Shown one piece after another: positions 1 to 64,000 of a stretch of 64,000 nucleotides of DNA. Each line of letters opens with the position of its first letter. Within the stretch, counting starts at the first letter, position 1. The stretch comes from Patescibacteria group bacterium (GTDB lineage: Bacteria > Patescibacteriota > Minisyncoccia > Phycocordibacterales > JAKFXT01). The position numbers and the translations under genes are program-made. The notes beneath the pieces were generated by a model, which was given only the letters and a program-made list of their open reading frames with translations, was not told the origin of the DNA and ran no database searches. The stretch is taken from positions 22,936 through 86,935 of the forward strand of contig JBBTUX010000010.1 of NCBI GenBank assembly GCA_038063555.1, in the 5' to 3' direction.

Positions 1-1
1 T

Positions 2-643
2 TATGAATGCGGAATATTTAATCTAGACCCAAGAGTTATATCAATTCTAGGACGCCTACATTTCCGCACAAGTTATGGTCAAAATGTTTTACAACACTCA
101 ATTGAGATGGCTCATATTGCCGGTGTTATGGCGGAAGAACTTGGCGCCAATGTGGCGGTTGCTAAAGCGGGAGCCCTTTTACATGACATAGGCAAAGCCG
201 TGGACCACGAAGTGCAAGGAACACACGTTGAGATTGGTCGCCGAATCCTACAAAAATTTGGAGTCGGTGAGCAAATTATTATCGCCGTGTCTGCTCACCA
301 CGAGGAATACCCTTATGAAAATGTAGAGTCCATACTGGTACAAGTGGCTGATGCTATTTCTGGCGGTCGCCCTGGGGCTCGTCGTGACACCATAGAAAAT
401 TATATAAAACGCCTTGGCGATCTTGAAGCCATAGCCACCTCATTTCTTGGTGTTGAAAAGGCCTTTGCCATTCAAGCCGGTCGTGAAATGCGTGTTTTTG
501 TTAAACCCGACCAAATTTCCGACCTTGAAGCGCGTAAATTGGCCAAAGACATAGCCACTCGCATTGAACAAGAAATGAAATATCCAGGGGAAATCAAAGT
601 TAATGTTATTCGCGAAAGTCGTTCCATCGAATACGCTCGTTAA
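2..643 (+). CDS. rny: Ribonuclease Y, C-terminal part (5' end outside window); HD domain
   Basis: Frame open from position 2. Translation ...GRLHFRTSYGQNVLQHSIEMAHIAGVMAEELG...LLHDIGKA...SAHHEE matches the RNase Y KH/HD region. Ends TAA at 641-643. Confidence 0.8.
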   Translation, partial: YECGIFNLDPRVISILGRLHFRTSYGQNVLQHSIEMAHIAGVMAEELGANVAVAKAGALLHDIGKAVDHEVQGTHVEIGRRILQKFGVGEQIIIAVSAHHEEYPYENVESILVQVADAISGGRPGARRDTIENYIKRLGDLEAIATSFLGVEKAFAIQAGREMRVFVKPDQISDLEARKLAKDIATRIEQEMKYPGEIKVNVIRESRSIEYAR

Positions 644-750
644 TATGTTTTAGATTCCCATTTTTTGCGCTACTTGCACAAAAAATGGCCTATTATATAC
701 TTATTTCATTGGTCGAAAACAATAAACCCACTTCATTTTTAATAAATATG

Positions 751-1020
751 AATAAAGCAGGATTGGTTGATGCGGTACAAGGAGTTTTGGGTGGCACCAA
801 AGTGCAAGCAGAGCAAGCGGTTGAAACATTTATAGGCGGTATAGTTAATGAATTAAAAAAGGGCGGCGAAGTATCAATTGCTGGTCTTGGAATATTCACC
901 GTCAAACAACGCGCCGCTCGCACTGCCAGAAACCCACGCACAGGAGAAATGGTGCAGGTAAAAGCTATGAAAGTACCGAAATTCCGCGCCGCTAAAGCTT
1001 TGAAAGAAGCTGTTAAGTAA
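751..1020 (+). CDS. hup: HU family DNA-binding protein
   Basis: MNKAGLVDAV...GEVSIAGLGIFTVKQRAARTARNPRTGEMVQVKAMKVPKFRAAKALKEA is a classic HU/IHF fold, ~90 aa. Internal ATG 751 preferred over the 685 ORF start. Confidence 0.85.
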   Translation, partial: NKAGLVDAVQGVLGGTKVQAEQAVETFIGGIVNELKKGGEVSIAGLGIFTVKQRAARTARNPRTGEMVQVKAMKVPKFRAAKALKEAVK

Positions 1021-1051
1021 AATTCTTCAAACTTTTGGAGAAAAGAAAAAA

Positions 1052-1084
1052 GCCCCAGATTAGCACGGGGTTTTTTCTTTTTTT
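1052..1084 (+). terminator. Rho-independent terminator after hup (GC stem then T-rich run)
   Basis: agCCCCagattagcacGGGGttttttcttttttt. Confidence 0.5.
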
Positions 1085-1089
1085 AATTA

Positions 1090-1197
1090 AATAAAAGAAT
1101 CGCTCCTTACAGGAGCAGTCCCCTCATTGGATATTTTATTTCGCTTCACTCATAAAATCTGCTCAATGAGAATTCGATTCTCCCACGGAAGTGCTCC
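1090..1197 (-). ncRNA. Candidate structured small RNA X1, directly 3' of tRNA-Gly(TCC) on the minus strand
   Basis: Minus-strand read: GGAGCACUUCCGUGGGAGAAUCGAAUUCUC...GGGGACUGCUCCUGUAAGGAGCGAUUCUUUUAUUU. Terminal hairpin CUCCU-GUA-AGGAG plus U-tract. The 5' GAGAAUCG can pair with the 3' CGAUUCUU. No ORF. Paralog at 5167-5272 carries compensatory changes. Confidence 0.45.
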
Positions 1198-1371
1198 TGC
1201 ACTTCCTATCCTCGCATCGGCAATAACAAAAAATCTCTTCGCCAAAACGGAAGAGATTTTTTGTTAAAAGCCTTGTCCCACAATAATTCATTCTCCGTCG
1301 AGAATGAATTTTCCAGGCCCGGACTCGGCATTTTTTGTACTCAAAAAATATGCCTCCGTCTCACGCGAGTA

Positions 1372-1401
1372 CAAAAAAATCCCAAGCAGTTGGGATTTTT
1401 T
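1372..1401 (-). terminator. Hairpin + T/A runs between tRNA-Gly and downstream; bidirectional terminator-like
   Basis: aaaaaaatCCCAAgcagTTGGGattttttt. Confidence 0.5.
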
Positions 1402-1410
1402 TGTCTCTTG

Positions 1411-1481
1411 TGCGGGATGGGAGAATCGAACTCCCGACATCAGTTTGGAAAACTGAAGTTATACCATTTAACTAATCCCGC
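1411..1481 (-). tRNA. tRNA-Gly (anticodon TCC), no encoded CCA
   Basis: Reverse complement GCGGGAT-TA-GTTA-AATGGTA-TAAC-T-TCAGT-TTTCCAA-ACTGA-TGTC-GGGAG-TTCGATT-CTCCC-ATCCCGC-A folds as a cloverleaf. Anticodon loop is TT-TCC-AA. Confidence 0.85.
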
Positions 1482-1549
1482 AAATTCTTGCTTCGCTACT
1501 ATAGCAAAGCATTATCTTATCTTCAACAAAATAATGATAATATTAATTA

Positions 1550-2779
1550 ATGTTTTCTCTATTTGAAACTTTAATAAAAGTGGCTGCAGTTGGCTTCATT
1601 TCCCTTCTCGTTGCGGCAAACATCATTTCTCCCAACAAAACAAATACTTATGTTAAAGAAGATTTGAAAATAGCGACCACTACCCCATTAAACATAATTC
1701 TATCTACCTCTACAGAAGAAAAAATTGTCGAAATATCACAATCTTCATCCACTCCCGAAATAAAAACCATAACCAAAATTGAAAAAACCACAAAAATACC
1801 GAGCCCAAACACCCCAAACAAAACAAATGACCCCATAAAAGAAACTCTCGCCCCAATTGAAGAAAAATTAAACCTTTCCATTAAACAAATTGCAGAAACT
1901 CCGCAAGTAATTCCTAACGCCAATGAGGTCAATGTTTTGGTGAGAAAAGCCGCTGTAAACATCCTTTGTTATACCGAAGCTGGAAGTATTTTGAGACCAC
2001 TCACAGGAAGCGGGATCATTATAGATGAGAGAGGTGTTATTCTTACAAACGCTCACTTAGCTCAATACTTTCTTCTTAAAGATTTCCCAACCCCAAACAA
2101 CATCGATTGCATCATTAGAACGGGAAGCCCAGCGACAATAACTTACAGGGGGGAACTTTTATACATCTCCCCTCCTTGGGTTGAAGAAAATAAAAAAAAT
2201 ATAATTGAAGAAAATCCATTGGGGACAGGCGAACACGATTTTGGCCTCATTCTAATAACAAGTTCTGCCAATAAAGATATACCCCTACCCGTCACCTTTC
2301 CTTTTATCCCCTTTAATACTGAAGAACCCAATGAAAAAATGGCTCTTTCGGACTCTTATGTCGTCGTCGCCTACCCTGCTGGCTTTTTAGGCGGTCTCAC
2401 CGTTTTGCAAAATCTCTACATTTCTTCAACCGTTTCCAGCATTAAACAATTCTTTACTTTTAAAGACACAACCCTGGACTTAATGTCTTTAGGTGGCTCG
2501 ATTTTGGCCCAAAAAGGATCATCTGGGGGTGCTGTGGTAAATGTAAGAGAAAAGAAAGTCGTGGGAATTATTGTGACCACAACCACAGAGGGCACCACTT
2601 CAGCTAGAGACATGCGCGCCATTACCCTTTCGCATATAAACCGAAGCATTCAAGCCGTAACGAATCAGGGTTTAAGCGAATATCTTTCGGACAATTTAGT
2701 AAAAAAAGTTCTGGACTTTCGTCTAAGTAAATTTGATTATTTAAAAAACATTCTTGTTGGAGAATTAACGCACAACTAA
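1550..2779 (+). CDS. Membrane-anchored trypsin-like (S1 family) serine protease
   Basis: N-terminal TM segment. Catalytic-triad contexts GVILTNAHL (His), DFGLILI (Asp), GSSGGAVV (Ser). Confidence 0.7.
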   Translation: MFSLFETLIKVAAVGFISLLVAANIISPNKTNTYVKEDLKIATTTPLNIILSTSTEEKIVEISQSSSTPEIKTITKIEKTTKIPSPNTPNKTNDPIKETLAPIEEKLNLSIKQIAETPQVIPNANEVNVLVRKAAVNILCYTEAGSILRPLTGSGIIIDERGVILTNAHLAQYFLLKDFPTPNNIDCIIRTGSPATITYRGELLYISPPWVEENKKNIIEENPLGTGEHDFGLILITSSANKDIPLPVTFPFIPFNTEEPNEKMALSDSYVVVAYPAGFLGGLTVLQNLYISSTVSSIKQFFTFKDTTLDLMSLGGSILAQKGSSGGAVVNVREKKVVGIIVTTTTEGTTSARDMRAITLSHINRSIQAVTNQGLSEYLSDNLVKKVLDFRLSKFDYLKNILVGELTHN

Positions 2780-3087
2780 TTAAAGAACAACAGTAATCCT
2801 CCAATCGCTAGGATTATAAAAAAGAAAGTTACTAGAGTGTAAATAAAAAGTGACACCGCTTCCCTCTTTTTCCCCTCCATATACCAAAGTATTGGCTTAC
2901 CAAGCACAAGACCCGCAGTTACAGATGCTGAAAAAACAAAAAGTGACAACATAAAAATTGGTATCAAAATAAATGGCTCCTCTATTTGGAGACGCTTTGG
3001 GACAAAAAATAAAAAACTAGCAACAAGTGCAATATAAGCAACTGTCGCGAAGGCGTTAAAGATTGCGGTTTTAAGTATTGGGGTCAT
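2776..3087 (-). CDS. Small hypothetical membrane protein (3 predicted TM helices)
   Basis: 103-aa ORF, strongly hydrophobic, convergent with the protease gene. Confidence 0.45.
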   Translation of the reverse strand: MTPILKTAIFNAFATVAYIALVASFLFFVPKRLQIEEPFILIPIFMLSLFVFSASVTAGLVLGKPILWYMEGKKREAVSLFIYTLVTFFFIILAIGGLLLFFN

Positions 3088-3116
3088 ACAACTAAAACTG
3101 TCCTCGCTTCTCTAAG

Positions 3117-3746
3117 TCACTTTTTACTTTTTTCTAACTTTTCTAATCTATCTTTTATAGACTCTACCAAGTTTGCAAGTTCATTAAACTTTTTAGGAAA
3201 ATCAGAAATTTTATCAGATCCTTTTATCATGTGTTTTTGTTTACTTTTAAGGCTTTCGACCAAATATTGGATAATTTTGTCTCCTATTTTTATACCATTT
3301 TCACATTCATTTATGGTAAGTTTTTGGGCTGAAAACATCTTGTGTGCCAGAGCATCTCTTTTATCTTTGTAACTTTTAAGATCAGTAATCAAATTCAAAT
3401 CAGAATCATTTTGAGCACAAACATTCAAATAACTAATTAGGGCTCCGAGCTGTAATCTTTCTAATTCCTTCTCAAAATTACCAGTTGGGTTAAAAGATCT
3501 AAGAAAAATCAATTTTACCAGATAAAATTGAACTTCGTTCGTTTGAAGAATAAATCTGCCATACTTACTATTTTCTTTAATTTCATTTTGCTTAAAAACT
3601 TCTTCGACAAATTTTTTACGTAACCTTACATATTCTCGAGCTCTAGTTTCCTTATCTTTATTCACCATCTGACCATCTCTAACCAAACCAGCTAACTCAT
3701 GGTAACGCTTAAAAACAAGTTCTTTTGTTACTTCGGATTCATCCAT
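3117..3746 (-). CDS. Hypothetical protein with HEPN-like R-x4-H motif (possible Abi/HEPN RNase)
   Basis: 209-aa ORF. C-terminal segment KDKRDALAHKMF contains RDALAH, which fits the Rx4-6H HEPN signature. Adjacent to a tRNA with a duplicated 3' end. Confidence 0.35.
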   Translation of the reverse strand: MDESEVTKELVFKRYHELAGLVRDGQMVNKDKETRAREYVRLRKKFVEEVFKQNEIKENSKYGRFILQTNEVQFYLVKLIFLRSFNPTGNFEKELERLQLGALISYLNVCAQNDSDLNLITDLKSYKDKRDALAHKMFSAQKLTINECENGIKIGDKIIQYLVESLKSKQKHMIKGSDKISDFPKKFNELANLVESIKDRLEKLEKSKK

Positions 3747-3756
3747 ACTTTAGATT

Positions 3757-3800
3757 TTAAAGATTTTGAATTAAATTCTTCATAGTCGGGGCGCTGGGTG
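3757..3800 (-). repeat. Direct-repeat copy of the tRNA-Pro 3' end plus ~25 bp trailer (attL/attR-like)
   Basis: aaagattttgaattaaattcttcatagtcggggcgctggg repeats aaagattttttaaattaagttcatagtcggggcgctggg at 3946-3990. Confidence 0.6.
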
Positions 3801-3975
3801 AGAACGCGAAGCGTTCGCAAGACCTTGTGAGGTATTTTAGAACGGAGTTATAAAATATCCACAAGGTATAGAGCTTCTGTAAGAAGTCGAACCTTTCTAC
3901 TTAAATTTCTTATAGAAATTTCCGCAGAAGTATCCCATACTTCTGGTTAAAAGATTTTTTAAATTAAGTTCATAG

Positions 3976-4046
3976 TCGGGGCGCTGGGAATCGAACCCAG
4001 TCTACTTGATCCCAAATCAAGCGTACTACCGGTATACTACGCCCCG
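3976..4046 (-). tRNA. tRNA-Pro (anticodon TGG), no encoded CCA
   Basis: Reverse complement CGGGGCG-TA-GTAT-ACCGGTA-GTAC-G-CTTGA-TTTGGGA-TCAAG-TAGA-CTGGG-TTCGATT-CCCAG-CGCCCCG-A. Anticodon loop is TT-TGG-GA. Confidence 0.8.
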
Positions 4047-4199
4047 ACTATGAACTCAATATCTAAATTTCAAAAATCTTTTAACCCCAAATCAAACACT
4101 AGCAACACCTTCGGTGAGCAGTGCCGGCATATTCACCCGCCTAAATTTTGCTCGGCAAAACTTTGGCGGGCAAGCCCCGTAAAAACAAAAACAATACTA

Positions 4200-4240
4200 A
4201 CATTAAAAAGTGTAAATGTCTTAAAGGACATAAAAGACAT
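4200..4240 (-). terminator. Hairpin terminator downstream of yraN
   Basis: GATGTCTTaaaggacataAAGACATC stem (8 bp), followed on the minus strand by a U-rich run. Confidence 0.4.
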
Positions 4241-4627
4241 CTAGAAAATTCCCTCTATATACTTAACTTTAGCTTTTTTATTCTCCTTGTCCAAAATAAC
4301 CACTATCAAATCCATTTGCCAATCGCTCTCCCCTTCTCCTTTTTCTAATAAATAAGAGTTTATAGTCCTTTCAAGGCGCCTTAGCTTAAAAGGGTGCACA
4401 TTTTCCTCTGCTTTAAAGCCAGATGTTTCATGTGTAACGGTTTTAACCTCAATAAAGTAGAGATTATTCCCTTTCTTACAGATAATATCTATTTCACCCC
4501 AAGGTTTAAGATAGTTACGCTCTAACAATTTAAAACCCTTACTCTCTAAATACTTAATGGCAATGGATTCACCCAAATCCCCTATTTTTCTCTTTTCTGT
4601 CTTTTTTTTAGGTTTAAAATCTTTCAC
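4241..4627 (-). CDS. yraN: YraN family (UPF0102) endonuclease
   Basis: GDLGESIAIKYLESKGFKLLERNYLKPWGEIDIICKKGNNLYFIEVK is the typical YraN N-terminus. The start looks like GTG embedded in a CACGTGAAAG palindrome. Confidence 0.7.
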   Translation of the reverse strand: MKDFKPKKKTEKRKIGDLGESIAIKYLESKGFKLLERNYLKPWGEIDIICKKGNNLYFIEVKTVTHETSGFKAEENVHPFKLRRLERTINSYLLEKGEGESDWQMDLIVVILDKENKKAKVKYIEGIF

Positions 4628-4907
4628 GTGTAATCTTTTCTTTAATTTTTCTAGTGTTTCACGTGAAAACTATTATTTTATTTCACATGAAACTATTTAC
4701 TCTTAAAATGTCAAATAATGGCTTACTTTGGCTCTTTAATGACTTTTAGCACAGAAATTTACTTTTTTACAATTGTCTTTTATAAACACAATCCCCATTT
4801 TTATCCACAATTTTTATAATTTGGCTTAAATAAAGAGTTTTCTGGACTTTTTTTTGACATATTCAAATGTCCGTTATTATTTTCTGTCCTTTTAAGCTCT
4901 TTTTACC

Positions 4908-5047
4908 TATTTTAGTGCGAGTAGGGAGACGCTTCGCTATCGAACACCTTGGAAACCTCTCGGTTTTCCAACTCTCGCTTCGCTCGTTGCCTTCCTCCAC
5001 GGGAAACTTCCGTTTCCCGACCCCTTCCCAGTTCGATTCTCCCCATA
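4908..5047 (-). ncRNA. Candidate structured element Y, 3' of tRNA-Gly(GCC); contains two GNRA-capped hairpins and a T-arm antisense segment
   Basis: Minus-strand read: GGGGAGAAUCGAACUGGG...GGGAAAC-GGAA-GUUUCCC...GGAAACC-GAGA-GGUUUCC...GUUCGAU. The 5' GGGAGAAUCGAACU is the reverse complement of the adjacent tRNA-Gly T-arm. ORFs 4867..5235 and 4937..5128 over it are judged spurious. Confidence 0.35.
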
Positions 5048-5121
5048 TGGTGCGGGTAGGGAGAATCGAACTCCCATCATTTGATTGGCAACCAAATGTT
5101 CTACCATTGAACCATACCCGC
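5048..5121 (-). tRNA. tRNA-Gly (anticodon GCC), CCA encoded
   Basis: Reverse complement GCGGGTA-TG-GTTC-AATGGTA-GAAC-A-TTTGG-TTGCCAA-TCAAA-TGAT-GGGAG-TTCGATT-CTCCC-TACCCGC-A-CCA. Confidence 0.85.
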
Positions 5122-5166
5122 TATACAAACCTACTTGGGAATTCTAATATAAATATCCTATTTCTC

Positions 5167-5272
5167 CAAAAAATGGACTCGTTCCTTACAGGAACAGTAC
5201 CCCAATTGGATTTTTCTTACGCCTACGGCTTATAAAAATCTCAATCGGGCTTCGAGTCCCGCGGACACCTCC
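5167..5272 (-). ncRNA. Candidate structured small RNA X2 (paralog of X1), directly 3' of tRNA-Arg
   Basis: Minus-strand read: GGAGGUGUCCGCGGGACUCGAAGCCCGAUUGAG...GGGGUACUGUUCCUGUAAGGAACGAGUCCAUUUUUUGG. Terminator hairpin GUUCCU-GUA-AGGAAC carries compensatory changes relative to X1. The 5' GGACUCG pairs with the 3' CGAGUCC. The 5' segment is antisense to a tRNA-Arg-like T-arm. Confidence 0.45.
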
Positions 5273-5314
5273 TAAAAGCAAAATTACCATTGAAAAACAA
5301 TGCTAATTTTGCTT

Positions 5315-5389
5315 TGGCGCCCCCGGCAGGACTCGAACCCACAATAACAGTTCCGAAGACTGCTGTGATATCCATTTCACCACGGAGGC
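5315..5389 (-). tRNA. tRNA-Arg (anticodon TCG), CCA encoded
   Basis: Reverse complement GCCTCCG-TG-GTGA-AATGGATA-TCAC-A-GCAGT-CTTCGGA-ACTGT-TATT-GTGGG-TTCGAGT-CCTGC-CGGGGGC-G-CCA. The T-stem has two G-U pairs. Confidence 0.65.
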
Positions 5390-5391
5390 AA

Positions 5392-6066
5392 TTATCTCTT
5401 AACTTGATGATAATAGCTTAGAATAAGCTTTTTCCAAACATTAAGAGTGCGAATATTGTTGATACCGGATACAGAAATCTGTAAAAACCCTTTATTTGAG
5501 CCATTTTCTTTAGTTTTTTGCCTAGTTTTATATATCACCGGCTTTAGAAATTGCTTGTCATTTATAGCTATTTTACGAATCCAGGCGCTTTGTGCCTCTA
5601 AATGGGATATATTGTTATTTATATATATTCTACAGCGTGTAGCCGAAACTGGCACTCCCAGAAAGCGAATTAACCAATCTAGGAATATTTGCACCACCTC
5701 CTCATCACTCGAACTAAACTGCAAGTAAGAATTGCCGAAAGATCCATGCGAAAGATACATAGAAAGCCCCACCAAAAAGCGAGTGTCGGACTGAAACTTT
5801 TTAAAACTTTTTTGCCCCCCCACAAGCGCCTGTCTTTCGCCAAAAACTTTCTTCATTTGGCGACTCAATTTACTCTTATTTCGGGACCGTAAAATGACCT
5901 CTTTTTGATGCTTCAAGAGACCTTCTTTTTCCAAAGGAGAAAGAGTGATGCCTTGGAACCATTTTGAAAGTAGGCCTCTACTTAATTTCAATTTTAGAGA
6001 AATTTCAGAGTAAGTAGCCCCGTTTTTTCTCATTAAAAGCGCTTGTTCTTTAATTGAAACACTCAT
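5392..6066 (-). CDS. Hypothetical protein with N-terminal helix-turn-helix
   Basis: 224 aa. N-terminal ATYSEISLKLKLSRGLLSKW is HTH-like. The C-terminal half has a weak LxGLxxxxxHGSFG segment, possibly a degenerate LAGLIDADG-like motif (speculative). Abuts the tRNA cluster. Confidence 0.4.
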   Translation of the reverse strand: MSVSIKEQALLMRKNGATYSEISLKLKLSRGLLSKWFQGITLSPLEKEGLLKHQKEVILRSRNKSKLSRQMKKVFGERQALVGGQKSFKKFQSDTRFLVGLSMYLSHGSFGNSYLQFSSSDEEVVQIFLDWLIRFLGVPVSATRCRIYINNNISHLEAQSAWIRKIAINDKQFLKPVIYKTRQKTKENGSNKGFLQISVSGINNIRTLNVWKKLILSYYHQVKR

Positions 6067-6167
6067 ATACAGTTATATAACATATTATATATACAACCCT
6101 ATAAAAAACAAGGTTAAAGTGGAGTGTAAATAGCATAAAAGTTGTAAATTATGATACAATATTTCAC

Positions 6168-7652
6168 ATGAAACGAGCGTCATCAGAAGGAATTGAAATA
6201 CCAAAGGAAGTTCTTTCCGTTTCTTCCGATTTAGGAAAAGCGGGATTTGAAAACTATCTTATTGGTGGCTGTGTTCGCGACCTGCTTCGCGGTCAAAATC
6301 CCAAAGATTGGGACATTACGACCAATGCCACGCCGGAAGAAATTTTGAAGATTTTTCCCCACACTTTTTATACCAATACTTTTGGCACAGTTGGAGTGGT
6401 AAACAAAGAAACAAACAACGAATCCCTTAAAACAATTGAGGTCACAACTTACAGAGAAGAAGGAACTTATTCAAATGCAAGACACCCAGATGAAGTGAAG
6501 TTTAGTAAAAATATAAATGATGACTTGAAGCGTCGCGATTTCACCATTAACGCAATTGCTCTGGACCCCCACAATGGAAAAGTGATGGATCCATATGACG
6601 GTCAAAAGGACATAAAGGACAAAATCATACGCGCAGTGGGGAAAGCCGAGGACAGATTTGAGGAAGATGCTTTAAGAATACTCCGCGCTATACGACTTTC
6701 CTCTGAAATTGGCTTTATTATTGAGGCAAATACCGAAAAAGCCATACAAAATAAGGCTAAAACGCTAGAAAAGATATCCAAAGAACGTATTAGAGACGAG
6801 TTTTGCCGTATTCTAATGTCTCCCGAACCTATGAAAGGCCTTAATTTAGCCCTAAAATTGGGAGTTTTACGGTATGTTGCCAAAGATTTAGAGAGGGGAA
6901 TTGGCGTAAAGCAAAACCAGGCTCACAAATATGATGTTTTTGAGCATAATTTACGCACCCTACAACACGCGGCGGATAAAAAGTATGATTTGGACTTACG
7001 TCTTTCCTCGCTTTTTCATGATATTTCCAAACCAGAAACACGTCGCTTTTCACGTGAAAAGAATGATTATACCTTTCACGGTCATGACGTAGTCGGTGGC
7101 AAATTAGTCAAAAAAATCCTTACAGAGCTTAAATTCCCGTCCAACCGAGTTGAAAAGATAGGGAAGATGGTCCGTTGGCACATGTTCTTTTCAGACCCAG
7201 AACAAATCACACTTTCTGCGGTAAGACGACTCATTTCTAATGTTGGTAAAGAAGATGTTTGGGAGCTTATGAATTTGCGCATTTGCGACCGCATAGGCAC
7301 CGGCAGACCCAAAGAAAACCCTTATAGATTCAGAAAGTATAAATCTATGGTAGAAGAGGCGTTACAGGACGCCGTTTCCGTTGGAATGCTCAAAATAAAA
7401 GGGGATAGCATTATGAAAGTGCTCGGGGTACCACCCGGACCTAAAATCGGTTATATTTTACACGCTCTTTTTGAAGAGGTGTTGGATAAACCTGAATTAA
7501 ACACTTTAAAATACTTAGAAAAAAGAGCAGGAGAATTGAACAAACTTGGAATTGGCGAATTAGAGAAATTGGGTAAAAAGGGTAAAGAAAAAAAAGAACG
7601 AGAACAAGAGAAAAAAGTAAAAGAAATAAGAGGAAAGTATTTCGTAGAATGA
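6168..7652 (+). CDS. cca: CCA-adding tRNA nucleotidyltransferase with HD domain and Lys/Glu-rich C-terminal tail
   Basis: GGCVRDLLRG...DWD polymerase-beta-type head motif and an HD region. Start ATG sits inside a TTTCACATGAAAC palindrome. Confidence 0.8.
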   Translation: MKRASSEGIEIPKEVLSVSSDLGKAGFENYLIGGCVRDLLRGQNPKDWDITTNATPEEILKIFPHTFYTNTFGTVGVVNKETNNESLKTIEVTTYREEGTYSNARHPDEVKFSKNINDDLKRRDFTINAIALDPHNGKVMDPYDGQKDIKDKIIRAVGKAEDRFEEDALRILRAIRLSSEIGFIIEANTEKAIQNKAKTLEKISKERIRDEFCRILMSPEPMKGLNLALKLGVLRYVAKDLERGIGVKQNQAHKYDVFEHNLRTLQHAADKKYDLDLRLSSLFHDISKPETRRFSREKNDYTFHGHDVVGGKLVKKILTELKFPSNRVEKIGKMVRWHMFFSDPEQITLSAVRRLISNVGKEDVWELMNLRICDRIGTGRPKENPYRFRKYKSMVEEALQDAVSVGMLKIKGDSIMKVLGVPPGPKIGYILHALFEEVLDKPELNTLKYLEKRAGELNKLGIGELEKLGKKGKEKKEREQEKKVKEIRGKYFVE

Positions 7653-7655
7653 CGA

Positions 7656-7690
7656 CAACCCCATCAATCAAGGTCCGACCTTGATTATGA
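7656..7690 (+). terminator. Hairpin after cca (ATCAAGG-tccga-CCTTGAT)
   Basis: ccccatcaATCAAGGtccgaCCTTGATtatgat. Weak T-tract. Confidence 0.35.
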
Positions 7691-8199
7691 TAATTGAGGG
7701 AAATCAAAAAGGCCATCGAACAATTGTGACTGCGTCAAAGAACATGGCTTCTAATATTGAAGTGAGAAGAAGCCGAAAACTTAATGCAGTCGCATCTGTG
7801 GCGAATGGCCTTGTTTGCGCCCTTACAGGATATTCCCAGGTACTTGCCTAATTCGTTTAATCAATTACCCAAATTCCAATGAGATTCGGTGTAAAAAATC
7901 CTAAACTTTAAGATTCTCTATACCGAATCCCTTATATATTTGTGAGATAATGCGATATTTATAACGATTATTCTGGCCCAGAAAGTCCTCAGGCAGATCT
8001 TTTAAACGAGCGTTTAAAAGACAAGAGGAAGGAGAAGGCAAATTATCAGTGTGCCTTCATAAAAAATTGTACAAAGAACTTATTGCTTTTTACTGCTCTA
8101 GGACAATTATATTCTTTATAAAAGACATGTAAAGGACAAAGATGTGGATAATAAATTTATATCTTAAATACCTATACCCAACAAAATAGGGCAGTGGTC

Positions 8200-8967
8200 C
8201 TAAACATTGATTTCCATCAATATCGGACAATGGTCGGAACCATAAATCTCGTCTAATATAGCCACTTTTTTTACTTTTTTGACTAAATTATTGCCAATGA
8301 AAAAATAGTCAAGACGCCAACCGACATTTCTTTCTCGAGAAGCTGTTTTCACATCCCACCAAGTGTATTGAACTTTGTTGGGGTGCAGGTGGCGCCAAAT
8401 ATCTACATAGCCAGAGTATTCTAATTCATCTATCCAAGCTCTTTCTTCGGGAAGAAAGCCAATTTCACCTTCATTTTCTTTTGGGCGCGCCAAATCAATT
8501 GGCTCGTGCGCCACATTTACATCCCCGCAGAAAATTATTGAGTGTCCGCCTTTTCGTAAATTTTCAATATGTTCCAAAAACTGATCGTAGAAAGTTAATT
8601 TGTATTTGAGGCGATGAGGTTCACCTCCACCATTTGGAAAATAACAACCAATGACCACCAATTTGTTTGAATAATGCGCTTCAATATAGCGTCCCTCTTC
8701 ATCTTTTATTTTCTTAACATCATAAACCACCATTTCCGGTTTCACTTTACTATACAAGGCAACACCGGAATAACCATTTCTGCTTGTCGCAGAGTTAAAA
8801 TAGGCATAATAATTTTCCGGTTTTTGTAATTCTTCTGGAAGTTGCTCGGGGTGGGCCTTGGTTTCGTTTATAAAAAATATGTCTGGGTTCATTTTCCAAA
8901 TAGGGGAAAGTGCATCTTTTCTGTGTACGGCACGCAGACCATTAACGTTCCAAGAAATAATCCTCAT
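8200..8967 (-). CDS. xth: Exodeoxyribonuclease III (AP endonuclease)
   Basis: MRIISWNVNGLRA...FINETK...GDVNVAHEPIDLARP...WWD...SDHCPILMEI. Start at the internal Met (8967); the longer ORF N-terminus is non-homologous. Confidence 0.85.
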   Translation of the reverse strand: MRIISWNVNGLRAVHRKDALSPIWKMNPDIFFINETKAHPEQLPEELQKPENYYAYFNSATSRNGYSGVALYSKVKPEMVVYDVKKIKDEEGRYIEAHYSNKLVVIGCYFPNGGGEPHRLKYKLTFYDQFLEHIENLRKGGHSIIFCGDVNVAHEPIDLARPKENEGEIGFLPEERAWIDELEYSGYVDIWRHLHPNKVQYTWWDVKTASRERNVGWRLDYFFIGNNLVKKVKKVAILDEIYGSDHCPILMEINV

Positions 8968-9046
8968 ATTAAATTGGTTAATATTAACACATGAGGATAT
9001 GATTAATGTTAGTAGGTCATTCAACTCAACTTCGGGGAGAGTGTCC

Positions 9047-9439
9047 ATGAACATCGACATGACAGTCCGCATGAGGAAATCGCACGACGGAACACCTCTT
9101 CCTGTGTGGTTGACCGAGGGAGATGAAGTCTTCGTCAGCACGTGCAGGTTACTCAGAGGTGTTTGGGACGATGGCTACATTAAGGATCTAGAAGAATGGG
9201 GATTAAGTGTTTTACCCCATCAAAAAATCGCAATGGGCCCTCTTAACGAACACAGGTTCGCTCTCGCGATTCTGCCTATGACAGAGATCATCGAAGAGGC
9301 GAACCGTAAAAATCCGAAGAGGAATCCGGCAAGATTTTGGGTATACATAGTAAGAAACTATCTGACAGGATCGTACATCTATCGAGTGCTTGATCCCCAA
9401 GAGAGGAGAGCCTGTCTGATAAAAAGCATGCTAAACTGA
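9047..9439 (+). CDS. Hypothetical protein encoded in a GC-rich (~48%) island
   Basis: 131-aa ORF preceded by a GGGGAGAG SD with 5-nt spacing. Composition is distinct from the flanks. Followed by a strong terminator. Confidence 0.45.
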   Translation: MNIDMTVRMRKSHDGTPLPVWLTEGDEVFVSTCRLLRGVWDDGYIKDLEEWGLSVLPHQKIAMGPLNEHRFALAILPMTEIIEEANRKNPKRNPARFWVYIVRNYLTGSYIYRVLDPQERRACLIKSMLN

Positions 9440-9446
9440 TCGTCAG

Positions 9447-9486
9447 TGATCGGCGCGACTTGGGACGCGCCGATTTATTTTTTATT
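9447..9486. terminator. Bidirectional rho-independent terminator
   Basis: gATCGGCGCGacttgggaCGCGCCGATttattttttatt. Serves the 9047..9439 ORF (+) and the desaturase gene (-). Confidence 0.7.
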
Positions 9487-10267
9487 ATCTTTTCGGAATT
9501 TCGGCCAATTTGAACAGACACAAAATTTCTATAAAGGTTCCCGCCAAATCAAATTCAAACCATTTGTGGGAAAACTTAAATCTGTCTTGATAAGCATGAT
9601 GATTATTATGAAACTCTTCGCCAACCGCCAAACCAAAAGTTGGCACGTTTCTGGAGTCCCCAATTCTTTGAAATATTTTCCCTTCGGGACTCATTTCTCC
9701 TTCTTTGTATCTTTGTGTTCCCCAAACATGAGCCACACCGTTTATGAATCCCGCGGCAATTACCGGAATAACGAGCATTTGCAAAGGCCAAATAATTATG
9801 GCGGGAAGCCCAAAAAGAAATGTCTCAATAACAAAAGTGAGTCCAATTCCCAAATATCTTTTGTTATATAAATTATTTTCCAACCAATCATCTGGTGTCC
9901 CTTTGCCATATTCATCCAAAAGCGGTTTATTATCTCTTCCAACTTTGGTGTAAATATCTGCTCCTTCAAAAAATACTTTTTTAAGTCCCAAAAGGCGCGG
10001 AGAGTGCGGGTCCCCCTCAATGTCAGTAAAAGCATGGTGTTTTCGGTGAATTGCTACCCACTCTTTGGTAATCATTCCTGTAAAAACCCAAAGTATAAAA
10101 CGAAAAATATGATTTATAGGAGCGGCCAAAGTAACAGAACGATGAGTTTGCGAACGATGAAGAAAACAAGAAACTCCGAGTAGTGTCAGTAGGGAAGTAG
10201 CGATAAAAAATAATATTAAAAATATGGGAGTTGGATTTAAATATCCGTGTAATAGATATTGAATCAT
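9485..10267 (-). CDS. Membrane fatty-acid (acyl-CoA/lipid) desaturase
   Basis: His boxes HRKHHAFTD, HVWG and HNNHHA. Multiple TM segments. Confidence 0.75.
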   Translation of the reverse strand: MIQYLLHGYLNPTPIFLILFFIATSLLTLLGVSCFLHRSQTHRSVTLAAPINHIFRFILWVFTGMITKEWVAIHRKHHAFTDIEGDPHSPRLLGLKKVFFEGADIYTKVGRDNKPLLDEYGKGTPDDWLENNLYNKRYLGIGLTFVIETFLFGLPAIIIWPLQMLVIPVIAAGFINGVAHVWGTQRYKEGEMSPEGKIFQRIGDSRNVPTFGLAVGEEFHNNHHAYQDRFKFSHKWFEFDLAGTFIEILCLFKLAEIPKR

Positions 10268-10285
10268 ATATTTATATTATCATTT

Positions 10286-11056
10286 TTATTTAGCTATATT
10301 CCAAAGCATGTCGAAAAACTTTTTATAATTGTCCGCCACTATTTTTGATTTTATAACATAAACCAATGGGGGAGAGGCGAAGCTGTATATAGTTACGGTA
10401 TCAAAACGGACAACTGTATTCACAATAGTTTTCGGTAAGGTATTAAGTATCTTGTATTCAAAGTGTGGGTTCGCTTCTTTAGCAAGCTTAAGCCAATCTT
10501 CTTCTTCAGGACAACCAACGTATCTTGAGTGTAATTTCTGATCTTTGGCCAACCCGCTAAAATCTTTATATTGATCACCAAAAAACTTAATAAAGTGGTC
10601 GCTGGCACCTCCAATAATATATTGCTCGCTGTTTGATTTTAGTGTATTAACAACTTTTTCTTCAAAATCAAAAACTTGCCTTTCCCCCATATAAATTTCA
10701 AAATCTTGTTCCGCGCCAACATTTGAAATTAGTTTCAATTCTTTTTCTATTTCTTCTGCTTCATCAAGTTTTTTTCGCGCTAGTTTTGTTACCTGCAAAG
10801 GAGGGAGGGCTCTATACTTAAATCGTAATTTATCTCTAATTGACTCAATGAGTTTAAATTTTTCTAATTTCTTTAAAGAATTATAAACATACTGTCTGTG
10901 AAGACCTGTTGCTATAGATAATTTAGAACCGCTCATACTGTTACCTCTCTCCAAAAGATAAAGGTAGATCGTAGAGTCATTTGTGGTTAGTCCTACACTC
11001 TCAAGCATTACAGAAAGCTTTTTATTAATTAAATTATCTTCTTTTTTATTTGTCAT
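10286..11056 (-). CDS. TrmB-family transcriptional regulator (winged HTH)
   Basis: N-terminal ...TIYLYLLERGNSMSGSKLSIATGLHRQYVYNSLKKLEKFKLIE matches the TrmB-type HTH. Confidence 0.55.
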   Translation of the reverse strand: MTNKKEDNLINKKLSVMLESVGLTTNDSTIYLYLLERGNSMSGSKLSIATGLHRQYVYNSLKKLEKFKLIESIRDKLRFKYRALPPLQVTKLARKKLDEAEEIEKELKLISNVGAEQDFEIYMGERQVFDFEEKVVNTLKSNSEQYIIGGASDHFIKFFGDQYKDFSGLAKDQKLHSRYVGCPEEEDWLKLAKEANPHFEYKILNTLPKTIVNTVVRFDTVTIYSFASPPLVYVIKSKIVADNYKKFFDMLWNIAK

Positions 11057-11234
11057 AGTTATATATTACATACTATCATAATATCTATATTTTACAATGA
11101 TTTTTATCATTTATTTTTGACATAATCTATATTGACAAATATGTATAAAAATGTAATAATGTTTATTAGAAGCAGATCTTTAACCAAAAGCAAAGGAGAT
11201 TTCAGTGGAGCATAAACGTTTTCTGGAAATAGTC

Positions 11235-11639
11235 ATGTTGTTCTGGAAAGAAGTTCTAAGAAAATTTCCTAACAAAAAAGTCATATGCTTGCCCAATAAC
11301 AGGTGGAAGAGAGTAAGGAATGAAATCTTCCTTTCTTTGCTTCCTCTCTCTCCGAATGGGGAAATCACCCATACCACAGAAAAAGAGAGAGTCATCCGGG
11401 AAGGTTGGCTACCTTTCATCGAGCAAGTCGACAATCTTGACATTGTCGCTTTTGTTCCTGAAATAAAAACCTTCCTTCGCACAGGAAAGATTCCACCGAG
11501 GATGTATGGTTCCAACTACGGGCTAAGACTTTCAATCTCCTACTATGATCGGTGTTTGGAGAAATTGGATTTAAAAAGAAAAAAAATCTCCGAAAATATG
11601 AAGAGACAAGTAAGGAGAGATAGATGGAAGTCTCGGTAG
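11235..11639 (+). CDS. Hypothetical basic protein, cassette-like gene flanked by an 11-bp direct repeat
   Basis: ORF (alternate GTG start at 11205) bounded by GAGCATAAACG at 11208-11218 and 11639-11649. GC somewhat elevated. Terminator follows. Confidence 0.4.
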   Translation: MLFWKEVLRKFPNKKVICLPNNRWKRVRNEIFLSLLPLSPNGEITHTTEKERVIREGWLPFIEQVDNLDIVAFVPEIKTFLRTGKIPPRMYGSNYGLRLSISYYDRCLEKLDLKRKKISENMKRQVRRDRWKSR

Positions 11640-11650
11640 AGCATAAACGG

Positions 11651-11681
11651 CAAGGGCAACTTCGGTTGCCCTTTTTCTTTT
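11651..11681 (+). terminator. Rho-independent terminator
   Basis: aaGGGCAACttcgGTTGCCCtttttctttt. Confidence 0.6.
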
Positions 11682-11720
11682 CACAACATTCTAACGTTCT
11701 ATAGAATGTTGGAATGTTGT

Positions 11721-12644
11721 TTATTTCTTTTTACCGTGGAACCTTTTATGTATTTCTTTCAAATGCGCATCCGTAACATGAGTATATATTTGGGTGGTGC
11801 CAATGTTAGCGTGGCCTAAAAGGGCTTGCACCGAGCGTAAATCAGCCCCATTACTCAAAAGGTCTGTCGCAAAAGCGTGACGAATGGTATGGGGCGTAAC
11901 AACAGAAGAGATGCCGGCACGGGCAACATAGGATTTTAAATGCCTTTGCACATCTCGAGGAATAATGCGATGAAGTTTGTTTTCCCTGCCATCAACAAAA
12001 AGAGCTTCCTCCATATCTTTTCTTTCTTTTAAATATTGCCACGCCGCTTCTTTGGCAGAAGGGGAGAGAAAAACCACTCGGACTTTTTCTCCTTTACCCC
12101 GCACAGAAATTTCATCGCGAGAAAGATCAATATCATTGTTAAGCGCACAGAGCTCGGAAACACGAAGACCGGTTGAAAATAAAAGTTCAAGTATAGCCCC
12201 ATCTCGCAAAAACATTCTTTTTTTGTGAGGATTTTTTTCTTTCTCATATGCTTCCTTAGGAGCTTTGAGCAGACGCAGAAGCTCCGCGGGAGTTACCAAA
12301 TCAAGGTGGCGTTCAGGAAGTTTGGGCAATTCTATTTTTTCCGGAGAAACGGATTCTATGTCGCGCTTCCTTAAAAATTTTAGAAAAGCGCGAATGGCAA
12401 TAATGTAATAATTTTGCGTGCGACGCTTCATTGAATCTTTCCCCGTGCCGCTTTGCCTATTTAACCAAAGACGAAAATCGCGAATATTTTGCTCGCTAAT
12501 ATCACTGGCCTTTTTTATTTCCATTTGACCAAAATAGCGGGTCAAATATCTGTCGTAATTTTCAATTGTCTTAACGGCACGCCCCCTTTCTATTTCAATA
12601 TATTCCAAAAATTGTCTTTTTAGATTTTCAATTTCTGTTGCCAT
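11721..12644 (-). CDS. xerC: Tyrosine recombinase XerC/XerD family
   Basis: N-terminal core-binding domain. Catalytic region ...HTIRHAFATDLL...LGHANIGTTQIYTHV (R..HxxR..Y). Confidence 0.8.
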   Translation of the reverse strand: MATEIENLKRQFLEYIEIERGRAVKTIENYDRYLTRYFGQMEIKKASDISEQNIRDFRLWLNRQSGTGKDSMKRRTQNYYIIAIRAFLKFLRKRDIESVSPEKIELPKLPERHLDLVTPAELLRLLKAPKEAYEKEKNPHKKRMFLRDGAILELLFSTGLRVSELCALNNDIDLSRDEISVRGKGEKVRVVFLSPSAKEAAWQYLKERKDMEEALFVDGRENKLHRIIPRDVQRHLKSYVARAGISSVVTPHTIRHAFATDLLSNGADLRSVQALLGHANIGTTQIYTHVTDAHLKEIHKRFHGKKK

Positions 12645-12669
12645 ATAATTTCTAATAATAAATATTTAT

Positions 12670-13203
12670 TTAGCTCAATATCGAATTAATCATTTTTTGA
12701 ATCATAGGATGAAAGTGGTTTTTGTATTTTTCTTGAACACGAAAAATCTTCCAATCATTCTCTGTCAAAATACGTCGGCAATCTGGGGCCCCACAAGAAC
12801 AGCTGTCTTTGCTATCAGTGTAGCTACTGTCTTCAAAATTCCATGTCCCTTGATCTAAAGTTATTTCCTCATCATTTTCAATATCTTTTTTCGCAACCAA
12901 AGTTACCTCATCTTTAAGCCAGGTATTGGCATCACAGGAATGATTTAAGTTTTCATCCAAACTTTCTTCAGTGTCACTATTTGGTAGAGCCAGATACTTA
13001 TTCTCATTAACTATCCAAATTGAACGGCTTCTATAATTTCCCGACAAGGATTGTTCTTTCGAAATCAATTCGCCTCCAAATTCCATTATTTTTTCTCCTT
13101 TAATTATTCTATCCTTAGCCAAAAGGCCGTCGCCATGTATATCCGATTTGCCAGATTTGAGTTTGGGGCTAACCCAAGTACGACTTAAATAGGATTTTTG
13201 CAT
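12670..13203 (-). CDS. SET-domain protein (lysine methyltransferase-like)
   Basis: NHSCDAN (NHSCxPN motif), ELISKEQ region, C-terminal CSCGAPDCRR post-SET Cys cluster. Start at the internal Met (13203). Confidence 0.6.
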   Translation of the reverse strand: MQKSYLSRTWVSPKLKSGKSDIHGDGLLAKDRIIKGEKIMEFGGELISKEQSLSGNYRSRSIWIVNENKYLALPNSDTEESLDENLNHSCDANTWLKDEVTLVAKKDIENDEEITLDQGTWNFEDSSYTDSKDSCSCGAPDCRRILTENDWKIFRVQEKYKNHFHPMIQKMINSILS

Positions 13204-13351
13204 ATATTTGCAGTGTCGCACAATATTATACCTCCTATGTTGTAGACTTGACAAAATTCGTATATATGATACCATCTGAAAGTCAATCGGCGATTCGCGG
13301 CTCGAAAGACATGACCGTTACAGCGACTTTCTCAAAGGGCCGTTTCCCAGA

Positions 13352-13470
13352 CCCGAGAGGATGCAAACCTAGAAAGCACTGATAGGGATAGGCCCCCGCA
13401 ACGTCGCGCGGGAAGCTGAAAGAAGGCAGCCGGAGGACACTCCCATGATGGAGAAACGGTCCCGGCTTTT
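13352..13470 (+). ncRNA. ffs: GC-rich structured ncRNA candidate, possibly SRP (4.5S) RNA, with intrinsic terminator
   Basis: ~57% GC in an AT-rich genome with no ORF. Ends pair (GGGCCGUUUC with GAAACGGUCCC) to form a ~115-nt hairpin. Contains CCCGCAACG and GGGAAGCUGAAAGAAGGCAGCC, which resemble the SRP helix-8 motif GGAAGCAGCC. Followed by CCGGCUUUUUGUUUUC. Confidence 0.3.
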
Positions 13471-13524
13471 TGTTTTCAAAAAAACCCTTGTAAAAATAAG
13501 GGAAATGTGCTAGTGTATAGGGTA

Positions 13525-13791
13525 ATGCTTACCAAGCGAAAGAAGGAAAAAGCTGTTAAATTCGTGCAAAAGCACGATAAGGACACGGGGTCGCCCGAAG
13601 TCCAGATTTCCATATTAAGTAAGAGAATTGATGAATTGGCGGGTCATTTGAAGAAAAACCCTAAAGACAAGCATTCCCGCCGAGGACTTTTGCAAATGGT
13701 GGCGGATAGACGCACCCATATGGCATATTTAAAGAAGAAGAGCGAAAAACGCTACGCTTCTGTCGTCAAAAAACTAGAACTTAGTAAGTAA
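13525..13791 (+). CDS. rpsO: 30S ribosomal protein S15
   Basis: 89 aa: ...DTGSPEVQISILSKRIDELAGHLKKNPKDKHSRRGLLQMVADRRTHMAYLKKK. Alternative upstream ATG at 13507. Confidence 0.85.
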   Translation: MLTKRKKEKAVKFVQKHDKDTGSPEVQISILSKRIDELAGHLKKNPKDKHSRRGLLQMVADRRTHMAYLKKKSEKRYASVVKKLELSK

Positions 13792-13796
13792 GCATT

Positions 13797-13828
13797 TTCT
13801 GCAAAATTGTGCCTACAATTTTGCAGAA
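13797..13828 (+). terminator. Perfect 14-bp-stem hairpin after rpsO
   Basis: TTCTGCAAAATTGTgcctACAATTTTGCAGAA. No T-tract, so may be a processing site rather than a terminator. Confidence 0.4.
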
Positions 13829-13829
13829 T

Positions 13830-13900
13830 GAGTTATGAGCCAGGTGAGTTAGGAGTTATGAATTTAAAAATCGTAACTCATATCTCTTAACTCTTACCTC
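13830..13900. repeat. 'Empty' copy of the GAGTTAYGA inverted-repeat hairpin element
   Basis: Left arm gagttatgagccaggtgagttaggagttatga, loop atttaaaaa, right arm tcgtaactcatatctcttaactcttacctc (reverse-complement units). Confidence 0.6.
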
Positions 13901-13975
13901 GAAGGGGCCACTAGAAACGACAGACTTCGAAATATTTTATAAGTTTATTTTCGCGCTAAGTCGCGAACAAATTTT

Positions 13976-14587
13976 ATGAGTGTAATAAAACATAAGGAAC
14001 AGCGCGTTGGCATGTTTATTGATGCGCAAAATCTTTATCATAGCGCCAAAAATCTTTATCACGGTAAAGTAAATTTTGGACAAGTAGTGAAAGACGCTGT
14101 TTTTGGCCGTGAACTTATTCGCGTTATCGCTTATGTCATAACAACAGAAGCGGGAGATGAAACGGGTTTTTTTGAGGCCCTGACAAAAATGGGTATTGAG
14201 ATAAAAACAAAGGACCTGCAGATCTTTTGGGGCGGAGCCAAAAAAGCCGATTGGGATGTCGGGCTTGCGGTTGATGCAATTCGCATGGCACCCAAACTAG
14301 ACACAATTATTCTTGCAACGGGAGATGGCGATTTTGTCCCGCTAGTAGAATTCATGCGAAATAGTTTTGGTTGCCAAGTTGAAGTTGTTTCTTTTGGTAA
14401 ATCAACCTCAAGCGCTCTGAAAGAAGCGGCTGACGATTTCTTTGACCTCTGCGAGAACCCTAAAAAATATCTTTTAGGCGGTGGAGGGGGCGTAAGTAGA
14501 CGACCAAGAAAAGGATATCGCTCACCAGAAGAAATTCTTTCAGATGAAAAAGTAGAAGAACAAGAATTGGGGGAGAAAGATGAGTAA
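13976..14587 (+). CDS. NYN-domain (LabA-like, PIN-like) protein
   Basis: RVGMFIDAQNLYHSAK...ILATGDGDFVPLVEFMR are NYN/LabA hallmarks. Gly-rich, basic C-terminal tail. Confidence 0.65.
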   Translation: MSVIKHKEQRVGMFIDAQNLYHSAKNLYHGKVNFGQVVKDAVFGRELIRVIAYVITTEAGDETGFFEALTKMGIEIKTKDLQIFWGGAKKADWDVGLAVDAIRMAPKLDTIILATGDGDFVPLVEFMRNSFGCQVEVVSFGKSTSSALKEAADDFFDLCENPKKYLLGGGGGVSRRPRKGYRSPEEILSDEKVEEQELGEKDE

Positions 14588-14621
14588 AGCGAGCTTAAAG
14601 TTTTATAGCTTCTAGGTTTTT

Positions 14622-14649
14622 CCGCCAAAGGCGGATCCGCCTCAGGCGG
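14622..14649. repeat. GGCGG-family tandem palindromes (intergenic copy)
   Basis: CCGCCaaaGGCGGATCCGCCtcaGGCGG. A 19/20 match to the in-CDS copy at 56190-56209. Confidence 0.6.
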
Positions 14650-14686
14650 AAGCTTTAATACAAATACAAAAAATTCAGAGAGTTGC

Positions 14687-14724
14687 AAAACCCCTCCGCC
14701 TTAGGCGGAGGGGTTTTGTTTTTT
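14687..14724 (+). terminator. Rho-independent terminator built on the CTCCGCCTTAGGCGGAG palindrome
   Basis: aaaaCCCCTCCGCCttaGGCGGAGGGGttttgtttttt. Confidence 0.75.
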
Positions 14725-14795
14725 GACATATTCAAAAATAAGAGTAAGTTTTAAAAAGCTGATCGTACAAACCTTTCATTTTTTGTGAGGTAAAC

Positions 14796-15134
14796 ATGTC
14801 CTGGTACAAAAATCTTTCGCCGGTTGAACAAGAATTTTTTCGAATGCAAGAAGAAAAAAAAGAAGAGGAGGCATTATTCACAGCTGACTCCGAACTGACA
14901 GACGAGAAAAAGTCTCCTTTCTGCTTATGCGGAGAAAAACCACAAGCTGGCTATTACATCAGACAGAATGACGAGGGAGAAACTGGTGAACACAAGCGGT
15001 GGCGTTGCGCTTGTACAAATACCGAGTGTCCAATTCTCATGTGGGAGGGTTGGCACAACACCAAGGGTGAAGCGTTATCCGATTGGGCAAAGTTCATAAA
15101 AAACGAAAAAAATAAAAAACCCAAAAAGAAATAA
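14796..15134 (+). CDS. Small Cys-rich hypothetical protein (possible zinc-ribbon), cassette bracketed by GGCGG-type terminators
   Basis: 112 aa. CLCGEKP...RWRCACTNTECP Cys pairs. Lys-rich tail. Confidence 0.45.
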   Translation: MSWYKNLSPVEQEFFRMQEEKKEEEALFTADSELTDEKKSPFCLCGEKPQAGYYIRQNDEGETGEHKRWRCACTNTECPILMWEGWHNTKGEALSDWAKFIKNEKNKKPKKK

Positions 15135-15154
15135 TTCCGTCCGAACGACTCTTC

Positions 15155-15188
15155 AGCCCTCCGCCTTAGGCGGAGGGCTTTGCTTTTT
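15155..15188 (+). terminator. Rho-independent terminator, same palindrome family
   Basis: aGCCCTCCGCCttaGGCGGAGGGCtttgcttttt. Confidence 0.7.
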
Positions 15189-15331
15189 CACTTGAAATTA
15201 ATTAGAGTGGATTCACCCCATTAGATAACTCGAATTGTCTAATGGGGTGAATTATAAGTTAGCGAAGCTTTTAGATAGGCAGATCTGAAGAAAAATCTTC
15301 AGCGCTGAAATCTAAAAGTTTCTTTAGAAAA

Positions 15332-17518
15332 ATGGAAACAAAAAAATATTCTCTGGATTTTGCTGGAGAAACTTTAGTCGCAGAATTTAGCGACCTTGCC
15401 AATCAAGCCAATGGTTCAGTAATTTTGAGATATGGCAACACAACTGTTTTAGCAACAGCTGTAATGGGCAAACACGATAAAGAAAGTGATTATTTTCCCT
15501 TAACGGTAGATTATGAAGAAAAGTTTTATGCGTCCGGCGTGATAAAGGGCAGTCAGTATGTTCGTCGCGAAGGTAGGCCCGGGGATGATTCAATTTTGCG
15601 TGGTCGCATACTTGATAGAACAATTCGTCCACTTTTTGATCAATCAATTCGTCGCGAAATCCAAGTGGTAATAACGACTTTGGCGGTTGATAAACACGAC
15701 CAGGACATTCTGGCTGTTTTGGCGGGGTCTCTTTCAATTGCTACCTCTGACATTCCTTGGCATGGACCAGTGGGAAGTGTCAGAGTTTCTAGAAAAAAAG
15801 GCCTGCCTGCCGCGACGGGTACGGCGCAGGCAGGAAGTAAGGATTGGATATTAAATGCCACTTTTGCAGACAGAACAGAAGATACCTTGGACTTTGACAT
15901 GGTTGTTTGTGGCAAGGACGGACTCATAAATATGATAGAAGTTGAAGCTGGTGAAATATCAGAAGATGAAATGAAAGAAGCGTTAGAATTTGCTAGTAAA
16001 AATATTTCTATTCTTGAAGAGTTTCAGAAAAAAATAATCAAAGAAATTGGAAAAGAAAAACAAAAGTTTGAAAAAACTAATTTAAGCGAAATAGAGTTAA
16101 CTCTGTTTTATGGAATTGTGACTCCAAACTTAGACAAAGCGATATTTTCTGGCTCGGGAAAGGTGGGAATTTACGCCTTAAAAGAAACTTGGATGAATAA
16201 ATTTGCAGAAAATTTTCCAGAAGGAAAGTCTGCTCTTGCAGAAAATATATATGATGAAGCGATAAACGATTGTCTCCATAAAGAAACAATAGAAAAAGAA
16301 AGGCGGCCCGATGGGAGAAAACTAAACGAGTTACGATCTTTATTTGCTAAAGCTGGAGGAATATCCGACGTGTTGCACGGTTCAGGTATTTTTTATAGAG
16401 GTGAAACTCATATGTTTTCCGCGCTAACTTTAGGTGGACCAAAAGATTCGCAAACAATTGATTTTGTTGACGGATCAGAAAAGAAAAAAAGATTTTTACA
16501 TCATTATAATTTTCCGCCATTTTCTGTTGGTGAAGTGGGCAGAATGGGTGGAACAAACAGAAGAATGGTTGGGCACGGCGCTTTGGCGGAAAAATCCCTG
16601 CGCGCCGTAATTCCCCACAAAGATATTTTTCCTTACACCATAAGATTGGTTTCGGAAACCCTTTCTTCAAATGGTTCGAGTTCAATGGGAAGTGTTTGCG
16701 CCTCATCTTTAGCTTTGATGGACGGAGGCGTGCCAATTAAGAGAGCTGTTGCGGGAATTGCTATGGGTTTAATGTATAAAAATGAAAATGAATACAAAAT
16801 ACTAACGGACATTCAAGGCCCAGAGGATGAACATGGTGATATGGATTTTAAGGTAGCAGGAACCAGCGAGGGGATTACCGGCGTGCAACTTGATGTAAAG
16901 GTTTCTGGAATTTCTCTAAAAATATTGGGGGAGGCACTTACACAAAGCAAGAAAGCCCGATTGGAAATTATAGAAACATTAAACAAAGCGATTGAGAAAC
17001 CTAGAGATTCAATTTCACCGCGTGCACCAATGATTGTGGTAATAAAAATAAAACCAGATCAAATTGGACTCATTATTGGTTCTGGGGGCAAAACTATAAA
17101 TGAAATTCGTGAATTAACAGAAACAGAAATTGACATTGAAGATGACGGGTCTGTTTTCATAACAGGAAAGAATGGGGGAGCCGAAAAAGCAAAAAAAATA
17201 ATTGAGGAGATGACCCGCGAATACTTCAAGGGAGATCGTTTCAACGGCATGGTTGTAAAAATTTTGGATTTTGGCGCTTTTGTAAAAATTGGTCACAACA
17301 CTGAAGGACTGGTTCACATTTCGGAAATTGCACCCTTCCGCGTAGAAAAAGTTTCTGAAATTCTGAAAGAAGGAATGCTGGTTCCAGTTGTAGTAAAAGA
17401 GGTGGACGAAAGAGGTCGGGTTAATCTTTCCATCAAACAAGCAGATAAAGATTTTGCCGAGCGCCATGGAGCAAAGCCACCGCAAAACGCTAGTGGAGGT
17501 AGTGCCACAAAAGTGTAG
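15332..17518 (+). CDS. pnp: Polyribonucleotide nucleotidyltransferase (PNPase)
   Basis: Two RNase PH-like domains, a KH domain (...IKPDQIGLIIGSGGKTINEI...) and an S1 domain (...GDRFNGMVVKILDFGAFVKI...). Confidence 0.9.
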   Translation: METKKYSLDFAGETLVAEFSDLANQANGSVILRYGNTTVLATAVMGKHDKESDYFPLTVDYEEKFYASGVIKGSQYVRREGRPGDDSILRGRILDRTIRPLFDQSIRREIQVVITTLAVDKHDQDILAVLAGSLSIATSDIPWHGPVGSVRVSRKKGLPAATGTAQAGSKDWILNATFADRTEDTLDFDMVVCGKDGLINMIEVEAGEISEDEMKEALEFASKNISILEEFQKKIIKEIGKEKQKFEKTNLSEIELTLFYGIVTPNLDKAIFSGSGKVGIYALKETWMNKFAENFPEGKSALAENIYDEAINDCLHKETIEKERRPDGRKLNELRSLFAKAGGISDVLHGSGIFYRGETHMFSALTLGGPKDSQTIDFVDGSEKKKRFLHHYNFPPFSVGEVGRMGGTNRRMVGHGALAEKSLRAVIPHKDIFPYTIRLVSETLSSNGSSSMGSVCASSLALMDGGVPIKRAVAGIAMGLMYKNENEYKILTDIQGPEDEHGDMDFKVAGTSEGITGVQLDVKVSGISLKILGEALTQSKKARLEIIETLNKAIEKPRDSISPRAPMIVVIKIKPDQIGLIIGSGGKTINEIRELTETEIDIEDDGSVFITGKNGGAEKAKKIIEEMTREYFKGDRFNGMVVKILDFGAFVKIGHNTEGLVHISEIAPFRVEKVSEILKEGMLVPVVVKEVDERGRVNLSIKQADKDFAERHGAKPPQNASGGSATKV

Positions 17519-17568
17519 GCAGAATATAAAAAGATGCTATTAGCACCTCTCCCTGCCAGCAGAGAGAG

Positions 17569-18966
17569 ATGCTAATATATATTCAAATGAAAGATGATCT
17601 GCAAAAAATGATTGATGAGCAATTGCAGTCTGGTAAAGGTGACCCTAAAAAGGCCTTTTCCAAAGTAGAGATTGACAATATTATTTTAAATCCGGACGAA
17701 ACAAAAATACCAACCAATAATACTATCCCCCCAAAATCCACTGTAACAGAAACAGTCGAAACGGAAGATTCGGTTGAAAAAGAGCTCCCAGATCACGTAG
17801 TGGATCTTGATAAAGAGTTTGGAGTAATAAAACAAAAACCAATAGACGTAACTCCTATTGCTAAAACGAAAGCTCCGAAAACTATTGCCGAACTTCTTTC
17901 AATAGAAGCCAGTGTTGCCAAAAATCCTCCCAAAACTAGACCCCAATCATCTTCCGAATATTCTTATGAGAATACAAAAGAGGCTATTCCGCCATCTGGC
18001 ATAGATAAAGTAAAAGAAACCCTCAAACAAATTTCTTATACACCAAAAAGCAAATCGTCAACAATTATAAAAAAACTAAGAACCCTAGAGGGAGATATTG
18101 AGGAAGCAATGAGAAGCGGTAAAACCACTTTAACTTCCTTTGTAACATCAGAGTTAAGCCGTAAAACAACAGTCGTTGCTCCGGAGGGAATGGCTAAAGA
18201 GGTTGAGGAAAAAACTTCCAACAAAAACTCGGTTCCCCTAATAAAATTTGTTGCAATTTTTGTTGGACTAGCCCTTTTGGGAGGAGGAATATACGCTCTC
18301 TATTACATAATGGTGAAAGAAAAAGAACCAATAATAACCATTGATGCCTCCAAGGCTAGCGGCCCTATTGTTCCGGCACAATCTGAAGTAAAAGTTAGCG
18401 CAGATAAACACAATTCTTCCTACCTTCGGGCGGCAATCGCAACCGAAAGAAATCAAAGTCAGGGCAATTTGAATGAAATAAAAAATATTATTCTTACAAA
18501 AAATGGTCTTTTGGGAGACATTGCCTTGAGCACAGAAAGTTTTATGAAAATTCTTGAAATGCGCATACCACCAGAGCTTTTGCGCACCCTGGCTTCTTCC
18601 TATATGCTCGGGGTTCATAAATTCAGCGAAAATCAGTCCTTCATAATTTTAAAAACCGATTCATATGACACGGCAAGAGCCGGTATGCTTGACTGGGAAA
18701 AAAATCTTGAAGAAGATGTGGGAAAATTGATACGGTCTTCGGGCGATTTTACCTATGCCACTTCAAGTGACGCAACAACAAATAGACGCACTTTCAAAGA
18801 TGAAACCATAAAGAACCAAGATGCTCGAGTACTTTATGATGAGAATAATAATTTTCTCTTCCTATACACATTTCTTAAAGATAGGGAAACAATTGTTTTT
18901 GCTTCACACCCCGAAACCCTGGCTGAAATTATAAGCGGTCTTTCAGGAAGAAAAGTGGTTGAATAA
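17569..18966 (+). CDS. Hypothetical single-pass membrane protein
   Basis: 465 aa. Central TM (FVAIFVGLALLGGGIYALYYIMV). Start possibly at 17587. Confidence 0.4.
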   Translation: MLIYIQMKDDLQKMIDEQLQSGKGDPKKAFSKVEIDNIILNPDETKIPTNNTIPPKSTVTETVETEDSVEKELPDHVVDLDKEFGVIKQKPIDVTPIAKTKAPKTIAELLSIEASVAKNPPKTRPQSSSEYSYENTKEAIPPSGIDKVKETLKQISYTPKSKSSTIIKKLRTLEGDIEEAMRSGKTTLTSFVTSELSRKTTVVAPEGMAKEVEEKTSNKNSVPLIKFVAIFVGLALLGGGIYALYYIMVKEKEPIITIDASKASGPIVPAQSEVKVSADKHNSSYLRAAIATERNQSQGNLNEIKNIILTKNGLLGDIALSTESFMKILEMRIPPELLRTLASSYMLGVHKFSENQSFIILKTDSYDTARAGMLDWEKNLEEDVGKLIRSSGDFTYATSSDATTNRRTFKDETIKNQDARVLYDENNNFLFLYTFLKDRETIVFASHPETLAEIISGLSGRKVVE

Positions 18967-19033
18967 ACCCCATTAGATGACAGAGCTATCTAAACGGGGT
19001 AAAAAATTATCAAAAAAATGTATTAGTGTTAGT

Positions 19034-19432
19034 ATGTCCAATATGTCCATAGATACAAATCATTTTAAGAAAAGGTTGGAGGAAGAATTGCAGATTTTAG
19101 AAGGAGAATTAAAAAGTGTGGGACGTCGCAACCCTGATAATAAAAATGATTGGGAACCAACTCCCTCTGATTTAAAACCGGACATGGCTGATGATATGGA
19201 AGTTGCAGACTCCATTGAGGAATATGAAACTAACGCGGGGATTCTAAAACAATTAGAAATTCGCTATAACGATATCAAAAGCGCTTTAAAAAGAATCGCT
19301 GACGACACCTACGGAGTGTGTGAAATATCGGGAAAACCAATTGAAAAAGAGCGTCTTGAAGCAAATCCTGCCGCCCGTACTTCAATTGCTAATAAAGACA
19401 AAGAGGGAAAGTTGAGAGAAGAGGGTAAATAA
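19034..19432 (+). CDS. DksA/TraR-family C4 zinc-finger protein
   Basis: C-terminal ...YGVCEISGKPIEKERLEANPAARTSI is typical DksA/TraR. Start uncertain, 18977-19043. Confidence 0.55.
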   Translation: MSNMSIDTNHFKKRLEEELQILEGELKSVGRRNPDNKNDWEPTPSDLKPDMADDMEVADSIEEYETNAGILKQLEIRYNDIKSALKRIADDTYGVCEISGKPIEKERLEANPAARTSIANKDKEGKLREEGK

Positions 19433-19442
19433 CTTTTTACAA

Positions 19443-20975
19443 ATGAAGCACTTTGCCAAAGTTCATAGTGCTCAAACCCATTTAATAAATGGTTTTATTG
19501 TTGATGTTGAAATAGACCTATCCAAAGGGTTGCATTCTTTTTCTATTGTGGGACTGCCAGATAAAGCAAATGAAGAAGCCAAGGATAGAGTTTCGGCGGC
19601 TATAAAACACTCTGGGTTCAGCTCTCCAAAATCACATAATCAAAAAATAGTGGTTTCTCTTGCTCCAGCCAATCTAAAAAAGGAGGGTCCCCTTTTTGAT
19701 TTAGCAATTGCTCTTGCTTATTTACTAGCCAAAGAAGAAATAGATTTTGACACCACAGATAAAATTTTCATAGGCGAACTTTCTTTGGATGGAAAATTGC
19801 GAGGAGTTTCTGGGATACTGCCTTTGGTTGAAACAGCCAAGAAAAAAGGATTCAAGGAAGTTTATGTGGCCGAAGAAAATGCAGAGGAGGCGGCTCTTAT
19901 TCGTGACATAAAAATTTACGGGGCACCTTCACTTTCAAAGGTGGTGGAACATTTAATAAGTAAAACTCCGATACTAAAATCGCAAGAAGAAACAAAAATA
20001 GAAAAAGGTTTAAAAAATAATGAAAATCCTGAAACTGACTTTGTTGATATAAAAGGGCAAGAAACGGGAAAAAGGGGACTTCTAATCGCGGCTTCTGGCG
20101 GTCATAACATTGCCCTATATGGTCCAGCGGGAACTGGAAAAACAATGCTAGCAAGAGCTTTGCCAACAATTTTGCCAGAGCTTTCTTATGAAGAAATTTT
20201 GGAAGTTACTTCTATTCACTCTGTTGCCGGAGTGCTTCGCGAAAACTATATTTCTATTCCACCGTTCCGCTCCCCTCATCACACTTCCTCTTATGTTTCC
20301 TTAGTTGGCGGAGGAACATTTCCCAAACCGGGAGAAGTAACTCTTTCTCATAGAGGCGTTCTTTTTCTGGATGAATTCCCAGAATTTGAGAGACGTGCAA
20401 TTGACGCTTTGAGACAACCACTGGAAGACAAAACAATTTCAATTTCCAGAGTAAGGGGGAGCAGTGTGTTTCCAGCAAATTTTATTTTAATTGCCGCACT
20501 TAATCCCTGTCCTTGCGGAAATTTCGGAAGTACCAAAACTTGTAATTGCACTCCCAAAGATTTGGCGCGTTACAAAAAGAAAATATCAGGTCCTATAGCT
20601 GACAGAATTGACATGTGGATTGAAGTACCTCTAATTAAACACAAAGTTTTGGGAGAAAAATCTGGCGGAAAAAAGAGTTCTGAATTCAAAAAAGAAGTTA
20701 TTGCGGCAAGGACGCATCAAGAAAAAAGGTTTGCGAATAAAAAAAGAAAAACATTAAATTCAGATATGAGCGCTAAAGAGGTTGAAAATTTGGTTCCACT
20801 GAGTAAAGAGGTGAGAGAAATTCTAAATAATTCCGCCGAAAAATTGCAGCTCTCTGCAAGAAGCTATCACAAAATTATAAAGTTGGCGCGAACAATCGCC
20901 GATTTAGAACACGAAAGATTTGTGCTCCCCCAACATATCTTAGAAGCGCTTCAATATAGACAAAAAGAAATCTAG
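19443..20975 (+). CDS. comM: YifB/ComM-family Mg-chelatase-like AAA+ ATPase
   Basis: Lon-like N-terminal domain, Walker A GPAGTGKTMLARALP, ...VLFLDEFPEF... and a C-terminal ChlI region. Confidence 0.8.
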   Translation: MKHFAKVHSAQTHLINGFIVDVEIDLSKGLHSFSIVGLPDKANEEAKDRVSAAIKHSGFSSPKSHNQKIVVSLAPANLKKEGPLFDLAIALAYLLAKEEIDFDTTDKIFIGELSLDGKLRGVSGILPLVETAKKKGFKEVYVAEENAEEAALIRDIKIYGAPSLSKVVEHLISKTPILKSQEETKIEKGLKNNENPETDFVDIKGQETGKRGLLIAASGGHNIALYGPAGTGKTMLARALPTILPELSYEEILEVTSIHSVAGVLRENYISIPPFRSPHHTSSYVSLVGGGTFPKPGEVTLSHRGVLFLDEFPEFERRAIDALRQPLEDKTISISRVRGSSVFPANFILIAALNPCPCGNFGSTKTCNCTPKDLARYKKKISGPIADRIDMWIEVPLIKHKVLGEKSGGKKSSEFKKEVIAARTHQEKRFANKKRKTLNSDMSAKEVENLVPLSKEVREILNNSAEKLQLSARSYHKIIKLARTIADLEHERFVLPQHILEALQYRQKEI

Positions 20976-21862
20976 AAAGGATTAGCCGCACCGCGAATTT
21001 CAAAGTGAACATGCGTTCCCGTTGCTTTACCTGTGGCGCCCATTTCTCCAATTACTTGTCCTTGCACTACCCTCTCGCCCGGTGAAACCAAATTTTTACT
21101 TAAGTGAGCATATAAAGTTTGTGTGCCATTGCCATGTTGCACTACAATATATTGACCATAACCCGCATTCCAACCAGAAATTCTGCTTGTAAGGACTACA
21201 CCTGTAGCTGAAGCTATGACTGGCGCACCCCTGAAACTAGCCAAATCCACACCATTATATCCGTGAAGTCCTTGCGTTCTGATGCCACCAAGAATCGGCC
21301 TTAGGTAAAAGCCATCAATTTTTGGTCCACCGACACTTTTCCTCCAGGCGCTAGTAACAGCACTCACGCTTGGCGCAGTTGCGATTTCCCCATCTGGAAC
21401 CATGACTATTTCGCCAATAGCCAAAACAATATTTCCTTCAAAATTATTGAACTGCAAAATTTCTTTTTCATCAGCTTTATACTTTTTAGCAATTGATTTT
21501 ATAGTATCTCCTTTTACAACAGTGTGTTGAACCCCAGAAATCGGTAAAATAATAAGTGTTTGTCCTGGTTTAATAATGCCACCAGAAATATCATTGGCCC
21601 AGGCTATTGTATTTTTAGAAACACCAAAAAGTTTAGCAATTGAAGAAAGGCTGTCCCCAGATCTCACCACATACAAACTAATGTGACCCATAGCAATTTT
21701 CTCTTCAACGTCAAGTGCCGTTCCTTCTGGTCCGTCTTCCGAAAGAAGGGCGCTACCTGAAACAACCGTAATGTCGCCACCCCCCTTTGCAGGATTTGGG
21801 TCTGGGCTCACCGCCGCTTGAAGCAAACCCATTGTTTGCGTATTCATAGACCTTCTTTCCAT
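20972..21862 (-). CDS. LysM-domain M23-family peptidase
   Basis: Two LysM motifs (YVVRSGDSLSSIAKLFGVS, HTVVKGDTIKSIAKKYK). M23 signature ...HGYNGVDLA...GTHVHFEIR. Confidence 0.75.
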   Translation of the reverse strand: MERRSMNTQTMGLLQAAVSPDPNPAKGGGDITVVSGSALLSEDGPEGTALDVEEKIAMGHISLYVVRSGDSLSSIAKLFGVSKNTIAWANDISGGIIKPGQTLIILPISGVQHTVVKGDTIKSIAKKYKADEKEILQFNNFEGNIVLAIGEIVMVPDGEIATAPSVSAVTSAWRKSVGGPKIDGFYLRPILGGIRTQGLHGYNGVDLASFRGAPVIASATGVVLTSRISGWNAGYGQYIVVQHGNGTQTLYAHLSKNLVSPGERVVQGQVIGEMGATGKATGTHVHFEIRGAANPF

Positions 21863-22257
21863 GATTTCCTTTGGTTTTTCAAAAAAATCAGTAATAAGCG
21901 AGAAAAAACCAGCGTTCGCGGCGCTGGGTACAATAAAAAATAGAGCAAAAACGGCAAACAGAATGACTTGTTTTAGAAAAAACGATAAAAATCCACTACC
22001 ATTATGTGGCCCCCCGAGAACAGCTTCGGTGGAGCTTTGTTTTTGTTTTATTTTAATAAGCCCTAAAGGTTAAGCTAACTCCTCTCTTTTCTTTACCATT
22101 TTGGTGAATAATGGCTTTGTTAAGCCACTTTTATTAGCATCCTTCTCTTCCTATACATCTAATATACCCCCCTCAAACCGAGTGTCAACCTTTGGTTTTC
22201 TGGCATGTGGATAAGGTAAAAAATAAGAAAGTAGTCAAAAAATAACATTCGGTACGT

Positions 22258-24228
22258 ATGTTAAACTGCCAAATGAACAACGAAATGTCTCATCTTGAAG
22301 GATTAAACTCAAAACAAAGAGAAGCAGTTAAGGCCACAGAGGGTCCTCTTTTAATATTAGCGGGGGCGGGGGCGGGAAAAACCAAGACCATAACCCATAG
22401 AGTCCTAGAAATAATAAAAAAGGGGGTCTTTCCACATCAAATACTGGCTGTTACTTTCACCAATAAAGCGGCTAAGGAAATGCGCGAAAGAATTTTTAAC
22501 CTAATAGAGAAAGACCAGACCATAAATTTACCTATTTCGGAATTTACTCGACCCTTTATTTCTACTTTTCACTCATTGGGGGTGCACATTTTGCGAGAAA
22601 ATTCTTCTTTACTTAAAATCCCGCGCCATTTCACAATTTATGATAGAAGCGATTCTTTAAGCACCCTACGAAGTGCCATAAAAGAACTTTCATTGGACCC
22701 AAAACAATTTGAGCCAGCGAAATTTTTAGCAATAATTTCTAAACAAAAAGGAGAGGGTATTTCTTTATCATATTATGAAGAAAGGGCTAGTGAAAATTAC
22801 CTTGACCGCATTCTTCTTTCCATTTGGAAAAAATATGAAGAAAAACTTTTAAAGGATAAATCCTTTGACTTTGATGATTTGCTTTTGGTTACCAAGGATT
22901 TGTTGAAAAAAAATGAAAACGTGAGAAAACATTATCAAAATATTTGGCATTACATTCACATAGACGAATATCAAGATACCAATAAAGTTCAATATGAAAT
23001 TACCAAACTTTTAACTGGAAAAGAAAAAAATGTTTGTGTTGTCGGGGACATTGATCAAAGTATTTACAGTTGGCGTGGCGCTGATTTCAAAAACATTATG
23101 CGTTTTGAAAAAGATTATCCCGAAAGCAAAACGATTTTACTGGAACAAAACTATCGTTCCAGCAAAATAATATTGAAAGCGGCCAATTCTATTATTGAAA
23201 AAAATACTTTACGCAAAGACAAGAAACTTTTTACAGAAAATGCGGAAGGGGAGAAAATTTCTCTTTTCGGCTCTTATGATGAAGTGGGTGAAGCATTGTT
23301 TGTAGCCGAAAAAATAAAAAGTTTGTTGCGAGAGGGGAAAAAAACAAGAGATTTTGCCGTTTTGTATCGCGCCAATTTCCAATCTCGGATATTAGAGGAA
23401 ACTATGCTTAAAGAAAATATTCCTTATCAGGTGCTCGGCACAAAATTTTATGAAAGAAAGGAAGTAAAAGACATTATCAGTTATTTACGCGCTTCTCTTG
23501 ATGAAAATAATCTAAATGATTTCCGAAGGATTGTTAATACCCCTCCAAGAGGAATCGGCAAAACTACTTTGTTAAAAATTATAGAAAAGAAAGAAGGGGA
23601 ATTGCCAAATGCAACCAAAGAAAAAATATTTATGGTTAGAAAACTTCTAGCGGAAATAAAAAATATGGCTTTAAATAAGAAGTTATCGGAAACAATAATG
23701 TTTATTATAGAAAAAAGCGGTCTTAAAAAATATTATGAAGGTGAGGGGGATGTTGGGGTGGAAAGATTGGAAAATATGTTTGAATTAATTTCCGTATCTA
23801 GTAAATACGATTCATTTACAAGAGAAGAGGCCTTGGATTTATTTCTGACAGAGTGCGCACTTTCTAGTGACCAGGATGATTTGAAAGAAGAAAAAGAGGG
23901 AGTGCGATTAATGACGGTGCACGCCGCTAAAGGATTAGAATTTGATTATTGTTTTATTACAGGATTAGAAGAAGGGCTTTTCCCTCACGAAAAACCAGAA
24001 GGCAAAAAAAATCTCGAGGAAAAAGAAGAGGAAAGAAGGTTGTTTTATGTTGCCTTAACCCGCGCCCGCAAAAAACTATTTTTAACTTATTCATCTGTAA
24101 GGAGCCAATATGGCACGAGGACTATGAATATACCTTCCTCTTTTATAGATGATATAGCTCCAGAAATTTTAGAAAATGAATTTGGCGAAAACGATAGCGC
24201 CAAAGGAAAAGTAATTTATCTTGAATAA
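22258..24228 (+). CDS. pcrA: UvrD/PcrA-family ATP-dependent DNA helicase
   Basis: Walker A AGAGAGKTKTITHRV, DEYQDTN, and helicase motifs through ...VHAAKGLEFD...LFYVALTRARKKL. Confidence 0.85.
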   Translation: MLNCQMNNEMSHLEGLNSKQREAVKATEGPLLILAGAGAGKTKTITHRVLEIIKKGVFPHQILAVTFTNKAAKEMRERIFNLIEKDQTINLPISEFTRPFISTFHSLGVHILRENSSLLKIPRHFTIYDRSDSLSTLRSAIKELSLDPKQFEPAKFLAIISKQKGEGISLSYYEERASENYLDRILLSIWKKYEEKLLKDKSFDFDDLLLVTKDLLKKNENVRKHYQNIWHYIHIDEYQDTNKVQYEITKLLTGKEKNVCVVGDIDQSIYSWRGADFKNIMRFEKDYPESKTILLEQNYRSSKIILKAANSIIEKNTLRKDKKLFTENAEGEKISLFGSYDEVGEALFVAEKIKSLLREGKKTRDFAVLYRANFQSRILEETMLKENIPYQVLGTKFYERKEVKDIISYLRASLDENNLNDFRRIVNTPPRGIGKTTLLKIIEKKEGELPNATKEKIFMVRKLLAEIKNMALNKKLSETIMFIIEKSGLKKYYEGEGDVGVERLENMFELISVSSKYDSFTREEALDLFLTECALSSDQDDLKEEKEGVRLMTVHAAKGLEFDYCFITGLEEGLFPHEKPEGKKNLEEKEEERRLFYVALTRARKKLFLTYSSVRSQYGTRTMNIPSSFIDDIAPEILENEFGENDSAKGKVIYLE

Positions 24229-24310
24229 TGTCTCTTGAATAATTAAAAACTTAAAAATCAATCTAGTAACATAATTGGTGCATATACTCCTTTTATGTTA
24301 GTGTATAAAA

Positions 24311-24856
24311 ATGACTACAAAAAAAGAATTGTTCACTAAAATAATTTTGACAACTTTGATAGCCGGGACAGTAATAGCGAGTGTGGCTATCGCTCCAGGA
24401 CTTGGTCCCGTTCTTCGTTTATTTGACAATAAAAATAATAAGAGAAGGTTGGGTTTTTCGCGTGCCATTAAAAATTTGGAGGAAAAAAGAATGGTAAAAA
24501 TTTTTAATAAAGACGGAAATTTAATTATTAAAATAACAGATAAAGGAAAGGGGAGGGTTCTAAAATATAAATTTGATGAAATGAAAATTTATAACCCCAA
24601 AAAATGGGATGGGCTATGGAGAATTGTCATGTTTGATATTCCAACAAAAGACAACAAAAAACGAGATATTCTCCGTTTAAAATTAAAAGAAATGGGCTTT
24701 GAAATGACTCAAAGATCTGTTTTCGTTTATCCTTACCCAGCAAAAAACGAGATTGACTTTCTGGGAGAGTATTTGGGAATTAGAAAACATATTACCTGTA
24801 TTCTTGCAAAAGAAATGGAGGGGAGTAGGAATTATAAAAAACTTTTTAAACTTTAG
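24311..24856 (+). CDS. PaaX-like regulator / Cas2-fold domain protein with N-terminal TM segment
   Basis: C-terminal WDGLWRIVMFDIPTKDNKKRDILRLKLKEMGFEMTQRSVFVYP matches the PaaX_C / Cas2-like pattern (W.G.W..V.FdiP...R..LR..L...GF...Q.SVF). Gene flanked by an 11-bp inverted repeat GCATATACTCC (24280-24290) / GGAGTATATGC (24918-24928). Confidence 0.45.
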   Translation: MTTKKELFTKIILTTLIAGTVIASVAIAPGLGPVLRLFDNKNNKRRLGFSRAIKNLEEKRMVKIFNKDGNLIIKITDKGKGRVLKYKFDEMKIYNPKKWDGLWRIVMFDIPTKDNKKRDILRLKLKEMGFEMTQRSVFVYPYPAKNEIDFLGEYLGIRKHITCILAKEMEGSRNYKKLFKL

Positions 24857-24982
24857 TTTTTAAAAAATTAACCCTCTAGATTATAGATTTCTTGAAAAAA
24901 CTCTTAGCAACACAAACGGAGTATATGCTCTGTTTGTGTTAGTGGGGATTGTCTTAATTTAAAAAAGGTATAAGGTGACCTC

Positions 24983-25798
24983 ATGCCAAAGATAAAAAAC
25001 AATATAAGAATCAAGAAGTGGCCCAAGAAACAATTTGGGCAAAACTTTCTGACCAACAAAACAATCGTTAATAGAATGGTGAAAACTGCTCTAATAAAAG
25101 AAGCTGACATTGTTCTTGAAATAGGAGCGGGCAAGGGAGTTTTGACAGAAGAATTACTCAAAAGTGGAGCAAGAGTTTTGGCTGTTGAGAAAGATCGCGA
25201 CTTGATACCAGAATTGAAAGAAAGGTTTTCTGAAAAAATAAAAAATGAAAAATTAATTTTGATTGAAAAAGATATTCGCGACATTAATTTAAAAAATTAC
25301 AAATTTAAAAATGGTAAGTGGAAGTTGGTTGCCAACATTCCTTATTACATCACTGGAGAAATTCTAAGAAGATTTTTGGAAAATAAAATACAGCCATCTC
25401 TAATGGTCCTAATGGTGCAAAAAGAAGTCGGGCAAAGAATTGTGGCGCGAGATGGCAAAGAAAGCATTCTTTCAATTTCTGTAAAAGTATACGGCAAAGC
25501 AACTCTTGTTTCCTATGTTTCCCGTGGCAATTTTACCCCGTCGCCAAACGTTGATTCGGCTATTATAAGCATCTCAAATATCAACAAGAATTTTTTTAAA
25601 GGTTTCAGTGAGAAAAAATTCTTTGAAATACTGAGAACAGGCTTTGCTCATAAGAGAAAATTCCTTTTTTCTAATTTATCTATTCTTTTTTCTGTAGATA
25701 AACTGAGAAAATCTTTCAAAAAGGCAAATATACCCCTAAATATAAGGGGGGAAGACCTTTCTTTATCACAATGGGGTGAATTATCTCTGCTACTTTAG
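24983..25798 (+). CDS. rsmA: 16S rRNA (adenine1518/1519-N6)-dimethyltransferase
   Basis: ...KKQFGQNFL...VLEIGAGKGVLTEEL...NIPYYIT... are KsgA motifs. Confidence 0.85.
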   Translation: MPKIKNNIRIKKWPKKQFGQNFLTNKTIVNRMVKTALIKEADIVLEIGAGKGVLTEELLKSGARVLAVEKDRDLIPELKERFSEKIKNEKLILIEKDIRDINLKNYKFKNGKWKLVANIPYYITGEILRRFLENKIQPSLMVLMVQKEVGQRIVARDGKESILSISVKVYGKATLVSYVSRGNFTPSPNVDSAIISISNINKNFFKGFSEKKFFEILRTGFAHKRKFLFSNLSILFSVDKLRKSFKKANIPLNIRGEDLSLSQWGELSLLL

Positions 25799-25887
25799 AG
25801 AGTGGGGACGATCTTAAGGCCAAATATTGAAAACTATCCCCAAAGGTAGGTGTCTTTAAGGAATTAAGGGACATTTGTCTGATACAA

Positions 25888-26952
25888 TTGGTGGAGGCAA
25901 AGATGGAAAACTTTGCAAAAATACTGCCTAGCAGACGCTTTTCGGCCGTGTTGGGGTCGTTGGTATTTGTTATTGTCTTAGTTTGGGGAGCCAAAGCCCT
26001 TTCTATGTCAAAAAATTCTTCTGTTTCCATTGCCGATAGCCCCTCTCTCATTACAAGCAGTGAAATAGAACGTCTCTCTTTTGAAAAAGTAAATTTGATT
26101 GATAGCGATGAAGATGATCTGAAAGATTGGGAGGAAATTCTCTGGCAAACCGACCCTAAAAACCCCGACACTGATAGCGACGGAACAAACGATGGGGAAG
26201 AAATAAAGAAAAATAGAGACCCTAAAGTTAAGGGTCCTAGCGACACTTTGCATTTACCAGTTGGCACCGACCAAAGCACAGTAAATAAAGTTGAGGAAAA
26301 ATTAACAACCACAGATTTGGTGGCGCGAGATTTTTTCAGTAAATACCTCGCCGCAAAACAAAGTGGGCAACCTATAGACAGTAATATATCTGGCCAAATA
26401 GCTTCCTCTGTTTTAACGCAAACAAAAACTATAGGAATAGTCAGACTTTATAGCCAAGGCGATTTAATAATTGATAAAAACGACAACACCGAAAATTTAA
26501 AAAGTTATGGTGAAAAAATGGGAAGCATTATAAAAAATACACCTCCTTGGAAAGAAAGTGAGTTAGAAATTATTAAGCAAGCGCTTGAAAGAGAGGACGA
26601 GAGCATTTTGAAACGACTTGACCCTATTATAAATGGCTACACTTCAATGCGCGAACAAATGTTAAAAATTACTGTGCCAGAAAAAGCGATTCCTACTCAT
26701 TTGGATTTATTGAATGCTATGGAGAAAATAATTTCTTCACTAAAATCCGCTCAAAATGTTTTCAAAGACCCGGTAACAGCATTGACGATTTTTGGAAAAT
26801 ATTCAGAAACAATTACAGGGCTTCATAGAGTTTTTATTGATATACGAGGACTTTTCCAAAGAAATAACATTACCTATGACAGCTTAAAAAACGATGGATA
26901 TTACTATGCCAATTTTGCAGATTTAATTGAATTGAGCGCAAAAAAACAATGA
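25888..26952 (+). CDS. Hypothetical signal-anchored/secreted protein with acidic DTDSDGTNDGEE Ca-binding-like repeat
   Basis: 354 aa. N-terminal hydrophobic segment, DxDxDG motif. Confidence 0.45.
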   Translation: MVEAKMENFAKILPSRRFSAVLGSLVFVIVLVWGAKALSMSKNSSVSIADSPSLITSSEIERLSFEKVNLIDSDEDDLKDWEEILWQTDPKNPDTDSDGTNDGEEIKKNRDPKVKGPSDTLHLPVGTDQSTVNKVEEKLTTTDLVARDFFSKYLAAKQSGQPIDSNISGQIASSVLTQTKTIGIVRLYSQGDLIIDKNDNTENLKSYGEKMGSIIKNTPPWKESELEIIKQALEREDESILKRLDPIINGYTSMREQMLKITVPEKAIPTHLDLLNAMEKIISSLKSAQNVFKDPVTALTIFGKYSETITGLHRVFIDIRGLFQRNNITYDSLKNDGYYYANFADLIELSAKKQ

Positions 26953-28598
26953 TTATTTCTTCTTTGCAAAAGCAAAATAGGTTGATATTTAAGGCCGTTT
27001 CTGTGTTTGTAGTATTAGCGTTTTTATTTTCACCTATTCTACCTGCCAAAAAAGTCGAGGCGCTAGTTGTGAGTTGTCCAGTTTGTGAGGCCATACTTAC
27101 CACCATAAGCACTGTGTCGACCTACATAATTGGCGGTGGCATAGCGTTTTTGGTTACTAAAGAAAAAGTCCTAGACCCGATTTTCAAAATGATTGCGCGC
27201 ATGATTTTACGGGGCATAACACAAAGCATTATCCAATGGGCAGCTGGTGGCTTCCAAGGCAATCCATCTTTTATACAAAACCCCACACAATTTTTTGCCA
27301 ATGTGGCTGACCAGGCCATAGGACAAATAATTTATAACAACGCCGGCCTACAATGGATGTGTAGTCCATTCCGGCTTCAATTGAAACGCGCTCTTATTTA
27401 CAATCGCTCTTTTACCCAAAGGTCACAGTGTACCTTGACCGGCATAGTCGGAAACTATGAAGGATTCATAAGTGGAGTTAATAATGAACTTGGAACTTTG
27501 GGTGGTTGGAATGCCTGGAACGTAATGGCAACGCAACCAGAAAATAATCCCTATGGAGCATACGCACTTTTTAATCTTCAGGTTGAAGCCGCTATTACAA
27601 CTGACAAAACGCGCGAGCTCAATCTTCTAAATTGGGGTAAGGGATTTTTCTCTTGGAAAGAGCCTGGATGTGTTCAAAGGGCAATGGCAAATAAGCAAAT
27701 ACAAGATACAAGAGATGTTTACGAAGGTGAGGGAGGCGGAGCTCCACTTCCTCAAGTAGTAAGTGAGGACGCTGCGGGTAATGTGAATCTTTACGATCGA
27801 GTGCCAGAGAATACCAACCCAAACAAATGCGACACAATCACTCCCGGAAGCGTCATCGCTGACTCCGTCAACAAAGCTCTTGGTGCGGGGCAAGACGAAC
27901 TTATTGCGGCGGATGAAATCGGTGAGGTTTTGGGAGCCGTGCTTTATGGACTGGTTACCAATGTTTTGGGGGATGCTGGTTTGTTTGGCGCCGGCGGAGG
28001 GGGTGGCGTATATTCAAATGATTACGAGGCACAAGTAGAGCAAGAGGATAGAGAGGTTTTTCAAACAACTAAAAACGACACTGTTTCTCAAATAGTTTCT
28101 AGTGCAAACGATGAAAATAGTTATATTGCAACTAAAAATCAATCTATTGCTCGTATAGAAATTTCAGCCCAAAAAGTGCGTGACATTATAGGGTGCTATC
28201 AACAAAGAATTGCTCTTGCCGCAAGTAGCACAGAGCCGGTTAATATAGCTCTGTTCCAAAATGAAATTGCTAGCGCCTCAACCACGCTTGCTCAAGTTCT
28301 CTTAAGAAAAGCACCTCTTCAGAGGGACATATCAATAGGGGAAAACAACTTAAACAATTTAAATTCATTGGGCGACCGAATGAGTGCTTTGCCGTATGAA
28401 AGAAGAGATTCTTTCCGCTCCCTTGCAAATGAATTTGCAAACTTGCTTTCTCAAATACATTACCAAGGAGATGTGATACAGGCAGAATATGAACGCGATT
28501 TCACCATTCCTGAAAGTTTGAAAACAATAGATACTCAGAGTGATCAGAAGTTCCAACAATGTCAAAATCCGCCTGAAACAAACAATCAAGCAGTATGA
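26949..28598 (+). CDS. Hypothetical membrane-anchored large extracytoplasmic protein (first gene of T4SS-like cluster)
   Basis: 549 aa. N-terminal TM, Gly-rich GAGGGGGV segment. Overlapping start/stop with neighbours (operon). Confidence 0.45.
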   Translation: MIISSLQKQNRLIFKAVSVFVVLAFLFSPILPAKKVEALVVSCPVCEAILTTISTVSTYIIGGGIAFLVTKEKVLDPIFKMIARMILRGITQSIIQWAAGGFQGNPSFIQNPTQFFANVADQAIGQIIYNNAGLQWMCSPFRLQLKRALIYNRSFTQRSQCTLTGIVGNYEGFISGVNNELGTLGGWNAWNVMATQPENNPYGAYALFNLQVEAAITTDKTRELNLLNWGKGFFSWKEPGCVQRAMANKQIQDTRDVYEGEGGGAPLPQVVSEDAAGNVNLYDRVPENTNPNKCDTITPGSVIADSVNKALGAGQDELIAADEIGEVLGAVLYGLVTNVLGDAGLFGAGGGGGVYSNDYEAQVEQEDREVFQTTKNDTVSQIVSSANDENSYIATKNQSIARIEISAQKVRDIIGCYQQRIALAASSTEPVNIALFQNEIASASTTLAQVLLRKAPLQRDISIGENNLNNLNSLGDRMSALPYERRDSFRSLANEFANLLSQIHYQGDVIQAEYERDFTIPESLKTIDTQSDQKFQQCQNPPETNNQAV

Positions 28599-31021
28599 GA
28601 AAGAAATTTGAATACATAATAGTAATTTCAATAATTCTTCAAAGTATTTTTGGATTTGTTTTGCCGGCGCAGGCGCAAGAAAATGACAATGTAAGTGCCA
28701 CATTTAATGCCGAAAATGCCACACAAATAAATAATGCCAACACCACCATTCCCTCAGGAGGATTGGAAAACCCTGCAAACAATCCAAGCAATCCAAATGC
28801 TTACAGTCCTCAAGCCGCCGCACAAGAAGCGCAACAAAAACAAGAAGCCGCTAAAAATGCGAAAAAAACTGAAATTCCAGAATTATGCACTTGGAAAGAG
28901 AAAGTTACGTTAAACATATCGGAATGCGTGGGAAACCTTCTTTTAGTCATAGGAGGCGCTTTTGTGGGAATAACAGGAACATTTTTAAACTTCTCAATCG
29001 AGATTACAGTTTTACAAATGTCAAAATTTGTTAATGACGTTGGAGTTATTACCGCGGGATGGAAAACTTTCCGCGACCTTGCCAATATGTTTTTCATCTT
29101 TATATTAATTTATATTGCCATTGCCACAATTATAGGTGCTGCCAGTATGAATACCCGCAAATCGCTGGTAATGGTAATAATTGTAGCCCTTCTTATTAAC
29201 TTCAGTATGTTTTTCACTAAGGTAGTAATTGACGCATCAAATATTCTGGCCATTCAATTTTATAATTCTATAAGCAAAGGGCCTAGTTCTTCAAATAATG
29301 GTTTCTCTTGGGTTTTTATGAACGCTTCGCGTCTTACCACCCTTTACCCGACCGACAGTTCTGCGACTGATAGTGCTAAAGCTAAGGGGTATAAAGGATC
29401 AAATATTCTTCTAATTGGTTTCTTCGGGCTTATATTTGGGATTATTTTATCTTTTTGTTTTCTTGCTATAGGAATTTTATTTGTTATAAGATTTGTAGTT
29501 TTACTTTTCTTAATGATGCTTTCGCCAATTGCCCTTTTGGGTCTTGTTGTAAACAGAATGGGAGAAGTTTGGACTAAGTGGCTTAACACATTATTTAGAG
29601 AAGCCATTTTTGCTCCGACTATTATGGCCATGCTTTGGATTATTGCTTCAATAGTGAACAATACGGCCTTCATAAATGCAATAAACCGAAATGGTCAAAC
29701 AGATGGAGGATTTTATAATATCATTGGGGAAACAATCAAAGATTCCATGGCTGTGGCAGTTAATTTTGGAATTTTGATAGCAATGCTCATAGGAGCTCTC
29801 ATTATTTCAAAAAACTTCAGTGGTTCAGCCGGCGGCGCCGTCTTGGGCGCCGCCGAAAAGTGGTCCAGAAAAGCAGCTGGTGGCATGACTTTCGGCGCCG
29901 CCGGCTTTGCTGGAAGAAAAAGCTTTGGCTGGGCAGGAAACAAATTGGCTGAAAATAAGGGGCTTGAACGCTTTGCGGCTAGAAATCCTTTTGTTGGTGG
30001 AAATATTTTGAGAGCGGCAAAGGGAGTTGCGAGTTCTAGTTTTGACGCTCGTGGCGCAGGAATCAGTGCCTTGGGAGATGCCGGAGGGAAGGGTGGTTAC
30101 AGAGGCATACTTGAGGCGCAAGTTAAAGAACGCCAACGCAGAGCGACAGAACTTAAAGATGTAAAAATCTATTCTGATGAAAAAACTGAAACCGAAGCCA
30201 CAGGCAGAGAAGAAGCTATAAAAGGATATGACACTCGCATTGCTGAATTAAATAAAAAAGCCGCTGAATTGAGAATGGTAACACCGAAAGACGTGGCTGA
30301 TGGAGAGAGATTGGCGGCAGAAAGAGAAAATATTGAAAAACAAAGAGTGGGAACTATAAATCTAAGAAACGAAGCCCAAGCCAAACTAAAAGAAATTCAT
30401 ACAGATCAAGGCAGAACAAAAACAGGTGAGCAGGTTTATGGTGAGCAACTAATGCAAGGACCAATTGCTGCTGTCATGAAGAGGCTTTCAGCAGAACGTG
30501 AAAAGTCTTCCAAAAAGATAGACGAGCCATACGCCAAAGATCGATATAAACAAGAAACCAAATATGCCGATGATATTACTCTTAATAGACTCGATGCTCA
30601 AATAGAAGAGCTTAGGGCACAGCTAGAAAGGGGAGCGAAAGCGGGGGTCAATGCTTCAGAAGCTATCGCGCGACACACCGAAGAACTTTCTAAGGTTGCT
30701 GAGAAAATGTCTAAAGTGGATTCAGAGGTCAAGTGGGGTCGCGCTAGTAACGAAGAAAGAGAGGTCTTAAAAACTGAGAGTGAAAATCTTAAAAAGAAAA
30801 TCGATGAGATTCAAAAAAACTCAAGTCGAGCGGCTAATTTACAAAAAGAACTTTTAGAAAAACAAATAAGCGACCTTAAAAATCAAAAAAGTAAAATCAA
30901 AGGTAAAAGAGCAACAGAAAAATTCCGCGAAGTGGTAAAAGAGTTTGGGTATGATGAAGAAAAAAAACAAGAAAAACCAACACCTGAAGTAAAAAACGAT
31001 GGTGGGGAAGCGAAAACATAA
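28595..31021 (+). CDS. Polytopic membrane protein, TrbL/VirB6-like, with long Lys/Glu-rich coiled-coil C-terminal extension
   Basis: Signal peptide, then ≥6 TM helices, then a ~350-aa charged tail. Architecture and context (next to PrgI-like and VirB4-like genes) suggest VirB6/TrbL. Confidence 0.4.
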   Translation: MRKKFEYIIVISIILQSIFGFVLPAQAQENDNVSATFNAENATQINNANTTIPSGGLENPANNPSNPNAYSPQAAAQEAQQKQEAAKNAKKTEIPELCTWKEKVTLNISECVGNLLLVIGGAFVGITGTFLNFSIEITVLQMSKFVNDVGVITAGWKTFRDLANMFFIFILIYIAIATIIGAASMNTRKSLVMVIIVALLINFSMFFTKVVIDASNILAIQFYNSISKGPSSSNNGFSWVFMNASRLTTLYPTDSSATDSAKAKGYKGSNILLIGFFGLIFGIILSFCFLAIGILFVIRFVVLLFLMMLSPIALLGLVVNRMGEVWTKWLNTLFREAIFAPTIMAMLWIIASIVNNTAFINAINRNGQTDGGFYNIIGETIKDSMAVAVNFGILIAMLIGALIISKNFSGSAGGAVLGAAEKWSRKAAGGMTFGAAGFAGRKSFGWAGNKLAENKGLERFAARNPFVGGNILRAAKGVASSSFDARGAGISALGDAGGKGGYRGILEAQVKERQRRATELKDVKIYSDEKTETEATGREEAIKGYDTRIAELNKKAAELRMVTPKDVADGERLAAERENIEKQRVGTINLRNEAQAKLKEIHTDQGRTKTGEQVYGEQLMQGPIAAVMKRLSAEREKSSKKIDEPYAKDRYKQETKYADDITLNRLDAQIEELRAQLERGAKAGVNASEAIARHTEELSKVAEKMSKVDSEVKWGRASNEEREVLKTESENLKKKIDEIQKNSSRAANLQKELLEKQISDLKNQKSKIKGKRATEKFREVVKEFGYDEEKKQEKPTPEVKNDGGEAKT

Positions 31022-31042
31022 GATAGAATGTAAAATATAAAC

Positions 31043-31906
31043 ATGCACTATTCACCTGATGAGTTACAAAGAAAATTTGATTCTCTGCCTGAAGAACTAA
31101 GGGAAGCGATTACTTCTGTTGACTTTGCCAAGTCCCTGCAAGAAATTGGCAAAACGAGTGGCTTGCACTTAGACCAATTAGATCAACTTTTTGAAGAAGT
31201 CGGTTTTGTTTTACTTGGAATGACACACCCAAGCGAGTTTGGCAGAAAAATTGGTGTTTTATTTAATCTTCCAGAAGTTGCTAGAAACAGTTTGGTAAAA
31301 GAAGTTGATGAAAAAATATTTAAACCAATTAGAACGTCTTTAATGTCTCTTCACAGTAAAACACCAAAAACGACCAACGACTTACGACCAACGACTTACG
31401 ACAGACAAACAAATGAGGTCAAACCCCGAGAACAAGCAATTCCTCATGAAACTGACTATAGTATGTCGAGAGCTGATATATTGTCTGCAATTGAGAACCC
31501 TGTGACCAAAAAAGTTAACATCGATAACACTCCAAAAAGGAATGTAGAAACTAGTGACCCTCATCTATATTTGTCGGAGCATAATGAAATGATTCAAAAA
31601 ATGAAAATTGCTCCTTTAGCAGGAAACATAATTACTCCTAAAAAATCCTTGGCAGAAGAAGCTGTTTTGGTAGCCCAGAAAAAAGTGGAGGGTGACAAAA
31701 GGACTCCCTCTCCCGACAAATCGCAAAATCCCTCTCCAATAATAATTCAGAAAACGCCCCCCGCTCCACAAAATATTCAACCTTTAACAATAGCCACTTC
31801 TCCTTTGGAAAAATTGAGCAGTGTTGTCCGTATTCCCAGACAGTCTGTCAACATTACGACACCGCCTACAACAAAAGGTGTCGATCCTTATAGAGAGGTT
31901 GTTTAA
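31043..31906 (+). CDS. Hypothetical protein with in-frame tandem CGACCAACGACTTACGA repeats (PTTND/PTTYD) and Pro/Thr-rich C-terminus
   Basis: 287 aa. Repeats at 31371-31406. Confidence 0.45.
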   Translation: MHYSPDELQRKFDSLPEELREAITSVDFAKSLQEIGKTSGLHLDQLDQLFEEVGFVLLGMTHPSEFGRKIGVLFNLPEVARNSLVKEVDEKIFKPIRTSLMSLHSKTPKTTNDLRPTTYDRQTNEVKPREQAIPHETDYSMSRADILSAIENPVTKKVNIDNTPKRNVETSDPHLYLSEHNEMIQKMKIAPLAGNIITPKKSLAEEAVLVAQKKVEGDKRTPSPDKSQNPSPIIIQKTPPAPQNIQPLTIATSPLEKLSSVVRIPRQSVNITTPPTTKGVDPYREVV

Positions 31907-32340
31907 GAACCAACAACTGACGACTTACAACTAACAATGAGAAAATTCAAATTTCTTGACTGGCAGGTCTATAAAGACTCTCGGGACTTGTTTTCTGAAA
32001 TATTAAAAATTGTAAAAAAATTACCAAAAGAATATAGATTTGAATTGGGGAGTCAGGTTATTCGCTCGTCTCTTTCTATAACCCTGAACATAGCGGAAGG
32101 TAGCGGAAAAGAATCTGACAAAGAGCTTGTTCGTTTTATTGAGATAAGCCTGGGTTCTGCGTATGAAACATTGGCCTGTTTAGACTCAATGAGAAATAGC
32201 GAGTTGATAACCTTGGTAGAGTTTAACAATTTGCAAGAAAAAATTTCCTCTGTTTGTAATCAACTCGGCGGACTAAAGAAAAAAGTTGTCTTAACAGAGA
32301 AGTTGTAAGTTGTTGGTTGTTGGTTGTAAGTTATAATTAG
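31907..32340 (+). mobile_element. IVS-like inverted-repeat element carrying four-helix-bundle gene #1
   Basis: Left flank gaaccaacaactgacgacttacaactaaca. Right flank gttgtaagttgttggttgttggttgtaagtt (reverse-complement relationship). Located between two operon genes. Confidence 0.5.
31937..32308 (+). CDS. Four-helix-bundle protein (23S rRNA intervening-sequence protein family, TIGR02436/PF05635-like; Avd-like fold)
   Basis: 123 aa. ...SQVIRSSLSITLNIAEGSGKES...GSAYETLACLD is the family pattern (NIAEG..R/K). Confidence 0.7.
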   Translation: MRKFKFLDWQVYKDSRDLFSEILKIVKKLPKEYRFELGSQVIRSSLSITLNIAEGSGKESDKELVRFIEISLGSAYETLACLDSMRNSELITLVEFNNLQEKISSVCNQLGGLKKKVVLTEKL

Positions 32341-32343
32341 CTC

Positions 32344-32868
32344 ATGCAATATCAAGTTCCACAATTTATAGAGGTTGAGGACAAACTTTTCGGTCCACTC
32401 ACTTTAAAACAGTTTATTTACCTTGCTGGGGGGGTTGGCATCGCGGTTGTTCTCTATATTTTCATTCCCATTAAATTTATAGCCATAATTATAGCTGTTC
32501 CTTTTGTCGCTTTTGCTATAGCCCTTTCTTTTTATAAGATAAACAGCAAGCCGTTTATTTTCACACTGGAGGCAGCTGTTGGTTATTGGCTGAAAAACAA
32601 ACTATACATTTGGAAAAAAACAACAAAGAAGATTGAAGCCAAAAAAGAAATGGTTGATGAAGGTCCTTCCATAGAAACTCTTTTAGCCCCCCGTCTTTCT
32701 GACAGTCGTCTTAAAGATTTGGCCTGGAGTTTAGATGTTAAGGAGCGCCTTGATTCAAGCCCCTTGGCAAAATACAAAGAGAAAAAACTTTCATTTGAAG
32801 AAGAGGAGAAGGAGAGGGTCGAGTTCACTAAGAACTATGACCTGGGTGCAAAAGGTCATAGTTCTTAG
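32344..32868 (+). CDS. PrgI-family-like small membrane protein (VirB3 analogue of Gram-positive-type T4SS)
   Basis: MQYQVPQFIEVEDKLFGPLTLKQFIYLAGGVGIAVVLYIF..., then a second TM and a charged tail. Context upstream of VirB4. Confidence 0.4.
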   Translation: MQYQVPQFIEVEDKLFGPLTLKQFIYLAGGVGIAVVLYIFIPIKFIAIIIAVPFVAFAIALSFYKINSKPFIFTLEAAVGYWLKNKLYIWKKTTKKIEAKKEMVDEGPSIETLLAPRLSDSRLKDLAWSLDVKERLDSSPLAKYKEKKLSFEEEEKERVEFTKNYDLGAKGHSS

Positions 32869-33300
32869 AGTTAAGAGTTACGAGATATGAGTTATGAAAA
32901 AATTAAAGATTTTACCGACCTTAGAGTATGGCAAGAGAGTCACAAATTGGTTCTTTTGACATACTTATTAACTAAAAAGTTTCCTGCTGAAGAAAAATTC
33001 TCACTTACTAGCCAACTTCGTAGGGCAGTTGTATCTATAACTTCAAATGTTGCCGAGGGTTTCGGAAGACAAAGCTATAAAGAAAGGATACAATTTTATT
33101 ATATGGCTCAAGGTTCATTAATTGAAGTAAAAAATCAACTTTTAGTGGCAAGAGATATTGGATATCTTGACAAGATAAATTTTGAAAAAGTTATGGAACA
33201 ATCAAATGTCGCTCATCAATTATTGCAAGGATTAATTAGAAGTTCTAAAGAATATCTTACTCGTAACTCGTAACTCTTATCTCATAACTCATTTTATGGC
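32851..33300 (+). mobile_element. IVS-like inverted-repeat element (GAGTTAYGA units) carrying four-helix-bundle gene #2
   Basis: Left arm agagttaagagttacgagatatgagttatga overlaps the start codon. Right arm tcgtaactcgtaactcttatctcataactc overlaps the stop. Arms are reverse complements of each other. Confidence 0.55.
32887..33273 (+). CDS. Four-helix-bundle protein (23S rRNA IVS protein family) #2
   Basis: 128 aa. ...LRVWQESHKLVLLTYLLTKKFPAEEKFSLTSQLRRAVVSITSNVAEGFGRQSYKERIQFYYMAQGSLIEV is the canonical family sequence. Confidence 0.75.
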   Translation: MSYEKIKDFTDLRVWQESHKLVLLTYLLTKKFPAEEKFSLTSQLRRAVVSITSNVAEGFGRQSYKERIQFYYMAQGSLIEVKNQLLVARDIGYLDKINFEKVMEQSNVAHQLLQGLIRSSKEYLTRNS

Positions 33301-33928
33301 ACAACAACAAACAGGTTCTACGCAAGATTTTGTGCCTATAAAGGAGGTGCGTGATGGAGTTGTAATACTTAAAGATGGCGGTCTAAGAGCCATACTTTTG
33401 ACATCTTCCGTTAACTTCGCTCTAAAATCGCAAGACGAGCAGGGATCAATAATTTTTCAATTTCAAAACTTTTTAAACTCGCTTGAATTTCCTATTGAAA
33501 TATTTCTTCAGTCAAGAAAATTGGACATAAGACCATATCTTTCGCTTTTAGAAAATCGCTATCGCGAACAAGTGGTTGATTTGCTGAAAATACAAACTCG
33601 CGAATATATTGAATTCATAAAAAGTTTCACTGAAAGCGCCAACATTATGACTAAAAGTTTTTTTATAGTAATTCCTTACACTCCTCCAATTTTAACTTCT
33701 TCCTCGGTGGGAAACTTTTTCGGTGGCAATAAAAAACCTACCCCGCAAGATTTATCTAATCAATTTGAAGAACATCGAACTCAATTGGAGCAAAGAATCT
33801 CCGTTGTAGAACAGGGAATGGTGCGTACCGGAGTAAGGGTTGTGCAACTTGGCACAGAAGAAATAATCGAGCTTTACTATAAAATATTCAATCCGGGAGA
33901 GCAGGACAAACCAATGAAATTGTCGTAG
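33296..33928 (+). CDS. virB4: VirB4/TrbE-family N-terminal domain (gene split from the ATPase part)
   Basis: DFVPIKEVRDGVVILKDGGLRAILLTSSVNFALKS resembles N-termini of Gram-positive VirB4 proteins (PrgJ/TcpF type). 210 aa; 210 + 604 gives a typical VirB4 length. Ends in a perfect 18-bp hairpin. Confidence 0.5.
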   Translation: MAQQQTGSTQDFVPIKEVRDGVVILKDGGLRAILLTSSVNFALKSQDEQGSIIFQFQNFLNSLEFPIEIFLQSRKLDIRPYLSLLENRYREQVVDLLKIQTREYIEFIKSFTESANIMTKSFFIVIPYTPPILTSSSVGNFFGGNKKPTPQDLSNQFEEHRTQLEQRISVVEQGMVRTGVRVVQLGTEEIIELYYKIFNPGEQDKPMKLS

Positions 33929-33944
33929 ACAATTTCATTGGTTT
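33901..33944. repeat. Perfect 18-bp inverted repeat overlapping the stop codon of the VirB4 N-terminal ORF
   Basis: CAAACCAATGAAATTGTC-gta-GACAATTTCATTGGTTTG. Confidence 0.7.
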
Positions 33945-34095
33945 GGAGTTACGAGTTAAGAGACGCGAGTTACGAACAAGAAAGTCCCAAAAAATACTGA
34001 ATTTGGAGTATAATTTCAGTGTATGACAACAAATAACTTGTTGGGGTCTTTTGTTAATATCATTCTCATAACTCTTATCTCATAACTCTTCCCTT
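33945..34095. repeat. 'Empty' GAGTTAYGA hairpin element between the two virB4 ORFs
   Basis: Left arm ggagttacgagttaagagacgcgagttacga, ~95-bp core containing aatttcagtgtatg, right arm tcataactcttatctcataactc. No four-helix-bundle gene inside. Confidence 0.55.
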
Positions 34096-35910
34096 ATGGC
34101 TTTACTTGATTTTTTTAAATCCAAACCTAAAAACGAGCCGGGGTTAACGGCTATACTCCCTCAAGAGATTTATGAGTCCGGAGTGTTGGAGCTAAAGGAC
34201 GTTATAGCGCCTTCTGCTTTGAAGATTTCCCCGAAAGAAATAAATTTGGGAGAAAAAATCGTCAGAACTTTTTTTGTTATTTCTTACCCACGCTATTTGA
34301 CTGAAAGTTGGTTTGCTCCAATTATTAATCTTGATAAGGTTTTTGACGCATCTATTTTTATACACCCCATTGAAACTGCCAAAATTTTGCGACAATTCCA
34401 AAAAAAAGTGGCGGAGGTGCAGAGTCAAATACATGAGCGCGAAGAGAAGGGATTGGTTCGAGACCCCGTTCTTGATACGGCTTATCAAGACCTTGAGCAC
34501 TTGAGGGATTCTTTGCAACAAGCCCAGGAAAAAATTTTTGATGTTGGTCTTTATATTTCAATTTATGGCGATTCAAACCAAGAGTTGGACAAAGTGGAGT
34601 CCGAAGTTAAATCAATTCTTGAGTCAAAACTTGTTTATATGAAACCGGCTCTTTTTCAACAAGAGCAGGGTTTCCGAAGCGTTCTCCCCATTGGAACGGA
34701 TGAGCTTGGCGTTCATTCTAAATTAAATTCTTCTCCTCTTTCTAGCGTTTTTCCTTTTATTTCTTTTGACTTAACGTCGGACAAAGGGATTCTTTACGGT
34801 ATCAATCGCCACAACGCATCGTTAGTTCTTTTTGATAGATTTTCTCTTGAAAATTATAATTCCGTCACTTTTGCTAAATCTGGTTCGGGAAAATCTTATG
34901 CTACCAAGTTAGAGATTCTGCGAACGCTTATGTTTGACTCGGAAGTTATTGTGCTTGATCCAGAGAGAGAGTATGAGTATTTAGCCGAAGCTACAGGGGG
35001 ACGTTATTTTAATGTGTCATTAACGTCTGAACACCACATAAACCCATTTGATTTACCAATTCCAAGAGAAGATGAGTCAACGGCCGATGTTTTGCGCTCA
35101 AATATTGTTAATTTAGTTGGGCTGTTCCGTGTAATGATGGGAGGATTAAGTGCTGAAGAAGACGCTATTATTGACAGGGCAATTAGTGAAACTTATGCTC
35201 TCAAAGATATTACGCCGGATTCTGATTTTTCAAACATAGAGCCGCCTTTAATGTCCGACTTTGAATTAGTGCTGACAGGAATGGAGGGTGGTGAGAGTTT
35301 GGCGCAACGGCTTACCAAATACACCAAGGGAACTTGGGCCGGGTTTATAAATAGGCCGACAAATGTTGATATAAATAAAAAATTCGTGGTTTTTTCTGTG
35401 CGCGACATGGAAGATGAGTTGAAGCCCGTTGCCATGTATATTGTAATGCATTTTATTTGGAATGCTATAAGACGAGAACTCAAAAAACGTCTTTTGATAG
35501 TGGATGAGGCCTGGTGGATGATGAAATCCGAAGATACCGCTTCCTTTCTATACAGCTTGGTTAAAAGGGGGCGAAAATATTTCCTAGGAGTTGCCACAAT
35601 TACCCAAGACGTGGGAGATTTCTTAAAATCACCATACGGCATGCCCATTATTACCAACTCTTCACTTCAACTTCTTTTAAAACAATCACCATCCTCAATT
35701 GATGATGTGCAAAAAACATTTAACTTAACCGAGGAAGAAAAATATTTGTTGTTAGAAAGCGATGTGGGAGAGGGAATCTTCTTTGCCGGATTAAAACACG
35801 TGGCTATAAAAATAATCGCTTCTTATACTGAAGATCAAATTATAACGTCCGACCCTTCACAGATACTTTCTATTAGAAAAGCAAAAACCGAGCTTAGTTT
35901 GGCAAATTAA
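34096..35910 (+). CDS. virB4: VirB4/TrbE-family conjugal-transfer/T4SS ATPase, ATPase portion
   Basis: Walker A FAKSGSGKSYATK, ...VIVLDPEREY..., Walker B LLIVDEAWWM, and a C-terminal domain. Own ATG, in a different frame from the upstream ORF. Confidence 0.75.
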   Translation: MALLDFFKSKPKNEPGLTAILPQEIYESGVLELKDVIAPSALKISPKEINLGEKIVRTFFVISYPRYLTESWFAPIINLDKVFDASIFIHPIETAKILRQFQKKVAEVQSQIHEREEKGLVRDPVLDTAYQDLEHLRDSLQQAQEKIFDVGLYISIYGDSNQELDKVESEVKSILESKLVYMKPALFQQEQGFRSVLPIGTDELGVHSKLNSSPLSSVFPFISFDLTSDKGILYGINRHNASLVLFDRFSLENYNSVTFAKSGSGKSYATKLEILRTLMFDSEVIVLDPEREYEYLAEATGGRYFNVSLTSEHHINPFDLPIPREDESTADVLRSNIVNLVGLFRVMMGGLSAEEDAIIDRAISETYALKDITPDSDFSNIEPPLMSDFELVLTGMEGGESLAQRLTKYTKGTWAGFINRPTNVDINKKFVVFSVRDMEDELKPVAMYIVMHFIWNAIRRELKKRLLIVDEAWWMMKSEDTASFLYSLVKRGRKYFLGVATITQDVGDFLKSPYGMPIITNSSLQLLLKQSPSSIDDVQKTFNLTEEEKYLLLESDVGEGIFFAGLKHVAIKIIASYTEDQIITSDPSQILSIRKAKTELSLAN

Positions 35911-35911
35911 T

Positions 35912-36454
35912 ATGGAGCAAACTCAAAAAATAGATAGAATTCCAAACGTATGGGCTTTTTTTATGGTTTCTGTTGCTATTATATTTGACCTTTTAGGTTT
36001 TGGCCTTGCTTTTATTCCAGTTGCTGGCTGGCTTATGGCTTCTGCTGTTGGCGTTGTTGCTTTTTTAACTTTCTTTCTATGGTTTACCTTTCGTGGTGCT
36101 GGATATAACAGCACAAGAAAAGTTGCTATTTCAGGCGGCGGATTTCTTGTGGAATTCATACCTCTTTTAAACGCTCTGCCAGCTTGGACTCTTTCCACCT
36201 CACTAATGATTATGGTTGTGAAAGGAGAGGATTTATTTGAAAATCAAAAAAATAAATTAAAGTTGAAACCAAAATATTATGGTCAAAAACTGACAGTGAA
36301 GCCCGCCGCAAATGATAGAAATTATAAAAGTAATTACACTTCTCCCTCAACACCTTCTCCTGTAAATGCTAGACAAAACCCACCCCTAACAAATCGTGGT
36401 TTCAAAGGCATTGCCTCGTCAGATGACACCTCTCGTTTTATTAAAGCTGCATAA
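35912..36454 (+). CDS. Hypothetical membrane protein (T4SS-like cluster)
   Basis: 180 aa, 3-4 TM helices, Pro/Ser-rich tail. Confidence 0.4.
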   Translation: MEQTQKIDRIPNVWAFFMVSVAIIFDLLGFGLAFIPVAGWLMASAVGVVAFLTFFLWFTFRGAGYNSTRKVAISGGGFLVEFIPLLNALPAWTLSTSLMIMVVKGEDLFENQKNKLKLKPKYYGQKLTVKPAANDRNYKSNYTSPSTPSPVNARQNPPLTNRGFKGIASSDDTSRFIKAA

Positions 36455-36455
36455 A

Positions 36456-37463
36456 ATGACTATTTTTACCAAAAAAATTTTAGTGATACTTGCCCTAAGC
36501 TTTTTAAGTTTTTTACCAACCATTGCTTTGTCCCAAACAATAGATTCTTATAAAGATTCTTTGCGCACGGTTATCACTCCGCCAAACCCACAAGCCAATC
36601 AAACGATATCAATTCATCTTGAAAGCTCTCTCATTGACCTTTCTCTTTCCACTATAACTTGGAGTGTTGATGGGAAAGTGATACTTAAAGGAAAAGACCG
36701 TAGGGTATTGGAAACAAAACTTAAAGAAATTGGCAAAGAAACAAATATTTTGATTTCTGTTAACAGTCCCCTTTATGGCTCTTTTGACAAAGAAATAACT
36801 ATAAATCCGACCTCAATTAGCTTAATTTATGAAGCCAATACCTATACTCCTCCGTTTTATAAAGGAAAAGCTTTGCCTTCCTCTGAAAGCGTTGTTACGC
36901 TACTTGCTTTGCCACGCTTTATAAAAAACAATGGAACCCCAATTTCTTCTAAAGATTTAATTTTCACTTGGAAAAAAGAGGGTGTGGTGGACGGCGCCAA
37001 TTCTGGTTTGGGCAAAGACACTTATGTTTTTATAACGGGTAGATTACCGGAAGACACACCTTTAATTGAGGTTAGCGCTTTATTCCCCGAAGAAAGTCTG
37101 CGTGGCTACTCTTCAATTTTACTCCCTTCGTTTAACCCAGAAATTATTGTCTATGAAAATAATCCAATCCTTGGCGTTATTTTAAATAAAGCGATGTCTA
37201 ATGACAATCTTTTGTCAGGTAAAGAAATGTCACTTGTCGCTTACCCATATTTCTTTTCCGGAAAAAACAGAGAGTCAATCAATTTTGAATACGCGTGGTA
37301 TATTAACAATGAAAAAGTGGCTGATATTCCCCAAAACCAAAGCGGGCTAACCATAAGAAGCCCCGAGGGCAGCGGAACTTCCGCTTTGAGAGTGTCGCTT
37401 TCCAATATTAGAAAAATTTTCCAGGTCGCTTCAACAAATTTATTGGTAAAATATGGAGAATAA
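36456..37463 (+). CDS. Hypothetical secreted protein (signal peptide)
   Basis: MTIFTKKILVILALSFLSFLPTIALSQ is a signal peptide. Start placed at 36456, immediately after the upstream stop; the longer listed ORF overlaps the previous gene. Confidence 0.45.
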   Translation: MTIFTKKILVILALSFLSFLPTIALSQTIDSYKDSLRTVITPPNPQANQTISIHLESSLIDLSLSTITWSVDGKVILKGKDRRVLETKLKEIGKETNILISVNSPLYGSFDKEITINPTSISLIYEANTYTPPFYKGKALPSSESVVTLLALPRFIKNNGTPISSKDLIFTWKKEGVVDGANSGLGKDTYVFITGRLPEDTPLIEVSALFPEESLRGYSSILLPSFNPEIIVYENNPILGVILNKAMSNDNLLSGKEMSLVAYPYFFSGKNRESINFEYAWYINNEKVADIPQNQSGLTIRSPEGSGTSALRVSLSNIRKIFQVASTNLLVKYGE

Positions 37464-37501
37464 AAACAGCTTTTAGGTTTCAGCTTTCAGCTTCTAGCTT
37501 T

Positions 37502-38164
37502 ATGATAAAAAAATTAAGAAAAATCGTTGGGAAAACTTTTCTAATAGTTGTGGTTTTTTTCGTTATCTCCTCGCCATTAATTGTTTCGGCCGAACCAACG
37601 GCAAAATGCAACCCCGACCAAAAAGACACATATTGTTTGCTGGCGCCCATCCCTTTCTTTGGCGATAGCGGAGACACCTACAAAACCGGCGACATTGGTA
37701 AATATGTAAAAGCTATTATAAATCTTTCTATTGTCATTGCGGCTGTTTTGGCAGTTGTAATGATAACCATAGGCGGTTTTAAATATATGACCAGTGAGTC
37801 TATTGGGCTAAAAGAAGAAGGTAAAAAAAACATAAGAGATGCCTTCTTAGGACTTGTAATTTTGACTTCGTCTTTCTTAATTTTAAAAACCATAAATCCA
37901 GAGCTTCTTAAATTTAATTTAAACATTCAAACAATCGGCGTTCCAGGGAACACGGCTCAACCAAAAAGCACTAGTCCTCCACTAATATATACAGAGGAGC
38001 AAAACAGACAGGGTTTGTATGAAGTAATCCCAGGAGTAGATCTTAAATCGACCCCCAACCTAACACGCGATCAATTCTATACAAACTGTACAGCTAAAGG
38101 AGGGAAGCCTCGTCCAGAAGGACTAGGTCCAGAAAGTCAAGTTTATCGTTGTTACAATAAGTAA
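37502..38164 (+). CDS. Signal-peptide protein with two hydrophobic helices; possible VirB2/TrbC-like pilin
   Basis: Signal peptide, then ...YVKAIINLSIVIAAVLAVVMITIGGFKYM... and ...AFLGLVILTSSFLILKTI... The architecture is pilin-like. Inference only. Confidence 0.3.
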   Translation: MIKKLRKIVGKTFLIVVVFFVISSPLIVSAEPTAKCNPDQKDTYCLLAPIPFFGDSGDTYKTGDIGKYVKAIINLSIVIAAVLAVVMITIGGFKYMTSESIGLKEEGKKNIRDAFLGLVILTSSFLILKTINPELLKFNLNIQTIGVPGNTAQPKSTSPPLIYTEEQNRQGLYEVIPGVDLKSTPNLTRDQFYTNCTAKGGKPRPEGLGPESQVYRCYNK

Positions 38165-38166
38165 TT

Positions 38167-39390
38167 ATGTCTAAATCAACTGCCATCACAATTATTGTCG
38201 TCGTACTCTTGGCCATAAGCGGGGGCCTCGCTTGGTGGTATTTTTCATTGGGACAATCAGGAGTGGGGAACCAAAACAACGACAGTGGTGGAATAAATTT
38301 TTTCCCTTTTGGAAATAACAACGAACCAACGACCAACGACCAACAACTGACAACCGACAAAGAAAATCAAACGGAAAATGCTCCGGAAATTAGAGAGGTT
38401 TCGCGTTTGCCCGTTGCTGGGTTTTTACCACTTGTTGATAATTTAGGATTTCCTTTTGTTCGTTATGTTGACCAGGAAACTGGCAATTTATATGACGCCC
38501 CCCTTGAAATAGTTTCCAAAAAAAGAATAAGCAATACCACCATACCTAAAATCAGAGAAGTTCATTGGCTTTCTGGGGGAAATTCTTTTATTATGCGCTA
38601 CTTGGACGAAAAGGATTCTCTGCAAAGCTTTTATGCCACCCTAAAAGAAAATTCTTCCGCTGAAGGAAGTTTAACGGGACGCTTTCTATTAGAAAATATT
38701 TCTGACTTGAGTTTGTTTAGAACCAACAGTGCTTCAACAAAAATATTTTATTATTTAACAGAAAATTCCGTCGCCACAATGTTTTCCGCCGAAAGCGACG
38801 GTAGCAAGGCCACTCATGTTTACTCCTCCCCAATGAAAGATTGGTTACTTTATGGAATAAATGATTCTTTGGCTTATATTCAAACAAAGTCATCTGGTCT
38901 TGCCCCCTCCTTTGTTTTTTCTCTTAATATTAAAAATGGAACCGCAAACCCAACTCTTTCAAATTTTATTGGCCTTTCTATTCTTCCCAACAAAAAGGGG
39001 GACTTGATTTTATACTCCAGTACTCCTTTTGAATACCCTTTGCTATACATTTATGATGTAAACAAAAAAACTTCAACCCAAACCTCACTTAGAACTTTTG
39101 CTGACAAATGTCGCTGGAGTGAAAGTAATGTAAGTCGCATCATCTGCGCGGTGCCCACAAACATCCCGCGAGGAACTTACCCCGACGACTGGTATAAAGG
39201 CACAATATCTTTTAGTGATAATATTTGGGAAATTGATTCTGTTAGCGGAACGGCAAAGGAGTTGGTAAGTTTGTATAAAAATTCTTTCTTTTTTGACATT
39301 TCTTCTTTTTCTTTAAGCGACAAAGATAAATTTCTTATTTTGCAAGATAAAACAAACAACTCCCTTTGGAGCGTCCGCCTCAAACAATAA
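38167..39390 (+). CDS. Hypothetical membrane-anchored extracytoplasmic protein; contains in-frame CAACCAACGAC repeat
   Basis: 407 aa, N-terminal TM. Repeat at 38321-38358 encodes NEPTTNDQQLTTD. Confidence 0.45.
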   Translation: MSKSTAITIIVVVLLAISGGLAWWYFSLGQSGVGNQNNDSGGINFFPFGNNNEPTTNDQQLTTDKENQTENAPEIREVSRLPVAGFLPLVDNLGFPFVRYVDQETGNLYDAPLEIVSKKRISNTTIPKIREVHWLSGGNSFIMRYLDEKDSLQSFYATLKENSSAEGSLTGRFLLENISDLSLFRTNSASTKIFYYLTENSVATMFSAESDGSKATHVYSSPMKDWLLYGINDSLAYIQTKSSGLAPSFVFSLNIKNGTANPTLSNFIGLSILPNKKGDLILYSSTPFEYPLLYIYDVNKKTSTQTSLRTFADKCRWSESNVSRIICAVPTNIPRGTYPDDWYKGTISFSDNIWEIDSVSGTAKELVSLYKNSFFFDISSFSLSDKDKFLILQDKTNNSLWSVRLKQ

Positions 39391-39395
39391 GCCCC

Positions 39396-39452
39396 TACAG
39401 TATCCCAAACACAACCCCCATACCCCATAGGACTGTCCTATGGGGTATGGGG
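39396..39452. terminator. Long perfect hairpin between convergent genes
   Basis: CCCCCATACCCCATAGGactgtCCTATGGGGTATGGGGG (17-bp stem). Confidence 0.6.
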
Positions 39453-39459
39453 GTTGCGA

Positions 39460-39951
39460 CTAAATATTTAGATTACTTTCCTTCGCCAAAGAAAGTTCTT
39501 TTTGTTCTACATATTTTAAAATTACATGGCGAAACTTACCGAAACCCTCCGATTGCGTAACAATGTTCGGATGGTCTTGAAAAACAGAGTGGACTATTCT
39601 ACGCTCAAAAGAAGGCATGGGGTCCATTTCCACGCTGTGTTTAAAAGTTAAAGCCCTGTTTCCAAGCATTGAAGCTACCCCCTTGACTCTTTCTTCGGCT
39701 TTTTTCCTATAACCGTTAACGTCAACAATTACCCCCATATCAACCCCCCTCTTTTTTTCAATTATCTTACGCAAAATATGATTAAGGGCCGAGAGCGTTT
39801 CTCCAGAATTACCAATCAGAATTGGGCTGTCTTTTGACTCAATGGAAAGAATTACCCTTTCCAAACTGTTCTCAACAGAAATTTCAGAGAAAGCAATAGA
39901 AAGGTTATTTAAAATAATTTCTAACTCCTTTTTTATATCTTCGGTCTTCAT
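39460..39951 (-). CDS. jag: Jag/KhpB-like R3H RNA-binding protein
   Basis: KH-like N-terminal region and a C-terminal R3H region (...FERRIVHSVFQDHPNIVTQSEGFG...). Sits in the conserved yidC-jag arrangement. Confidence 0.7.
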   Translation of the reverse strand: MKTEDIKKELEIILNNLSIAFSEISVENSLERVILSIESKDSPILIGNSGETLSALNHILRKIIEKKRGVDMGVIVDVNGYRKKAEERVKGVASMLGNRALTFKHSVEMDPMPSFERRIVHSVFQDHPNIVTQSEGFGKFRHVILKYVEQKELSLAKESNLNI

Positions 39952-39965
39952 ATGACTTGCTCATT

Positions 39966-40688
39966 TTATACCGTGCGATGGCGCTTCAACGCAAGCTCTT
40001 GACCTATGGTAAAAATGTTGCTGACTACAAAATAAAGCGCCACCGCCGAAGACAAACTGTGACTAATTATTACAATTAGTATAGGAAAAAAATATTTCAT
40101 TTGAAACTGCATATTTCTAGCAAAGTCATCTTTAAAAGACGTTTTTTCACCGTCTTTTTTCGCTGGTGTGGCAGGAAAAGAAAGAATGGCCTGAATATAT
40201 TGAGTCACCCCAGCCAAAATAGCCAGAATCCAACTTTTTTGAGCCATGTCAAATATAAAAAACTTCATGGAAACAAACTCTGGAGACCCCACAAAAGAAT
40301 AAAGAATCTCTGGTTTTATAGAAGGGAGCCCTCCTTTATAAAAAATCCAATATAGGGCAATAACAACCGGTATTTGAATTACCAAAACAAGAATACTGGC
40401 AAAAGGGTTAACTTTTGCCTCCTTATACAAATCCAGAGTTGCCTTGCCTAGAGCCTGCCGATCGTCTTTAAACTTTTTCCTAATCTCCTCCATTTTTGGT
40501 TCTATACCCCTCATTTTTATTTGAGTCAAAAGAGCTTTTTTAGTCAAAGGAAAAAGAAGTAGTTTGACCAAAACCGTTGTCAAAATTACCGCCAAAGCCA
40601 CATTCCCCAACGGTAAAAGATCAATCAAAAAAACATTTAGATTATAAATGGGCTGATAGAATACAGTGAAAAAAATTCCTTCATTCAT
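39966..40688 (-). CDS. yidC: Membrane protein insertase YidC (short form)
   Basis: ...NVALAVILTTVLVKLLLFPLTKK...QIPVVIALYWIF... are YidC/Oxa1 core helices. Confidence 0.8.
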   Translation of the reverse strand: MNEGIFFTVFYQPIYNLNVFLIDLLPLGNVALAVILTTVLVKLLLFPLTKKALLTQIKMRGIEPKMEEIRKKFKDDRQALGKATLDLYKEAKVNPFASILVLVIQIPVVIALYWIFYKGGLPSIKPEILYSFVGSPEFVSMKFFIFDMAQKSWILAILAGVTQYIQAILSFPATPAKKDGEKTSFKDDFARNMQFQMKYFFPILIVIISHSLSSAVALYFVVSNIFTIGQELALKRHRTV

Positions 40689-40702
40689 TTTGTCATTTTA
40701 AC

Positions 40703-41062
40703 TTATTTACTACTCCTTGGAAAAGATTTTTTCATAGAAAGCACGTTCTCTTTTATTCTTTCGGATATCGTTTTATAGGACAAGGAACTTGCTTCTTTTT
40801 TAATAAAACAAATTATGTTCACATTTTCCGGAAAAAACTCTTTGCGGTTTTTAAGAATATGAGCTACCCGTCTTTTGGTTTTATTTCTAAGGGACTTTTT
40901 TTTCTGCCAGGCACCACCCAAAACAACAGAAAACTTTTGTCCTTTATCTTCTCTTAAGGACACCCTAAATGTGAAGTTTGGGAAGTGAAAAGACTTGCCT
41001 TTTTTATATATAGAAGAGAAATCCTTGCGAGAAATCCTCTCTTTTTTAGGAAACATAGACAA
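40703..41062 (-). CDS. rnpA: RNase P protein component
   Basis: Basic 119-aa protein ...RISRKDFSSIYKKGKSFHFPNFTFRV..., sitting between yidC and rpmH. Confidence 0.7.
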   Translation of the reverse strand: MSMFPKKERISRKDFSSIYKKGKSFHFPNFTFRVSLREDKGQKFSVVLGGAWQKKKSLRNKTKRRVAHILKNRKEFFPENVNIICFIKKEASSLSYKTISERIKENVLSMKKSFPRSSK

Positions 41063-41091
41063 TTTTCTTTAATTCCATCCAAGAGACAGAA

Positions 41092-41226
41092 TTAAACGCT
41101 GAGGCGTTTGCGCCTATTTCGACGACGACGAGTGATTGCCTTGCGACCACCTGAAGACCGGCTCCTTGCGAGAAATCCGTGCACCCTTGCTCTCTTTTTC
41201 TTTTTTGGTTGATATGTTTTGGACAT
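41092..41226 (-). CDS. rpmH: 50S ribosomal protein L34
   Basis: My own translation of the reverse complement is MSKTYQPKKKKRARVHGFLARSRSSGGRKAITRRRRNRRKRLSV*. It is below the ORF-track length cutoff, so it is not listed there. Confidence 0.9.
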   Translation of the reverse strand: MSKTYQPKKKKRARVHGFLARSRSSGGRKAITRRRRNRRKRLSV

Positions 41227-41397
41227 CGTGCGATTATAATCTTATTTTTTAACTTAATCAATCTTGGGTAAAGGTCTTTTTAAAAATAGAGGTTTCCACT
41301 ATTCACTCCTTTTCCACTTTTTATCACCACAAATCAAACGTTTTTGTAAGTGTTGCATTTTTTTCTCCTTTGTATAATGAATCTAATTTAAATAATT

Positions 41398-42738
41398 ATG
41401 TTTGACACCAAACAACTTTGGGAAACAGTTTTGGAAAACATTGAAACCGATGTTTCACAGGCAACTTTTAGCACTTGGTTTAAAGATACTGTCATTGTGA
41501 GAATAGAAGATGGCGTTGTTTTTCTTTCGGTTCCCAATCAATTTGTAAAAGAGTGGTTGGCAAACAAATATCACAAAGCCATACTAAAAAAACTGCGCGA
41601 AGGAGCTGAGCAAGTCAGAAATGTTGAGTATGTGGTTAGCAAAGAACCGCCCAAACAAGAAATTGCGAGTAAAAAAGTCAACAACCCAACAACCGAGATG
41701 CCTTTGGCTGATTTTTATGTGAACAAAGAAGACAACTTAAATCCTCGTTATACTTTTGATTCGTTTGTAGTTGGTTCTTTTAATGATTTGGCTTTTGCCT
41801 CGACCCAGGCTGTGATTAAAAAACCAGGAATCGCTTACAACCCACTTTTTATTTACGGAAACACTGGTTACGGCAAAACTCATCTGATTCAAGCGGTGGG
41901 AAATTATATTAAAAGCGTTTCTCCTAGTATGAAAGTTTATTATATAACTTCTGAAAATTACTATTTGGGGCTGGTGAATGCTATGCAAGAAAATAAAATA
42001 CCTCTTTTTAAAGAAAAATATAGAAAATATGATTTCCTTATAATGGACGATGTTCAGTTTTTATCCAACAAAGAAAAAACTCAGGATGAGCTTTTCCATT
42101 TATTTAATACTCTCTATGATAACAACAAACAAATAATTTTTTCTTCCGATAAACACATAAATCAAATACCGAATTTGGAAGACCGTATTCGTACCCGCTT
42201 TGGGGCAGGAATGATAGTGGATATTCAAGCCCCAGACTATGATGCCCGGGTCGCTATAATACAAAAAAAATGCCTTTCCCAAAACAACTCTGTTTCTCCA
42301 GAGATTGTTGAATATTTAGCCAGTTCTGATAATAGCATTCGTGAACTTGAGGGAGCCCTAAACACCATAACCTATCACATGCAGCTAAAAAACAGGATTA
42401 TTTCCTTGACGGAAATAAAAAATATTATAAGGGAAACCAGCAAACCCAAAAGGTCTTTTTCTGTTAAAGAGATTATCAAAACAATCGCTGATTTTTATGA
42501 TGTGCCAGAAAATAGTATTTATGAAAAAACCAGACGCAAAGAAGTGGTAAAGCCAAGGCAAATTATTATGTATATCTTAAGAGAGGACTTCAAAGTATCT
42601 TACCCTACCATAGGGGAGAAGTTAGGAGGTCGTGACCACACAACTGTGATTCACTCTTGTGAGAAAATAAAAAGGGAGTTAAAAACGGACACCACTTTAA
42701 TCGAAGAAATAGATTATATTAGGACAATGTTGAATTAA
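41398..42738 (+). CDS. dnaA: Chromosomal replication initiator DnaA
   Basis: Walker A GNTGYGKTHLIQA, ...FLIMDDVQFL..., and a C-terminal DNA-binding domain ...RDHTTVIHSCEKI... Confidence 0.9.
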   Translation: MFDTKQLWETVLENIETDVSQATFSTWFKDTVIVRIEDGVVFLSVPNQFVKEWLANKYHKAILKKLREGAEQVRNVEYVVSKEPPKQEIASKKVNNPTTEMPLADFYVNKEDNLNPRYTFDSFVVGSFNDLAFASTQAVIKKPGIAYNPLFIYGNTGYGKTHLIQAVGNYIKSVSPSMKVYYITSENYYLGLVNAMQENKIPLFKEKYRKYDFLIMDDVQFLSNKEKTQDELFHLFNTLYDNNKQIIFSSDKHINQIPNLEDRIRTRFGAGMIVDIQAPDYDARVAIIQKKCLSQNNSVSPEIVEYLASSDNSIRELEGALNTITYHMQLKNRIISLTEIKNIIRETSKPKRSFSVKEIIKTIADFYDVPENSIYEKTRRKEVVKPRQIIMYILREDFKVSYPTIGEKLGGRDHTTVIHSCEKIKRELKTDTTLIEEIDYIRTMLN

Positions 42739-42937
42739 AGTTGGGGAAAAGTTATGTATAAAAAGAAAAAACTTTGGGAAAAACACGTCACTTATCAACA
42801 TTTAATTTTTAAAAAATGAAAAATTACAAAAAAGAAAAAAGTAATAAAGGTGTTGTTATTTTAAAGAAATAAATTATAAGTAATAAAAATGGCTTTTTTT
42901 AGGTTTATTAAATAATAAACAGAACTATAATACTAAT
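42739..42937. promoter_or_regulatory. Candidate oriC region (dnaA-dnaN intergenic, AT-rich with a DnaA-box-like site)
   Basis: TTATCAACA, one mismatch from TTATCCACA, inside an 85-90% AT tract. The flanking rpmH-dnaA spacer (41227-41397) also has box-like TATCACCACA. Confidence 0.45.
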
Positions 42938-44038
42938 ATGTATATAGAATGTCAGAAAGATAAATTAAGTGAGTTTGTTATAAGAGCAGAGAAAATAGCG
43001 AATAAAAACGCCAGTCTGCCAATTTTAGCATGCCTTCTTTTGGTAGCGAAAGATAAAAATATTATCGGTAAGGCTACAAATCTAGAAATTGGCGTCGAAA
43101 TGTCTATCCCAGCCAAAGTTAATAAAGAGGGGGTTGTGGCTATTTCCGCCAATATTTTTTCCCAAGCTATAAATAATTTACAAGGAGGAAAAACAGTTTC
43201 TTTGGAGGAAAAAAATGGTTTTTTGGTTATAAAAAATGATATTTCAGAAATTCAATTAAAAACACAATCGCCACAAGACTTTCCTTTAATACCAAAAGGG
43301 GAGGATGGAGAGGTTGTTAATTTTAAAATAAAAGATTTTGTTTATGGTTTAAAGACGGTTATCTTCAGTTCCTCTCTCTCAAGTATAAAACCAGAGCTTG
43401 GCAGTGTCTATGTTTACCCAGAAAACCAAGAATTAGTTTTTGTTGCCACAGACTCATTTCGTTTATCTGAAAAAAGAATTGTTTCTAAACAGATAAATAA
43501 TTTTCCCTCAATACTTATTCCTCAAAAAAACTGCTTAGAATTGATAAGAGTTTTTGATGGGCTTAATGAAGACGCCAATCTTTTTTTTGGTAAAAATCAA
43601 ATTAACATAAGCACAAGCACAACGCACTTTACCTCAAGAATTGTAGACGGGTCCTTCCCTGACTATAAACAAATCATTCCTAAAAAAGGAGAAACAGTTA
43701 TACATTGTTTGAAACAAGACTTGTTTGACGGTCTAAAAGCTATAACAGTTGTTTTTGATAAATTCAATCAAGTTACTTTTGATACAAAAATAAAAGAAGG
43801 ATTTATTATTCTTTCTTCTAAAAACACAGACGTTGGGGAAGGTGAATGTAAATTAAAAATAAAAGGAGAGGGCGAAGATATTGTTATTAGTTTTAATCAA
43901 CAATATATCAAAGAGTCATTTAGCGGTTTTACTGATGATTCTATAACCCTAACTTTTGGGGGGCCACATAAACCACTTTTAATTGAAGGGGGAAAAAGTA
44001 GTTATTTTCGATACTTAGTTATGCCTATGAATAGATAA
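42938..44038 (+). CDS. dnaN: DNA polymerase III beta sliding clamp
   Basis: 366 aa, three-domain clamp, directly downstream of dnaA. Confidence 0.85.
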   Translation: MYIECQKDKLSEFVIRAEKIANKNASLPILACLLLVAKDKNIIGKATNLEIGVEMSIPAKVNKEGVVAISANIFSQAINNLQGGKTVSLEEKNGFLVIKNDISEIQLKTQSPQDFPLIPKGEDGEVVNFKIKDFVYGLKTVIFSSSLSSIKPELGSVYVYPENQELVFVATDSFRLSEKRIVSKQINNFPSILIPQKNCLELIRVFDGLNEDANLFFGKNQINISTSTTHFTSRIVDGSFPDYKQIIPKKGETVIHCLKQDLFDGLKAITVVFDKFNQVTFDTKIKEGFIILSSKNTDVGEGECKLKIKGEGEDIVISFNQQYIKESFSGFTDDSITLTFGGPHKPLLIEGGKSSYFRYLVMPMNR

Positions 44039-44042
44039 AAAA

Positions 44043-44297
44043 ATGAAATCCATAGCCGAAGTATTAAAGGGTTTCAAAATTCCCATACCACCAGAAAACA
44101 TAATTGAAAAACAAATAGAAGATTATATTTTTGACACCAAGAAAAGGAGAATAAAAGTAAAGATATCATTTCAAAATAAAATAATCTTTATTAAAACAGA
44201 CGCCTACTCCAAAAGAGAAATTTTAATTAAACAAAAAGAAATACTTGGAATAATTAAACAAAAATTTCCTAGAATACCAACAAAGACACTCAAATAA
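44043..44297 (+). CDS. Small hypothetical protein downstream of dnaN
   Basis: 84-aa basic ORF, tightly coupled to dnaN. Confidence 0.35.
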   Translation: MKSIAEVLKGFKIPIPPENIIEKQIEDYIFDTKKRRIKVKISFQNKIIFIKTDAYSKREILIKQKEILGIIKQKFPRIPTKTLK

Positions 44298-44300
44298 AAT

Positions 44301-46826
44301 TTAATTGAGTTTAAAATTTAGAGGGAAAAACCTCTCAACTTTTAAACCAGAGGCATTGTAACCGATAATTTTAAGCAAGTTTTCTTCTCTAATAATTCCA
44401 GCAATTTCTCTGTTATTAAAAGAAACATAAAAAGGACTGTTTTTGTATATTCCAATTAAATTATTATTTAGAAATATTTCAACTTTTGATAATCGCGAAG
44501 ATCCTGCGGAAACAACTGTGAAAGAAATTGGAGAAGAAGGTGCGTGTTCAGATTTTTCATCATAACCAATAACATCAAAAGAAACTTCACTCAAAGGGGC
44601 CGTTGAGAAAATGTTTGGTTTAATTGCATCAGTCCCGTACCCATTTGCTACGGCCCACTTTCTAACAGCAAACTCCCAATGAGAAAATTGAGAATCTTCG
44701 TTTGGGTCACTTGGCGGGATTCCGTTTTGTGGGTCATTTTTATTTATCCACTTTAAGATAGAGTGAACCGAGGGGACAATTTTTTCTTGCAACTTTTCTT
44801 CTGGGTAATTTTTATCAACTATAACTCCCGTGTATTTATCCACAAAGTAGGTTTCGCCACCCTGCCAAATCCCACGCAAAACAGGAGACAGACCATCTGT
44901 GTTAATAGGTGCCGCCTGGTGGAATCTTTCATCGGGAAGGGTGGAGATAGCATAAACCATAAATTCATGCCACATTGGGGCCACAATTTGCCCAGCCACT
45001 TTTTTTTCCATCGGTCTGTTATCGTTATTCCCCGCCCAAGAGCCAACCGCAAGTGAAGGGGTGTATCCTACCACCCAAGCGTCCCTATAATCGTTTGTGG
45101 TACCTGTTTTTGCCGCCACTTGGTGGTCGGGAAAATAAAGGGTGGAACGTTCTCCAAAGAGAGGTGAGCGAGCCTTATCATCAGATAAAATATCTGAAAC
45201 TATACGGGCAACATCGCTTGGCAAAGCGTTATTTTGTTGCGGTTCAAATGACTCCAGTATTTCACCGGAACCATTCTCTACCAACAAAATACCATTGGGC
45301 ACACTTTTTATACCGTCGTTTGCAAGGGCTCCGTAACCACCGGTCAATTGCAGAAGAGTTACTTCTCCACCTCCCAAAACCAAAGTTAATCCGTAACGGT
45401 CCGGATCATTAAGAGTGTTAATGCCAACGTCCTCGGCTGTTTGCAAAACATCTTTCATTCCAGAAAGATATAAAACTTTTACCGCGGGTATATTTAAGGA
45501 CTGAGCTAGAGCGTTCCGCAAAGAAACCGGGCCTCTAAATATTTGGTCATAATTTTCAGGGTTATAACAAATTGTTTCTGGGTCATCGCTAGTATAAAGC
45601 GGTTTACTCTCATCATCACAACGAGTAGAAAATTCAGTTTCAAGGTCAAAAACCATTGTGTCCGGGGTGTAACCTTTTTTGAAAGCGGTGGCATAAACAA
45701 AAGGTTTAAAAGAAGACCCGGGTTGTCTTTTGGCTAAAACCACATTAACATTGCCGTCTATTTCTTTGTCAAAATAATCGCGCGAACCAACCATTGCTAA
45801 AATTTGTCCTGTTTTGGGGTCAAGGGCTACCAGTCCAGCATTTTCTGCGTTAAATTTACCTTTGTTTAAAAGAGCGTATTTTTTTACAATTTCTTCCGCT
45901 TTTTGTTGCATGGGGACATCAATTGTGGTGATAATTTTTAAACCCTCTTCTTCCAAAGCCCGTTTACCATACTTTTCTTCCAGAATGCTTCTTAAATAAA
46001 AAACGAAGTGGGGAGCAACGATACCAATTCTTTGTGGTGGCTTAAACTCAACCTTTTCTTTTTGAGCGGAGAGATATTCCGTTTCGTTTATTAAATTATT
46101 TTCATACATTTTCCCTAACACCGAATTTTTTCTATCAGTCAATTCATCTCTGTGATTTCCGTAAGGTGAATAATAGCTTGGCGCCTGTGGCAGAGAAGCC
46201 AAGTAGGCCGATTGAGGAAGATTCAAGGAAGAAGCGCTAACACCAAAAAAAGCATGGCTAGCTTCTTCGGCTCCATAAATATTTCCCCCGTATGGGCTTT
46301 CGTTTAAATAGATCTCCAAAATTTGGTCTTTGGAAATAACCCGCTCAAGTTTTATTGCCAAAACCCACTCCTTCAACTTACGGGCAATGCTCTTGTCTCT
46401 GGTTAGAAGAGAATTTTTTACTACTTGTTGCGTAATGGTAGAACCGCCCTGAGAAAAACCCAAAGAAGTGGCGTTTACTAAAACGGCGCGAAGAAAAGAA
46501 AGAGGCCGTATCCCTTTGTGTTGGTAAAAAGTGTCATCTTCAATTGCCACAGTCGCTTTTTGTAAATAGGGGGATATTTCTGAAAGAGGGACTTCGCTTC
46601 GGCGCACATTTTCTTGTATGTTAAAAAGTAAAATTTTTCCCGTTCTGTCAAAAAACTTGGTTGATTGAGAAACTACGCGAGTATTAAAAGAATTCACGTC
46701 AGGAAGCTGCAATCTAGCCGCCCAAACAAGAATAAGTCCGGTGGTTAATAAACCCAAAGCAAAGATATTAAGCCAAATCTTTTTGGCAAGCCGTTTTTTG
46801 CTTTTTCGAACAACACGGTGATACAT
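44301..46826 (-). CDS. mrcA: Penicillin-binding protein 1A (bifunctional glycosyltransferase/transpeptidase)
   Basis: GT51 motifs EDDTFYQHKGI and GGSTITQQ, then a transpeptidase domain with a SxxK-type region. Confidence 0.85.
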   Translation of the reverse strand: MYHRVVRKSKKRLAKKIWLNIFALGLLTTGLILVWAARLQLPDVNSFNTRVVSQSTKFFDRTGKILLFNIQENVRRSEVPLSEISPYLQKATVAIEDDTFYQHKGIRPLSFLRAVLVNATSLGFSQGGSTITQQVVKNSLLTRDKSIARKLKEWVLAIKLERVISKDQILEIYLNESPYGGNIYGAEEASHAFFGVSASSLNLPQSAYLASLPQAPSYYSPYGNHRDELTDRKNSVLGKMYENNLINETEYLSAQKEKVEFKPPQRIGIVAPHFVFYLRSILEEKYGKRALEEEGLKIITTIDVPMQQKAEEIVKKYALLNKGKFNAENAGLVALDPKTGQILAMVGSRDYFDKEIDGNVNVVLAKRQPGSSFKPFVYATAFKKGYTPDTMVFDLETEFSTRCDDESKPLYTSDDPETICYNPENYDQIFRGPVSLRNALAQSLNIPAVKVLYLSGMKDVLQTAEDVGINTLNDPDRYGLTLVLGGGEVTLLQLTGGYGALANDGIKSVPNGILLVENGSGEILESFEPQQNNALPSDVARIVSDILSDDKARSPLFGERSTLYFPDHQVAAKTGTTNDYRDAWVVGYTPSLAVGSWAGNNDNRPMEKKVAGQIVAPMWHEFMVYAISTLPDERFHQAAPINTDGLSPVLRGIWQGGETYFVDKYTGVIVDKNYPEEKLQEKIVPSVHSILKWINKNDPQNGIPPSDPNEDSQFSHWEFAVRKWAVANGYGTDAIKPNIFSTAPLSEVSFDVIGYDEKSEHAPSSPISFTVVSAGSSRLSKVEIFLNNNLIGIYKNSPFYVSFNNREIAGIIREENLLKIIGYNASGLKVERFFPLNFKLN

Positions 46827-46900
46827 TTCATTAATCCTAGCAAAAAACAGCCCTCAAACAAGAGATTTTATAAATTCTGGCGACATGATAAAGTTATAGA

Positions 46901-48112
46901 ATGTTTGGTTTTGCCGCGAACAAAAAAGCCCTAATACCCAAAGAAAACGAGGTGGGTGAGTTTCTTTCCCGCGGAGTAGCCGAAGTTGTTGATAGAAACG
47001 AATTTAGAAAACTGCTTTTGGGTGGCAAGCCCCTGCGTATTAAATTGGGAATAGACCCGACCAGTCCGAATATTCATTTGGGGCGCGCCGCGGTGCTTTG
47101 GAAATTGAAAAAACTGCAAGATTGGGGGCATAAAATAGTTTTAATTGTGGGAGACTTTACCGGTGTTATTGGGGACTCATCTGATAAAGAAAGTGAAAGA
47201 CCAATGCTTTCTAAGGAAGAAGTGGAACAAAATATGAAAAATTATTTTTCCCAAATGGGGAAAATAATAAATTTGGCATCGGCTGAGCAGTACCACAATT
47301 CAAAATGGCTTTCCAGAATAACTTACGCTGAATTGGGTGCCCAAGCCGACAGGTTCTCTCTTTCTGATTTTATAGCAAGAGAAAATATAAAGCGCCGGCT
47401 TGATAAAGGAACAAGAGTTTCTCTGCGCGAACTCCTTTATCCCTTAATGCAAGGATACGATAGCGTGGCCGTCAAAGCCGACATTGAATTTGGCGGAACG
47501 GACCAACGCTTCAATCTTCTGTCGGGAAGAACATTACAAACTTATTACAAACAAAAACCGCAACAGCTCATGACACTAGAACTTTTGCCAGGGCTTGATG
47601 GCAGGAAAATGAGTTCTAGTTGGGGTAATACCATAAACATAAATGACAGTGCCGAAAACATGTATGGCAAAACAATGCGTCTCCCAGATAGTTTGGTGAA
47701 AATTTATTTTAAACTAGCAACAAATCTTCCAATGGATGAAATTGAAAGCGCGATGGCTTCCCTTAGAGAAAACAAAATACACCCAAAGGAAGTTAAAATG
47801 AAGTTAGCAAGAACCATAACGGCAATGTATTATGGCCAAAAAGTTGCGATTGAAACAGAGCAAAATTTTGTTAAAAAATTTACTGAAGGAGTAGAAGCAG
47901 AAAATATTCCAACAGAAAAACTTATTGGCAGTGAACTTTTGGTGGATGTTTTCTTGCGTGCCAAAGTAATTGAATCAAAATCAGAGTTTGCCAGACTAGT
48001 TTCAAGTGGTTCAATTGAAATTCTTGGCGGACCAAAAATTGTTAATGGTAAGGCTCCAGCTCTCCGCAAAACATACAGAATAGGAAAACACCGATTTCTT
48101 AAAATAATTTAA
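46901..48112 (+). CDS. tyrS: Tyrosyl-tRNA synthetase
   Basis: HIGH-like ...GIDPTSPNIHLGRA..., KMSKS-type KMSSSWG, and a C-terminal S4-like domain. Confidence 0.85.
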   Translation: MFGFAANKKALIPKENEVGEFLSRGVAEVVDRNEFRKLLLGGKPLRIKLGIDPTSPNIHLGRAAVLWKLKKLQDWGHKIVLIVGDFTGVIGDSSDKESERPMLSKEEVEQNMKNYFSQMGKIINLASAEQYHNSKWLSRITYAELGAQADRFSLSDFIARENIKRRLDKGTRVSLRELLYPLMQGYDSVAVKADIEFGGTDQRFNLLSGRTLQTYYKQKPQQLMTLELLPGLDGRKMSSSWGNTININDSAENMYGKTMRLPDSLVKIYFKLATNLPMDEIESAMASLRENKIHPKEVKMKLARTITAMYYGQKVAIETEQNFVKKFTEGVEAENIPTEKLIGSELLVDVFLRAKVIESKSEFARLVSSGSIEILGGPKIVNGKAPALRKTYRIGKHRFLKII

Positions 48113-48145
48113 AAACTCCTCTTTTGGAGGAGTTTTTAAATTTTA
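48113..48145. terminator. Bidirectional rho-independent terminator
   Basis: aaaaACTCCTCttttGGAGGAGTttttaaatttt. Confidence 0.7.
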
Positions 48146-48367
48146 GAGACAATCTTTTTCTTCGGGTTCAAAGTCCATTTTGTCAGCGTCCAATTCATCG
48201 TCGCTCAAAGCTCCCAAACCATCTGAAATACCCGTTTTTCCTTCTAAAGCAGGGTCTAATGTAACTCCCATAAGGTCGTCATCGTCAGGGTTTATTTTGG
48301 CATTTCCCACAATTTCTATATTTTCCTTTTTAAAATCCTCGTTGAGGTCGTCTTGATTTGAATCCAT
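48143..48367 (-). CDS. Small highly acidic hypothetical protein
   Basis: 74 aa, very Asp/Glu-rich. Confidence 0.35.
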   Translation of the reverse strand: MDSNQDDLNEDFKKENIEIVGNAKINPDDDDLMGVTLDPALEGKTGISDGLGALSDDELDADKMDFEPEEKDCL

Positions 48368-48442
48368 ACCTTTTAATTACTTGCATGCTACTTATATGCC
48401 CATTTTGTAACATAAGCGCTTTTTTTTGTAAATATTATTTTT

Positions 48443-48928
48443 TTAACCTGTGGATAATTGACGAAAAGAGGCAGAAGCCGTCAGGGCAACCGCAATAGCA
48501 TCATACTCATCATCAATCATTTTTCTTGCAGGGATTTTTATCAACTTTGAAATCATAAACTCCACTTGTCTTTTGTCGGCTCTGCCATAACCGATAATTG
48601 CGTTTTTGATTTGTAGCGGAGTGTACTCAACCACCCTCGCTTTATTTTTTTTAGCTATATATATAATTGCTCCGCGAACCTCGGCAACGCGCATAACCGT
48701 TTTTTGGTTTTTATTTAAAAAAAGGTTTTCTATGGATAAAAGATCTGGTTTATATTTATTAATTATCTTTTCCACTTTTTCCCCGATAAGGACCAATCTT
48801 TCCGCAAAAGGTAGCTTGGCAGAAGTTTTGAAGCACTCACTGTGTAATAATTTTTCTTCACCTCTTTTTCCTTGAATAACCGCAATTCCAAGTCGTTCAT
48901 ATCCTGGGTCAATGCCAAGTACTTTCAT
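48443..48928 (-). CDS. ruvC: Crossover junction endodeoxyribonuclease RuvC
   Basis: MKVLGIDPGYERLGIAVIQ... plus conserved acidic residues. Confidence 0.8.
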   Translation of the reverse strand: MKVLGIDPGYERLGIAVIQGKRGEEKLLHSECFKTSAKLPFAERLVLIGEKVEKIINKYKPDLLSIENLFLNKNQKTVMRVAEVRGAIIYIAKKNKARVVEYTPLQIKNAIIGYGRADKRQVEFMISKLIKIPARKMIDDEYDAIAVALTASASFRQLSTG

Positions 48929-48933
48929 AATAA

Positions 48934-49473
48934 TTATTCTTGCAGTTCTGCGTTGGTAAAAACTTCTTGTACTTCATCATTACTTTCCAATTTTTCCATT
49001 AAATTTATCAAAGAGGAGCTGGCTTCTTTTGAGAGAGATGTCATTATTGATGGTTCAAAACTATTTTCTGTTTTTTCAAACGCCCACATAGCGCTTCCTT
49101 TGGCTCCAAGAGAGCCCCCATTTTTAGAAAGAATATGTTTTATTTCTTGTGTCGCCTTATTTCTATTATCGGTCAAAACCTCAATTAAAAGTGCGGCACC
49201 GCCTGCGCCATAGGCTTCATAAGTTAAAGATTCCATTTCTGCGCTATTTACACTCACTCCTTTTTTGATGGCTCTTTCTATTGTGTCTTTGGGCATATTT
49301 TCTTTTTTGGCTTTTTCAATTGCCGCTCTTAATTCCGGTGCGTTCACATCACCTCTACATTTTTTGGAAGCTACAGCTAGAAAACGTCCCAGTTTACCGA
49401 ATAATTTAGAACGCGCCGAATCCGCCGCTCCTTTAGCTCTTTTTATTTGCGCCCATTTAGAGTGTCCTGCCAT
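48934..49473 (-). CDS. yebC: YebC/PmpR-family probable transcriptional regulator
   Basis: MAGHSKWAQIKRAKGAADSARSKLFGKL... is the canonical YebC N-terminus. Confidence 0.8.
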   Translation of the reverse strand: MAGHSKWAQIKRAKGAADSARSKLFGKLGRFLAVASKKCRGDVNAPELRAAIEKAKKENMPKDTIERAIKKGVSVNSAEMESLTYEAYGAGGAALLIEVLTDNRNKATQEIKHILSKNGGSLGAKGSAMWAFEKTENSFEPSIMTSLSKEASSSLINLMEKLESNDEVQEVFTNAELQE

Positions 49474-49577
49474 AATTAACAGTTTAACCGTCTAAATTTT
49501 GAAAAGCAAAATTTAAGAAGACGAAGAGAATCTGTTTTTCAGCAAGGTGGAGTTTGGAGCGCTAGTAAAAAACAATT

Positions 49578-49868
49578 TTATTTTCTTAAATGAAAAGAGG
49601 GAAGTGGAGAATGTCCCAAAGAATTGTGAATTGTAGTATGAATTTTATCCCCCCTAATTTCAAAATGTGGATGAAGCGAGGTTCCTTCTGGATGAAATTC
49701 GGTGCGATACACTTTATTGTTGCGCACTTCATACCAAGGTAAAACTTTCGCGCCGTCCTTATGATGAATAGTAGTAAAAATATGATTACCTCTCATTTCA
49801 AATTGTGGTGTGGCGCTGTGAACTCCGCCGGCTTCATGATCTAAAGAATGTAGGAAAGTTCGATCCAT
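49578..49868 (-). CDS. Small His-rich hypothetical protein with internal duplication
   Basis: PQFEMRGNHIFTTIHH repeats as PHFEIRGDKIHTTIHN. Occupies the position where ruvA is usually found. Confidence 0.4.
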   Translation of the reverse strand: MDRTFLHSLDHEAGGVHSATPQFEMRGNHIFTTIHHKDGAKVLPWYEVRNNKVYRTEFHPEGTSLHPHFEIRGDKIHTTIHNSLGHSPLPSFHLRK

Positions 49869-49872
49869 TTTT

Positions 49873-50886
49873 TTAGAGTAATTTATTTTGCGGGTTTATC
49901 GGCGGATTTTTTCCAAGATGTGTAAAACCGCGTTCCGTTACCACCCTGCCTCTTGGTGTTCTTTCTAAAAGTCCCAATTGCATCAAATATGGCTCATGCA
50001 CTTCTTCCACCGTTCCTTCGTCTTCGGAAAGTGCCGCGGCAATGGTTGTAAGTCCAACAGGGCCACCATTAAATTTATCAATTAGCATTGTTAAAAGGGA
50101 ACGGTCAGCGTTTTGTAGTCCCAATTTATCAACCCCCAAAAGTGAAAGTGCCTCATCGGCCATTTTTTTACTCAAAGATTCTTTTTGTACTTGAGCAAAA
50201 TCGCGACAACGTTTTAATAAATAATTGGCAACGCGCGGAGTGAAACGGCTACGTTTACCAATTTCCAAAACAGCCTCTTTTTCAGCGTTTATTCCCAAAA
50301 GTTTAGCTGAGCGCGTAATAATTTTTTCTATTTCTTCTTGTGTGTAAAATTCAAGACGAAAAACTCCTCCACCAAAACGACTTCTTAAAGGAGAGGAGAG
50401 GAGAGCCATACGAGTGGTTGCGGCAATTAGTGTAAAGGGAGGCAACTCAAGCTGTATAGTTCTTGCTGAAGGTCCTTTGCCGATAATGATATCCAAAACC
50501 CCAGATTCCATTGCTGGGTAGAGAACTTCTTCAATTGTTTTATTTAAGCGATGAATTTCGTCTATAAAGAGAACGTCTTTAGGGGTGAGGTTGGTAAGAA
50601 TTGAAGCAAGATCCCCCACTTTTTCAATTGCAGGGCCCGACGTAATTTTTATACCGCTGCCGATTTCTTTGGCTATTAAATGTGCCAAAGTTGTTTTACC
50701 AAGTCCCGGAGGTCCATAAAAAAGGAGGTGTTCCGGAGCATGATTACGTTCTTTAGCGGCAGAGAGTAAAATTTCTAAATTTCTCTTTATTTTTTCTTGG
50801 CCAACATACTCTTCAAAGGAAGAGGGACGTAGGGCCTGATCTAAATAAGTATCTTTTCCGCTTTGCCCTTCGTTTTTCTTATTCAT
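49873..50886 (-). CDS. ruvB: Holliday junction branch-migration helicase RuvB
   Basis: Walker A GPPGLGKTTLAHLIA, then ...LFIDEIHRL..., then a winged-helix C-terminus. Confidence 0.9.
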   Translation of the reverse strand: MNKKNEGQSGKDTYLDQALRPSSFEEYVGQEKIKRNLEILLSAAKERNHAPEHLLFYGPPGLGKTTLAHLIAKEIGSGIKITSGPAIEKVGDLASILTNLTPKDVLFIDEIHRLNKTIEEVLYPAMESGVLDIIIGKGPSARTIQLELPPFTLIAATTRMALLSSPLRSRFGGGVFRLEFYTQEEIEKIITRSAKLLGINAEKEAVLEIGKRSRFTPRVANYLLKRCRDFAQVQKESLSKKMADEALSLLGVDKLGLQNADRSLLTMLIDKFNGGPVGLTTIAAALSEDEGTVEEVHEPYLMQLGLLERTPRGRVVTERGFTHLGKNPPINPQNKLL

Positions 50887-51438
50887 AGTTTATTTTTTTG
50901 GAGTTATGGTCATTGTATCACGCAAAAAAGAGCCCCAAAAACTGCCCCCAAAGAGAAAAGATATGACCATAAAAAACCCTTGACAGCAAGGAGTCTTTAT
51001 GCTACACTTCTAAACAGCCCGTAAGTCTAAACCATGTCTTTTCTTTTATAAGAAAAGAGCCAAACTTACTAAATACAAGTCAAATCCAGTGCAGTATTCT
51101 CTAAGGAATTGGGTCCCCGGACCTACTGGTGTTTTCGCAAGGACGTTTTTGGTTTTTACTTTATGTAAAACACTGATTCTATCCTCAGGAAAATTCTTAA
51201 CTTTTAAAGCCTCGCTTTTAAAGTATCCCTTAGAGAATAATGAACTGGATTTGCTTGTCCTGTAGAAAATTTGGTGACCTAAATTTTCGTTAGGAGCTTT
51301 TTTTACTTTACGCTCACCGTAATTTTTTGGTAGTGGCGCTCTTTCGATTTTTACTTTGTAATTTCCTCGCCAAAATTTTTTGTTATATAAAAAAATAATA
51401 AAAAACTATATAGTTTAGAAAATTTTAGCGGACAGAGC

Positions 51439-53106
51439 CTAAATTTCAAGATCTACCACCCGAATGAGTTCATCCAAGGTTGTAACTCCTTGTAAAACTT
51501 TTACCATACCATCTTCTTTAAGATTCATTATTCCTTGAACGCGAGAAACTTTTTCTATTTCTGATTCTGATGGATTTTGATTTATTATTTTATCTATGGT
51601 GTCATCCATTTTTATAGCTTCATAAATTCCAATGCGTCCCTTGTAACCCAAACCGCTACACTTATCGCAACCCACCGCTTGCCAAATTTTTTCCGTTTGT
51701 AAGTTTTCTGGTCTATCTTTTATTTCAGAAATAATAGAATCTATTATTTTTTTCTGCTCTGCCGTTGCGGGGATTTCTTTGGCGCAATATTTACAAAGTT
51801 TCCTAAGGAGTCTTTGGGCTAAAACCAAATTAACAGTGGAACTTATAATTTTTGGATTAACGTCTAAATCAATAAGGCGTGGGAAAGCTCCCGCGGCGGA
51901 ATTAGTGTGCAAAGTAGAAAGCACAAAATGTCCGGTGTTTGCCGACTGAATTGCAATTTCGGCAGTTTCTGCGTCGCGTATTTCACCAACCATAATCACA
52001 TCGGGGTCTTGGCGCAAGGCGCTTCGCAGTCCCCCGGCAAAAGTGTATTGTTTGTGATCAACCTGCGTTTGCACCGTGCCCTTTAAGTGATATTCAATGG
52101 GGTCTTCAATAGTTATTATTTTTATTTCTGGATTATGTATGCGACGTAAAAACGCGTAAAGAGTGGTGGTTTTACCCGACCCGGTAGGACCCGTGGTTAA
52201 AAGCATCCCATTTGGTTTTTTTATTTCTTTATCAAGAATTTGGAAAAGTTTTTCTGGAATCCCCAATTCTTCCATAGGAACTTGTATGGATTTTGGGTTT
52301 AGTATGCGCATTACAACAGATTCGCTATAAGCGCCCGGCAAAAGGGAGGTGCGTATTTCAATTTCTTCGTTGGTTACTTTTATAGAAAAACGTCCATCTT
52401 GGGGAAGATTTTTGACATTAAGTTTTAAACGAGAAAGAAGTTTAATTCGCGAAAGCAAAAGTTGAAAAGTTTCTTTATCGAATCTTAGGATGTCCGTTAA
52501 TACCCCATCAAGTCTGTAACGAAGACGCGTATCAGTTTCTTCTGGCTCCACGTGCACATCTGACGCGCCGAGCGCGAGTGCGCCAGAGAGAACAATTTCT
52601 AAAATACGAGAAATTCTATAACTTTTATTTTGGTGTAATACCCCTTCAATAAGTTTCACAACATCATTTAAGGTATGAACTTTAGAAAGAAAGACTTCTA
52701 TTTCTTCATTTGATATGTCTAACACACCGGCTTTTGTTTCGGAGGCAAAAGAAATTTCTTTATAGCGTCCCCAGGCTCTTTCAAGAGAGGCCTTAGAAAC
52801 CATGTAAATTTCTAATTCATATCCCTTTCGTTTCAAATCGTCCAAAGCGCTTTTGGCGGAGTCATTTTCAGGGGAGAGAACAGCTACTTTTAGTTTTCTA
52901 TTGGTAATTTCAAAAATAGCTATTTTGGCGCGGCGGGACTCATCTTCCGGTAATAATCTCAAAGCATCAGTCTCTATTGAAATACGAGAAAGATCCAAGT
53001 ATTCCACCCCATACTTTTGGGAGAGTATTATTGCTAAATCCTCCTCCTCTTTTTTCAGAAGATCACTAACTTTTTTATGAGATTTATCTTCATCAAAGCT
53101 GATCAT
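51439..53106 (-). CDS. pilB: Type IV pilus / type II secretion assembly ATPase (PilB/GspE family)
   Basis: N-terminal GSPII-E domain. Walker A TGPTGSGKTTTLYAFL. Zinc-binding CxxC...CxxC region (CKYCAKE...CDKCSGLGYKGR). Confidence 0.85.
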   Translation of the reverse strand: MISFDEDKSHKKVSDLLKKEEEDLAIILSQKYGVEYLDLSRISIETDALRLLPEDESRRAKIAIFEITNRKLKVAVLSPENDSAKSALDDLKRKGYELEIYMVSKASLERAWGRYKEISFASETKAGVLDISNEEIEVFLSKVHTLNDVVKLIEGVLHQNKSYRISRILEIVLSGALALGASDVHVEPEETDTRLRYRLDGVLTDILRFDKETFQLLLSRIKLLSRLKLNVKNLPQDGRFSIKVTNEEIEIRTSLLPGAYSESVVMRILNPKSIQVPMEELGIPEKLFQILDKEIKKPNGMLLTTGPTGSGKTTTLYAFLRRIHNPEIKIITIEDPIEYHLKGTVQTQVDHKQYTFAGGLRSALRQDPDVIMVGEIRDAETAEIAIQSANTGHFVLSTLHTNSAAGAFPRLIDLDVNPKIISSTVNLVLAQRLLRKLCKYCAKEIPATAEQKKIIDSIISEIKDRPENLQTEKIWQAVGCDKCSGLGYKGRIGIYEAIKMDDTIDKIINQNPSESEIEKVSRVQGIMNLKEDGMVKVLQGVTTLDELIRVVDLEI

Positions 53107-53189
53107 TTATTCGTAATGATATCACAAAGCTCTAGGAAAACGGCTCAAAAAACGGCTAAGACAAGCCGTTTTCGGGGGAAGAGAATATC

Positions 53190-53218
53190 TTGACTTTTGT
53201 ATTTTTATGGTGTATAAT
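53190..53218 (+). promoter_or_regulatory. Consensus sigma70-type promoter (TTGACT-17-TATAAT)
   Basis: cTTGACTtttgtatttttatggtgTATAATtg, upstream of the GC-rich lipoprotein-like gene. Confidence 0.55.
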
Positions 53219-53295
53219 TGTGGGTAGGTAAGTTTGGGATTAAAACCCCTTCGAAATTCAACAATTCTGCCACAATGGCAGGGAAAGGAATTACC

Positions 53296-53763
53296 ATGAT
53301 TCGCATCCTTCTGGCCACTTTCGTGGTGGCGCTGCTACAAGGCTGTGCTGGAATGGGAGGGCTTAACGCCCCTGACTCCGGCACATACGGCTATTTCCAG
53401 AGTGACTTCTCAATAAGTGAGCCGAGTTGCCAAGCCGTTCGTGTCCAAAGTGGTTTTTGGGCCGCAACGGAATGCCAACGCGCTTACAACCAACGTGTGA
53501 TGTCCAACCGCCAAGCCTTAGCCGCGGATCAGCGCTCACAGGCATATCAGTGGGCAGAACTTTGCGCTGAACACGCGTGGGTTGGTCCCAACGGGTTTGT
53601 AATTTACCCGTCGCAATATTGTGTGCCACGCAACCCGTATGAGAGCCAGCTTCGCGATTATGCCCAAAATCTTGGGCGTGATCGTGCTTTCCAAAAAGCG
53701 CAGATGGACAGAGATCTTCGGGATCAGGCGGCGCGACGCACGGGGGACGCTTATGTCCGCTGA
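53296..53763 (+). CDS. Putative secreted/lipoprotein encoded in a GC-rich (~58%) island
   Basis: MIRILLATFVVALLQGCAG is a signal peptide with a lipobox-like LLQGC. AAAGGA sits 8 nt before the ATG. Composition is strongly atypical for this locus. Alternative start at 53275. Confidence 0.5.
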   Translation: MIRILLATFVVALLQGCAGMGGLNAPDSGTYGYFQSDFSISEPSCQAVRVQSGFWAATECQRAYNQRVMSNRQALAADQRSQAYQWAELCAEHAWVGPNGFVIYPSQYCVPRNPYESQLRDYAQNLGRDRAFQKAQMDRDLRDQAARRTGDAYVR

Positions 53764-53812
53764 AAGCGGACAGAAGCGGGGTCGGATGGGAGAAATTCCT
53801 CCGGCCTTTTTG
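53764..53812 (+). terminator. Hairpin(s) + T-tract terminator ending the GC-rich island
   Basis: GTCCGCTgaaaGCGGAC ... GGAGaaattCCTCCGGCCtttttgtttttc. Confidence 0.55.
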
Positions 53813-53841
53813 TTTTTCTTAATTAGAGGTAATATCGCAAA

Positions 53842-54279
53842 ATGGTACTAAAAATAGAAAGTTTAAAAGAGTTAAAAAATTTCTCTAAGAAATTTCTTAA
53901 AGAATTAAATCCAGTAAAAACTGGCGCCACTATTTTAGCGCTTCAGGGAAATTTAGGAAGCGGTAAAACTGCTTTTGTAAAAGTTTTGGGAAAGAATCTT
54001 GGTATTAAAAAAACCATAATTAGTCCCACTTTCATTATTATGAAACTGTACGATATATCGTACAAAAATTTTAAAAAACTGATTCATGTTGATGCGTACA
54101 GATTGGAAAAAGAAAAAGAGTTGGAAGTTTTGGGTTGGCAGGAAATTTTGAAAAACCCAGAGAATTTAATTGCTATTGAATGGCCAGAAAATGTTTCAAA
54201 AGTTATTCCCCAAAGTGCCAAAAAACTTAAATTTAAATTTGTTGATGAAAAGACACGAAGTGTAAAGTCCGAGATATGA
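53842..54279 (+). CDS. tsaE: tRNA threonylcarbamoyladenosine biosynthesis ATPase TsaE
   Basis: Walker A ILALQGNLGSGKTAFVK...HVDAYRL. The last codons lie within a GAGTTAYGA repeat arm. Confidence 0.7.
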   Translation: MVLKIESLKELKNFSKKFLKELNPVKTGATILALQGNLGSGKTAFVKVLGKNLGIKKTIISPTFIIMKLYDISYKNFKKLIHVDAYRLEKEKELEVLGWQEILKNPENLIAIEWPENVSKVIPQSAKKLKFKFVDEKTRSVKSEI

Positions 54280-54355
54280 GTTACGAGATATGAGTTATGA
54301 TAAAGGCATAAGAAGGTGAACAATTTTTAATATCGTAACTCCTAACTCATAACTC
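54270..54355. repeat. 'Empty' GAGTTAYGA hairpin element between tsaE and polA
   Basis: Left arm gagatatgagttacgagatatgagttatga, loop ~32 bp, right arm tcgtaactcctaactcataactc, then aaaatttcagtgtATG (the polA start). Confidence 0.6.
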
Positions 54356-54368
54356 AAAATTTCAGTGT

Positions 54369-56831
54369 ATGGCAAAAATCTCAAAAAAAGAAAAAGCTGA
54401 AAGTAGCGCCAAAGCCAAGCGTTTGGTTCTCCTTGACTCTCACGCTATTTTGCACCGTGCCTTTCACGCGCTTCCAGATTTTTCTACAGGGAAAGGTGAG
54501 CCAACAGGAGCCCTTTATGGACTTTCAGCCATGCTCATTAAAATAATCAATGATTTAAAGCCAGATTATGTTGCCGCTTGTTTTGATTTAGCGGGGCCAA
54601 CCTTTAGACACGACGCTTATGAAGGATACAAGGCGAAGCGCATAAAAACTGATGACAATTTAATTACGCAAATAAATAGAAGCCGAGATATTTTCAAAGC
54701 GTTCAGTATTCCAATTTATGAATACGCTGGTTTTGAAGCCGACGATATGCTCGGGACAATTGTAGAGCAAGTATCCGCCAAAGGCGGATTCGCCTCTGGC
54801 GGAAAAGAAATAGATGTAATTATTGCTTCAGGGGACATGGACACTATGCAATTAATTAATGATAAAAAAGTAAGGGTTTACACTCTCAAAAAAGGAATAA
54901 ATGACACTATAATTTATGATGAAAAAGCCGTAATAGAAAGGTTTGGTTTTCCACCCAAACTTTTGCCGGACTACAAAGGGCTTCGTGGAGACCCGTCGGA
55001 TAATATTATTGGTATTGCTGGAATTGGAGAAAAAACAGCCACGGATTTGATTGTTAATTTTGGCACAATTGAAAATATTTATAAAAAGTTAAAAAAAGAT
55101 AAAGAAGCATTTGTTAAAGTTGGTATTAAAGAAAGAATAATAAAGTTGCTTGAAGAGGGGGAAGAAGAGGCGGAGTTTAGCAAGGAATTGGCCACCATTA
55201 GAAAAGACGCGCCCATTGAGTATAAAATTCCAAACGAAGAGTGGACCAAGCAATTTAAAATTGAAGAAGCACTGTCTTTGTTTTCTGACTTGGAGTTTAG
55301 GGCCCTGTCTCGGCGCATAAAGGAGGTTTTTGGAAAAAATGTCCCGGCACCCGAAGAGACGCCTGAAGGGATCGGGACCTCCACCTCTGAAAGTATTCAG
55401 AGCGTCGGGGAGAGTGACATAAAGGAAGTTGGCCTTGCTCTTTGGGTTATTAATTCTAATTACACTAATCCGACACAGGACGACATTTATCATTACGCTA
55501 AAACAAATGAATTTGAAAAAGCCAAAAGTATTATTTTTGCCGAAATAAAAAAGCAAAAGCTGGATTTTATTTACGAAAAAATAGAAAAACCGCTTATTCC
55601 CATTTTGAAAAAAATGCACGAAAGAGGCATTCAGGTTGATACTAAATATTTAAAAGAACTTTCTAAGGAATATACTATTGAATTGCAAAAGTTTGAGAAA
55701 GTTATATATCGTCATGCTGGTTTTGAATTTAATATAAATTCTCCGAAACAACTTGGTGAAGCGCTTTTTGAAAAAATGGGATTGGGTTTAAAAAATCAAA
55801 AGAAAACTTCAACTGGGCAAAAATCCACGCGCGAGTCCGAGCTTGAAAAAATGAAGGAATTGCATCCAATAATTGCCGAGATTCTTTCTTACCGAGAATT
55901 ACAAAAACTCCTTTCAACTTACATAGACAATATTCCAGAGATGGTTGGCGTTGACGGTCGTTTGCATTGCGATTTCATTCCGACCGGCTCTACCACAGGA
56001 CGCTTTTCTTCGGCAAATCCCAATATGCAAAATATCCCAATAAAAACAGAGCTAGGAAGGAGAATCAGAAGCGCTTTTATTGCCGAAAGAGGATTTCTCT
56101 TGGCATCCTTTGACTATTCACAAATTGAACTTAAAGTTGCCGCTTTTCTTTCGGGGGACGAAAAATTGATTGAAATTTTTTCCTCCGAAGGCGGATCCGC
56201 CTCTGGCGGAAAAAGGGCAGATATTCATACATCGGTCGCAGCCCAGGTTTTTGGTGTGCCAGAGGAATTGGTGGACAAAGAAATGCGTCGCCAAGCTAAA
56301 GTGATAAACTTCGGAATTCTTTATGGAATGGGAGTGAATGCTTTAAAACAAAATCTAGGAACAAATAGAGCGGACGCCCAGAAATTCTATAATGATTATT
56401 TCAAAAATTTTTCAGGTATTGCCAATTATTTAAACAAAGTGAAAGCGGAGGCCTTTAGAAAAGGTTATACGGAAACATTTTTTGGCCGCCGCCGCTATTT
56501 TGAGGGAATTAAATCACCCCTTCCCTTTATTCGTGCGGCGGCGGAGCGTATGGCTATAAATGCGCCAATTCAAGGGACGCAAGCGGATATTATAAAAATT
56601 GCTATGAGTAGAATTGAAGAAATGATTAAAAAAGAAGGATTGGAAAAAGAGGTTTTTCCGCTTCTACAAATTCACGACGAACTTATTTATGAAATAAAAG
56701 AGGATTTAATTGAGAGTATTGCTCCCAAAATTCAGAAAATTATGGAAGATGTAATTTTACCCAAAGAAATTTATGGAATTAGGCTTAACGCCAGCTTCTC
56801 AAAAGGTAAAAATTGGGGGGAGATGTATTAG
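54369..56831 (+). CDS. polA: DNA polymerase I (5'-3' exonuclease + polymerase domains) with two in-frame palindromic-repeat insertions
   Basis: 5' nuclease motifs (...LLDSHAILHRAF..., GIAGIGEKTA). Polymerase motifs DYSQIELKVAAFLS, RRQAKVINFGILYG, QIHDELIYE. Inserted GGFASGGK (54783-54802) and GGSASGGKR (56190-56209). Confidence 0.9.
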   Translation: MAKISKKEKAESSAKAKRLVLLDSHAILHRAFHALPDFSTGKGEPTGALYGLSAMLIKIINDLKPDYVAACFDLAGPTFRHDAYEGYKAKRIKTDDNLITQINRSRDIFKAFSIPIYEYAGFEADDMLGTIVEQVSAKGGFASGGKEIDVIIASGDMDTMQLINDKKVRVYTLKKGINDTIIYDEKAVIERFGFPPKLLPDYKGLRGDPSDNIIGIAGIGEKTATDLIVNFGTIENIYKKLKKDKEAFVKVGIKERIIKLLEEGEEEAEFSKELATIRKDAPIEYKIPNEEWTKQFKIEEALSLFSDLEFRALSRRIKEVFGKNVPAPEETPEGIGTSTSESIQSVGESDIKEVGLALWVINSNYTNPTQDDIYHYAKTNEFEKAKSIIFAEIKKQKLDFIYEKIEKPLIPILKKMHERGIQVDTKYLKELSKEYTIELQKFEKVIYRHAGFEFNINSPKQLGEALFEKMGLGLKNQKKTSTGQKSTRESELEKMKELHPIIAEILSYRELQKLLSTYIDNIPEMVGVDGRLHCDFIPTGSTTGRFSSANPNMQNIPIKTELGRRIRSAFIAERGFLLASFDYSQIELKVAAFLSGDEKLIEIFSSEGGSASGGKRADIHTSVAAQVFGVPEELVDKEMRRQAKVINFGILYGMGVNALKQNLGTNRADAQKFYNDYFKNFSGIANYLNKVKAEAFRKGYTETFFGRRRYFEGIKSPLPFIRAAAERMAINAPIQGTQADIIKIAMSRIEEMIKKEGLEKEVFPLLQIHDELIYEIKEDLIESIAPKIQKIMEDVILPKEIYGIRLNASFSKGKNWGEMY

Positions 56832-56852
56832 TTGTTGTAATTACTGGAATAA

Positions 56853-57392
56853 GTGATAATAGAAAAAATATTTATGAAACAAAATGATTTTGCTGAAAGT
56901 ATGCTTAAAGGGCGTATGGCGGAAACTCTTTTTGAGGGATTAATGAAAGATTCAGGAAATAAAGTATATAGATTCGGCTATGAAGCAATTACTCAAAATC
57001 TTGTTCAGCTCGGAGAAAGTTTTGATAAATATGGGGAAGTAAGTGAAAAAATAAGAGCTATTCCGGACTTTATAGTCATTGATAAAAAGGGAAAACCACA
57101 ATTTGTTGAGGTAAAATTTAGATGGGAACCAAACGAACCACTTTACGATCAAAGTGTCGGTATTCTTAATCGCGTTGCGAAGTATTGGAACGCCCCCGTT
57201 GTTTTTATGAATTGTTGGGAACAACCATTTTTTCGAGTCAGTGTTCCTCCATATTTTGATAAAAATAAAAGATTAATATATAAACCAATAACATCAATTT
57301 CTGAATGGAGTATTGAGCAGAAGATTTACAACAAATATGAAAATTTGATCCACAAGTACTTAACCCCAACACTAGTTCCTCCCAAAAAATAA
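56853..57392 (+). CDS. Hypothetical protein, possible PD-(D/E)xK-type nuclease fold
   Basis: ...IPDFIVIDKKGKPQFVEVKFR... fits a D...E-x-K pattern. Start may be 56874. Confidence 0.3.
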   Translation: MIIEKIFMKQNDFAESMLKGRMAETLFEGLMKDSGNKVYRFGYEAITQNLVQLGESFDKYGEVSEKIRAIPDFIVIDKKGKPQFVEVKFRWEPNEPLYDQSVGILNRVAKYWNAPVVFMNCWEQPFFRVSVPPYFDKNKRLIYKPITSISEWSIEQKIYNKYENLIHKYLTPTLVPPKK

Positions 57393-57395
57393 AAC

Positions 57396-58085
57396 ATGCT
57401 CTACATTTTCTATGGAAACGATAGGTTGAGAGCTTTAAAAGCAACTGAGGCAGTTTTAGAAAAATCTAATTCCAGTAAAAGAATTTCCTTTGATGAAAGT
57501 TTGGAAAATCCAATAGAGCTTTTATCATTAGCTACGATTAATGATTTATTTGCCGAAAAAACTTTTATTAAATGTGATGGAGTTTTGGAAAGTGCTTATA
57601 AAGAAGAAGTACTTAAATACACAGAATCATTTCAAGAATCTCAAAACACCTTTGTTTTTTTGGAAAATGCTATAAAAGCAGACACGCTTAAGATTTTAAA
57701 AAAGCATTCGGAAAAAGTAGAAGAATTTAAAATAATTGATAAGAAGAAAGAAAAATTTAATATTTTTGAAGTTAGCGATGCCTTTGGTTTGCGCGATAAG
57801 AAAACTCTCTGGGTTTTATATACCAAAGCATTGGATGCTGGAAAAAGCGGAGAAGAAATTGTCGGCACTATCTTTTGGCAATTAAAATCAATGCTGCTCG
57901 TTTCAAAGGGCGATGCTTCAGGACTTAGTCCATTTGTGGCAAATAAGGCCAAACAATTTTTGAAAAATTACAAGAGCGAGGAAATAGAAAAAATGTCCTT
58001 TGATCTCTTAAAACGTTATCACGAATCTCGTCGCGGGCGTTATGATTTAGAAACCACCCTAGAAAGATTTATTCTTTCGGTTTAG
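57396..58085 (+). CDS. holA: DNA polymerase III delta subunit-like (HolA-like)
   Basis: N-terminal MLYIFYGNDRLRALKATEAV resembles HolA (lYGeD.f.l). Right size and context after polA. Moderate confidence only. Confidence 0.4.
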   Translation: MLYIFYGNDRLRALKATEAVLEKSNSSKRISFDESLENPIELLSLATINDLFAEKTFIKCDGVLESAYKEEVLKYTESFQESQNTFVFLENAIKADTLKILKKHSEKVEEFKIIDKKKEKFNIFEVSDAFGLRDKKTLWVLYTKALDAGKSGEEIVGTIFWQLKSMLLVSKGDASGLSPFVANKAKQFLKNYKSEEIEKMSFDLLKRYHESRRGRYDLETTLERFILSV

Positions 58086-58094
58086 AAAACAATA

Positions 58095-58125
58095 CCCCGC
58101 GCGAAGCGCGGGGCTTTGAAGCATG
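58095..58125. terminator. Bidirectional GC-hairpin terminator
   Basis: aataCCCCGCGCGaagCGCGGGGctttgaag. Confidence 0.6.
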
Positions 58126-58158
58126 GTGCAGTTAAGAGATGTCCCCTCCAGGTCTAGC

Positions 58159-58494
58159 TTAGGTTTTCGTGAGTGCCCCCTGAAGCTTTTGGATTGCTCC
58201 AGCCCGTATGGGCTCGGGCACATCCTCGAGAAGGCGAGCTAGTTCGGAGACGTGTTTGTCTACCTCACTGTTCAACCTGGACGCTTCTCTCGTTATCCTT
58301 TCGGTGATGTGCCCAGGAAGATCCTCAGCATTTTCCCATAGATCGATCGATGCGATAGTTCCGTTGCCGAACCCAGAGGCTCCCCGACCGAGCACCACTT
58401 TTTCGGCGAGATGCATGTTCGAGACATAACCCACAATTGATCTGTCGCGACCGTCTACACCGCAGTCCCAGCACTGAAAAATCGGTTTCATCAA
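58159..58494 (-). CDS. Hypothetical protein encoded in a GC-rich (~52%) island
   Basis: 111-aa ORF (MMKPIFQCWDCG...) with composition distinct from the flanks. Confidence 0.4.
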   Translation of the reverse strand: MMKPIFQCWDCGVDGRDRSIVGYVSNMHLAEKVVLGRGASGFGNGTIASIDLWENAEDLPGHITERITREASRLNSEVDKHVSELARLLEDVPEPIRAGAIQKLQGALTKT

Positions 58495-58571
58495 AGACTC
58501 CTACGTTTACGAGAAAAGACTCGCTCTGAAAGCTAGGTTACTCTTGCAAAAGAGAAAGTCAATTATTAATA

Positions 58572-59729
58572 CTAATTCCGGCTATTAAGCCAGAGTTTTT
58601 CGTAGAAGTAAGTTACTACCGCTCCAAATGAGATTAGCCAAATGAGAGCAAGTATTAACCAGCCCAAAATCGGAATAAAGCAAAGGAGAGAAAGGACTAG
58701 AGCGCCAATGGTTATTGTCTTCCAAGAGAGGTGAAGTGCCTCATCTCTTTTTACCCACTTTGCAATTAAAGATCCTGCTACAAGCGCAGTCGAGGCCTTG
58801 GATAGAATTATCAATAGGGCAAACACAGCAAGGACACCCCAACCTATAAACCAGCCCAAAATTGTTGCAAGAAGTATAATTCCCGCAATTGGCATAACGA
58901 TTGCCGTTATAAAACCGCGAAGCATTGATTGGCCGGTTTTTGTGAGAGAATTTGTTGTTACTTCATTTGCAAACTTTGGCATAAAGAAGAAAAGAAAAAG
59001 TGCGCCTATAAGCATCATTAGAAATGAAGTGGTGGCAAAACCGGCAATAAGAGCTCCAACCCAAGAGGCAGAATTCTTGTTTTCTTTTACGCCTCTGCCA
59101 GCTTTTTCTTCAAAGGTTACTTTGCCAGTAACTACTCCTGTAGGAATTTCCACTTCTTTTTTAGATTTATAATTTAAATTACCTTTTATTTTTGCGTCTG
59201 GTCCGAAAGAAAGTTTTTCATCCGCTTTTACAGAAACATCTCCGTTTATTGTGCCGTTTATAACAATTTCTCCACCTATTATGCGGGCTGTTTTTGCGGC
59301 AATTCCATCAAAAGTAACTATGCCGCCCGCTATAATCAGATCTCCGCCAATATTTGTTTTTGAAGAAATGGTGACGGTGCCTCCAGCCACCATCAAATCT
59401 TTAACAATTAAAGAGTTCACCAAAACATTACTTCCTGCAATACGAGCGTCCCCGCCAACTGCGCCAAGAAGAGAAACTGTGGCTCCTAGAAGCCAAGCGT
59501 CATCAGAGATATTTTCTGAAACCAAAACAGTGGCTCCAGCCGCAAGAGCGTCCCCAAAGATTATTTGTTGAATGGAAACGCTTTTTCCAGCCACATAAAC
59601 ATTTTCGCGAATTTCCGTGTCTCTCTTAACCGAAACATTCCCATCTTTTTCGTGCAAAAAGAGAGCGGCGTTTGTCGAAAGGGGGAGAAATAAGCCCAAG
59701 ACAAGAGAGGTCAAAAGAATCTTTTTCAT
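58572..59729 (-). CDS. Secreted beta-helix-repeat (bactofilin-like) protein with C-terminal polytopic membrane domain
   Basis: Signal peptide, then repetitive G-rich beta-strand repeats (...AGATVLVSEN...GATVSLLGAVGGDARIAGSNVLVN...AGGTVTISS...) typical of bactofilin-like (DUF583) folds, then 4-5 TM helices. Confidence 0.45.
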   Translation of the reverse strand: MKKILLTSLVLGLFLPLSTNAALFLHEKDGNVSVKRDTEIRENVYVAGKSVSIQQIIFGDALAAGATVLVSENISDDAWLLGATVSLLGAVGGDARIAGSNVLVNSLIVKDLMVAGGTVTISSKTNIGGDLIIAGGIVTFDGIAAKTARIIGGEIVINGTINGDVSVKADEKLSFGPDAKIKGNLNYKSKKEVEIPTGVVTGKVTFEEKAGRGVKENKNSASWVGALIAGFATTSFLMMLIGALFLFFFMPKFANEVTTNSLTKTGQSMLRGFITAIVMPIAGIILLATILGWFIGWGVLAVFALLIILSKASTALVAGSLIAKWVKRDEALHLSWKTITIGALVLSLLCFIPILGWLILALIWLISFGAVVTYFYEKLWLNSRN

Positions 59730-59902
59730 ATGTTTATAGAGTTATACTGCCTTTTAATAATAACATGTCGTCACAAGTTTTTTCTTGCTAGAAAAACTCG
59801 CGACCCGACAAGACAATATAGTGCCTAAGCACTTTTTGTCCGCGACCGCCACGCTCCGGCTCGGACAAGTTTTAAACTTTGTCCCACAAACTTTAAAACT
59901 TG

Positions 59903-59974
59903 TCCGCCCGGGAGGAATCGAACCTCCGACCAATTGCTTAAAAGGCAACTGCTCTACCCCTGAGCTACGGGCGG
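59903..59974 (-). tRNA. tRNA-Lys (anticodon TTT), no encoded CCA
   Basis: Reverse complement CCGCCCG-TA-GCTC-AGGGGTA-GAGC-A-GTTGC-CTTTTAA-GCAAT-TGGTC-GGAGG-TTCGATT-CCTCC-CGGGCGG-A. Followed on the minus strand by a palindromic hairpin at 59848-59902. Confidence 0.85.
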
Positions 59975-60023
59975 TTAATCAATAGTGTAGCAATTTACAA
60001 TAGAATTCCCCAAAAGAGAAGGT

Positions 60024-60431
60024 TTATAAAGGCAAATCAAGCGCAATAGCACCGGCGCCAAAATAGATTAAAGAAAAACAAACGGCGCCAAAGAGAACAA
60101 AGAAAAGAATACTTTCTTGTTCGGGGGATTCCTTTATAATTTTCATTGTAATTATAAGCACAGAAAGAACTCCCAAAATAAGGGCGGCAATTTGCGTAAA
60201 AAGTCCTATGATTAAAAGAATGCCGCAAACCAGTAAAATAAAACCAAAAATAAAAGAAAAGAATTTTCCAGGCATTAATTTAAACTTGGCAAATACCTCG
60301 CTATTGTGATTACGTTCTTTACCCAAAGCGCGACTAGCCAAAACTAAAGTAATTATGCCAATCACAATACGTAACACGGAAATAGTTACAAACCAATAAT
60401 TGAGTGCATTTTCAAAAACAGAAAATATCAT
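60024..60431 (-). CDS. DoxX-family membrane protein
   Basis: 135 aa, 4 TM. ...LRIVIGIITLVLASRALGK... is DoxX-like. Confidence 0.5.
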   Translation of the reverse strand: MIFSVFENALNYWFVTISVLRIVIGIITLVLASRALGKERNHNSEVFAKFKLMPGKFFSFIFGFILLVCGILLIIGLFTQIAALILGVLSVLIITMKIIKESPEQESILFFVLFGAVCFSLIYFGAGAIALDLPL

Positions 60432-60481
60432 TATGATATTCTAACATAATGATATAGAGCGTAGAACATGGAACATAAAAC

Positions 60482-60979
60482 ATGAAAAAGGAGATTTGTT
60501 TAATACTGGACAATATTAGAAGTGCAGAAAATGTGGGCTCCATTTTCCGCACCTCGGACGCTGTCGGAGTTTCTAAAATTTTTCTTATTGGCATAACGCC
60601 TTGCCCCATAGATAGATTTGGCAGAGAAAGAAAAGACATTGCTAAATCTGCTTTGGGAGCAGAAAAAACAATTGAATGGGAGTATCGCAAAAACGCTGTT
60701 CAACTTTTGCGGGAATTAAAGAAAAGAAAATTCTTAATAATTGCACTTGAACAAGATGAGAAAGCCCTGGATTACAAAAAAATATCCGCCAGAGGCGGAC
60801 CAGCCTATGGCTGGAAAGGGAGGACAGCTTTAATCATTGGCAATGAAGTCACGGGAATTTCCAAAGAAATATTAAAAATGAGTGATTGTGTAGTCGAAAT
60901 CCCAATGAAGGGCAAAAAAGAATCATTAAATGTTTCCGTTGCGACGGGTGTTGCCCTGTATCGTTTGCTCAAGATATAA
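60482..60979 (+). CDS. SpoU/TrmH-family RNA 2'-O-methyltransferase; contains an in-frame GGCGG-type palindrome
   Basis: ...ENVGSIFRTSDAVGV...LIIGNEVTGIS...VEIPMKGKKESLNVSVATGVALY. The palindrome CCGCCAGAGGCGG-ACCAGCCTATGGCTGG (60786-60814) encodes ARGGPAYGW. Confidence 0.75.
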   Translation: MKKEICLILDNIRSAENVGSIFRTSDAVGVSKIFLIGITPCPIDRFGRERKDIAKSALGAEKTIEWEYRKNAVQLLRELKKRKFLIIALEQDEKALDYKKISARGGPAYGWKGRTALIIGNEVTGISKEILKMSDCVVEIPMKGKKESLNVSVATGVALYRLLKI

Positions 60980-61024
60980 ACTATTCTGATATTCTGCAGA
61001 ATAGCAGAATAGTTTTAGCTCGGG

Positions 61025-61891
61025 TTAATACTCAAAATAGGCGACGGTCTGTTTATTTAAATCCTGAAGCAAAACAATTTCGCGTCTGGTATCCCAAAGG
61101 GGTTCATCATAATTTAAATATATCCACCACTGCTTACCGTAAAAATCCCTATCATTCCTGTGTTTTTTCAAACACTCGGAATAATTTATTTTGGTAGTTA
61201 CATATTGGGCGCAGTCATAGCCAAGGGAAAGCGAAGTTTCAAAATCAAGTGTCGGCACAGTACAAGAAGAAATACTGTCTATATAATCAAAACAAGTGTT
61301 TCTGTAAGTTGCTCCTATAAAAGGCAAAATTTCATCGCGCGGCGATGGACAAGAGGGAAGAGATGGATAATGATTGTATTGACCCAAATAGCCAACGCAC
61401 TTATTTTCCTTGAAAGAATAACCATTTGGCGAACGCCCTGTTATTAAATAAGCTCTGTCGCCTGGAGAAAGATAAATTGTTTCTTCTACATTCAGAACTC
61501 CGGTAAATGGCAGTATGGTCGCTTTTCTAATATCTGTTCCTCTGCCGGAAACGGCGCTTTTAATAGTAAAACCAGTGATATTTATTCTTGAGGGAGCATT
61601 ATTAGAAACCTCAATTTCCAAGTATTCATTTTTAGGGTCGCTACCGCCCAGAGACCCGGCGCGTAAAGATATGTATTCAGAAAGTGGAGAAAGTGTGCCT
61701 ATAGACTTTTTGTTTTCTACTTGCCGTTTTTCTTCTTGAGTTTGAGGGGTGTTGTTTTCAGAGGAGTTTTGATTATTGTTTCCATAATTTCCGCCCCCAC
61801 TTGGAGCTCCAGCACCTACCCAAGCCAAAGCAACAATACCTATTATTATTAAGAAAAAACCAAAATCATCCTTTGGGCCTTTGGACGCCAT
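61025..61891 (-). CDS. Hypothetical membrane-anchored Cys-rich extracytoplasmic protein
   Basis: 288 aa, N-terminal TM, Gly/Asn-rich linker, multiple Cys. Confidence 0.4.
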   Translation of the reverse strand: MASKGPKDDFGFFLIIIGIVALAWVGAGAPSGGGNYGNNNQNSSENNTPQTQEEKRQVENKKSIGTLSPLSEYISLRAGSLGGSDPKNEYLEIEVSNNAPSRINITGFTIKSAVSGRGTDIRKATILPFTGVLNVEETIYLSPGDRAYLITGRSPNGYSFKENKCVGYLGQYNHYPSLPSCPSPRDEILPFIGATYRNTCFDYIDSISSCTVPTLDFETSLSLGYDCAQYVTTKINYSECLKKHRNDRDFYGKQWWIYLNYDEPLWDTRREIVLLQDLNKQTVAYFEY

Positions 61892-61929
61892 GTGTGTTTA
61901 TAATATCAACAAATTGCCCAATTGTTGAA

Positions 61930-62862
61930 TTAGGAACAGAGAAGTTTTTGATGTTTAGAACAAAAGTGAGCACTTCGGCCATTTACTATTTTTCGTAAAA
62001 TTACTCCTTTGCATTGGTGTTTTTGACAGGGCTTACCTGTTTTTCTGTAGGCCATGTGTTTATTTTGGAATTTGCCTTTTTTGCCATCAACATTTCTATA
62101 GTCAGAGGTTGAATCTCCCCCAAAGTGAATACCGCCCTTTAGGGCTGGTTTGATTGCCCGAAAAACTTTTTGCAAAAGTTTTTCGGGTAAATTTCGCACT
62201 CTCTCTTCTGGATTAACCCCAGAATGAAAAAGAATTTCATCAGAGTAAATATTGCCAATTCCAGAAATCACAGTTTGATCCATCAAAGCTGTTTTTATTT
62301 TGGTGTTTTGGCGTTTAAAAATTCGCTCCCTAAAAATTTTATATGTAAAATTTTTAGGGAGGGGTTCGGGTCCCAAGTGCGCAAGGTGAGGGGAATGAAG
62401 AAGTTTGTCGGTTTCAATAAGAGCAATTTTCCCAAATTTTCTCGTGTCGCAAAAAACAAGATGTTTTCCATTACTAAGCGTAAAAACAGCATGAATGAAG
62501 CGATTAAACGGGTTACGGAGAGCCTCGTTCTTTTCTTTTTCGTGTGGTATCCAAACTTCCTTTTTCTTTTTGTTGGTTGTTGGTTGTAAGTCGTAGGTTT
62601 TTTTGTAATACCCAACCATTAAATGACCAGTCATTTTCATATGAATTAAGACCGTTTTATTACCCGAAAGATTTATCAATATATTTTTGGCACGTCTTTT
62701 AATAGAAATTACTTTTTTATTTAATATTTCTTTTTTAAATTTAGAAAAGGCAATGGAGTGAAACATTTTTTCGAAGTCCGTCCAAACATCTTTTATCGAA
62801 AGCTTGGGTAGGACTTTCTGTAGTCCAGAAACGGTTGTTTGTACCTCGGGTAATTCGGGCAT
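61930..62862 (-). CDS. mutM: Formamidopyrimidine-DNA glycosylase; contains in-frame CAACCAAC-type repeat insertion
   Basis: MPELPEVQTTV... N-terminus, H2TH region, and a C-terminal zinc finger (CQKHQC...C..C). Insertion ...YDLQPTTNKKKKE... is encoded by 62570-62597. Confidence 0.85.
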   Translation of the reverse strand: MPELPEVQTTVSGLQKVLPKLSIKDVWTDFEKMFHSIAFSKFKKEILNKKVISIKRRAKNILINLSGNKTVLIHMKMTGHLMVGYYKKTYDLQPTTNKKKKEVWIPHEKEKNEALRNPFNRFIHAVFTLSNGKHLVFCDTRKFGKIALIETDKLLHSPHLAHLGPEPLPKNFTYKIFRERIFKRQNTKIKTALMDQTVISGIGNIYSDEILFHSGVNPEERVRNLPEKLLQKVFRAIKPALKGGIHFGGDSTSDYRNVDGKKGKFQNKHMAYRKTGKPCQKHQCKGVILRKIVNGRSAHFCSKHQKLLCS

Positions 62863-62938
62863 GTATTAAACTTACAATAAGTAACCCACAACTAACAAGT
62901 TTTATAAAAAAATATCATTTTTTGATATAATTGAATCC

Positions 62939-64000
62939 TTGAAAAACACAATTTTGTTTTTTGTCGGTTTGAGCATGCTTCTTTCCATAACGCTTCTCTA
63001 CGCGGGGAGCGCTAATCGCATATTTTTGTCTTATGGGGAAATCACAGAGATGATGGCCTCATTGTTTTTTGCAAAAGGTATAACGACTGAAGAATTGCAA
63101 AATAGATACAATTCGGATAGCGGAGAATCAAAGAGTCTAAAAAAAGTAAAGATTCTCGTGGTGCCAGGACACTTCCCCAATAAAGGAGGAGGGGAGTTCG
63201 GTTCTGTCAAAGAAAGAAATATGGCAGTTTCTCTAGGTAAAAATCTGGTTTCTTTTTTGGAAGAAAACGAACGCTTTGAAGTGTTACTGGCAAGAGACGA
63301 TACAAGATTTATTAAAGAAATTGGTGAATATGTAATAAATAATAAAAAAGAGATTGAAAAATGGATCAGTGAGCACAAAAATGAAATGAACAGTTTGATT
63401 GAAAATGGCAAAGTCATTGATATAGATGGTCCGCCCCACAATACTATAAATCAGGAAGACGCCAACGATCTTTATGGAGTTAATAAATGGGCAAATGAAA
63501 ATGACGTGGCTTTAGTTATAAACATTCATTTTAATGATTATCCGCGTAAAAGCTCCACAACAATTGGCAAATATTATGGATTTACAGTTTATGTTCCGGA
63601 AAATCAATACGGGAACGCAGAAAGTTCGGGTGAGGTCGCGGATTATATAGCAAATCGTTTAGGTTTATTTTTGCCGACAAGTAATATGCCAAAGGAAAAA
63701 GGGGGAGTGGTGGAAGACCAAGACCTAATTGCTCTTGGCAGGTTTAATACTTCTAAAACCGCCAGCATACTAATTGAGTATGGCTATATTTATGAGCCAA
63801 TGTTTAGAACAAAAGAAACTAGAGAAGTTGTTTTGAGAGAAATGGCATATCAGACTTATTTAAGTATTGAAGAATTTTTCGGCGTTATTCATGAGGAGGT
63901 TTCATTTATTACAAATAAAGAAGATATGAAGATTTTTTCTGGAGCAGATACTCCAACGCCTGAAGCCCTGCGTTTACAGCTTGCTTTAATAGGAAACGGT
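62939..64000 (+). CDS. N-acetylmuramoyl-L-alanine amidase (Amidase_3 family), 3' end outside window
   Basis: Open frame to the window end, not in the ORF track because there is no in-window stop. ...KILVVPGHFPNKGGGEFGSVKERNMAVSLGKNL...ALVINIHFND... matches Amidase_3. N-terminal hydrophobic segment. Start TTG 62939 or ATG 62975. Confidence 0.6.
   Translation, partial: MKNTILFFVGLSMLLSITLLYAGSANRIFLSYGEITEMMASLFFAKGITTEELQNRYNSDSGESKSLKKVKILVVPGHFPNKGGGEFGSVKERNMAVSLGKNLVSFLEENERFEVLLARDDTRFIKEIGEYVINNKKEIEKWISEHKNEMNSLIENGKVIDIDGPPHNTINQEDANDLYGVNKWANENDVALVINIHFNDYPRKSSTTIGKYYGFTVYVPENQYGNAESSGEVADYIANRLGLFLPTSNMPKEKGGVVEDQDLIALGRFNTSKTASILIEYGYIYEPMFRTKETREVVLREMAYQTYLSIEEFFGVIHEEVSFITNKEDMKIFSGADTPTPEALRLQLALIGNG

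Follow-up and report, generated by a model that had tools for sequence, protein, structure and literature searches.

What are the folded segments that lie behind the tRNA genes of a 64 kb stretch of Patescibacteria DNA (the window, meaning the whole stretch analysed), and why does each carry a piece antisense to its neighbouring tRNA? The initial annotation described three paralogous elements, X1, Y and X2, immediately 3' of minus-strand tRNA genes, and saw in them either a means of sequestering the tRNA T-arm in a co-transcript or inverted tRNA-fragment remnants at recombination hot spots. The tRNA genes lie where it placed them, and related elements accompany all five tRNAs of the window. 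The features are:

5315..5389, minus: tRNA-Arg(TCG), anchor/target of X2; its T-loop-to-3'-end segment is S1
5273..5314, minus: AT-rich hairpin and U-run in the spacer between tRNA-Arg and X2, at the same position as the terminator-like hairpin of most family members
5168..5262, minus: X2, short form without H0
5253-5262, minus: X2 antisense arm/P1 5' strand, gcGGGACTCG
5250-5252, minus: X2 J1/2, AAG
5201-5249, minus: X2 P2 and capping hairpin
5195-5200, minus: X2 J2/3, GUACUG
5182-5194, minus: X2 P3 (UUCC-UGUAA-GGAA)
5175-5181, minus: X2 P1 3' strand/decayed S2 (CGAGUCC)
5168-5173, minus: X2 U-run
5048..5121, minus: tRNA-Gly(GCC), anchor of Y
4915..5044, minus: Y, a member of family Y1
5031-5044, minus: Y antisense arm S'
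5000-5019, minus: Y hairpin A, GGAA loop
about 4990-5003, minus: Y conserved CCCGUGGAGGAAGG
about 4972-4989, minus: Y lineage-specific insert
4949-4971, minus: Y hairpin B, GAGA loop
4915-4945, minus: Y S2 (duplicated tRNA 3' end), with a 9-nt mini-hairpin inserted at 4930-4938
3975..4046, minus: tRNA-Pro(TGG)
3802..3899, plus: possible X-like core, inverted, between both direct copies of the tRNA-Pro 3' end (weak match, nhmmer E = 0.048)
1410..1481, minus: tRNA-Gly(TCC), anchor of an array whose last member is X1
1371-1404: perfect A-run/hairpin/T-run palindrome after tRNA-Gly(TCC)
1274..1362, minus: probable decayed Yb-type element in the gap between tRNA-Gly(TCC) and X1, AGACGGAGG...GAGUCCGGG...GUGGGAC (nhmmer E = 0.14)
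about 1227-1263: spacer hairpin ahead of X1
1095..1215, minus: X1, long form; locus L112 carries an orthologue
1208-1215, minus: X1 acceptor-complement, gcgaggat
1187-1206, minus: X1 hairpin H0
1173-1184, minus: X1 antisense arm, GGGAGAAUCGAA
1122-1171, minus: X1 P2
1116-1121, minus: X1 J2/3, GGACUG
1103-1115, minus: X1 P3
1095-1102, minus: X1 P1 3' strand/decayed S2 (CGAUUCUU), followed by a U-rich tail
59902-59974: tRNA-Lys(TTT)
59770..59861, minus: probable decayed Yb-type element following tRNA-Lys(TTT) (nhmmer E = 0.004)

X1 and X2 are indeed homologous. A 29-nt pattern common to them occurs at only these two sites in the window, where none is expected, the family X profile recovers X1 and X2 with nhmmer E = 1e-17 and 3e-21, and the two have a three-way-junction fold in common (z = -2.3 and -4.1). 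Y, counted as their paralog, has a different core and has only its architecture in common with them. The differences between X1 and X2 in P3 and P2 are compensatory, and the same pairs covary over 107 family members; both GNRA-capped hairpins of Y (GGAA and GAGA) are present and covary across its family. The hairpin and U-run at the 3' ends of X1 and X2 were likewise borne out, as was pairing of the 5' arm with the element's own 3' tail. As had been proposed, that arm is antisense to the upstream tRNA, agreeing with the reverse complement of its T-loop and T-stem 3' strand at 12/12 positions in X1, 13/14 in Y and 9/10 in X2. The description "immediately 3'" fails for X1, whose arm starts ~190 nt and whose core starts 213-228 nt after tRNA-Gly(TCC); in the gap lie a terminator palindrome and the decayed remains of an element from another family. 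Missed at first reading were the upstream hairpin H0 and acceptor-complement of X1, and the fact that the element's 3' tail directly duplicates the end of the tRNA (the Y terminus is gttcgat[agcgaagcg]tctccctacTcgcac). The copies in the window are old: X1 and X2 keep intact cores, while decay has left 7-8 nt of their outer duplicated tails. X2 and its U-run now probably terminate the tRNA-Arg transcription unit.

X1 and X2 are members of family X, and Y is a member of family Y1. Family X occupies at least 119 genome loci, exclusively in Patescibacteria, against ~4 matches expected by chance (by our estimate, with 19 fixed bases sought over 596 Gb); the 126 copies scored are 124 in these loci plus X1 and X2. 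Its fold is a three-way junction with 88% of cells paired and junction strands of AAG, G(U)ACUG and 0 nt, part of whose apparent invariance (J2/3 and the P3 loop) was fixed by the search pattern. The covariation score is 0.416 versus 0.141 in shuffles, 0/500 of which reach 0.416, and does not exceed 0.112 when slid. For Y1 the count is at least 120 metagenome loci, and both of its hairpins covary; there are at least two more core types, Yb and X', all in one common frame. X and Y1 are apparently two large, hitherto undescribed families of small folded non-coding elements in CPR bacteria, as we found no match to a published description or Rfam family. The Rfam 15 covariance models, a check proposed in the initial annotation, give no family over X1, X2 or Y: in the window only tRNAs pass the gathering score, and matches over the three elements at E up to 10 are at chance level and well below it (e.g. 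rimP and ohsC clipping the X1 3' edge). Similar elements do stand behind many other tRNA genes, in the X and Y1 loci. With hundreds of copies, covariation, and arms that match their own tRNA, the claim of a recurrent organised structure rather than random spacer is strongly supported.

The common frame runs from the tRNA through a usually terminator-like hairpin, S' (the tRNA 3' end in reverse complement) and the core to S2 (that end directly duplicated), in non-coding units of 100-160 nt. The antisense arm complements the tRNA trailer, acceptor 3' strand, T-stem 3' strand and T-loop; H0, which is often present, branches off precisely where acceptor and T-stem meet. From C56 onward the tRNA sequence recurs in the right flank, with an exact run of median 10 nt and maximum 33 nt that reaches into the non-conserved trailer (range of duplication length, 7-33 nt). 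The fit is to the element's own tRNA, since the 5 nt ahead of the inverted T-loop fit that tRNA's T-stem at 5/5 positions in 34% of cases, and other tRNAs in 0.5%. Copies at different tRNAs have scaffold parts in common but not arms, and two copies in one genome (L016/L067) have sub-domains alone in common. What the arm complements is the genomic trailer and 3' strand (G3.U70 of tRNA-Ala becomes A3), and where CCA is not encoded it is again the genomic trailer that pairs with the arm (at L060, for instance, AAATTTGT against ACAAATTT); this rejects a retroelement primer-binding site or a retro-copied tRNA. Nor are the elements tRNA, tmRNA or tRNA-like genes: ARAGORN and the Rfam tRNA model never call them, and the acceptor-like strand complements the 3' strand instead of copying the 5' one (A3 for G3 in tRNA-Ala), with pairing that continues into the trailer.

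In 96 of the 126 X copies a same-strand tRNA ends no more than 320 nt upstream of J2/3, mostly at 90-145 nt, and apparent long gaps are due to tmRNA ends or intron-containing tRNAs. The linked tRNAs represent at least 18 isotypes, along with tmRNA-like ends, and the orientation of X is always that of its tRNA; for Y1, same-strand linkage was seen in 74/121, mostly at 15-80 nt. Among 91 tRNAs not selected for X, S' follows 33, and about a third to two fifths of such tRNAs in the retrieved loci carry elements.

The folded strand is the tRNA-sense strand, which is the more stable in 100 of 110 copies and holds 166 G.U pairs versus 66 on the other strand, a bias that fits RNA or single-stranded DNA alike. 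The elements could be functional cis-encoded RNAs, transcribed with or after the tRNA, in which the core would be a ligand-binding, protein-binding or catalytic module and P1 would compete with pairing to the real tRNA tail, gating 3' maturation, stability or termination. We regard this as a minority possibility that deserves serious weight. It would accommodate the covariation and conserved junction and loop nucleotides, the strand bias and constant orientation, the U-run at the X1 and X2 ends, the place of X2 within a tRNA cluster, and the persistence of cores while outer duplicated tails decay; the H0 exit is also the exact point where the D/anticodon domain leaves a tRNA. The tandem G.A in Y1 arms and the UGUAA loop are RNA-typical motifs, and these and the strongly conserved unpaired nucleotides would suit functional RNA equally well; the cores may be sensor RNAs that gate tRNA maturation through their P1 helix, an alternative that we retain. 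Transcription signals weigh on the other side. A terminator-like hairpin and T-run stand between tRNA and antisense arm in 50 of 77 copies (65%), an element's own promoter has neither room nor signal (we found no promoter-like site ahead of X1 or X2), and a U-run follows the element in just 10/77. The hairpin of tRNA tail and antisense arm has a median MFE of -53.6 kcal/mol, and such pairing (~-54 kcal/mol) would trap an essential tRNA almost irreversibly. With the same tRNA carrying different cores or none, by species, these observations disfavour T-arm sequestration in a co-transcript, and arrays, nesting and orphan copies would be odd for a dedicated regulator.

The distribution of the families points to turnover. 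They follow tRNAs of every isotype, plus tmRNA, and tRNA-Gly(GCC) in different species is followed by X, X', Y1, Yb or no element. Arrays may be tandem homogeneous, mixed or nested, and one orphan copy has tRNA-Ser arms. At L033/L034 a tRNA-plus-element island is 92-100% identical between unalignable flanks; synteny stops at the element in L037/L113 and L052/L056, and in the close relatives L037/L113 the spacer palindrome has been swapped as one unit. X after tRNA-Arg(TCG) keeps the same synteny in many species, which is also compatible with long-term vertical retention. The proposal of tRNA-fragment remnants at recombination hot spots is therefore nearer to the evidence, given tail duplication, turnover and synteny breaks, but passive remnants they are not, the cores being conserved and structured.

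The reading we favour, with somewhat less than even confidence, is that X1, X2 and Y belong, as resident copies, to a superfamily of non-autonomous mobile cassettes that occur throughout Patescibacteria and home to the T-loop/3' end of tRNA (and tmRNA) genes. We infer that the units are mobile now or were recently, and likewise how they would move. On the single tRNA-sense strand, pairing of the antisense arm with a copy of the tRNA tail would rebuild a duplex replica of the target beside the core, and the core would serve as the recognition module for an unlinked trans-acting enzyme. Insertion at or after T-loop position 55/56-60 would give the tRNA a new tail and hairpin and push the old tail to the far side, which recalls integron attC and CTX-phage attP, both att sites that fold as single strands, or else junctions of the snap-back/tandem-inversion-duplication type. 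In the window and the 119 loci, with flanks of up to 8 kb, we found no linked recombinase, transposase or reverse transcriptase gene and no tyrosine-recombinase motif; recurrent neighbours are housekeeping genes, and neither empty/filled site pairs between close strains nor free or circular forms were observed.

The lack of a linked enzyme would suit replication-error by-products that need none, where snap-back synthesis at the terminator and T-arm hairpins yields a forward-inverted-forward tail and cores spread by template switching or gene conversion via shared T-loop sequence. The order found is precisely S, hairpin, S', S, its junctions fall at the terminator loop and T-loop, arms always fit the local trailer, and both the sub-domain sharing in L016/L067 and the unit replacement of the palindrome in L037/L113 are in keeping with such a process. 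It leaves H0 conservation and near-identical islands in unrelated genomes without explanation, however, and several unrelated cores are conserved in sequence and structure across CPR classes, so that we consider it distinctly unlikely. Tandem inversion duplications, known from Salmonella work, have the same forward-inverted-forward order with junctions at pre-existing hairpins; the element junction loop, in contrast, holds a conserved core, and the pattern occurs at most tRNAs of a superphylum.

Integrase-mediated insertion classically leaves tRNA 3'-end sequence directly repeated from the T-loop onward. Such repeats (of attL/attR type) occur here, and as in tRNA-targeting prophages, genomic islands and ICEs, a replacement tail keeps the tRNA intact, with the displaced one left at the far end. 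The elements, however, are gene-free and too small (110-160 nt) for an integrase-encoding integrative element, have an extra inverted tail copy, and place one core family on nearly all isotypes. Inert scars, that is, decayed att sites and terminators from past integration of larger elements into tRNA genes, would leave the same repeats. Uniform units in hundreds of copies, an inverted arm foreign to att scars, the absence of integrase remnants from the tRNA-element gap and, above all, the covariation of the conserved cores, which largely refutes this explanation, make it highly improbable.

Returning to the favoured mobile cassettes, one close likeness is to integron attC and CTX-phage attP(+), where imperfect inverted repeats let one specific strand fold into a stem replicating the double-stranded target, beneath a variable structured apex, and units pile up in arrays at one site. 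Strand-specific single-strand folding with stem structure conserved above sequence was found here too, in a strand that may be DNA or RNA. Unlike those sites, the elements have arms that copy the tRNA tail and differ per locus, a conserved three-way junction as apex and an active ssDNA form that is putative. They are not attC sites: they come with no integron integrase, attI, cassette ORF or cargo gene (the window and the 119 loci of up to 8 kb hold no tyrosine-recombinase motif, and recurrent neighbours are housekeeping genes), and the R''/R' consensus RYYYAAC...GTTRRRY does not fit, the arms ending ...ANTCGAA and beginning (TT)CGANT, with GTTCGAW having C at the first R. MITEs and REP/BIME are also small, non-coding, multi-copy, strongly folded, assembly-breaking sequences just downstream of genes with no linked transposase; here, by contrast, terminal repeats are templated by the neighbouring tRNA, site and orientation are strict, and cores are conserved across bacterial classes. 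A MITE proper is rejected by arms that follow the tRNA, in place of constant terminal inverted repeats, and by a duplication of 7-33 nt in place of a fixed short one. Hammerhead and other known self-cleaving ribozymes are rejected as well, with no CUGANGA / GAAA core (the junction is AAG, G(U)ACUG, 0 nt) and no Rfam match.

A constant structured scaffold broken by short target-complementary segments recalls the IS110 bridge RNA, IS200/IS605 guide segments and omega RNA. The elements might accordingly form a nucleic-acid-guided, self-retargeting insertion system of ~120 nt without genes, in which the arm picks the site on the tRNA 3' end or transcript, the core is a catalytic or enzyme-docking module, and arms are re-templated per target, which would put one core family behind nearly every tRNA isotype. 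We think this rather unlikely. A known IS110 or IS200-IS605 guide-RNA system is rejected, no adjacent recombinase, TnpA, TnpB or IscB lying in flanks of up to 8 kb; complementarity also spans 12-30 nt and reaches into the locus-specific trailer, and the target is duplicated on both sides.

CPR/Patescibacteria genomes are very small, yet a large share of their tRNA genes bear elements (5/5 in the window). If mobile, these would be among the smallest site-specific elements known, and would pose the question of how arms are fitted to each tRNA, possibly of use as a programmable targeting principle; if RNAs, they would form a new, very abundant class of tRNA-linked structured RNA. In practice, contigs of CPR assemblies break or are chimerically joined because of these elements, which also give rise to spurious ORF calls and mark synteny breakpoints, and X, Y1, Yb and X' are covariance-model-ready families for annotation.

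Two smaller observations concern the window's remaining elements. At tRNA-Pro(TGG), the 20 nt at 3969-3988 (cccagcgccccgactatgaa) are repeated at 3779-3798, with a similar trailer after the repeat. The decayed Yb-type candidate at 1274..1362 has the place and strand expected, and is similar to the tRNA-Gly(TCC) element of L032.

The elements X1 and X2 adopt one common three-way junction, consisting of an outer helix (P1), a helix P2 with an A/U-rich capping hairpin and a GA-rich internal loop, and a helix P3 with a UGUAA loop. The alignment-based structure check proposed in the initial annotation was run on 107 copies of family X, to which both belong, with P1, P2 and P3 specified. Standard pairs filled 88% of its cells, and the covariation score of 0.416 compares with 0.141 for column shuffles (0 of 500 reached the observed value) and at most 0.112 for slid partners. 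Pairs covary in P2 (CG70/UA18/GC14; GC46/GU33/UA17/CG7; AU72/UA24/GC10), in the inner part of P3 (AU72/GC19/CG10/UA5) and beside the T-loop in P1 (AU35/UA33/CG22). Both hairpins of Y1, the two-hairpin family that includes Y, also covary (for example AU56/GC24, AU39/CG31/GC6 and GC55/UA14/CG9). Our search pattern itself imposes the invariance seen in J2/3 (the strand between P2 and P3), the P3 loop and CGA, whereas that of TCGAAG, AUUGAG and CCAAU is independent of it.

Folding was better on the tRNA-sense strand in 100 of 110 copies, and G.U pairs were more numerous on that strand than on the other, both in the core (166 vs 66) and around H0, an extra hairpin upstream (100 vs 29), although this strand test does not separate RNA from single-stranded DNA. 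Thus, better folding and the excess of G.U pairs together point to the tRNA-sense single strand as the selected fold. A tRNA-like gene on the opposite strand was ruled out by ARAGORN and the G.U test, and a hammerhead core was rejected because the X junction strands do not fit it.

The homology first proposed for X1 and X2 holds: they share a 29-nt pattern that occurs at these two sites only in the window (0 expected), and a profile made from other genomes matches both (E = 1e-17 and 3e-21). Their stem differences are compensatory as claimed, in P3 (CUCC/GGAG versus UUCC/GGAA) and also in P2 (UCUCAUUG/CAAUGAGG versus CCCGAUUG/CAAUUGGG), and the 5' arm, which is the 5' strand of P1, is indeed antisense to the T-loop and T-stem 3' strand of the upstream tRNA (12/12 positions in X1, 9/10 in X2, 13/14 in Y). 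Two earlier statements need correction. Y, taken for a third paralogue, has a different core, and X1 does not lie directly 3' of its tRNA: its upstream arm is about 190 nt and its core 213-228 nt past tRNA-Gly(TCC), and the interval contains a perfectly palindromic terminator as well as a decayed element that belongs to a different type. Two features had been overlooked, namely that the 3' tail of X1, X2 and Y in each case directly repeats that of the tRNA, and that X1 has an H0 hairpin with, ahead of it, a sequence complementary to the acceptor 3' strand. The 3' end of Y reads gttcgat[agcgaagcg]tctccctacTcgcac, which is the tRNA-Gly(GCC) 3' end with an inserted 9-nt mini-hairpin.

Related elements were found at all five tRNAs of the window, of which four lie on the minus strand within its initial 5.4 kb and the fifth at 59.9 kb. 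Here the remnants of Yb (a further core type) and the inverted X-like copy are weak matches (E = 0.004-0.14).

tRNA genes of the window, placed by ARAGORN and Rfam, and the elements behind them
1410-1481, minus strand: tRNA-Gly(TCC), with a probable Yb remnant, then X1
3975-4046, minus strand: tRNA-Pro(TGG), with its tail directly repeated over 20 nt, enclosing a weak inverted X-like core
5048-5121, minus strand: tRNA-Gly(GCC), bearing Y
5315-5389, minus strand: tRNA-Arg(TCG), bearing X2
59902-59974: tRNA-Lys(TTT), bearing a probable Yb remnant

The window has a low GC content (~38%) and is identical in sequence to a contig of a Hainich groundwater metagenome. tRNA-Pro has an unusually long extended precursor stem (3940-4085, minus strand), its leader and trailer pairing for at least 8 nt past the acceptor stem (ttcatagt...actatgaa), with more A/T-rich complementarity.

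Across copies the same order recurs: the tRNA with its T-loop-to-3'-end segment (S1), a trailer, a hairpin that is usually an A-run, GC stem and T-run, the antisense arm, the core, and a direct duplicate of the tRNA 3' end (S2). The first part of the arm is the reverse complement of trailer, discriminator and acceptor 3' strand; the second part is that of the T-stem 3' strand and T-loop, ending in TCGAA in every case. The optional H0 (GNAAGYGC-YGGGR-GCRCUUNC) sits exactly at the acceptor/T-stem junction. After the core come CGA-N-T, the T-stem 3' strand and the acceptor 3' strand (S2), with the trailer repeated in some copies. The longest stretch of exact identity between S1 and S2 is 10 nt at the median and at most 33 nt, extending into the non-conserved trailer, and the 5 nt before the inverted T-loop match the T-stem of the element's own tRNA perfectly in 34% of cases, compared with 0.5% for other tRNAs. 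The left arm pairs with discriminator and trailer and, at tRNA-Ala, turns G3.U70 into A3-U70 (L037, L094, L113). These pairings, the one with U70 of tRNA-Ala included, led us to reject a left arm copied from the tRNA 5' strand, as in a tandem tRNA duplicate. A retro-copied mature tRNA or primer-binding site was likewise rejected: at tRNA genes lacking an encoded CCA, the arm is complementary to the genomic trailer instead of CCA, so the copies are DNA-templated.

This frame, H0 included, also houses other cores, among them X' (GAAAAGC...GGUGUACUG...), Yb (GAAAGNCGGAG...GGGGUCGCG...GUGAC) and further types. A small added hairpin, (A)AGCG-UACU-CGCGG with covarying variants GUG-UACU-CAC and AUG-UACU-UAU, occurs in the 3' arm just past CGAU at L059, L068, L102, L103, L107, L115, L025, L031, L040, L048 and L114. 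Y carries AGCGAAGCG at the equivalent position (4930-4938), and L074 instead has a 40-nt hairpin; the site is a hot spot for added modules.

We scanned one genome per species with the pattern GGGNACTGNNCCTGTAAGGNNCGA, whose 19 fixed bases give by our own estimate about 4 matches by chance, and found at least 119 loci of family X. All matches listed came from Patescibacteria (Paceibacterota, Saccharibacteria, Taylor-, Zambryski-, Lloyd-, Kaiser- and Nomurabacteria); the viral contigs searched gave none. We scored 126 X copies, comprising X1, X2 and 124 from the matches listed; in 96 of them J2/3 is preceded on the same strand by a tRNA whose 3' end is at most 320 nt away, usually 90-145 nt, and these tRNAs cover at least 18 isotypes. 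All tRNA calls depend on ARAGORN. A metagenome scan with GGGGNCGGG-N10-18-CCCGTGGAGGAAGG gave at least 120 loci of family Y1, and 74 of 121 listed copies have an upstream same-strand tRNA end, mostly within 15-80 nt. Similar elements also lie behind other tRNAs, where the initial annotation had proposed to look: among 91 tRNAs of the fetched loci not chosen through the X pattern, 33 have an antisense arm, 22 a duplicated tail and 17 both.

Several X copies with no called tRNA sit behind tmRNA-like 3' ends or intron-containing tRNAs. The former (...TTCGATTC...CCATCTCCAC) are found in L059, L090 and L103, and also L013; the arms there match the tmRNA-like RNA, so the target is a T-arm/acceptor end rather than the tRNA as such. 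Long tRNA-to-X gaps proved to be such tmRNA ends or intron-containing tRNAs, so they do not reveal an autonomous parent element. In L024 and L069 the tRNAs upstream of X copies are split by inserts of about 250 nt, and ARAGORN consequently misses or mis-sizes them.

Several observations indicate that the units turn over in the manner of mobile DNA. Occupancy of a given site varies. Downstream of tRNA-Gly(GCC), different species have X, X', Y1, Yb, X plus Yb, or nothing. Arrays may be homogeneous (L105, 112-nt unit; L116, 130 nt; L122, 157 nt), mixed (L046, L120, L023 and the window Gly-TCC locus) or nested, as in L101 behind tRNA-Gly(GCC), where an X-like element lies inside the P2 capping hairpin of another. 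The L026 copy has tRNA-Ser arms, yet no tRNA lies within 8 kb. Between L033 and L034, tRNA, spacer and X are 92-100% identical while the surrounding flanks cannot be aligned; between L037 and L113, the upstream 500 nt (92-100%) and X (94-100%) are conserved, with a replaced palindrome in the spacer (42-48%) and unrelated sequence downstream. Synteny between L052 and L056 likewise ends where the element ends. Two copies at different tRNAs of one MAG (L016, L067) are alike in the P2 domain only, which shows that copies recombine with one another. In Logan assemblies (L002 1-506, L004 1-371) the Y core, from window position 5029 downward, is joined to high-GC rpmG (ribosomal protein L33) sequence. 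This is most likely a chimeric join via a shared k-mer, which would itself imply that another organism in those samples has a near-identical Y1 core, shared over a k-mer length or more. Many copies lie at contig ends, and MAG assemblies may break or collapse at such repeats. When cores were clustered by similarity as a test of transposition, near-consensus cores resembled each other regardless of history, and contigs with identical proteins, compared for strain polymorphism, represented one strain, with differences outside the elements.

Are the elements maintained as RNA or as DNA? If routinely co-transcribed, the arm could fold onto the real tRNA tail, and the resulting hairpin has a median MFE of -53.6 kcal/mol, compared with -39.2 for the X fold alone. 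A terminator-like hairpin and T-run stand ahead of the arm in 50 of 77 copies, a T-run follows the element in only 10 of 77, and promoter-like sites in the window precede tRNAs but neither X1 nor X2. For these reasons we favour a DNA-level life cycle, which would pass through a folded single-strand intermediate. A functional RNA stays alive as a model for X and Y because unpaired nucleotides are conserved, the loop UGUAA is present, many Y1 arms contain tandem G.A pairs, and H0 leaves the helix at a tRNA-like exit point. X1 and X2 belong to the minority with a U-run. Directly behind X2 lies a promoter-like site for tRNA-Gly(GCC); occasional exaptation, with X2 as the end of the tRNA-Arg unit, seems likely.

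No Rfam 15 family matches, at the gathering cut-off or at E up to 10, and the searchable literature holds no relevant counterpart. Folded single-strand att sites (attC, CTX attP), tRNA-targeting integrative elements, MITE/REP repeats, guide-bearing IS RNAs and snap-back inversion-duplication junctions are all near analogues by behaviour, but the elements lack at least one defining feature of each. We class them as a variant among small repeat or mobile elements with site specificity, and see a small but real chance that their mechanism is categorically new. The one related paper reports group I introns in tRNAs of Patescibacteria (CPR) (PMC13011429); these are consistent with the interrupted tRNAs of L024 and L069, but do not explain the X and Y elements.

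We found no recombinase motif near the elements in the loci or the window, and no recurrent mobile-element protein in the fetched loci. Recurrent neighbours are a syntenic CCA-adding enzyme, a 222-224-aa HTH protein and UPF0102. The CCA-adding enzyme gene (6168-7652, plus strand) adjoins the tRNA cluster, a synteny kept in 15 loci; most tRNA genes of these genomes do not encode CCA. The 224-aa protein (5392-6066, minus strand) is encoded directly upstream of tRNA-Arg(TCG), with homologues equally placed in 11 other CPR loci; Pfam yields a weak HTH_23 match, and searches of NCBIfam and PDB gave none. The plus-strand HU gene (685-1020) has its bidirectional intrinsic terminator at 1053-1070 (CCCCGUGCUAAUCUGGGG between A- and U-runs) in common with the minus-strand tRNA-Gly/X1 array. 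Short ORFs run over tRNAs and elements at 4867-5235 (plus), 4912-5046 (minus) and 1127-1267 (plus), and one such ORF, of 122 aa, is annotated as a gene in a public contig (L001); these are almost certainly spurious calls due to the non-coding elements.

Follow-up and report, generated by a model that had tools for sequence, protein, structure and literature searches.

Three GC-rich genes of a groundwater Patescibacteria genome probably occupy resident expression slots

Introduction

Genes whose composition departs from that of their genome are routinely read as recent horizontal transfers, and acquired or ORFan genes are reportedly usually AT-richer than the rest of the genome. Several described systems can be set beside such genes. 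Genomic islets are short single-gene segments of horizontal origin that stand out by their composition. Integron cassettes are single ORFs that lack a promoter and are driven by a resident one. Diversity-generating retroelements, which are common in the CPR, rewrite a short variable region of a gene. The Vlp/Vsp loci of Mycoplasma and the Vsp/Vlp expression sites of Borrelia combine a conserved 5' end with a variable mature region. The tandem lpl lipoproteins of Staphylococcus aureus are variable surface-lipoprotein loci of the same build (PMC2568036). Lastly, GC-biased gene conversion in recombining bacterial genes is described by Lassalle et al. (2015; PMC4450053).

In this study, we have examined three short GC-rich blocks (islands 1 to 3, carrying ORF1 to ORF3) in a 64-kb stretch of DNA, hereafter the window, from a groundwater Patescibacteria genome of the Parcubacteria/Paceibacteria type. 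An initial annotation had proposed them to be foreign single genes with expression signals of their own, acquired from higher-GC donors. Like genomic islets, they are short, compositionally deviant single-gene segments between housekeeping genes, and the content of the ORF3 slot varies between relatives. Unlike islets, they display no mobility signature, no donor and never an empty site, their expression signals are resident and orthologous to those of relatives, orthologues or homologues of two of the genes (ORF1 and ORF2) occupy the corresponding slot in relatives, and their GC content lies above that of the host. The usual inference from composition to recent transfer fails here once the relatives are compared. 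We give a probability of roughly 0.6 to our main reading, namely that each block is a genuine, single protein-coding gene resident in a fixed expression slot and no self-contained recent import. We found no earlier description of this pattern in the literature.

Results

Composition and gene content of the three islands

The GC content of the window is 38.0%, not the ~35% first taken as its background, and 400-bp windows average 0.380 (sd 0.044). The three blocks are indeed GC-rich, at values that depart somewhat from the first estimates: 47.0% for 9047-9486 (estimated at ~48%), 52.6% for 53190-53812, with 55.8% in the coding sequence 53296-53763 (~58%), and 54.5% for 58095-58494 (~52%). The two highest GC peaks along the window fall on islands 2 and 3; that of island 1 is lower, at about +2 sd. 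Both the GC content (47-56% vs 38%) and the codon usage are atypical for the host genome, as had been claimed: the GC3 values of ORF1, ORF2 and ORF3 (0.531, 0.537 and 0.564) take the top three ranks relative to the 63 called ORFs of the window (mean 0.333, sd 0.066). The shift is visible in NNY, NNR and four-fold codons as well as in the use of Leu CTN versus TTR, and the GC excess divides about equally between amino-acid composition and synonymous choice.

Exactly one of the six frames is open in each island, the neighbours of all three are annotated as housekeeping genes, and promoter and terminators were located where the initial annotation had put them (Table 1). The strong Shine-Dalgarno sequence and GC-clamp terminator of ORF1 and the minus-strand ORF3 with its GC hairpin are present as described, and a signal peptide with a lipobox is predicted for ORF2. 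Two details had to be corrected: ORF1 is there but has 130 rather than 131 residues, and the ORF2 promoter, described as perfect, deviates from consensus at one position. A likeness seen earlier between two of the terminators amounts to no more than a common UUGUUUUC tail and is given no weight. Sequence searches of Pfam, NCBIfam, PADLOC, PHROGs and the PDB returned no match for any of the three proteins, and two structure models of island proteins are of low confidence (pLDDT 55 and 53).

Table 1. Features of the three islands and their surroundings (window coordinates).
Feature	Position	Strand	Description	Basis or conservation
Island 1 neighbours			exonuclease III-like gene; fatty-acid desaturase	
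ORF1 Shine-Dalgarno	9034..9041	+	GGGGAGAG	sequence
ORF1	9047..9439	+	cytoplasmic protein, 130 aa; GC 46.9%, GC3 0.53	
ORF1 intrinsic terminator	9448..9485 (hairpin 9448-9475)	+	10-bp stem with 7 GC pairs, then T-rich tail	
Island 2 neighbours			PilB; TsaE/PolA	
Hairpin between pilB and ORF2 promoter	53137..53175		ACGGCT..AGCCGT + TTTTC, with tandem AAAACGGCT repeats	conserved
ORF2 promoter	53190..53218	+	sigma-70-type, TTGACT-17-TATAAT	11/12 positions match
ORF2 Shine-Dalgarno	53281..53289	+	GGGAAAGGA	sequence; partly conserved in L009
ORF2	53296..53763	+	predicted lipoprotein, 155 aa, starts MIRILLATFVVALLQGC; GC 55.8%, GC3 0.54	
Hairpin spanning ORF2 stop codon	53748-53778	+		sequence
ORF2 terminator	hairpin 53780-53806, T tail 53807-53818	+	GGTCGGATGGGAGAAATTCCTCCGGCC + TTTTTGTTTTTC	visible in sequence
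Island 3 neighbours			HolA-like; DUF8173	
ORF3 intrinsic terminator	58094..58114	-	9-bp stem, 8 GC pairs	hairpin conserved in L009, L010
ORF3	58159..58491	-	110 aa from ATG (111 from upstream TTG), no signal peptide; GC 53.6%, GC3 0.56	
ORF3 leader	58495..58571	-	75 nt; SD GGAG at 58498-58501	near-invariant
ORF3 putative promoter	58562-58557; 58540-58535	-	TTGACT-16-TAACCT	

A lipoprotein slot between pilB and tsaE

The N-terminus of ORF2 (MIR-ILLATFVVALL-QGC17; predicted signal peptide MIRILLATFVVALLQG) follows the lipoprotein pattern of a positively charged start, a hydrophobic region and a lipobox ending in a cysteine, here Cys17, although the Q at -2 is atypical. This cysteine (..G-C) is conserved in all four members of the ORF2 family and in 49 ORFs of the slot. 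The only homologues of ORF2 that turned up occupy the equivalent slot in L009, L011 and L012 (phmmer E 2e-7 to 7e-15). In L009, the nearest relative, both promoter hexamers, the first four codons ATGATTCGCA (MIRI) and the terminator tail CCGG.CTTTTT.TTTTTC are kept, and the hairpin between pilB and the promoter carries one compensatory C-G to T-A change in its stem; the coding body is unalignable there. The ORF2 terminator has a mismatch in its stem and was not called by a terminator scanner.

This arrangement resembles the lpl, Vlp and Vsp types of loci, where a conserved promoter, start and signal-peptide end on one side and a conserved 3' flank on the other frame the highly divergent mature region of a predicted surface lipoprotein; the conserved promoter and MIRI codons ahead of an unalignable body are the 5' pattern of antigenic variation. 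The difference is that ORF2 is single-copy. Neither tblastn nor blastn found a second copy or silent cassette in the 64-kb window, and no paralogue appeared among 5.8e9 proteins, those of the MAG itself included. Moreover, the variation runs between species and is not programmed, with no switching within a population: programmed antigenic variation was rejected on the lack of silent copies in the window and on 14 contigs from several samples that differ by a few SNPs at most. A diversity-generating retroelement was set aside as well, as there is no reverse transcriptase among the annotated neighbours and no template repeat, and the whole coding sequence differs rather than a short variable region.

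The slot extends over the clade. A lipobox ORF is present in 49 of the 69 loci with pilB..tsaE adjacency, genes being called, crudely, as the longest ATG ORF. The GC content of the slot (0.528 +/- 0.059) exceeds that of the flanks (0.41) in 43 of 46 loci (Wilcoxon p 9e-12) and does not track it (slope 0.18, p 0.17). The lipoprotein gene stays at ~53% GC (GC3 ~0.6) in hosts ranging from 28% to 59% GC, and in GC-rich genomes the GC3 of the slot is lower than that of the flanks. We know of no counterpart to such host-independent GC content among variable lipoprotein loci. Three further lineage pairs show the same collapse of identity and the same jump in GC at the slot.

The gene evolves fast. 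By NG86, slot dN is 0.35-0.82, with a flank dS of ~0.8-1.5 and a flank dN/dS of 0.02-0.15; the non-synonymous divergence of the slot is thus ~0.3-0.7 of the synonymous divergence of its flanks. Pairs of 25-59% identity (PolA 94-96%) are, at a flank dS of 0.8-1.5, no proof of allele replacement, which was therefore rejected as the sole source of variability; at such distances fast vertical divergence suffices in most pairs, and the lipoprotein families mostly follow the PolA clades. Discontinuous flanks do occur: L066 and L080 are ~80% identical in the left flank and 95-99% in the right, with lipoproteins from different families, and L051 and L053 share 74% in PilB and 94% in PolA.

Judged by these sequence comparisons, ORF2 is the local allele of a fast-evolving small lipoprotein gene located between pilB and tsaE in most of ~70 related genomes. 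Island 2 belongs to this clade-wide slot and is therefore old. The protein, a lipoprotein by sequence prediction, is probably surface-exposed and under diversifying or relaxed selection from contact with hosts or phages. A role in host or partner interaction had been suggested for it; the exported lipoprotein is indeed predicted, which makes the interaction itself a reasonable guess. Should this lipoprotein be a surface determinant of the uncultivated episymbionts, it could easily be located in any Paceibacteria genome from its position between pilB and tsaE, and would suggest itself as a candidate for host range or phage resistance.

Gene replacement between holA and the DUF8173 gene

ORF3 is an ORFan, with self-matches only among 5.8e9 proteins. 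The slot is never empty in the three relatives with this architecture (L009, L010 and L011), where it holds GC-rich small ORFs unrelated to ORF3: BLASTP gave no alignment at E<=100 with the slot ORFs of L009 and L010, the latter weakly DUF4440/SnoaL-like, and only a 10-residue match (E 0.30) with that of L011. As the genes found in the relatives are unrelated, gene replacement has occurred in this slot, and ORF3 is probably a replaceable accessory gene. What surrounds it is far more constant. The 48-nt core of the leader has one mismatch in L009 and three in L010, unlike the synonymous sites of the flanking genes, which are near saturation between the window and L009. A structured RNA in this leader was considered and rejected (no Rfam match, no unusual fold, folding z-score 0.4). 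The terminator of ORF3 may also terminate holA from the opposite side.

As in integron cassettes, the replaceable unit is about the ORF alone, from SD and start to stop, behind a resident conserved leader, and the ORFs are small ORFans. In contrast to cassettes, there is a single position and not an array, and a terminator directly follows the gene. An integron cassette was rejected because the slot has GC hairpins and T runs but no attC-like imperfect inverted repeats, and its neighbours are housekeeping genes, with no IntI.

A conserved ORFan beside an exonuclease III-like gene

ORF1 and the exonuclease III-like gene, which starts at 8970 on the minus strand, diverge from a common intergenic region of 76 nt, and the Shine-Dalgarno sequence of ORF1 sits in it. 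Orthologues of ORF1 adjoin the Exo_endo_phos gene in L001, L002, L093 and L095; wherever a relative's contig includes ORF1, the site is the same and the two genes form a divergent pair. Both the AGGTCATTCAACTCAACTTCGGGGAGAGTGTCC ahead of the start codon, identical in L001 and L095, and the terminator hairpin CGGCGCGACTTGGGACGCGCCG are kept in these two relatives. The L001 orthologue has 85% amino-acid identity, its nucleotide differences being distributed 13/6/40 over the codon positions. ORF1 belongs to a conserved, clade-restricted ORFan family and is under purifying selection, and it may be an accessory factor tied to the neighbouring nuclease. An exhaustive profile search of 1.84e9 proteins returned three cluster representatives only, with no relative outside the small clade; at least two of the three come from groundwater metagenome assemblies of the same sampling site. 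When metagenomes were scanned with the ORF1 profile, only 17-residue matches to the C-terminus of UmuD-like proteins were obtained, and these were rejected as chance products of the search pattern.

Polarised substitutions in ORF1 are nearly balanced, with 36 S>W vs 33 W>S (n=69; 25 vs 19 at third positions), whereas decay to a GC3 of 0.33 would predict ~2.3:1 at third positions; with 69 changes, the balance excludes amelioration only marginally. The composition of ORF1 appears to be close to equilibrium at ~46% GC, with no sign of decay towards that of the host, and in GC-richer relatives ORF1 is no compositional outlier. A XerC-like gene (11721-12644) is conserved in relatives and adjoins no island.

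Discussion

Our investigations place the oddity of the islands in their coding bodies. Between the window and L009 (PolA 81%), nucleotide identity is 75-88% across 11 kb and drops to 0.32-0.52 only at 53250-53850 and 58200-58500, when an indel of the p179 gene and short gaps between genes and at gene ends are set aside. The idea of foreign genes was right in one respect, as the window departs from its nearest relative precisely at islands 2 and 3; a recent import from high-GC donors is not supported. Nor are the expression signals the islands' own, as relatives with other coding bodies share the promoter, Shine-Dalgarno sequence, start and terminator of islands 2 and 3. Promoter or leader, Shine-Dalgarno sequence, start and terminator of each slot are orthologous to those of the relatives, and only the coding body is unusual.

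Classical horizontal transfer would have each island be a recent, unameliorated import from a higher-GC donor. We consider this unlikely, even if a fair amount of the data could be accommodated: the composition is atypical at all three codon positions, like that of a 50-55% GC genome, strong divergence from L009 by substitution rather than by indel is confined to islands 2 and 3, the ORF3 slot holds unrelated genes in four related genomes, the GC content of the pilB-tsaE slot is independent of the host as a shared pool would make it, and ORF2 scores higher against L011 and L012 (PolA 65%) than against L009. Such an import does not explain why the expression signals are resident and orthologous, why ORF1 has orthologues at one site in all relatives with the gene and a balanced substitution flux, or why ORF2 has homologues in its own slot within families that mostly track PolA. 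The search for a donor lineage returned self or clade matches only: no homologue outside the clade was found among 5.8e9 proteins, nor, for ORF1, in the exhaustive search of 1.84e9, and viral contig scans gave no relative of the three proteins. At the junctions, there are no flanking repeats beyond the terminator hairpins, no tRNA adjoins any island, and no integrase is among the annotated neighbours. In the relatives, orthologues of ORF1 and homologues of ORF2 lie at the same sites and the ORF3 slot is occupied by different genes; no empty site was seen, and a lipoprotein was present in 49 of the 69 ORF2 loci. Furthermore, ten of ten other GC3-outlier genes in the relatives likewise lack a Pfam domain. 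Since the host-independent composition also fits a horizontal gene pool, and the ORF3 slot has seen outright replacement, a horizontal origin of the coding bodies is possible, most of all for ORF3.

Under our main reading of resident slots, the atypical composition belongs stably to particular slots and persists across divergences that saturate synonymous sites. GC-richness would be actively maintained and no remnant of a foreign origin, most likely by a locus-specific, GC-favouring force together with allele exchange among related lineages through the conserved flanks; the force could be GC-biased repair of recombination heteroduplexes at often-exchanged loci, or selection at the nucleotide level. 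The islands share with GC-biased gene conversion a rise in GC and GC3 that does not depend on selection for optimal codons, at loci with possible signs of recombination. The effect here, +0.2 GC3 in single genes, is however much larger than the genome-wide trend reported by Lassalle et al. (2015), and in GC-rich hosts the slot has a lower GC3 than the genome, which simple biased conversion does not predict; no W>S excess is seen in the ORF1 flux. One could go further and picture an interspecies allele pool for a ~53% GC, pilB-adjacent lipoprotein evolving at a near-neutral rate, with exchange by transformation and homologous recombination via the promoter and terminator flanks, GC set by biased conversion, and a function in host or phage recognition; slots of the ORF3 type would then follow the same principle with interchangeable cytoplasmic accessory genes. 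We regard this fuller picture as doubtful. In any case, a class of genes that ignores the mutational GC equilibrium of its host offers a clean natural test of GC-biased conversion against nucleotide-level selection in bacteria.

Expression-linked codon bias, by which three very highly expressed small genes would owe their GC3 to translational selection, is improbable. The strong Shine-Dalgarno sequences, the near-consensus promoter and the strong terminators would suit high expression, and the gene of ribosomal protein S15 has a GC3 of 0.50 with a similar codon-class shift. Yet the genes for S20 (0.31) and HU (0.34) are not GC3-rich, the shift is seen also at codon positions 1 and 2 and in G-ending NNR codons, and codon bias would account neither for the hypervariability nor for a slot GC3 lower than genome GC3 in GC-rich relatives.

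A reading of the blocks as structured RNAs or other non-coding elements, with the ORFs incidental, is very improbable. GC-rich intergenic blocks are a classic signature of structured RNA in AT-rich genomes, GC-rich DNA carries longer chance ORFs, and ORFs overlap in the slot regions of several relatives. Rfam, however, returned only tRNAs at the gathering score and nothing credible at E<=1, and within the loci conservation is lowest in the island bodies. The single open frame of each island runs from a conserved Shine-Dalgarno sequence and start through to the terminator, the substitutions in ORF1 concentrate at third codon positions, and signal peptide and lipobox are conserved in 49 pilB-tsaE slot loci.

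Assembly chimera or contaminant read-through, the alternative raised at the outset, has the compositional jump in its favour and nothing further, and can be dismissed, as 14 contigs drawn from several samples, assembled independently in ENA and Logan, show island 3 in the same context with identical junctions and content, and syntenic slots occur in MAGs of other species. Identity of the 14 contigs to the window is 99.9-100%, and the longer ones include island 2 as well. In assembly L003, six of the ten SNPs fall within 53753-53818, at the 3' end and terminator of ORF2.

Results

Three discrete single-gene blocks, islands 1 to 3 with ORF1 to ORF3, stand out from a window GC of 38.0% (400-bp windows mean 0.380, sd 0.044), and neighbour annotation places them between housekeeping genes, both as the initial annotation had described. 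GC peaks most strongly at islands 2 and 3, and modestly at island 1. The promoter and terminators that had been claimed are also present (Table).

Table. Coordinates and composition of the islands, their signals and nearby features
Feature	Position	Strand	Size	Composition	Remarks
Island 1	9047-9486			GC 47.0%	between Exo_endo_phos (exonuclease III-like) and fatty-acid desaturase genes
ORF1	9047-9439	+	130 aa	GC3 0.531
ORF1 terminator-like hairpin	9448-9475	+			T tail
TrmB-like gene	10286-11056			GC 0.33	HTH regulator; between desaturase and XerC genes
Small ORF	11235-11639		134 aa	GC3 0.455	between TrmB-like and XerC genes
S15 gene	13525-13791			GC3 0.50	ribosomal protein
Repeat-hairpin element	53137-53175				between pilB and ORF2 promoter
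Island 2	53190-53812			GC 52.6%; CDS alone 55.8%	between PilB (T2SSE) and TsaE/PolA genes
ORF2 promoter	53190-53218				TTGACT-17-TATAAT, 11/12 positions match
ORF2	53296-53763	+	155 aa	GC3 0.537
ORF2 terminator hairpin	53780-53818				with mismatch; seen in sequence, no call by the scanner
p179	56853-57392		172-179 aa	GC 0.34	between polA and holA
Island 3	58095-58494			GC 54.5%	between HolA-like gene and DUF8173
ORF3 terminator-like hairpin	58114-58094	-			T tail
ORF3	58159-58491	-	110 aa	GC3 0.564
ORF3 leader	58495-58571	-			between DUF8173 stop and ORF3 start; near-invariant in three genomes
tRNA-Lys	59902-59974

The atypical codon usage reported for these genes is borne out in all codon classes. 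Relative to the window's 63 called ORFs (GC3 mean 0.333, sd 0.066), ORF1-3 have the top three GC3 values; the C fraction of their NNY codons is 0.51-0.60 (background 0.33), the G fraction of NNR codons is 0.35-0.41 (background 0.20), four-fold boxes are likewise shifted, and Leu CTN:TTR is 28:6 as compared to 887:802. The shift extends to codon positions 1 and 2, the proteins being low in K, I and F and high in R, A, Q, G and W; amino-acid composition and synonymous choice each account for about half of the GC excess. Every island has one open frame out of six, and ORF1 differs from its orthologue on L001, a contig of a related genome, at 13, 6 and 40 sites of codon positions 1, 2 and 3, a pattern characteristic of coding sequence under purifying selection. 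The only Rfam hits over the window are five tRNAs; islands 2 and 3 and their surroundings gave no credible match.

The sequence comes from a Patescibacteria MAG of groundwater origin (the long form of ORF2 is NCBI MEK7567673.1, locus tag AAB513_02000). An assembly chimera or contaminant, which had been named as the alternative, is refuted: ORF3 is found in the same context, at 99.94-100% identity to the window, in 14 contigs, the longer of which include ORF2, that were assembled independently in ENA (Hainich H41) and Logan; a chimeric or contaminant junction is excluded. All three other assemblies covering ORF2 have Y153S (SNP at 53753). In one of these contigs, L003, 6 of the 10 SNPs over 15.8 kb fall inside the 66 bp of 53753-53818 (ORF2 3' end and terminator), and one abolishes the stop codon (TGA to GGA), so that the variant protein (P0009) has 183 aa; this cluster is either a micro-diversity hotspot or low-coverage assembly noise.

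Using PolA as query, we retrieved 80 related loci. In the nearest relative species, L009 (ND4_Bin_14, PolA 81%), an 11-kb syntenic region has 75-88% nucleotide identity to the window, falling to 0.32-0.52 exactly at islands 2 and 3 when the indel of the AT-rich gene p179 and short gapped intergenic or gene-end stretches are set aside. At island 2, the pilB start, intergenic hairpin, TTGACT..TATAAT promoter, SD, first four codons and terminator tail are kept in L009, and the coding body is unalignable at the nucleotide level. The expression signals, which had been taken to belong to an imported gene, are therefore resident: promoter, SD, start and terminator tail have orthologues in L009. By phmmer, ORF2 matches the L009 protein at this position with E 2e-7 and those of the relatives L011 and L012 with E ~1e-14, scoring higher against these two than against the phylogenetically closer L009. 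The proteins are thus homologous, and have in common MIRIL..(Q/G)GC, an ..LC.E...VGP.G. motif and a C-terminal VR. Their signal peptide and lipobox Cys are kept, so that the earlier description of ORF2 as signal peptide/lipobox-like stands at the level of sequence criteria, as a predicted lipoprotein. Upstream of the ORF2 promoter, AAAACGGCT is repeated in tandem and a hairpin (ACGGCT..AGCCGT) is followed by a T run; L009 retains this element, with a single compensatory change of C-G to T-A, and it could act as an attenuator in the pilB leader or insulate in both directions.

In 49 of the 69 loci with pilB..tsaE adjacency, the same pilB-tsaE position (slot A) is occupied by an ORF with a lipobox, 85-290 aa long, and all-against-all phmmer resolves roughly a dozen small families among these lipoproteins, along with many singletons. 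Their GC is 0.528 +/- 0.059 and their GC3 0.59, as compared to 0.41 and 0.38 for pilB, tsaE and polA; slot GC exceeds flank GC in 43/46 loci (p 9e-12) and is independent of it (slope 0.18, p 0.17), and in genomes with a flank GC3 of 0.76 the slot is lower (GC3 0.63-0.66). Three other lineage pairs have the profile seen with L009, with flanks at 80-97% identity, the slot at ~40-48%, and GC jumping from ~0.35 to 0.55-0.6 at the slot. The families mostly track PolA clades. In pairs with a flank dS of 0.8-1.5, slot-A dN is 0.35-0.82 (NG86); because flank dS is this high and the slot evolves at ~0.3-0.7 of the neutral rate (flanks 0.02-0.15), fast vertical divergence is enough to account for the variability of slot A in most cases. 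Some allele exchange does occur, judging from two loci at PolA 94%, L066 and L080, which have different lipoprotein families; identity of L066 (6026-8525) to L080 is ~80% left of the slot and 95-99% right of it, a discontinuity suggesting that a recombination breakpoint lies there. The higher score of ORF2 against L011 and L012 than against L009 is a further sign of exchange. A broader inference of allele replacement, from 25-59% slot identity at PolA 94-96%, was withdrawn since flank dS is already 0.8-1.5 (NG86).

At the holA-DUF8173 position of ORF3 (slot B), L009 and a further relative, L010, retain the end of holA, the hairpin of the terminator and a leader of 75 nt 5' of the ORF3 start; here too leader and terminator are resident and not an imported set. 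The 48-nt leader core has 1 mismatch in L009 and 3 in L010, despite near saturation of flanking-gene synonymous sites between window and L009. Between the conserved signals lie ORFs of 110 aa (window), 92 and 115 aa (L009, L010), and L011 has one of 103 aa; all four are GC-rich (GC3 0.55-0.67). Even with E<=100 allowed, BLASTP did not align ORF3 to the ORFs of L009 and L010, and to that of L011 it gave a 10-residue match only (E 0.30); the L010 ORF is weakly DUF4440/SnoaL-like. The replaced unit runs from SD/start to stop codon, and on these comparisons slot B is a site of gene replacement in which the signals are resident. Its borders show no attC site, integrase, repeat or tRNA, and ORF3 has only self-matches among 5.8 billion proteins and no matches in viral contigs. 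The leader (no Rfam match, no unusual fold) would comprise a promoter (TTGACT-16-TAACCT, minus strand) and 5' UTR, or could combine promoter and operator. The neighbouring p179, which has no Pfam domain, is missing from L009 and present in L010 at 78% amino-acid identity, a presence/absence polymorphism with a composition opposite to that of the islands.

For ORF1, a k-mer-indexed protein search gave three relatives (85, 79 and 48% identity), and an exhaustive HMM search with the family profile against 1.84 billion cluster representatives gave three representatives in total, with no donor lineage visible among them. On L001, L002, L093 and L095 the gene forms a divergent pair with that for the exonuclease III-like protein (a fifth contig, L094, is too short to include a neighbour), its right-hand neighbour being the desaturase, or XerC in L093. 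Window and L001 are ~90% identical across SD, CDS and terminator. Polarised substitutions among the three closest sequences number 36 GC->AT and 33 AT->GC, and 25 and 19 at third positions, where decay to the genome GC3 of 0.33 predicts ~2.3:1; with such small counts, the exclusion of decay is marginal. In the GC-richer L093 the gene (GC 0.476) is no outlier (rest of contig 0.473). Because orthologues occupy the same site, substitutions are balanced, no donor is visible and the gene is not an outlier in GC-richer relatives, we infer that ORF1 is an old, vertically inherited, clade-specific gene of ~44-48% GC.

Family, PDB and fold searches gave no match for ORF1 (structure model pLDDT 54.7). 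Its residues 14-30 (DGTPLPVWLTEGDEVFV) resemble the C-terminus of UmuD-like S24 peptidases on GC-rich metagenome contigs (L089-L092, 10001-10051; 82% over 17 aa), probably by chance, the match having arisen via the search pattern itself. The nearby TrmB-like gene has no tblastn match in L001, where desaturase and XerC adjoin. The 134-aa ORF beside it lacks a Pfam domain, and its GC3 is mildly raised; it may be either a fourth GC-rich example, weaker than the others, or spurious.

Discussion

Beyond the original finding, our comparisons describe a position-fixed, fast-evolving, clade-wide lipoprotein gene with a GC that ignores the host genome, and a second slot in which GC-rich ORFs unrelated to one another replace each other downstream of an invariant leader. 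The known kinds involved are the hypervariable surface-protein locus and the replacement hotspot. Mycoplasma and Borrelia expression sites are variable surface-lipoprotein loci. Unlike these and the lpl locus of S. aureus, ORF2 is without paralogues, silent copies or within-population switching across the 64-kb window, 5.8e9 proteins including this MAG, and the 14 contigs. The likeness of the ORF2 slot to lpl lies in a variable surface-lipoprotein locus with conserved 5' and 3' units (PMC2568036). The islands depart from compositional genomic islets in empty site, mobility, donor and imported signals, and from integron cassettes in attC and IntI.

The GC-rich composition could reflect a GC-favouring force acting on the island loci, either nucleotide-level selection or the GC-biased conversion that has been proposed for recombining genes in bacteria (PMC4450053); alternatively, it could reflect a gene pool shared across lineages, with a composition decoupled from any one host. 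The data fit either reading and do not separate the two. As regards biased conversion, GC3 is raised in ORF1-3, flank identity is discontinuous in L066/L080, and the ORF1 flux is 36 vs 33 (small n). In 76 related loci (L009-L088), 103 of 1481 crude gene calls (~7%; median length 144 aa) are GC3 outliers (robust z>3), 46 of them the slot-A gene, and none of the 10 tested outside the pilB-tsaE slot has a Pfam domain; small ORFans of high GC seem to be typical of this Paceibacteria clade in general. Accessory status alone does not make a gene GC-rich, since other accessory genes of this genome, the TrmB-like gene and p179, are AT-rich.

For islands 1 and 2 the evidence does not support recent transfer of self-contained cassettes from GC-rich donors, as first proposed, and un-ameliorated foreign DNA is unlikely there given the age of the genes, their resident signals, the lack of donors and the balanced substitution flux. 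At island 3 the proposal survives in part: the signals are resident, but the coding body alone could be horizontal, unrelated ORFs being found in the slot. Expression-linked codon bias is an unlikely explanation, the genes for S20 (GC3 0.31) and HU (0.34) being ordinary and that for S15 a puzzling exception. The S15 gene has the fourth-highest GC3 of the window and an island-like codon-class shift.

Homology of the window to two sister-strain contigs, L005 and L006 (1-8583; Logan SRR32696678/9), stops at 59908, inside tRNA-Lys. Past this point an Eco57I/N6-methylase gene, a PLD-SNF2 helicase, an HTH_17 gene and a Terminase_2 gene replace DoxX/SpoU, probably as parts of an integrative element that one strain carries at tRNA-Lys.

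Follow-up and report, generated by a model that had tools for sequence, protein, structure and literature searches.

The window analyzed here, the whole 64,000-nucleotide stretch of a Hainich groundwater Patescibacteria MAG, carries five small palindromic elements between protein genes. In these elements, inverted arrays of a tandem heptamer enclose either a gene for a four-helix-bundle (4HB) protein or a short loop. We believe that they are probably promoterless selfish cassettes of the intervening-sequence (IVS) type. On the best reading, they are filed as an extra-ribosomal variant of the IVS/S23p cassette with ORF-less derivatives, not as MITEs.

Heptamer arrays and hairpins of the window

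An initial annotation of this DNA had picked out the 9-mer GAGTTAYGA as the unit of a dispersed family of hairpins with three empty copies and one gene-loaded copy. The enrichment behind that proposal was confirmed. In the 64-kb window, GAGTTAYGA has 17 exact matches compared with 0.57 expected, a number reached in 0 of 100 shuffles; GAGWTAHGA was observed 26 times (2.13 expected) and the two-unit pattern GAGNTANGAGNTANGA 18 times (0.12 expected). The matches cluster in four elements, E1 to E4, with direct units on the left and inverted units on the right, at the places and with the polarity that had been described. An isolated unit at 16328, within pnp, is at chance level. The 9-mers are overlapping readings of a tandem 7-nt unit; TRF, our source of period calls, returned period 7 for every arm. 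The true repeat unit is the heptamer GAG[T/A]TAN, with six conserved bases and one free base. An element is laid out as ~4 such units on the left and ~4 reverse-complement units (NTA[A/T]CTC) on the right, in arms of roughly 28–30 nt. Hairpins in the window and in its relatives were detected with a scan that looked for inverted repeats first. The heptamer periodicity, the identity of the cargo as the 23S-rRNA-IVS protein family, a second loaded element and the family-wide architecture were all absent from the initial annotation.

E1 (13830–13900, + strand) is an empty hairpin cassette recognized by sequence reading, motif matches and fold. It is flanked by rpsO (13507–13791) and then by an NYN-domain gene (13976–14587). 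Its left array (13830–13861, + strand) reads GAGTTAT GAGCCAG gt GAGTTAG GAGTTAT GA, and a loop of 9 nt (13862–13870) separates this from the inverted right array (13871–13900). E2 (32868–33290, + strand) is gene-loaded. Its left array (32868–32897, + strand) reads GAGTTAA GAGTTAC GAGATAT GAGTTAT GA, its right array occupies 33261–33290, and its 4HB gene (32887–33273, 128 aa) has both the start (ATG at 32887) and the stop (TAA at 33271–33273) within the arms. The stop codon of the upstream PrgI gene (TAG, 32866–32868) also overlaps an arm of E2. E3 (33946–34088, + strand) is an empty cassette with its left array at 33946–33975, a 90-nt loop and its right array at 34066–34088; it is located in the spacer between the separate genes for VirB4-N (33296–33928) and the VirB4 ATPase (34096–35910). 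E4 (54271–54355, + strand) is likewise empty (left array 54271–54300, loop 32 nt, right array 54333–54355) and is identical across three further assemblies of the same population. The left array of E4 contains the tsaE stop codon (TGA, 54277–54279), and the polA ATG lies 13 nt 3' of the element. The reported running of arms into coding sequence at the tsaE stop and at both ends of the 4HB gene is thus borne out. E1, E3 and E4 are ORF-less. A sequence said to be shared by two of the copies and to supply the polA start codon, the 14-mer AATTTCAGTGTATG, is present exactly in the E3 loop (34012–34025) and in the right flank of E4 (54358–54371) and nowhere else. It does supply the polA ATG, at 54369 and not at 54357 as had been given.

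A second loaded cassette (31905–32336, + strand), identified by TRF period 7 and sequence reading, is built from a different heptamer. Its left array (31905–31936, + strand) reads AAGAACC AACAACT GACGACT TACAACT AACA and is followed by a 4HB gene (31937–32308, 123 aa) and by an inverted right array (32300–32336) that consists of the complements of the left units AACAACT/GACGACT. The two 4HB paralogues of the window each have their own unit family, together with additional copies of that unit. For the second family, a unit of the form AACGACY is arrayed inside a T4SS ORF (31369–31409, + strand), where it encodes TTNDLRPTTYDRQ; TRF and motif matches gave other arrays of this type at 38319–38361 and at 62563–62590 (minus strand, inside fpg). 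Within three ORFs, AACGACY-type arrays encode PTT(N/D)D(L/Q)-like linkers. A third unit forms a solo one-directional array, (YAGSTTY)x5, at 37467–37501 (+ strand; TRF period 7, 5 copies). This array nearly fills its spacer, as the preceding stop codon (37461–37463) is followed by 3 nt, the array and then the ATG of a T4SS pilin gene at 37502. No further copies were found in the ~9 kb of the source genome past the right end of the window.

All five elements fold with a terminal stem of ~25–27 bp (z –2.8 to –4.7 compared with shuffles), and the stems have a 1-nt mismatch at about every seventh position. The RNA fold of E1 has an energy of –21.2 kcal/mol (z –2.8) and that of E3 –41.2 kcal/mol (z –4.5); the corresponding z values are –2.8 for the terminal stem of E2, –4.1 for E4 and –3.9 for the 25-bp terminal stem of the second loaded cassette. 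Stable hairpins at gene ends could be host RNA signals without mobility, i.e. terminators, attenuators or mRNA-stabilizing hairpins, and E1 lies 3' of rpsO, a gene that in E. coli has a processing hairpin downstream. We consider this explanation very unlikely. The stems are AT-rich and imperfect and have no U-tract, and no terminator-like site was found at E1 or E3, whereas canonical GC-rich terminators with T-runs exist at 14685–14719 and 15155–15179. Elements are also found within the T4SS operon and separating tsaE from polA, positions at which the spacers of relatives measure 2–6 nt.

Gain of the elements at stop/start junctions

We compared all 5 of the 5 insertion sites with two related genomes, GCA_021731245.1 and GCA_964541455.1. 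The first of these is a sister genome whose proteins are 78–96% identical to those of the window and whose gene order is shared. All five elements are absent at the orthologous junctions of the sister genome, which is the presence/absence pattern predicted for a mobile element. In its locus L121, the PrgI stop and the VirB4-N start are 5 nt apart where the window has E2, and the stop of the preceding gene and the PrgI start are 2 nt apart where the window has the second loaded element. The tsaE stop is followed after 6 nt by the polA start in the sister genome, and by E4 in the window. The spacer between rpsO and the NYN-domain gene measures 99 and 108 nt in two relatives, without E1, and 184 nt in the window, including E1. 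Between VirB4-N and VirB4-C, an unrelated 88 nt is found in L121 and 2 nt in the more distant relatives L123–L126, in the place of E3. The solo (YAGSTTY)x5 array is also absent from the same junction in L121, and no period-7 hairpins were found in 61 kb of syntenic DNA of two relatives. The elements are lineage-specific gains at stop/start junctions.

The comparison also bears on the virB4 locus, which had been described as a gene split by the copy at 33945. We rejected E3 as the cause of this split. Each of the 120 best homologues of the N-terminal piece is a free-standing protein of 208–226 aa, and relatives have two separate genes with 2 nt between them, indicating that the split is ancestral and predates E3.

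At the three junctions where filled and empty forms can be aligned (E2, the second loaded element and E4, compared with L121 and L207), no target-site duplication was found. Instead, the last 1–4 codons of the upstream gene were rewritten, and the new stop codon comes from the arm. These observations speak against the classification of the family as MITE/REP-like in the initial annotation. The elements do share with MITEs and REP/BIME sequences a small size, a palindromic structure, an intergenic position, the presence of several copies and polymorphism between strains, and four copies of one unit type occur in 64 kb, all of them absent from the sites in the sister genome. Inverted termini, several copies, small size and presence/absence polymorphism are what would be seen if a transposase gene at another place in the genome acted on the hairpins in trans and the 4HB gene travelled along as a passenger. 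Classical MITEs do not fit, however, because target-site duplications are missing at the alignable junctions and the cargo has no transposase domain; searches of the E2 and second cargo proteins with Pfam and NCBIfam returned none. The arms are arrays of tandem heptamers, neither a unique terminal inverted repeat nor the unique imperfect palindrome of 20–40 nt that characterizes REP elements, and the unit sequence differs greatly from one element to the next under a constant plan, which is not expected from a single transposase family recognizing fixed ends. The loaded form has room for the 4HB ORF alone, its cargo is no known recombinase, and among the window ORFs that were scanned no cognate transposase or RAYT was identified. 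A tyrosine recombinase gene at 11721–12644 is syntenic with a Phage_integrase gene in relatives. Movement of these hairpins by a classical transposase therefore appears improbable to us, and we favor the IVS-type cassette.

Perfect hairpins abut the left arms of three elements on the + strand. A 14-bp hairpin at 13797–13828 (TTCTGCAAAATTGT gcct ACAATTTTGCAGAA) ends 1 nt 5' of the left arm of E1. A 16-bp hairpin at 32828–32868 is formed by the final PrgI codons and shares its terminal base with the beginning of the left arm of E2. A 17-bp hairpin at 33907–33945, around the VirB4-N stop, ends directly 5' of the left arm of E3. At E2 and E3, the final codons of the preceding gene make up part of the hairpin; in the sister genome, such pairing is absent at the PrgI end and limited to a 7-bp version at the VirB4-N end. 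As a general trait, the left-abutting perfect hairpin was rejected. Among 54 elements, only E2 of the window has one, which indicates that these hairpins are a local oddity. They might have been left by fold-back DNA synthesis at the break through which the element entered, might reflect a preference for sites 3' of hairpins, or might be under selection as stabilizers of the 3' end.

The 4HB gene and its arms across genomes

The load of E2 is a 4HB gene, as had been stated. Its ORF matches PF05635, named '23S rRNA-intervening sequence protein', with E = 2.2e-36 (124.7 bits, cut-off 33.8) and TIGR02436, named 'four helix bundle protein', with E = 6e-34 (116.5 bits, cut-off 24); the second 4HB ORF (31937–32308) matches PF05635 with E = 4.3e-28. 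The E2 protein also matches PDB 2GSC (XCC0516) with E = 1e-18. This entry has five chains of that sequence, and XCC0516 has been described as a homopentamer (PMC4990558). The 4HB proteins are basic, with a median pI of 9.25. Avd, a protein of diversity-generating DGR systems, has a homologous four-helix-bundle fold and forms a basic pentameric barrel, but the window 4HB proteins match its profiles only weakly, below the family thresholds (NF033474, 21.7 bits compared with a cut-off of 80; PF22296, 23 bits compared with 40, E = 1e-4). Neither a DGR reverse transcriptase nor a TR/VR pair was found near the 4HB genes, whose neighbors are the PrgI and VirB4 genes of a T4SS. A role of the elements as a defense system was considered and dropped, as PADLOC gave no match. 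The loops of E1, E3 and E4 gave nothing significant in blastn and in tblastn searches against 85 4HB proteins and contain no ORF remnant, so that their descent from loaded copies is inferred solely from the common arms. With respect to rRNA, Rfam reports only five tRNAs in the window, where every element lies between protein genes, and no rRNA context was found for sampled 4HB homologues in 20 loci.

A profile scan of metagenome contigs with three CPR sequences yielded 80 4HB loci that were 38–65% identical to the query, a sample that is skewed to CPR-like members by the choice of these three sequences. We scored arms as an inverted repeat between the 5' and 3' flanks whose arm is itself a tandem array. 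Inverted period-7/8 arms were present at 57 of the 79 4HB genes with both flanks (72%), compared with 6 of 214 control ORFs, i.e. other ORFs in the same DNA (3%, p = 2.5e-35). The arm period was mostly 7 and otherwise 8, and sampled loaded elements had a median of 4 units per arm. Unit sequences were diverse (GAATTAT, GTATTAT, GGAATCT, GTTGTTG, GGGGACT, AGCTATC, AGGGTTCA and others), and the plan was constant. Neighboring genes were co-oriented with the 4HB gene on the upstream side in 45 of 49 cases and on the downstream side in 44 of 46. The upstream stop codon lay –16 to +23 nt from the left arm in 36 of 45 cases, and the next start codon –17 to +31 nt from the right arm in 31 of 44.

The association of the arms with one gene family, 72% compared with 3%, is difficult to reconcile with slippage microsatellites that have come to lie in chance inverted pairs, without function or mobility. 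Microsatellites with a heptamer unit are frequent in Cyanobacteria and Bacteroidota, and their copy number varies, for example among Coxiella strains. Slippage does not account, however, for the inverted pairing, for the defined arm length with its median of 4 units or for the exact stop/start placement. Within the units, the seventh position varies and the other six are kept, which is the opposite of the pattern in fresh slippage copies. We regard this explanation as having almost no chance of being correct.

Arm mismatches in 59 loaded elements comprised 56 G.U and 59 A.C pairs, with no wobble bias on the sense strand. As the two kinds are about equally frequent, selection on RNA pairing is not demonstrated by these counts, and a DNA-level or protein-binding constraint fits equally. 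The variable unit positions were complementary in register in 62% compared with 40%, a modest difference that is biased by the choice of register.

We scanned reference genomes for GAGWTAN arrays and found them in Cyanobacteria, Bacteroidota, Planctomycetota, Chloroflexota, Saccharimonadia, Parcubacteria and others. Hairpins with this plan occurred without a gene in Nostoc, one planctomycete and two Saccharimonadia, and as loaded copies in one Bacteroidia and one Nostoc genome. Among 120 fetched GAGWTAN-array genome loci, 1 had a 4HB gene within 100 nt, and most of the arrays were one-directional. Arrays are thus far commoner than the 4HB gene, and they may be the primary entity with the gene as a passenger. 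In Trichormus variabilis ATCC 29413 and Nostoc punctiforme PCC 73102, plasmid-borne genes annotated 'four helix bundle protein' lie between (TCAGRAK)n and (MTYCTGA)n arrays and are wedged among neighboring genes. The units GAGTTAN and TCAGRAK recur alongside very divergent 4HB proteins in different phyla. The family itself is large, with 21,550 clusters (50% identity) in PF05635/TIGR02436 matching this single query.

Relation to intervening sequences and a proposed mode of action

The closest known counterparts share the cargo family. IVSs with an S23p ORF (PF05635/TIGR02436) interrupt the 23S rRNA of Leptospira, Coxiella burnetii, Brucella and Xanthomonas, and their terminal inverted repeats form a long stem enclosing the insert, as in both loaded and all three empty elements here. 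The rRNA IVSs are located in 23S helix 25 or 45, whereas the window elements lie between protein genes, and it is only for rRNA IVSs that excision by RNase III has been shown. In the Coxiella 23S IVS, two to three tandem copies of the heptamer GACAGAT precede the S23p ORF; their number varies between strains, they form part of the terminal stem that is cut by RNase III in vitro, and the ribosome-binding site of the ORF is poor (PMC4990558). This heptamer-plus-ORF plan is that of the window, with a different host site. Insertions in CPR rRNA genes also contain PF05635 ORFs (10.1101/2024.02.27.582315). In the searchable literature, which is incomplete, we found no prior description of ORF-less copies whose arms match those of a loaded copy elsewhere in their genome. 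Likewise, no link between PF05635/TIGR02436 genes and flanking tandem repeats beyond the Coxiella IVS was found in that literature.

Several classes of intergenic heptamer arrays resemble the arms. The arrays of GGGAATC in Xanthomonas, of STRR/GGGGAYT in Nostoc and of TAACTGA are, like those of the window, tandem 7-nt repeats between genes, but they are mostly one-directional, can be much longer, and no cargo gene has been noted for them. In Xanthomonas, 70–75 convergent inverted pairs of GGGAATC arrays have been described (PMC4692102). In Beggiatoaceae, Cyanobacteria and Bacteroidetes, most TAACTGA arrays terminate no more than a few nt from a start codon (PMC4679880), which is also the placement of the right arms and the solo array of the window, and the right-arm unit TAACTCN is different from TAACTGA by one base. 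Roles proposed for heptamer arrays of the Xanthomonas, Nostoc and TAACTGA type are G-quadruplex formation or the binding of a translational regulator. Inverted pairs are also known from Geobacter metallireducens, where classes 1–3 consist of 3–5 tandem units of 7–9 nt in inverted pairs at a variable distance, for example between proB and proA, and have been labeled 'putative global regulator binding sites', possibly for IHF/HU (PMC2700814). The window elements fit inverted array pairs of the Geobacter/Xanthomonas type as described (PMC2700814, PMC4692102). The unit of Geobacter class 3, MTYCTGA, is also the arm unit of the Nostoc and Trichormus 4HB genes. Classes 1–3 are presented in PMC2700814 as nucleotide motifs only, with no link drawn to 4HB genes or IVSs.

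The label used in Geobacter raises the alternative that the inverted pairs are operators, in which each heptamer would serve a DNA-binding regulator or a nucleoid protein as its half-site. Conservation of the unit is position-specific, with six fixed positions and one free, the G.U/A.C asymmetry is absent, and one-directional solo arrays exist, at 37467–37501 and at most of the array-selected genome loci, all of which would suit a binding site; the G. metallireducens genome has 24, 21 and 8 inverted pairs (4x8-mer, 3x9-mer and 5x7-mer, respectively) between genes (PMC2700814). The window elements are located, however, at stop/start junctions within operons and not at promoters, and a sigma-70-like promoter was looked for in E3 without success. 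The insertions are recent and are absent from the sister genome, and the housekeeping junctions that they occupy (rpsO, tsaE–polA, T4SS) are unrelated to one another. Operators also leave unexplained why the arms enclose the 4HB gene so precisely in 72% of the family. We judge a host-regulator function to be unlikely on this evidence. It would be compatible with, and merge into, the IVS-type cassette if the protein that binds the arrays is the 4HB protein itself.

The DNA itself shows what these cassettes are made of, where they lie, that they are co-oriented with their neighbors, that they leave no room for a promoter, that their insertion is polymorphic and that they can form a stem. For the IVS-type cassette, these features suggest the following mode of action. 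The cassette would be transcribed by read-through from the host operon. In the transcript, base pairing of the arms would give an imperfect stem, interrupted by an unpaired base at about every seventh position. This stem would close off the insert and bring the stop codon of the upstream gene close to the start codon of the downstream gene, and tightly coupled genes (2–6 nt apart) could tolerate the insert for this reason. By analogy with rRNA IVSs, including that of Coxiella, RNase III probably cuts the stem. The 4HB protein probably binds its own arrays or the stem, and would serve the element rather than the host. The pentamer of Avd is positively charged, has been called 'similar to S23 ribosomal proteins' and binds RNA stem-loops that contain flipped-out bases (10.1101/2023.10.23.563531). 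More speculatively, S23p/4HB proteins might be ring-shaped readers of short tandem repeats in which a pentamer would bind ~4–5 units of 7–8 nt, comparable to TRAP on triplet repeats; we put this forward as a tentative idea that is considerably more likely to fail than to hold.

If true, a ring protein and its cognate array would constitute one widespread self-propagating module. This module would unite the rRNA IVSs, the operon-junction cassettes and the Geobacter 'global regulator sites', and may also cover part of the heptamer arrays of Cyanobacteria, Xanthomonas and Beggiatoa. PF05635/TIGR02436 is a very large uncharacterized family that owes its name to the few copies within 23S rRNA. Given the architecture common to most of its sampled members and the turnover of copies between sister genomes, a group of 'hypothetical proteins' and several unexplained classes of intergenic repeats become one testable kind of selfish cassette, with Nostoc punctiforme (locus NPUN_RS33770 on pNPUN01), Trichormus variabilis (locus AVA_RS28115) and Geobacter metallireducens as cultivable, manipulable carriers. 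The finding bears on the origin of rRNA intervening sequences, on the tolerance of inserts in translationally coupled operons and on the role of the free-standing relatives of the DGR protein Avd.

The E3 loop and the two-part VirB4

VirB4 comes as two free-standing gene products, one of about 210 aa (33296-33928) and one of about 605 aa (34096-35910), whose genes lie on either side of the hairpin cassette E3 (33946-34088). Each of the 120 top-ranking homologues of the N-terminal part is itself 208-226 aa long, and the separate two-protein VirB4 holds throughout this Paceibacteria-like lineage. The loop of E3 (33976-34065) contains GGAGTATAATTTCAGTGTATGACA, a stretch similar to two start regions: that of polA, directly outside the cassette E4 (54356-54371), and that of VirB4-C, with the pattern TATAAT-N-ATG, in the sister genome (GCA_021731245.1, which has the same gene order). 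E3 thus carries a start-region-like segment within its hairpin; no sigma-70-like promoter was called in the loop.

Perfect hairpins of 14, 16 and 17 bp (13797-13828, 32828-32868 and 33907-33945) adjoin the left arms of the cassettes E1, E2 and E3, respectively. The E2- and E3-adjoining hairpins are formed in part by the final codons of the gene upstream, and in the sister genome they are missing or far shorter. No perfect left-adjoining hairpin was found in 53 further loaded elements, that is, cassettes with a gene for a four-helix-bundle (4HB) protein between the arms. The hairpins left of E1-E3 may be a scar of fold-back synthesis, or they may reflect a target preference.

Heptamer arrays in spacers, in ORFs and around cyanobacterial 4HB genes

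A solo, one-directional array of a third heptamer unit, (YAGSTTY)x5 (37467-37501), takes up nearly the whole spacer that separates the T4SS pilin gene's ATG from the preceding stop codon. The sister genome is without this array at the pilin junction, and the window holds no loaded copy with the YAGSTTY unit.

The second-family heptamer (AACGACY / AACAACY), the arm unit of the loaded cassette at 31905-32336, also forms arrays within three ORFs (31369-31409, 38319-38361 and 62563-62590), which encode two T4SS proteins and Fpg. In translation, these in-ORF arrays give linker peptides resembling PTT(N/D)D(L/Q); in a T4SS protein, the array-encoded segment stands in place of a different linker in the sister genome.

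In model cyanobacteria, 4HB genes are flanked by a (TCAGRAK)n array on one side and an (MTYCTGA)n array on the other (L215 540-975 and L216 525-970), the carriers being Trichormus variabilis ATCC 29413 plasmid C and Nostoc punctiforme PCC 73102 pNPUN01. AGGAG is present in the left arm of these cassettes, 9 nt upstream of the ATG. The flanking unit also makes up the class 3 'regulator sites' of Geobacter metallireducens (PMC2700814).

A second dispersed repeat and an ORF upstream of pnp

Between the NYN gene and pnp there is a 112-aa ORF (14796-15134) with a canonical terminator on each side; it has no Pfam match, and the sister genome has no counterpart gene at this place.

A 35-nt GC-rich double palindrome, TCCGCCAAAGGCGGATCCGCCTCAGGCGGAA, is dispersed in four copies in the window (14617-14651, 54770-54804, 56177-56211 and 60781-60815). 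This is a second dispersed repeat, unrelated to the heptamer hairpin cassettes. Two of the copies lie in polA, and exactly where they sit, PolA differs from that of the sister genome by the in-frame insertions SAKGGFASG and SEGGSASGG, the remainder of the protein being 81% identical. The polA copies resemble Rickettsia palindromic elements, which are known for in-frame insertion into essential genes.
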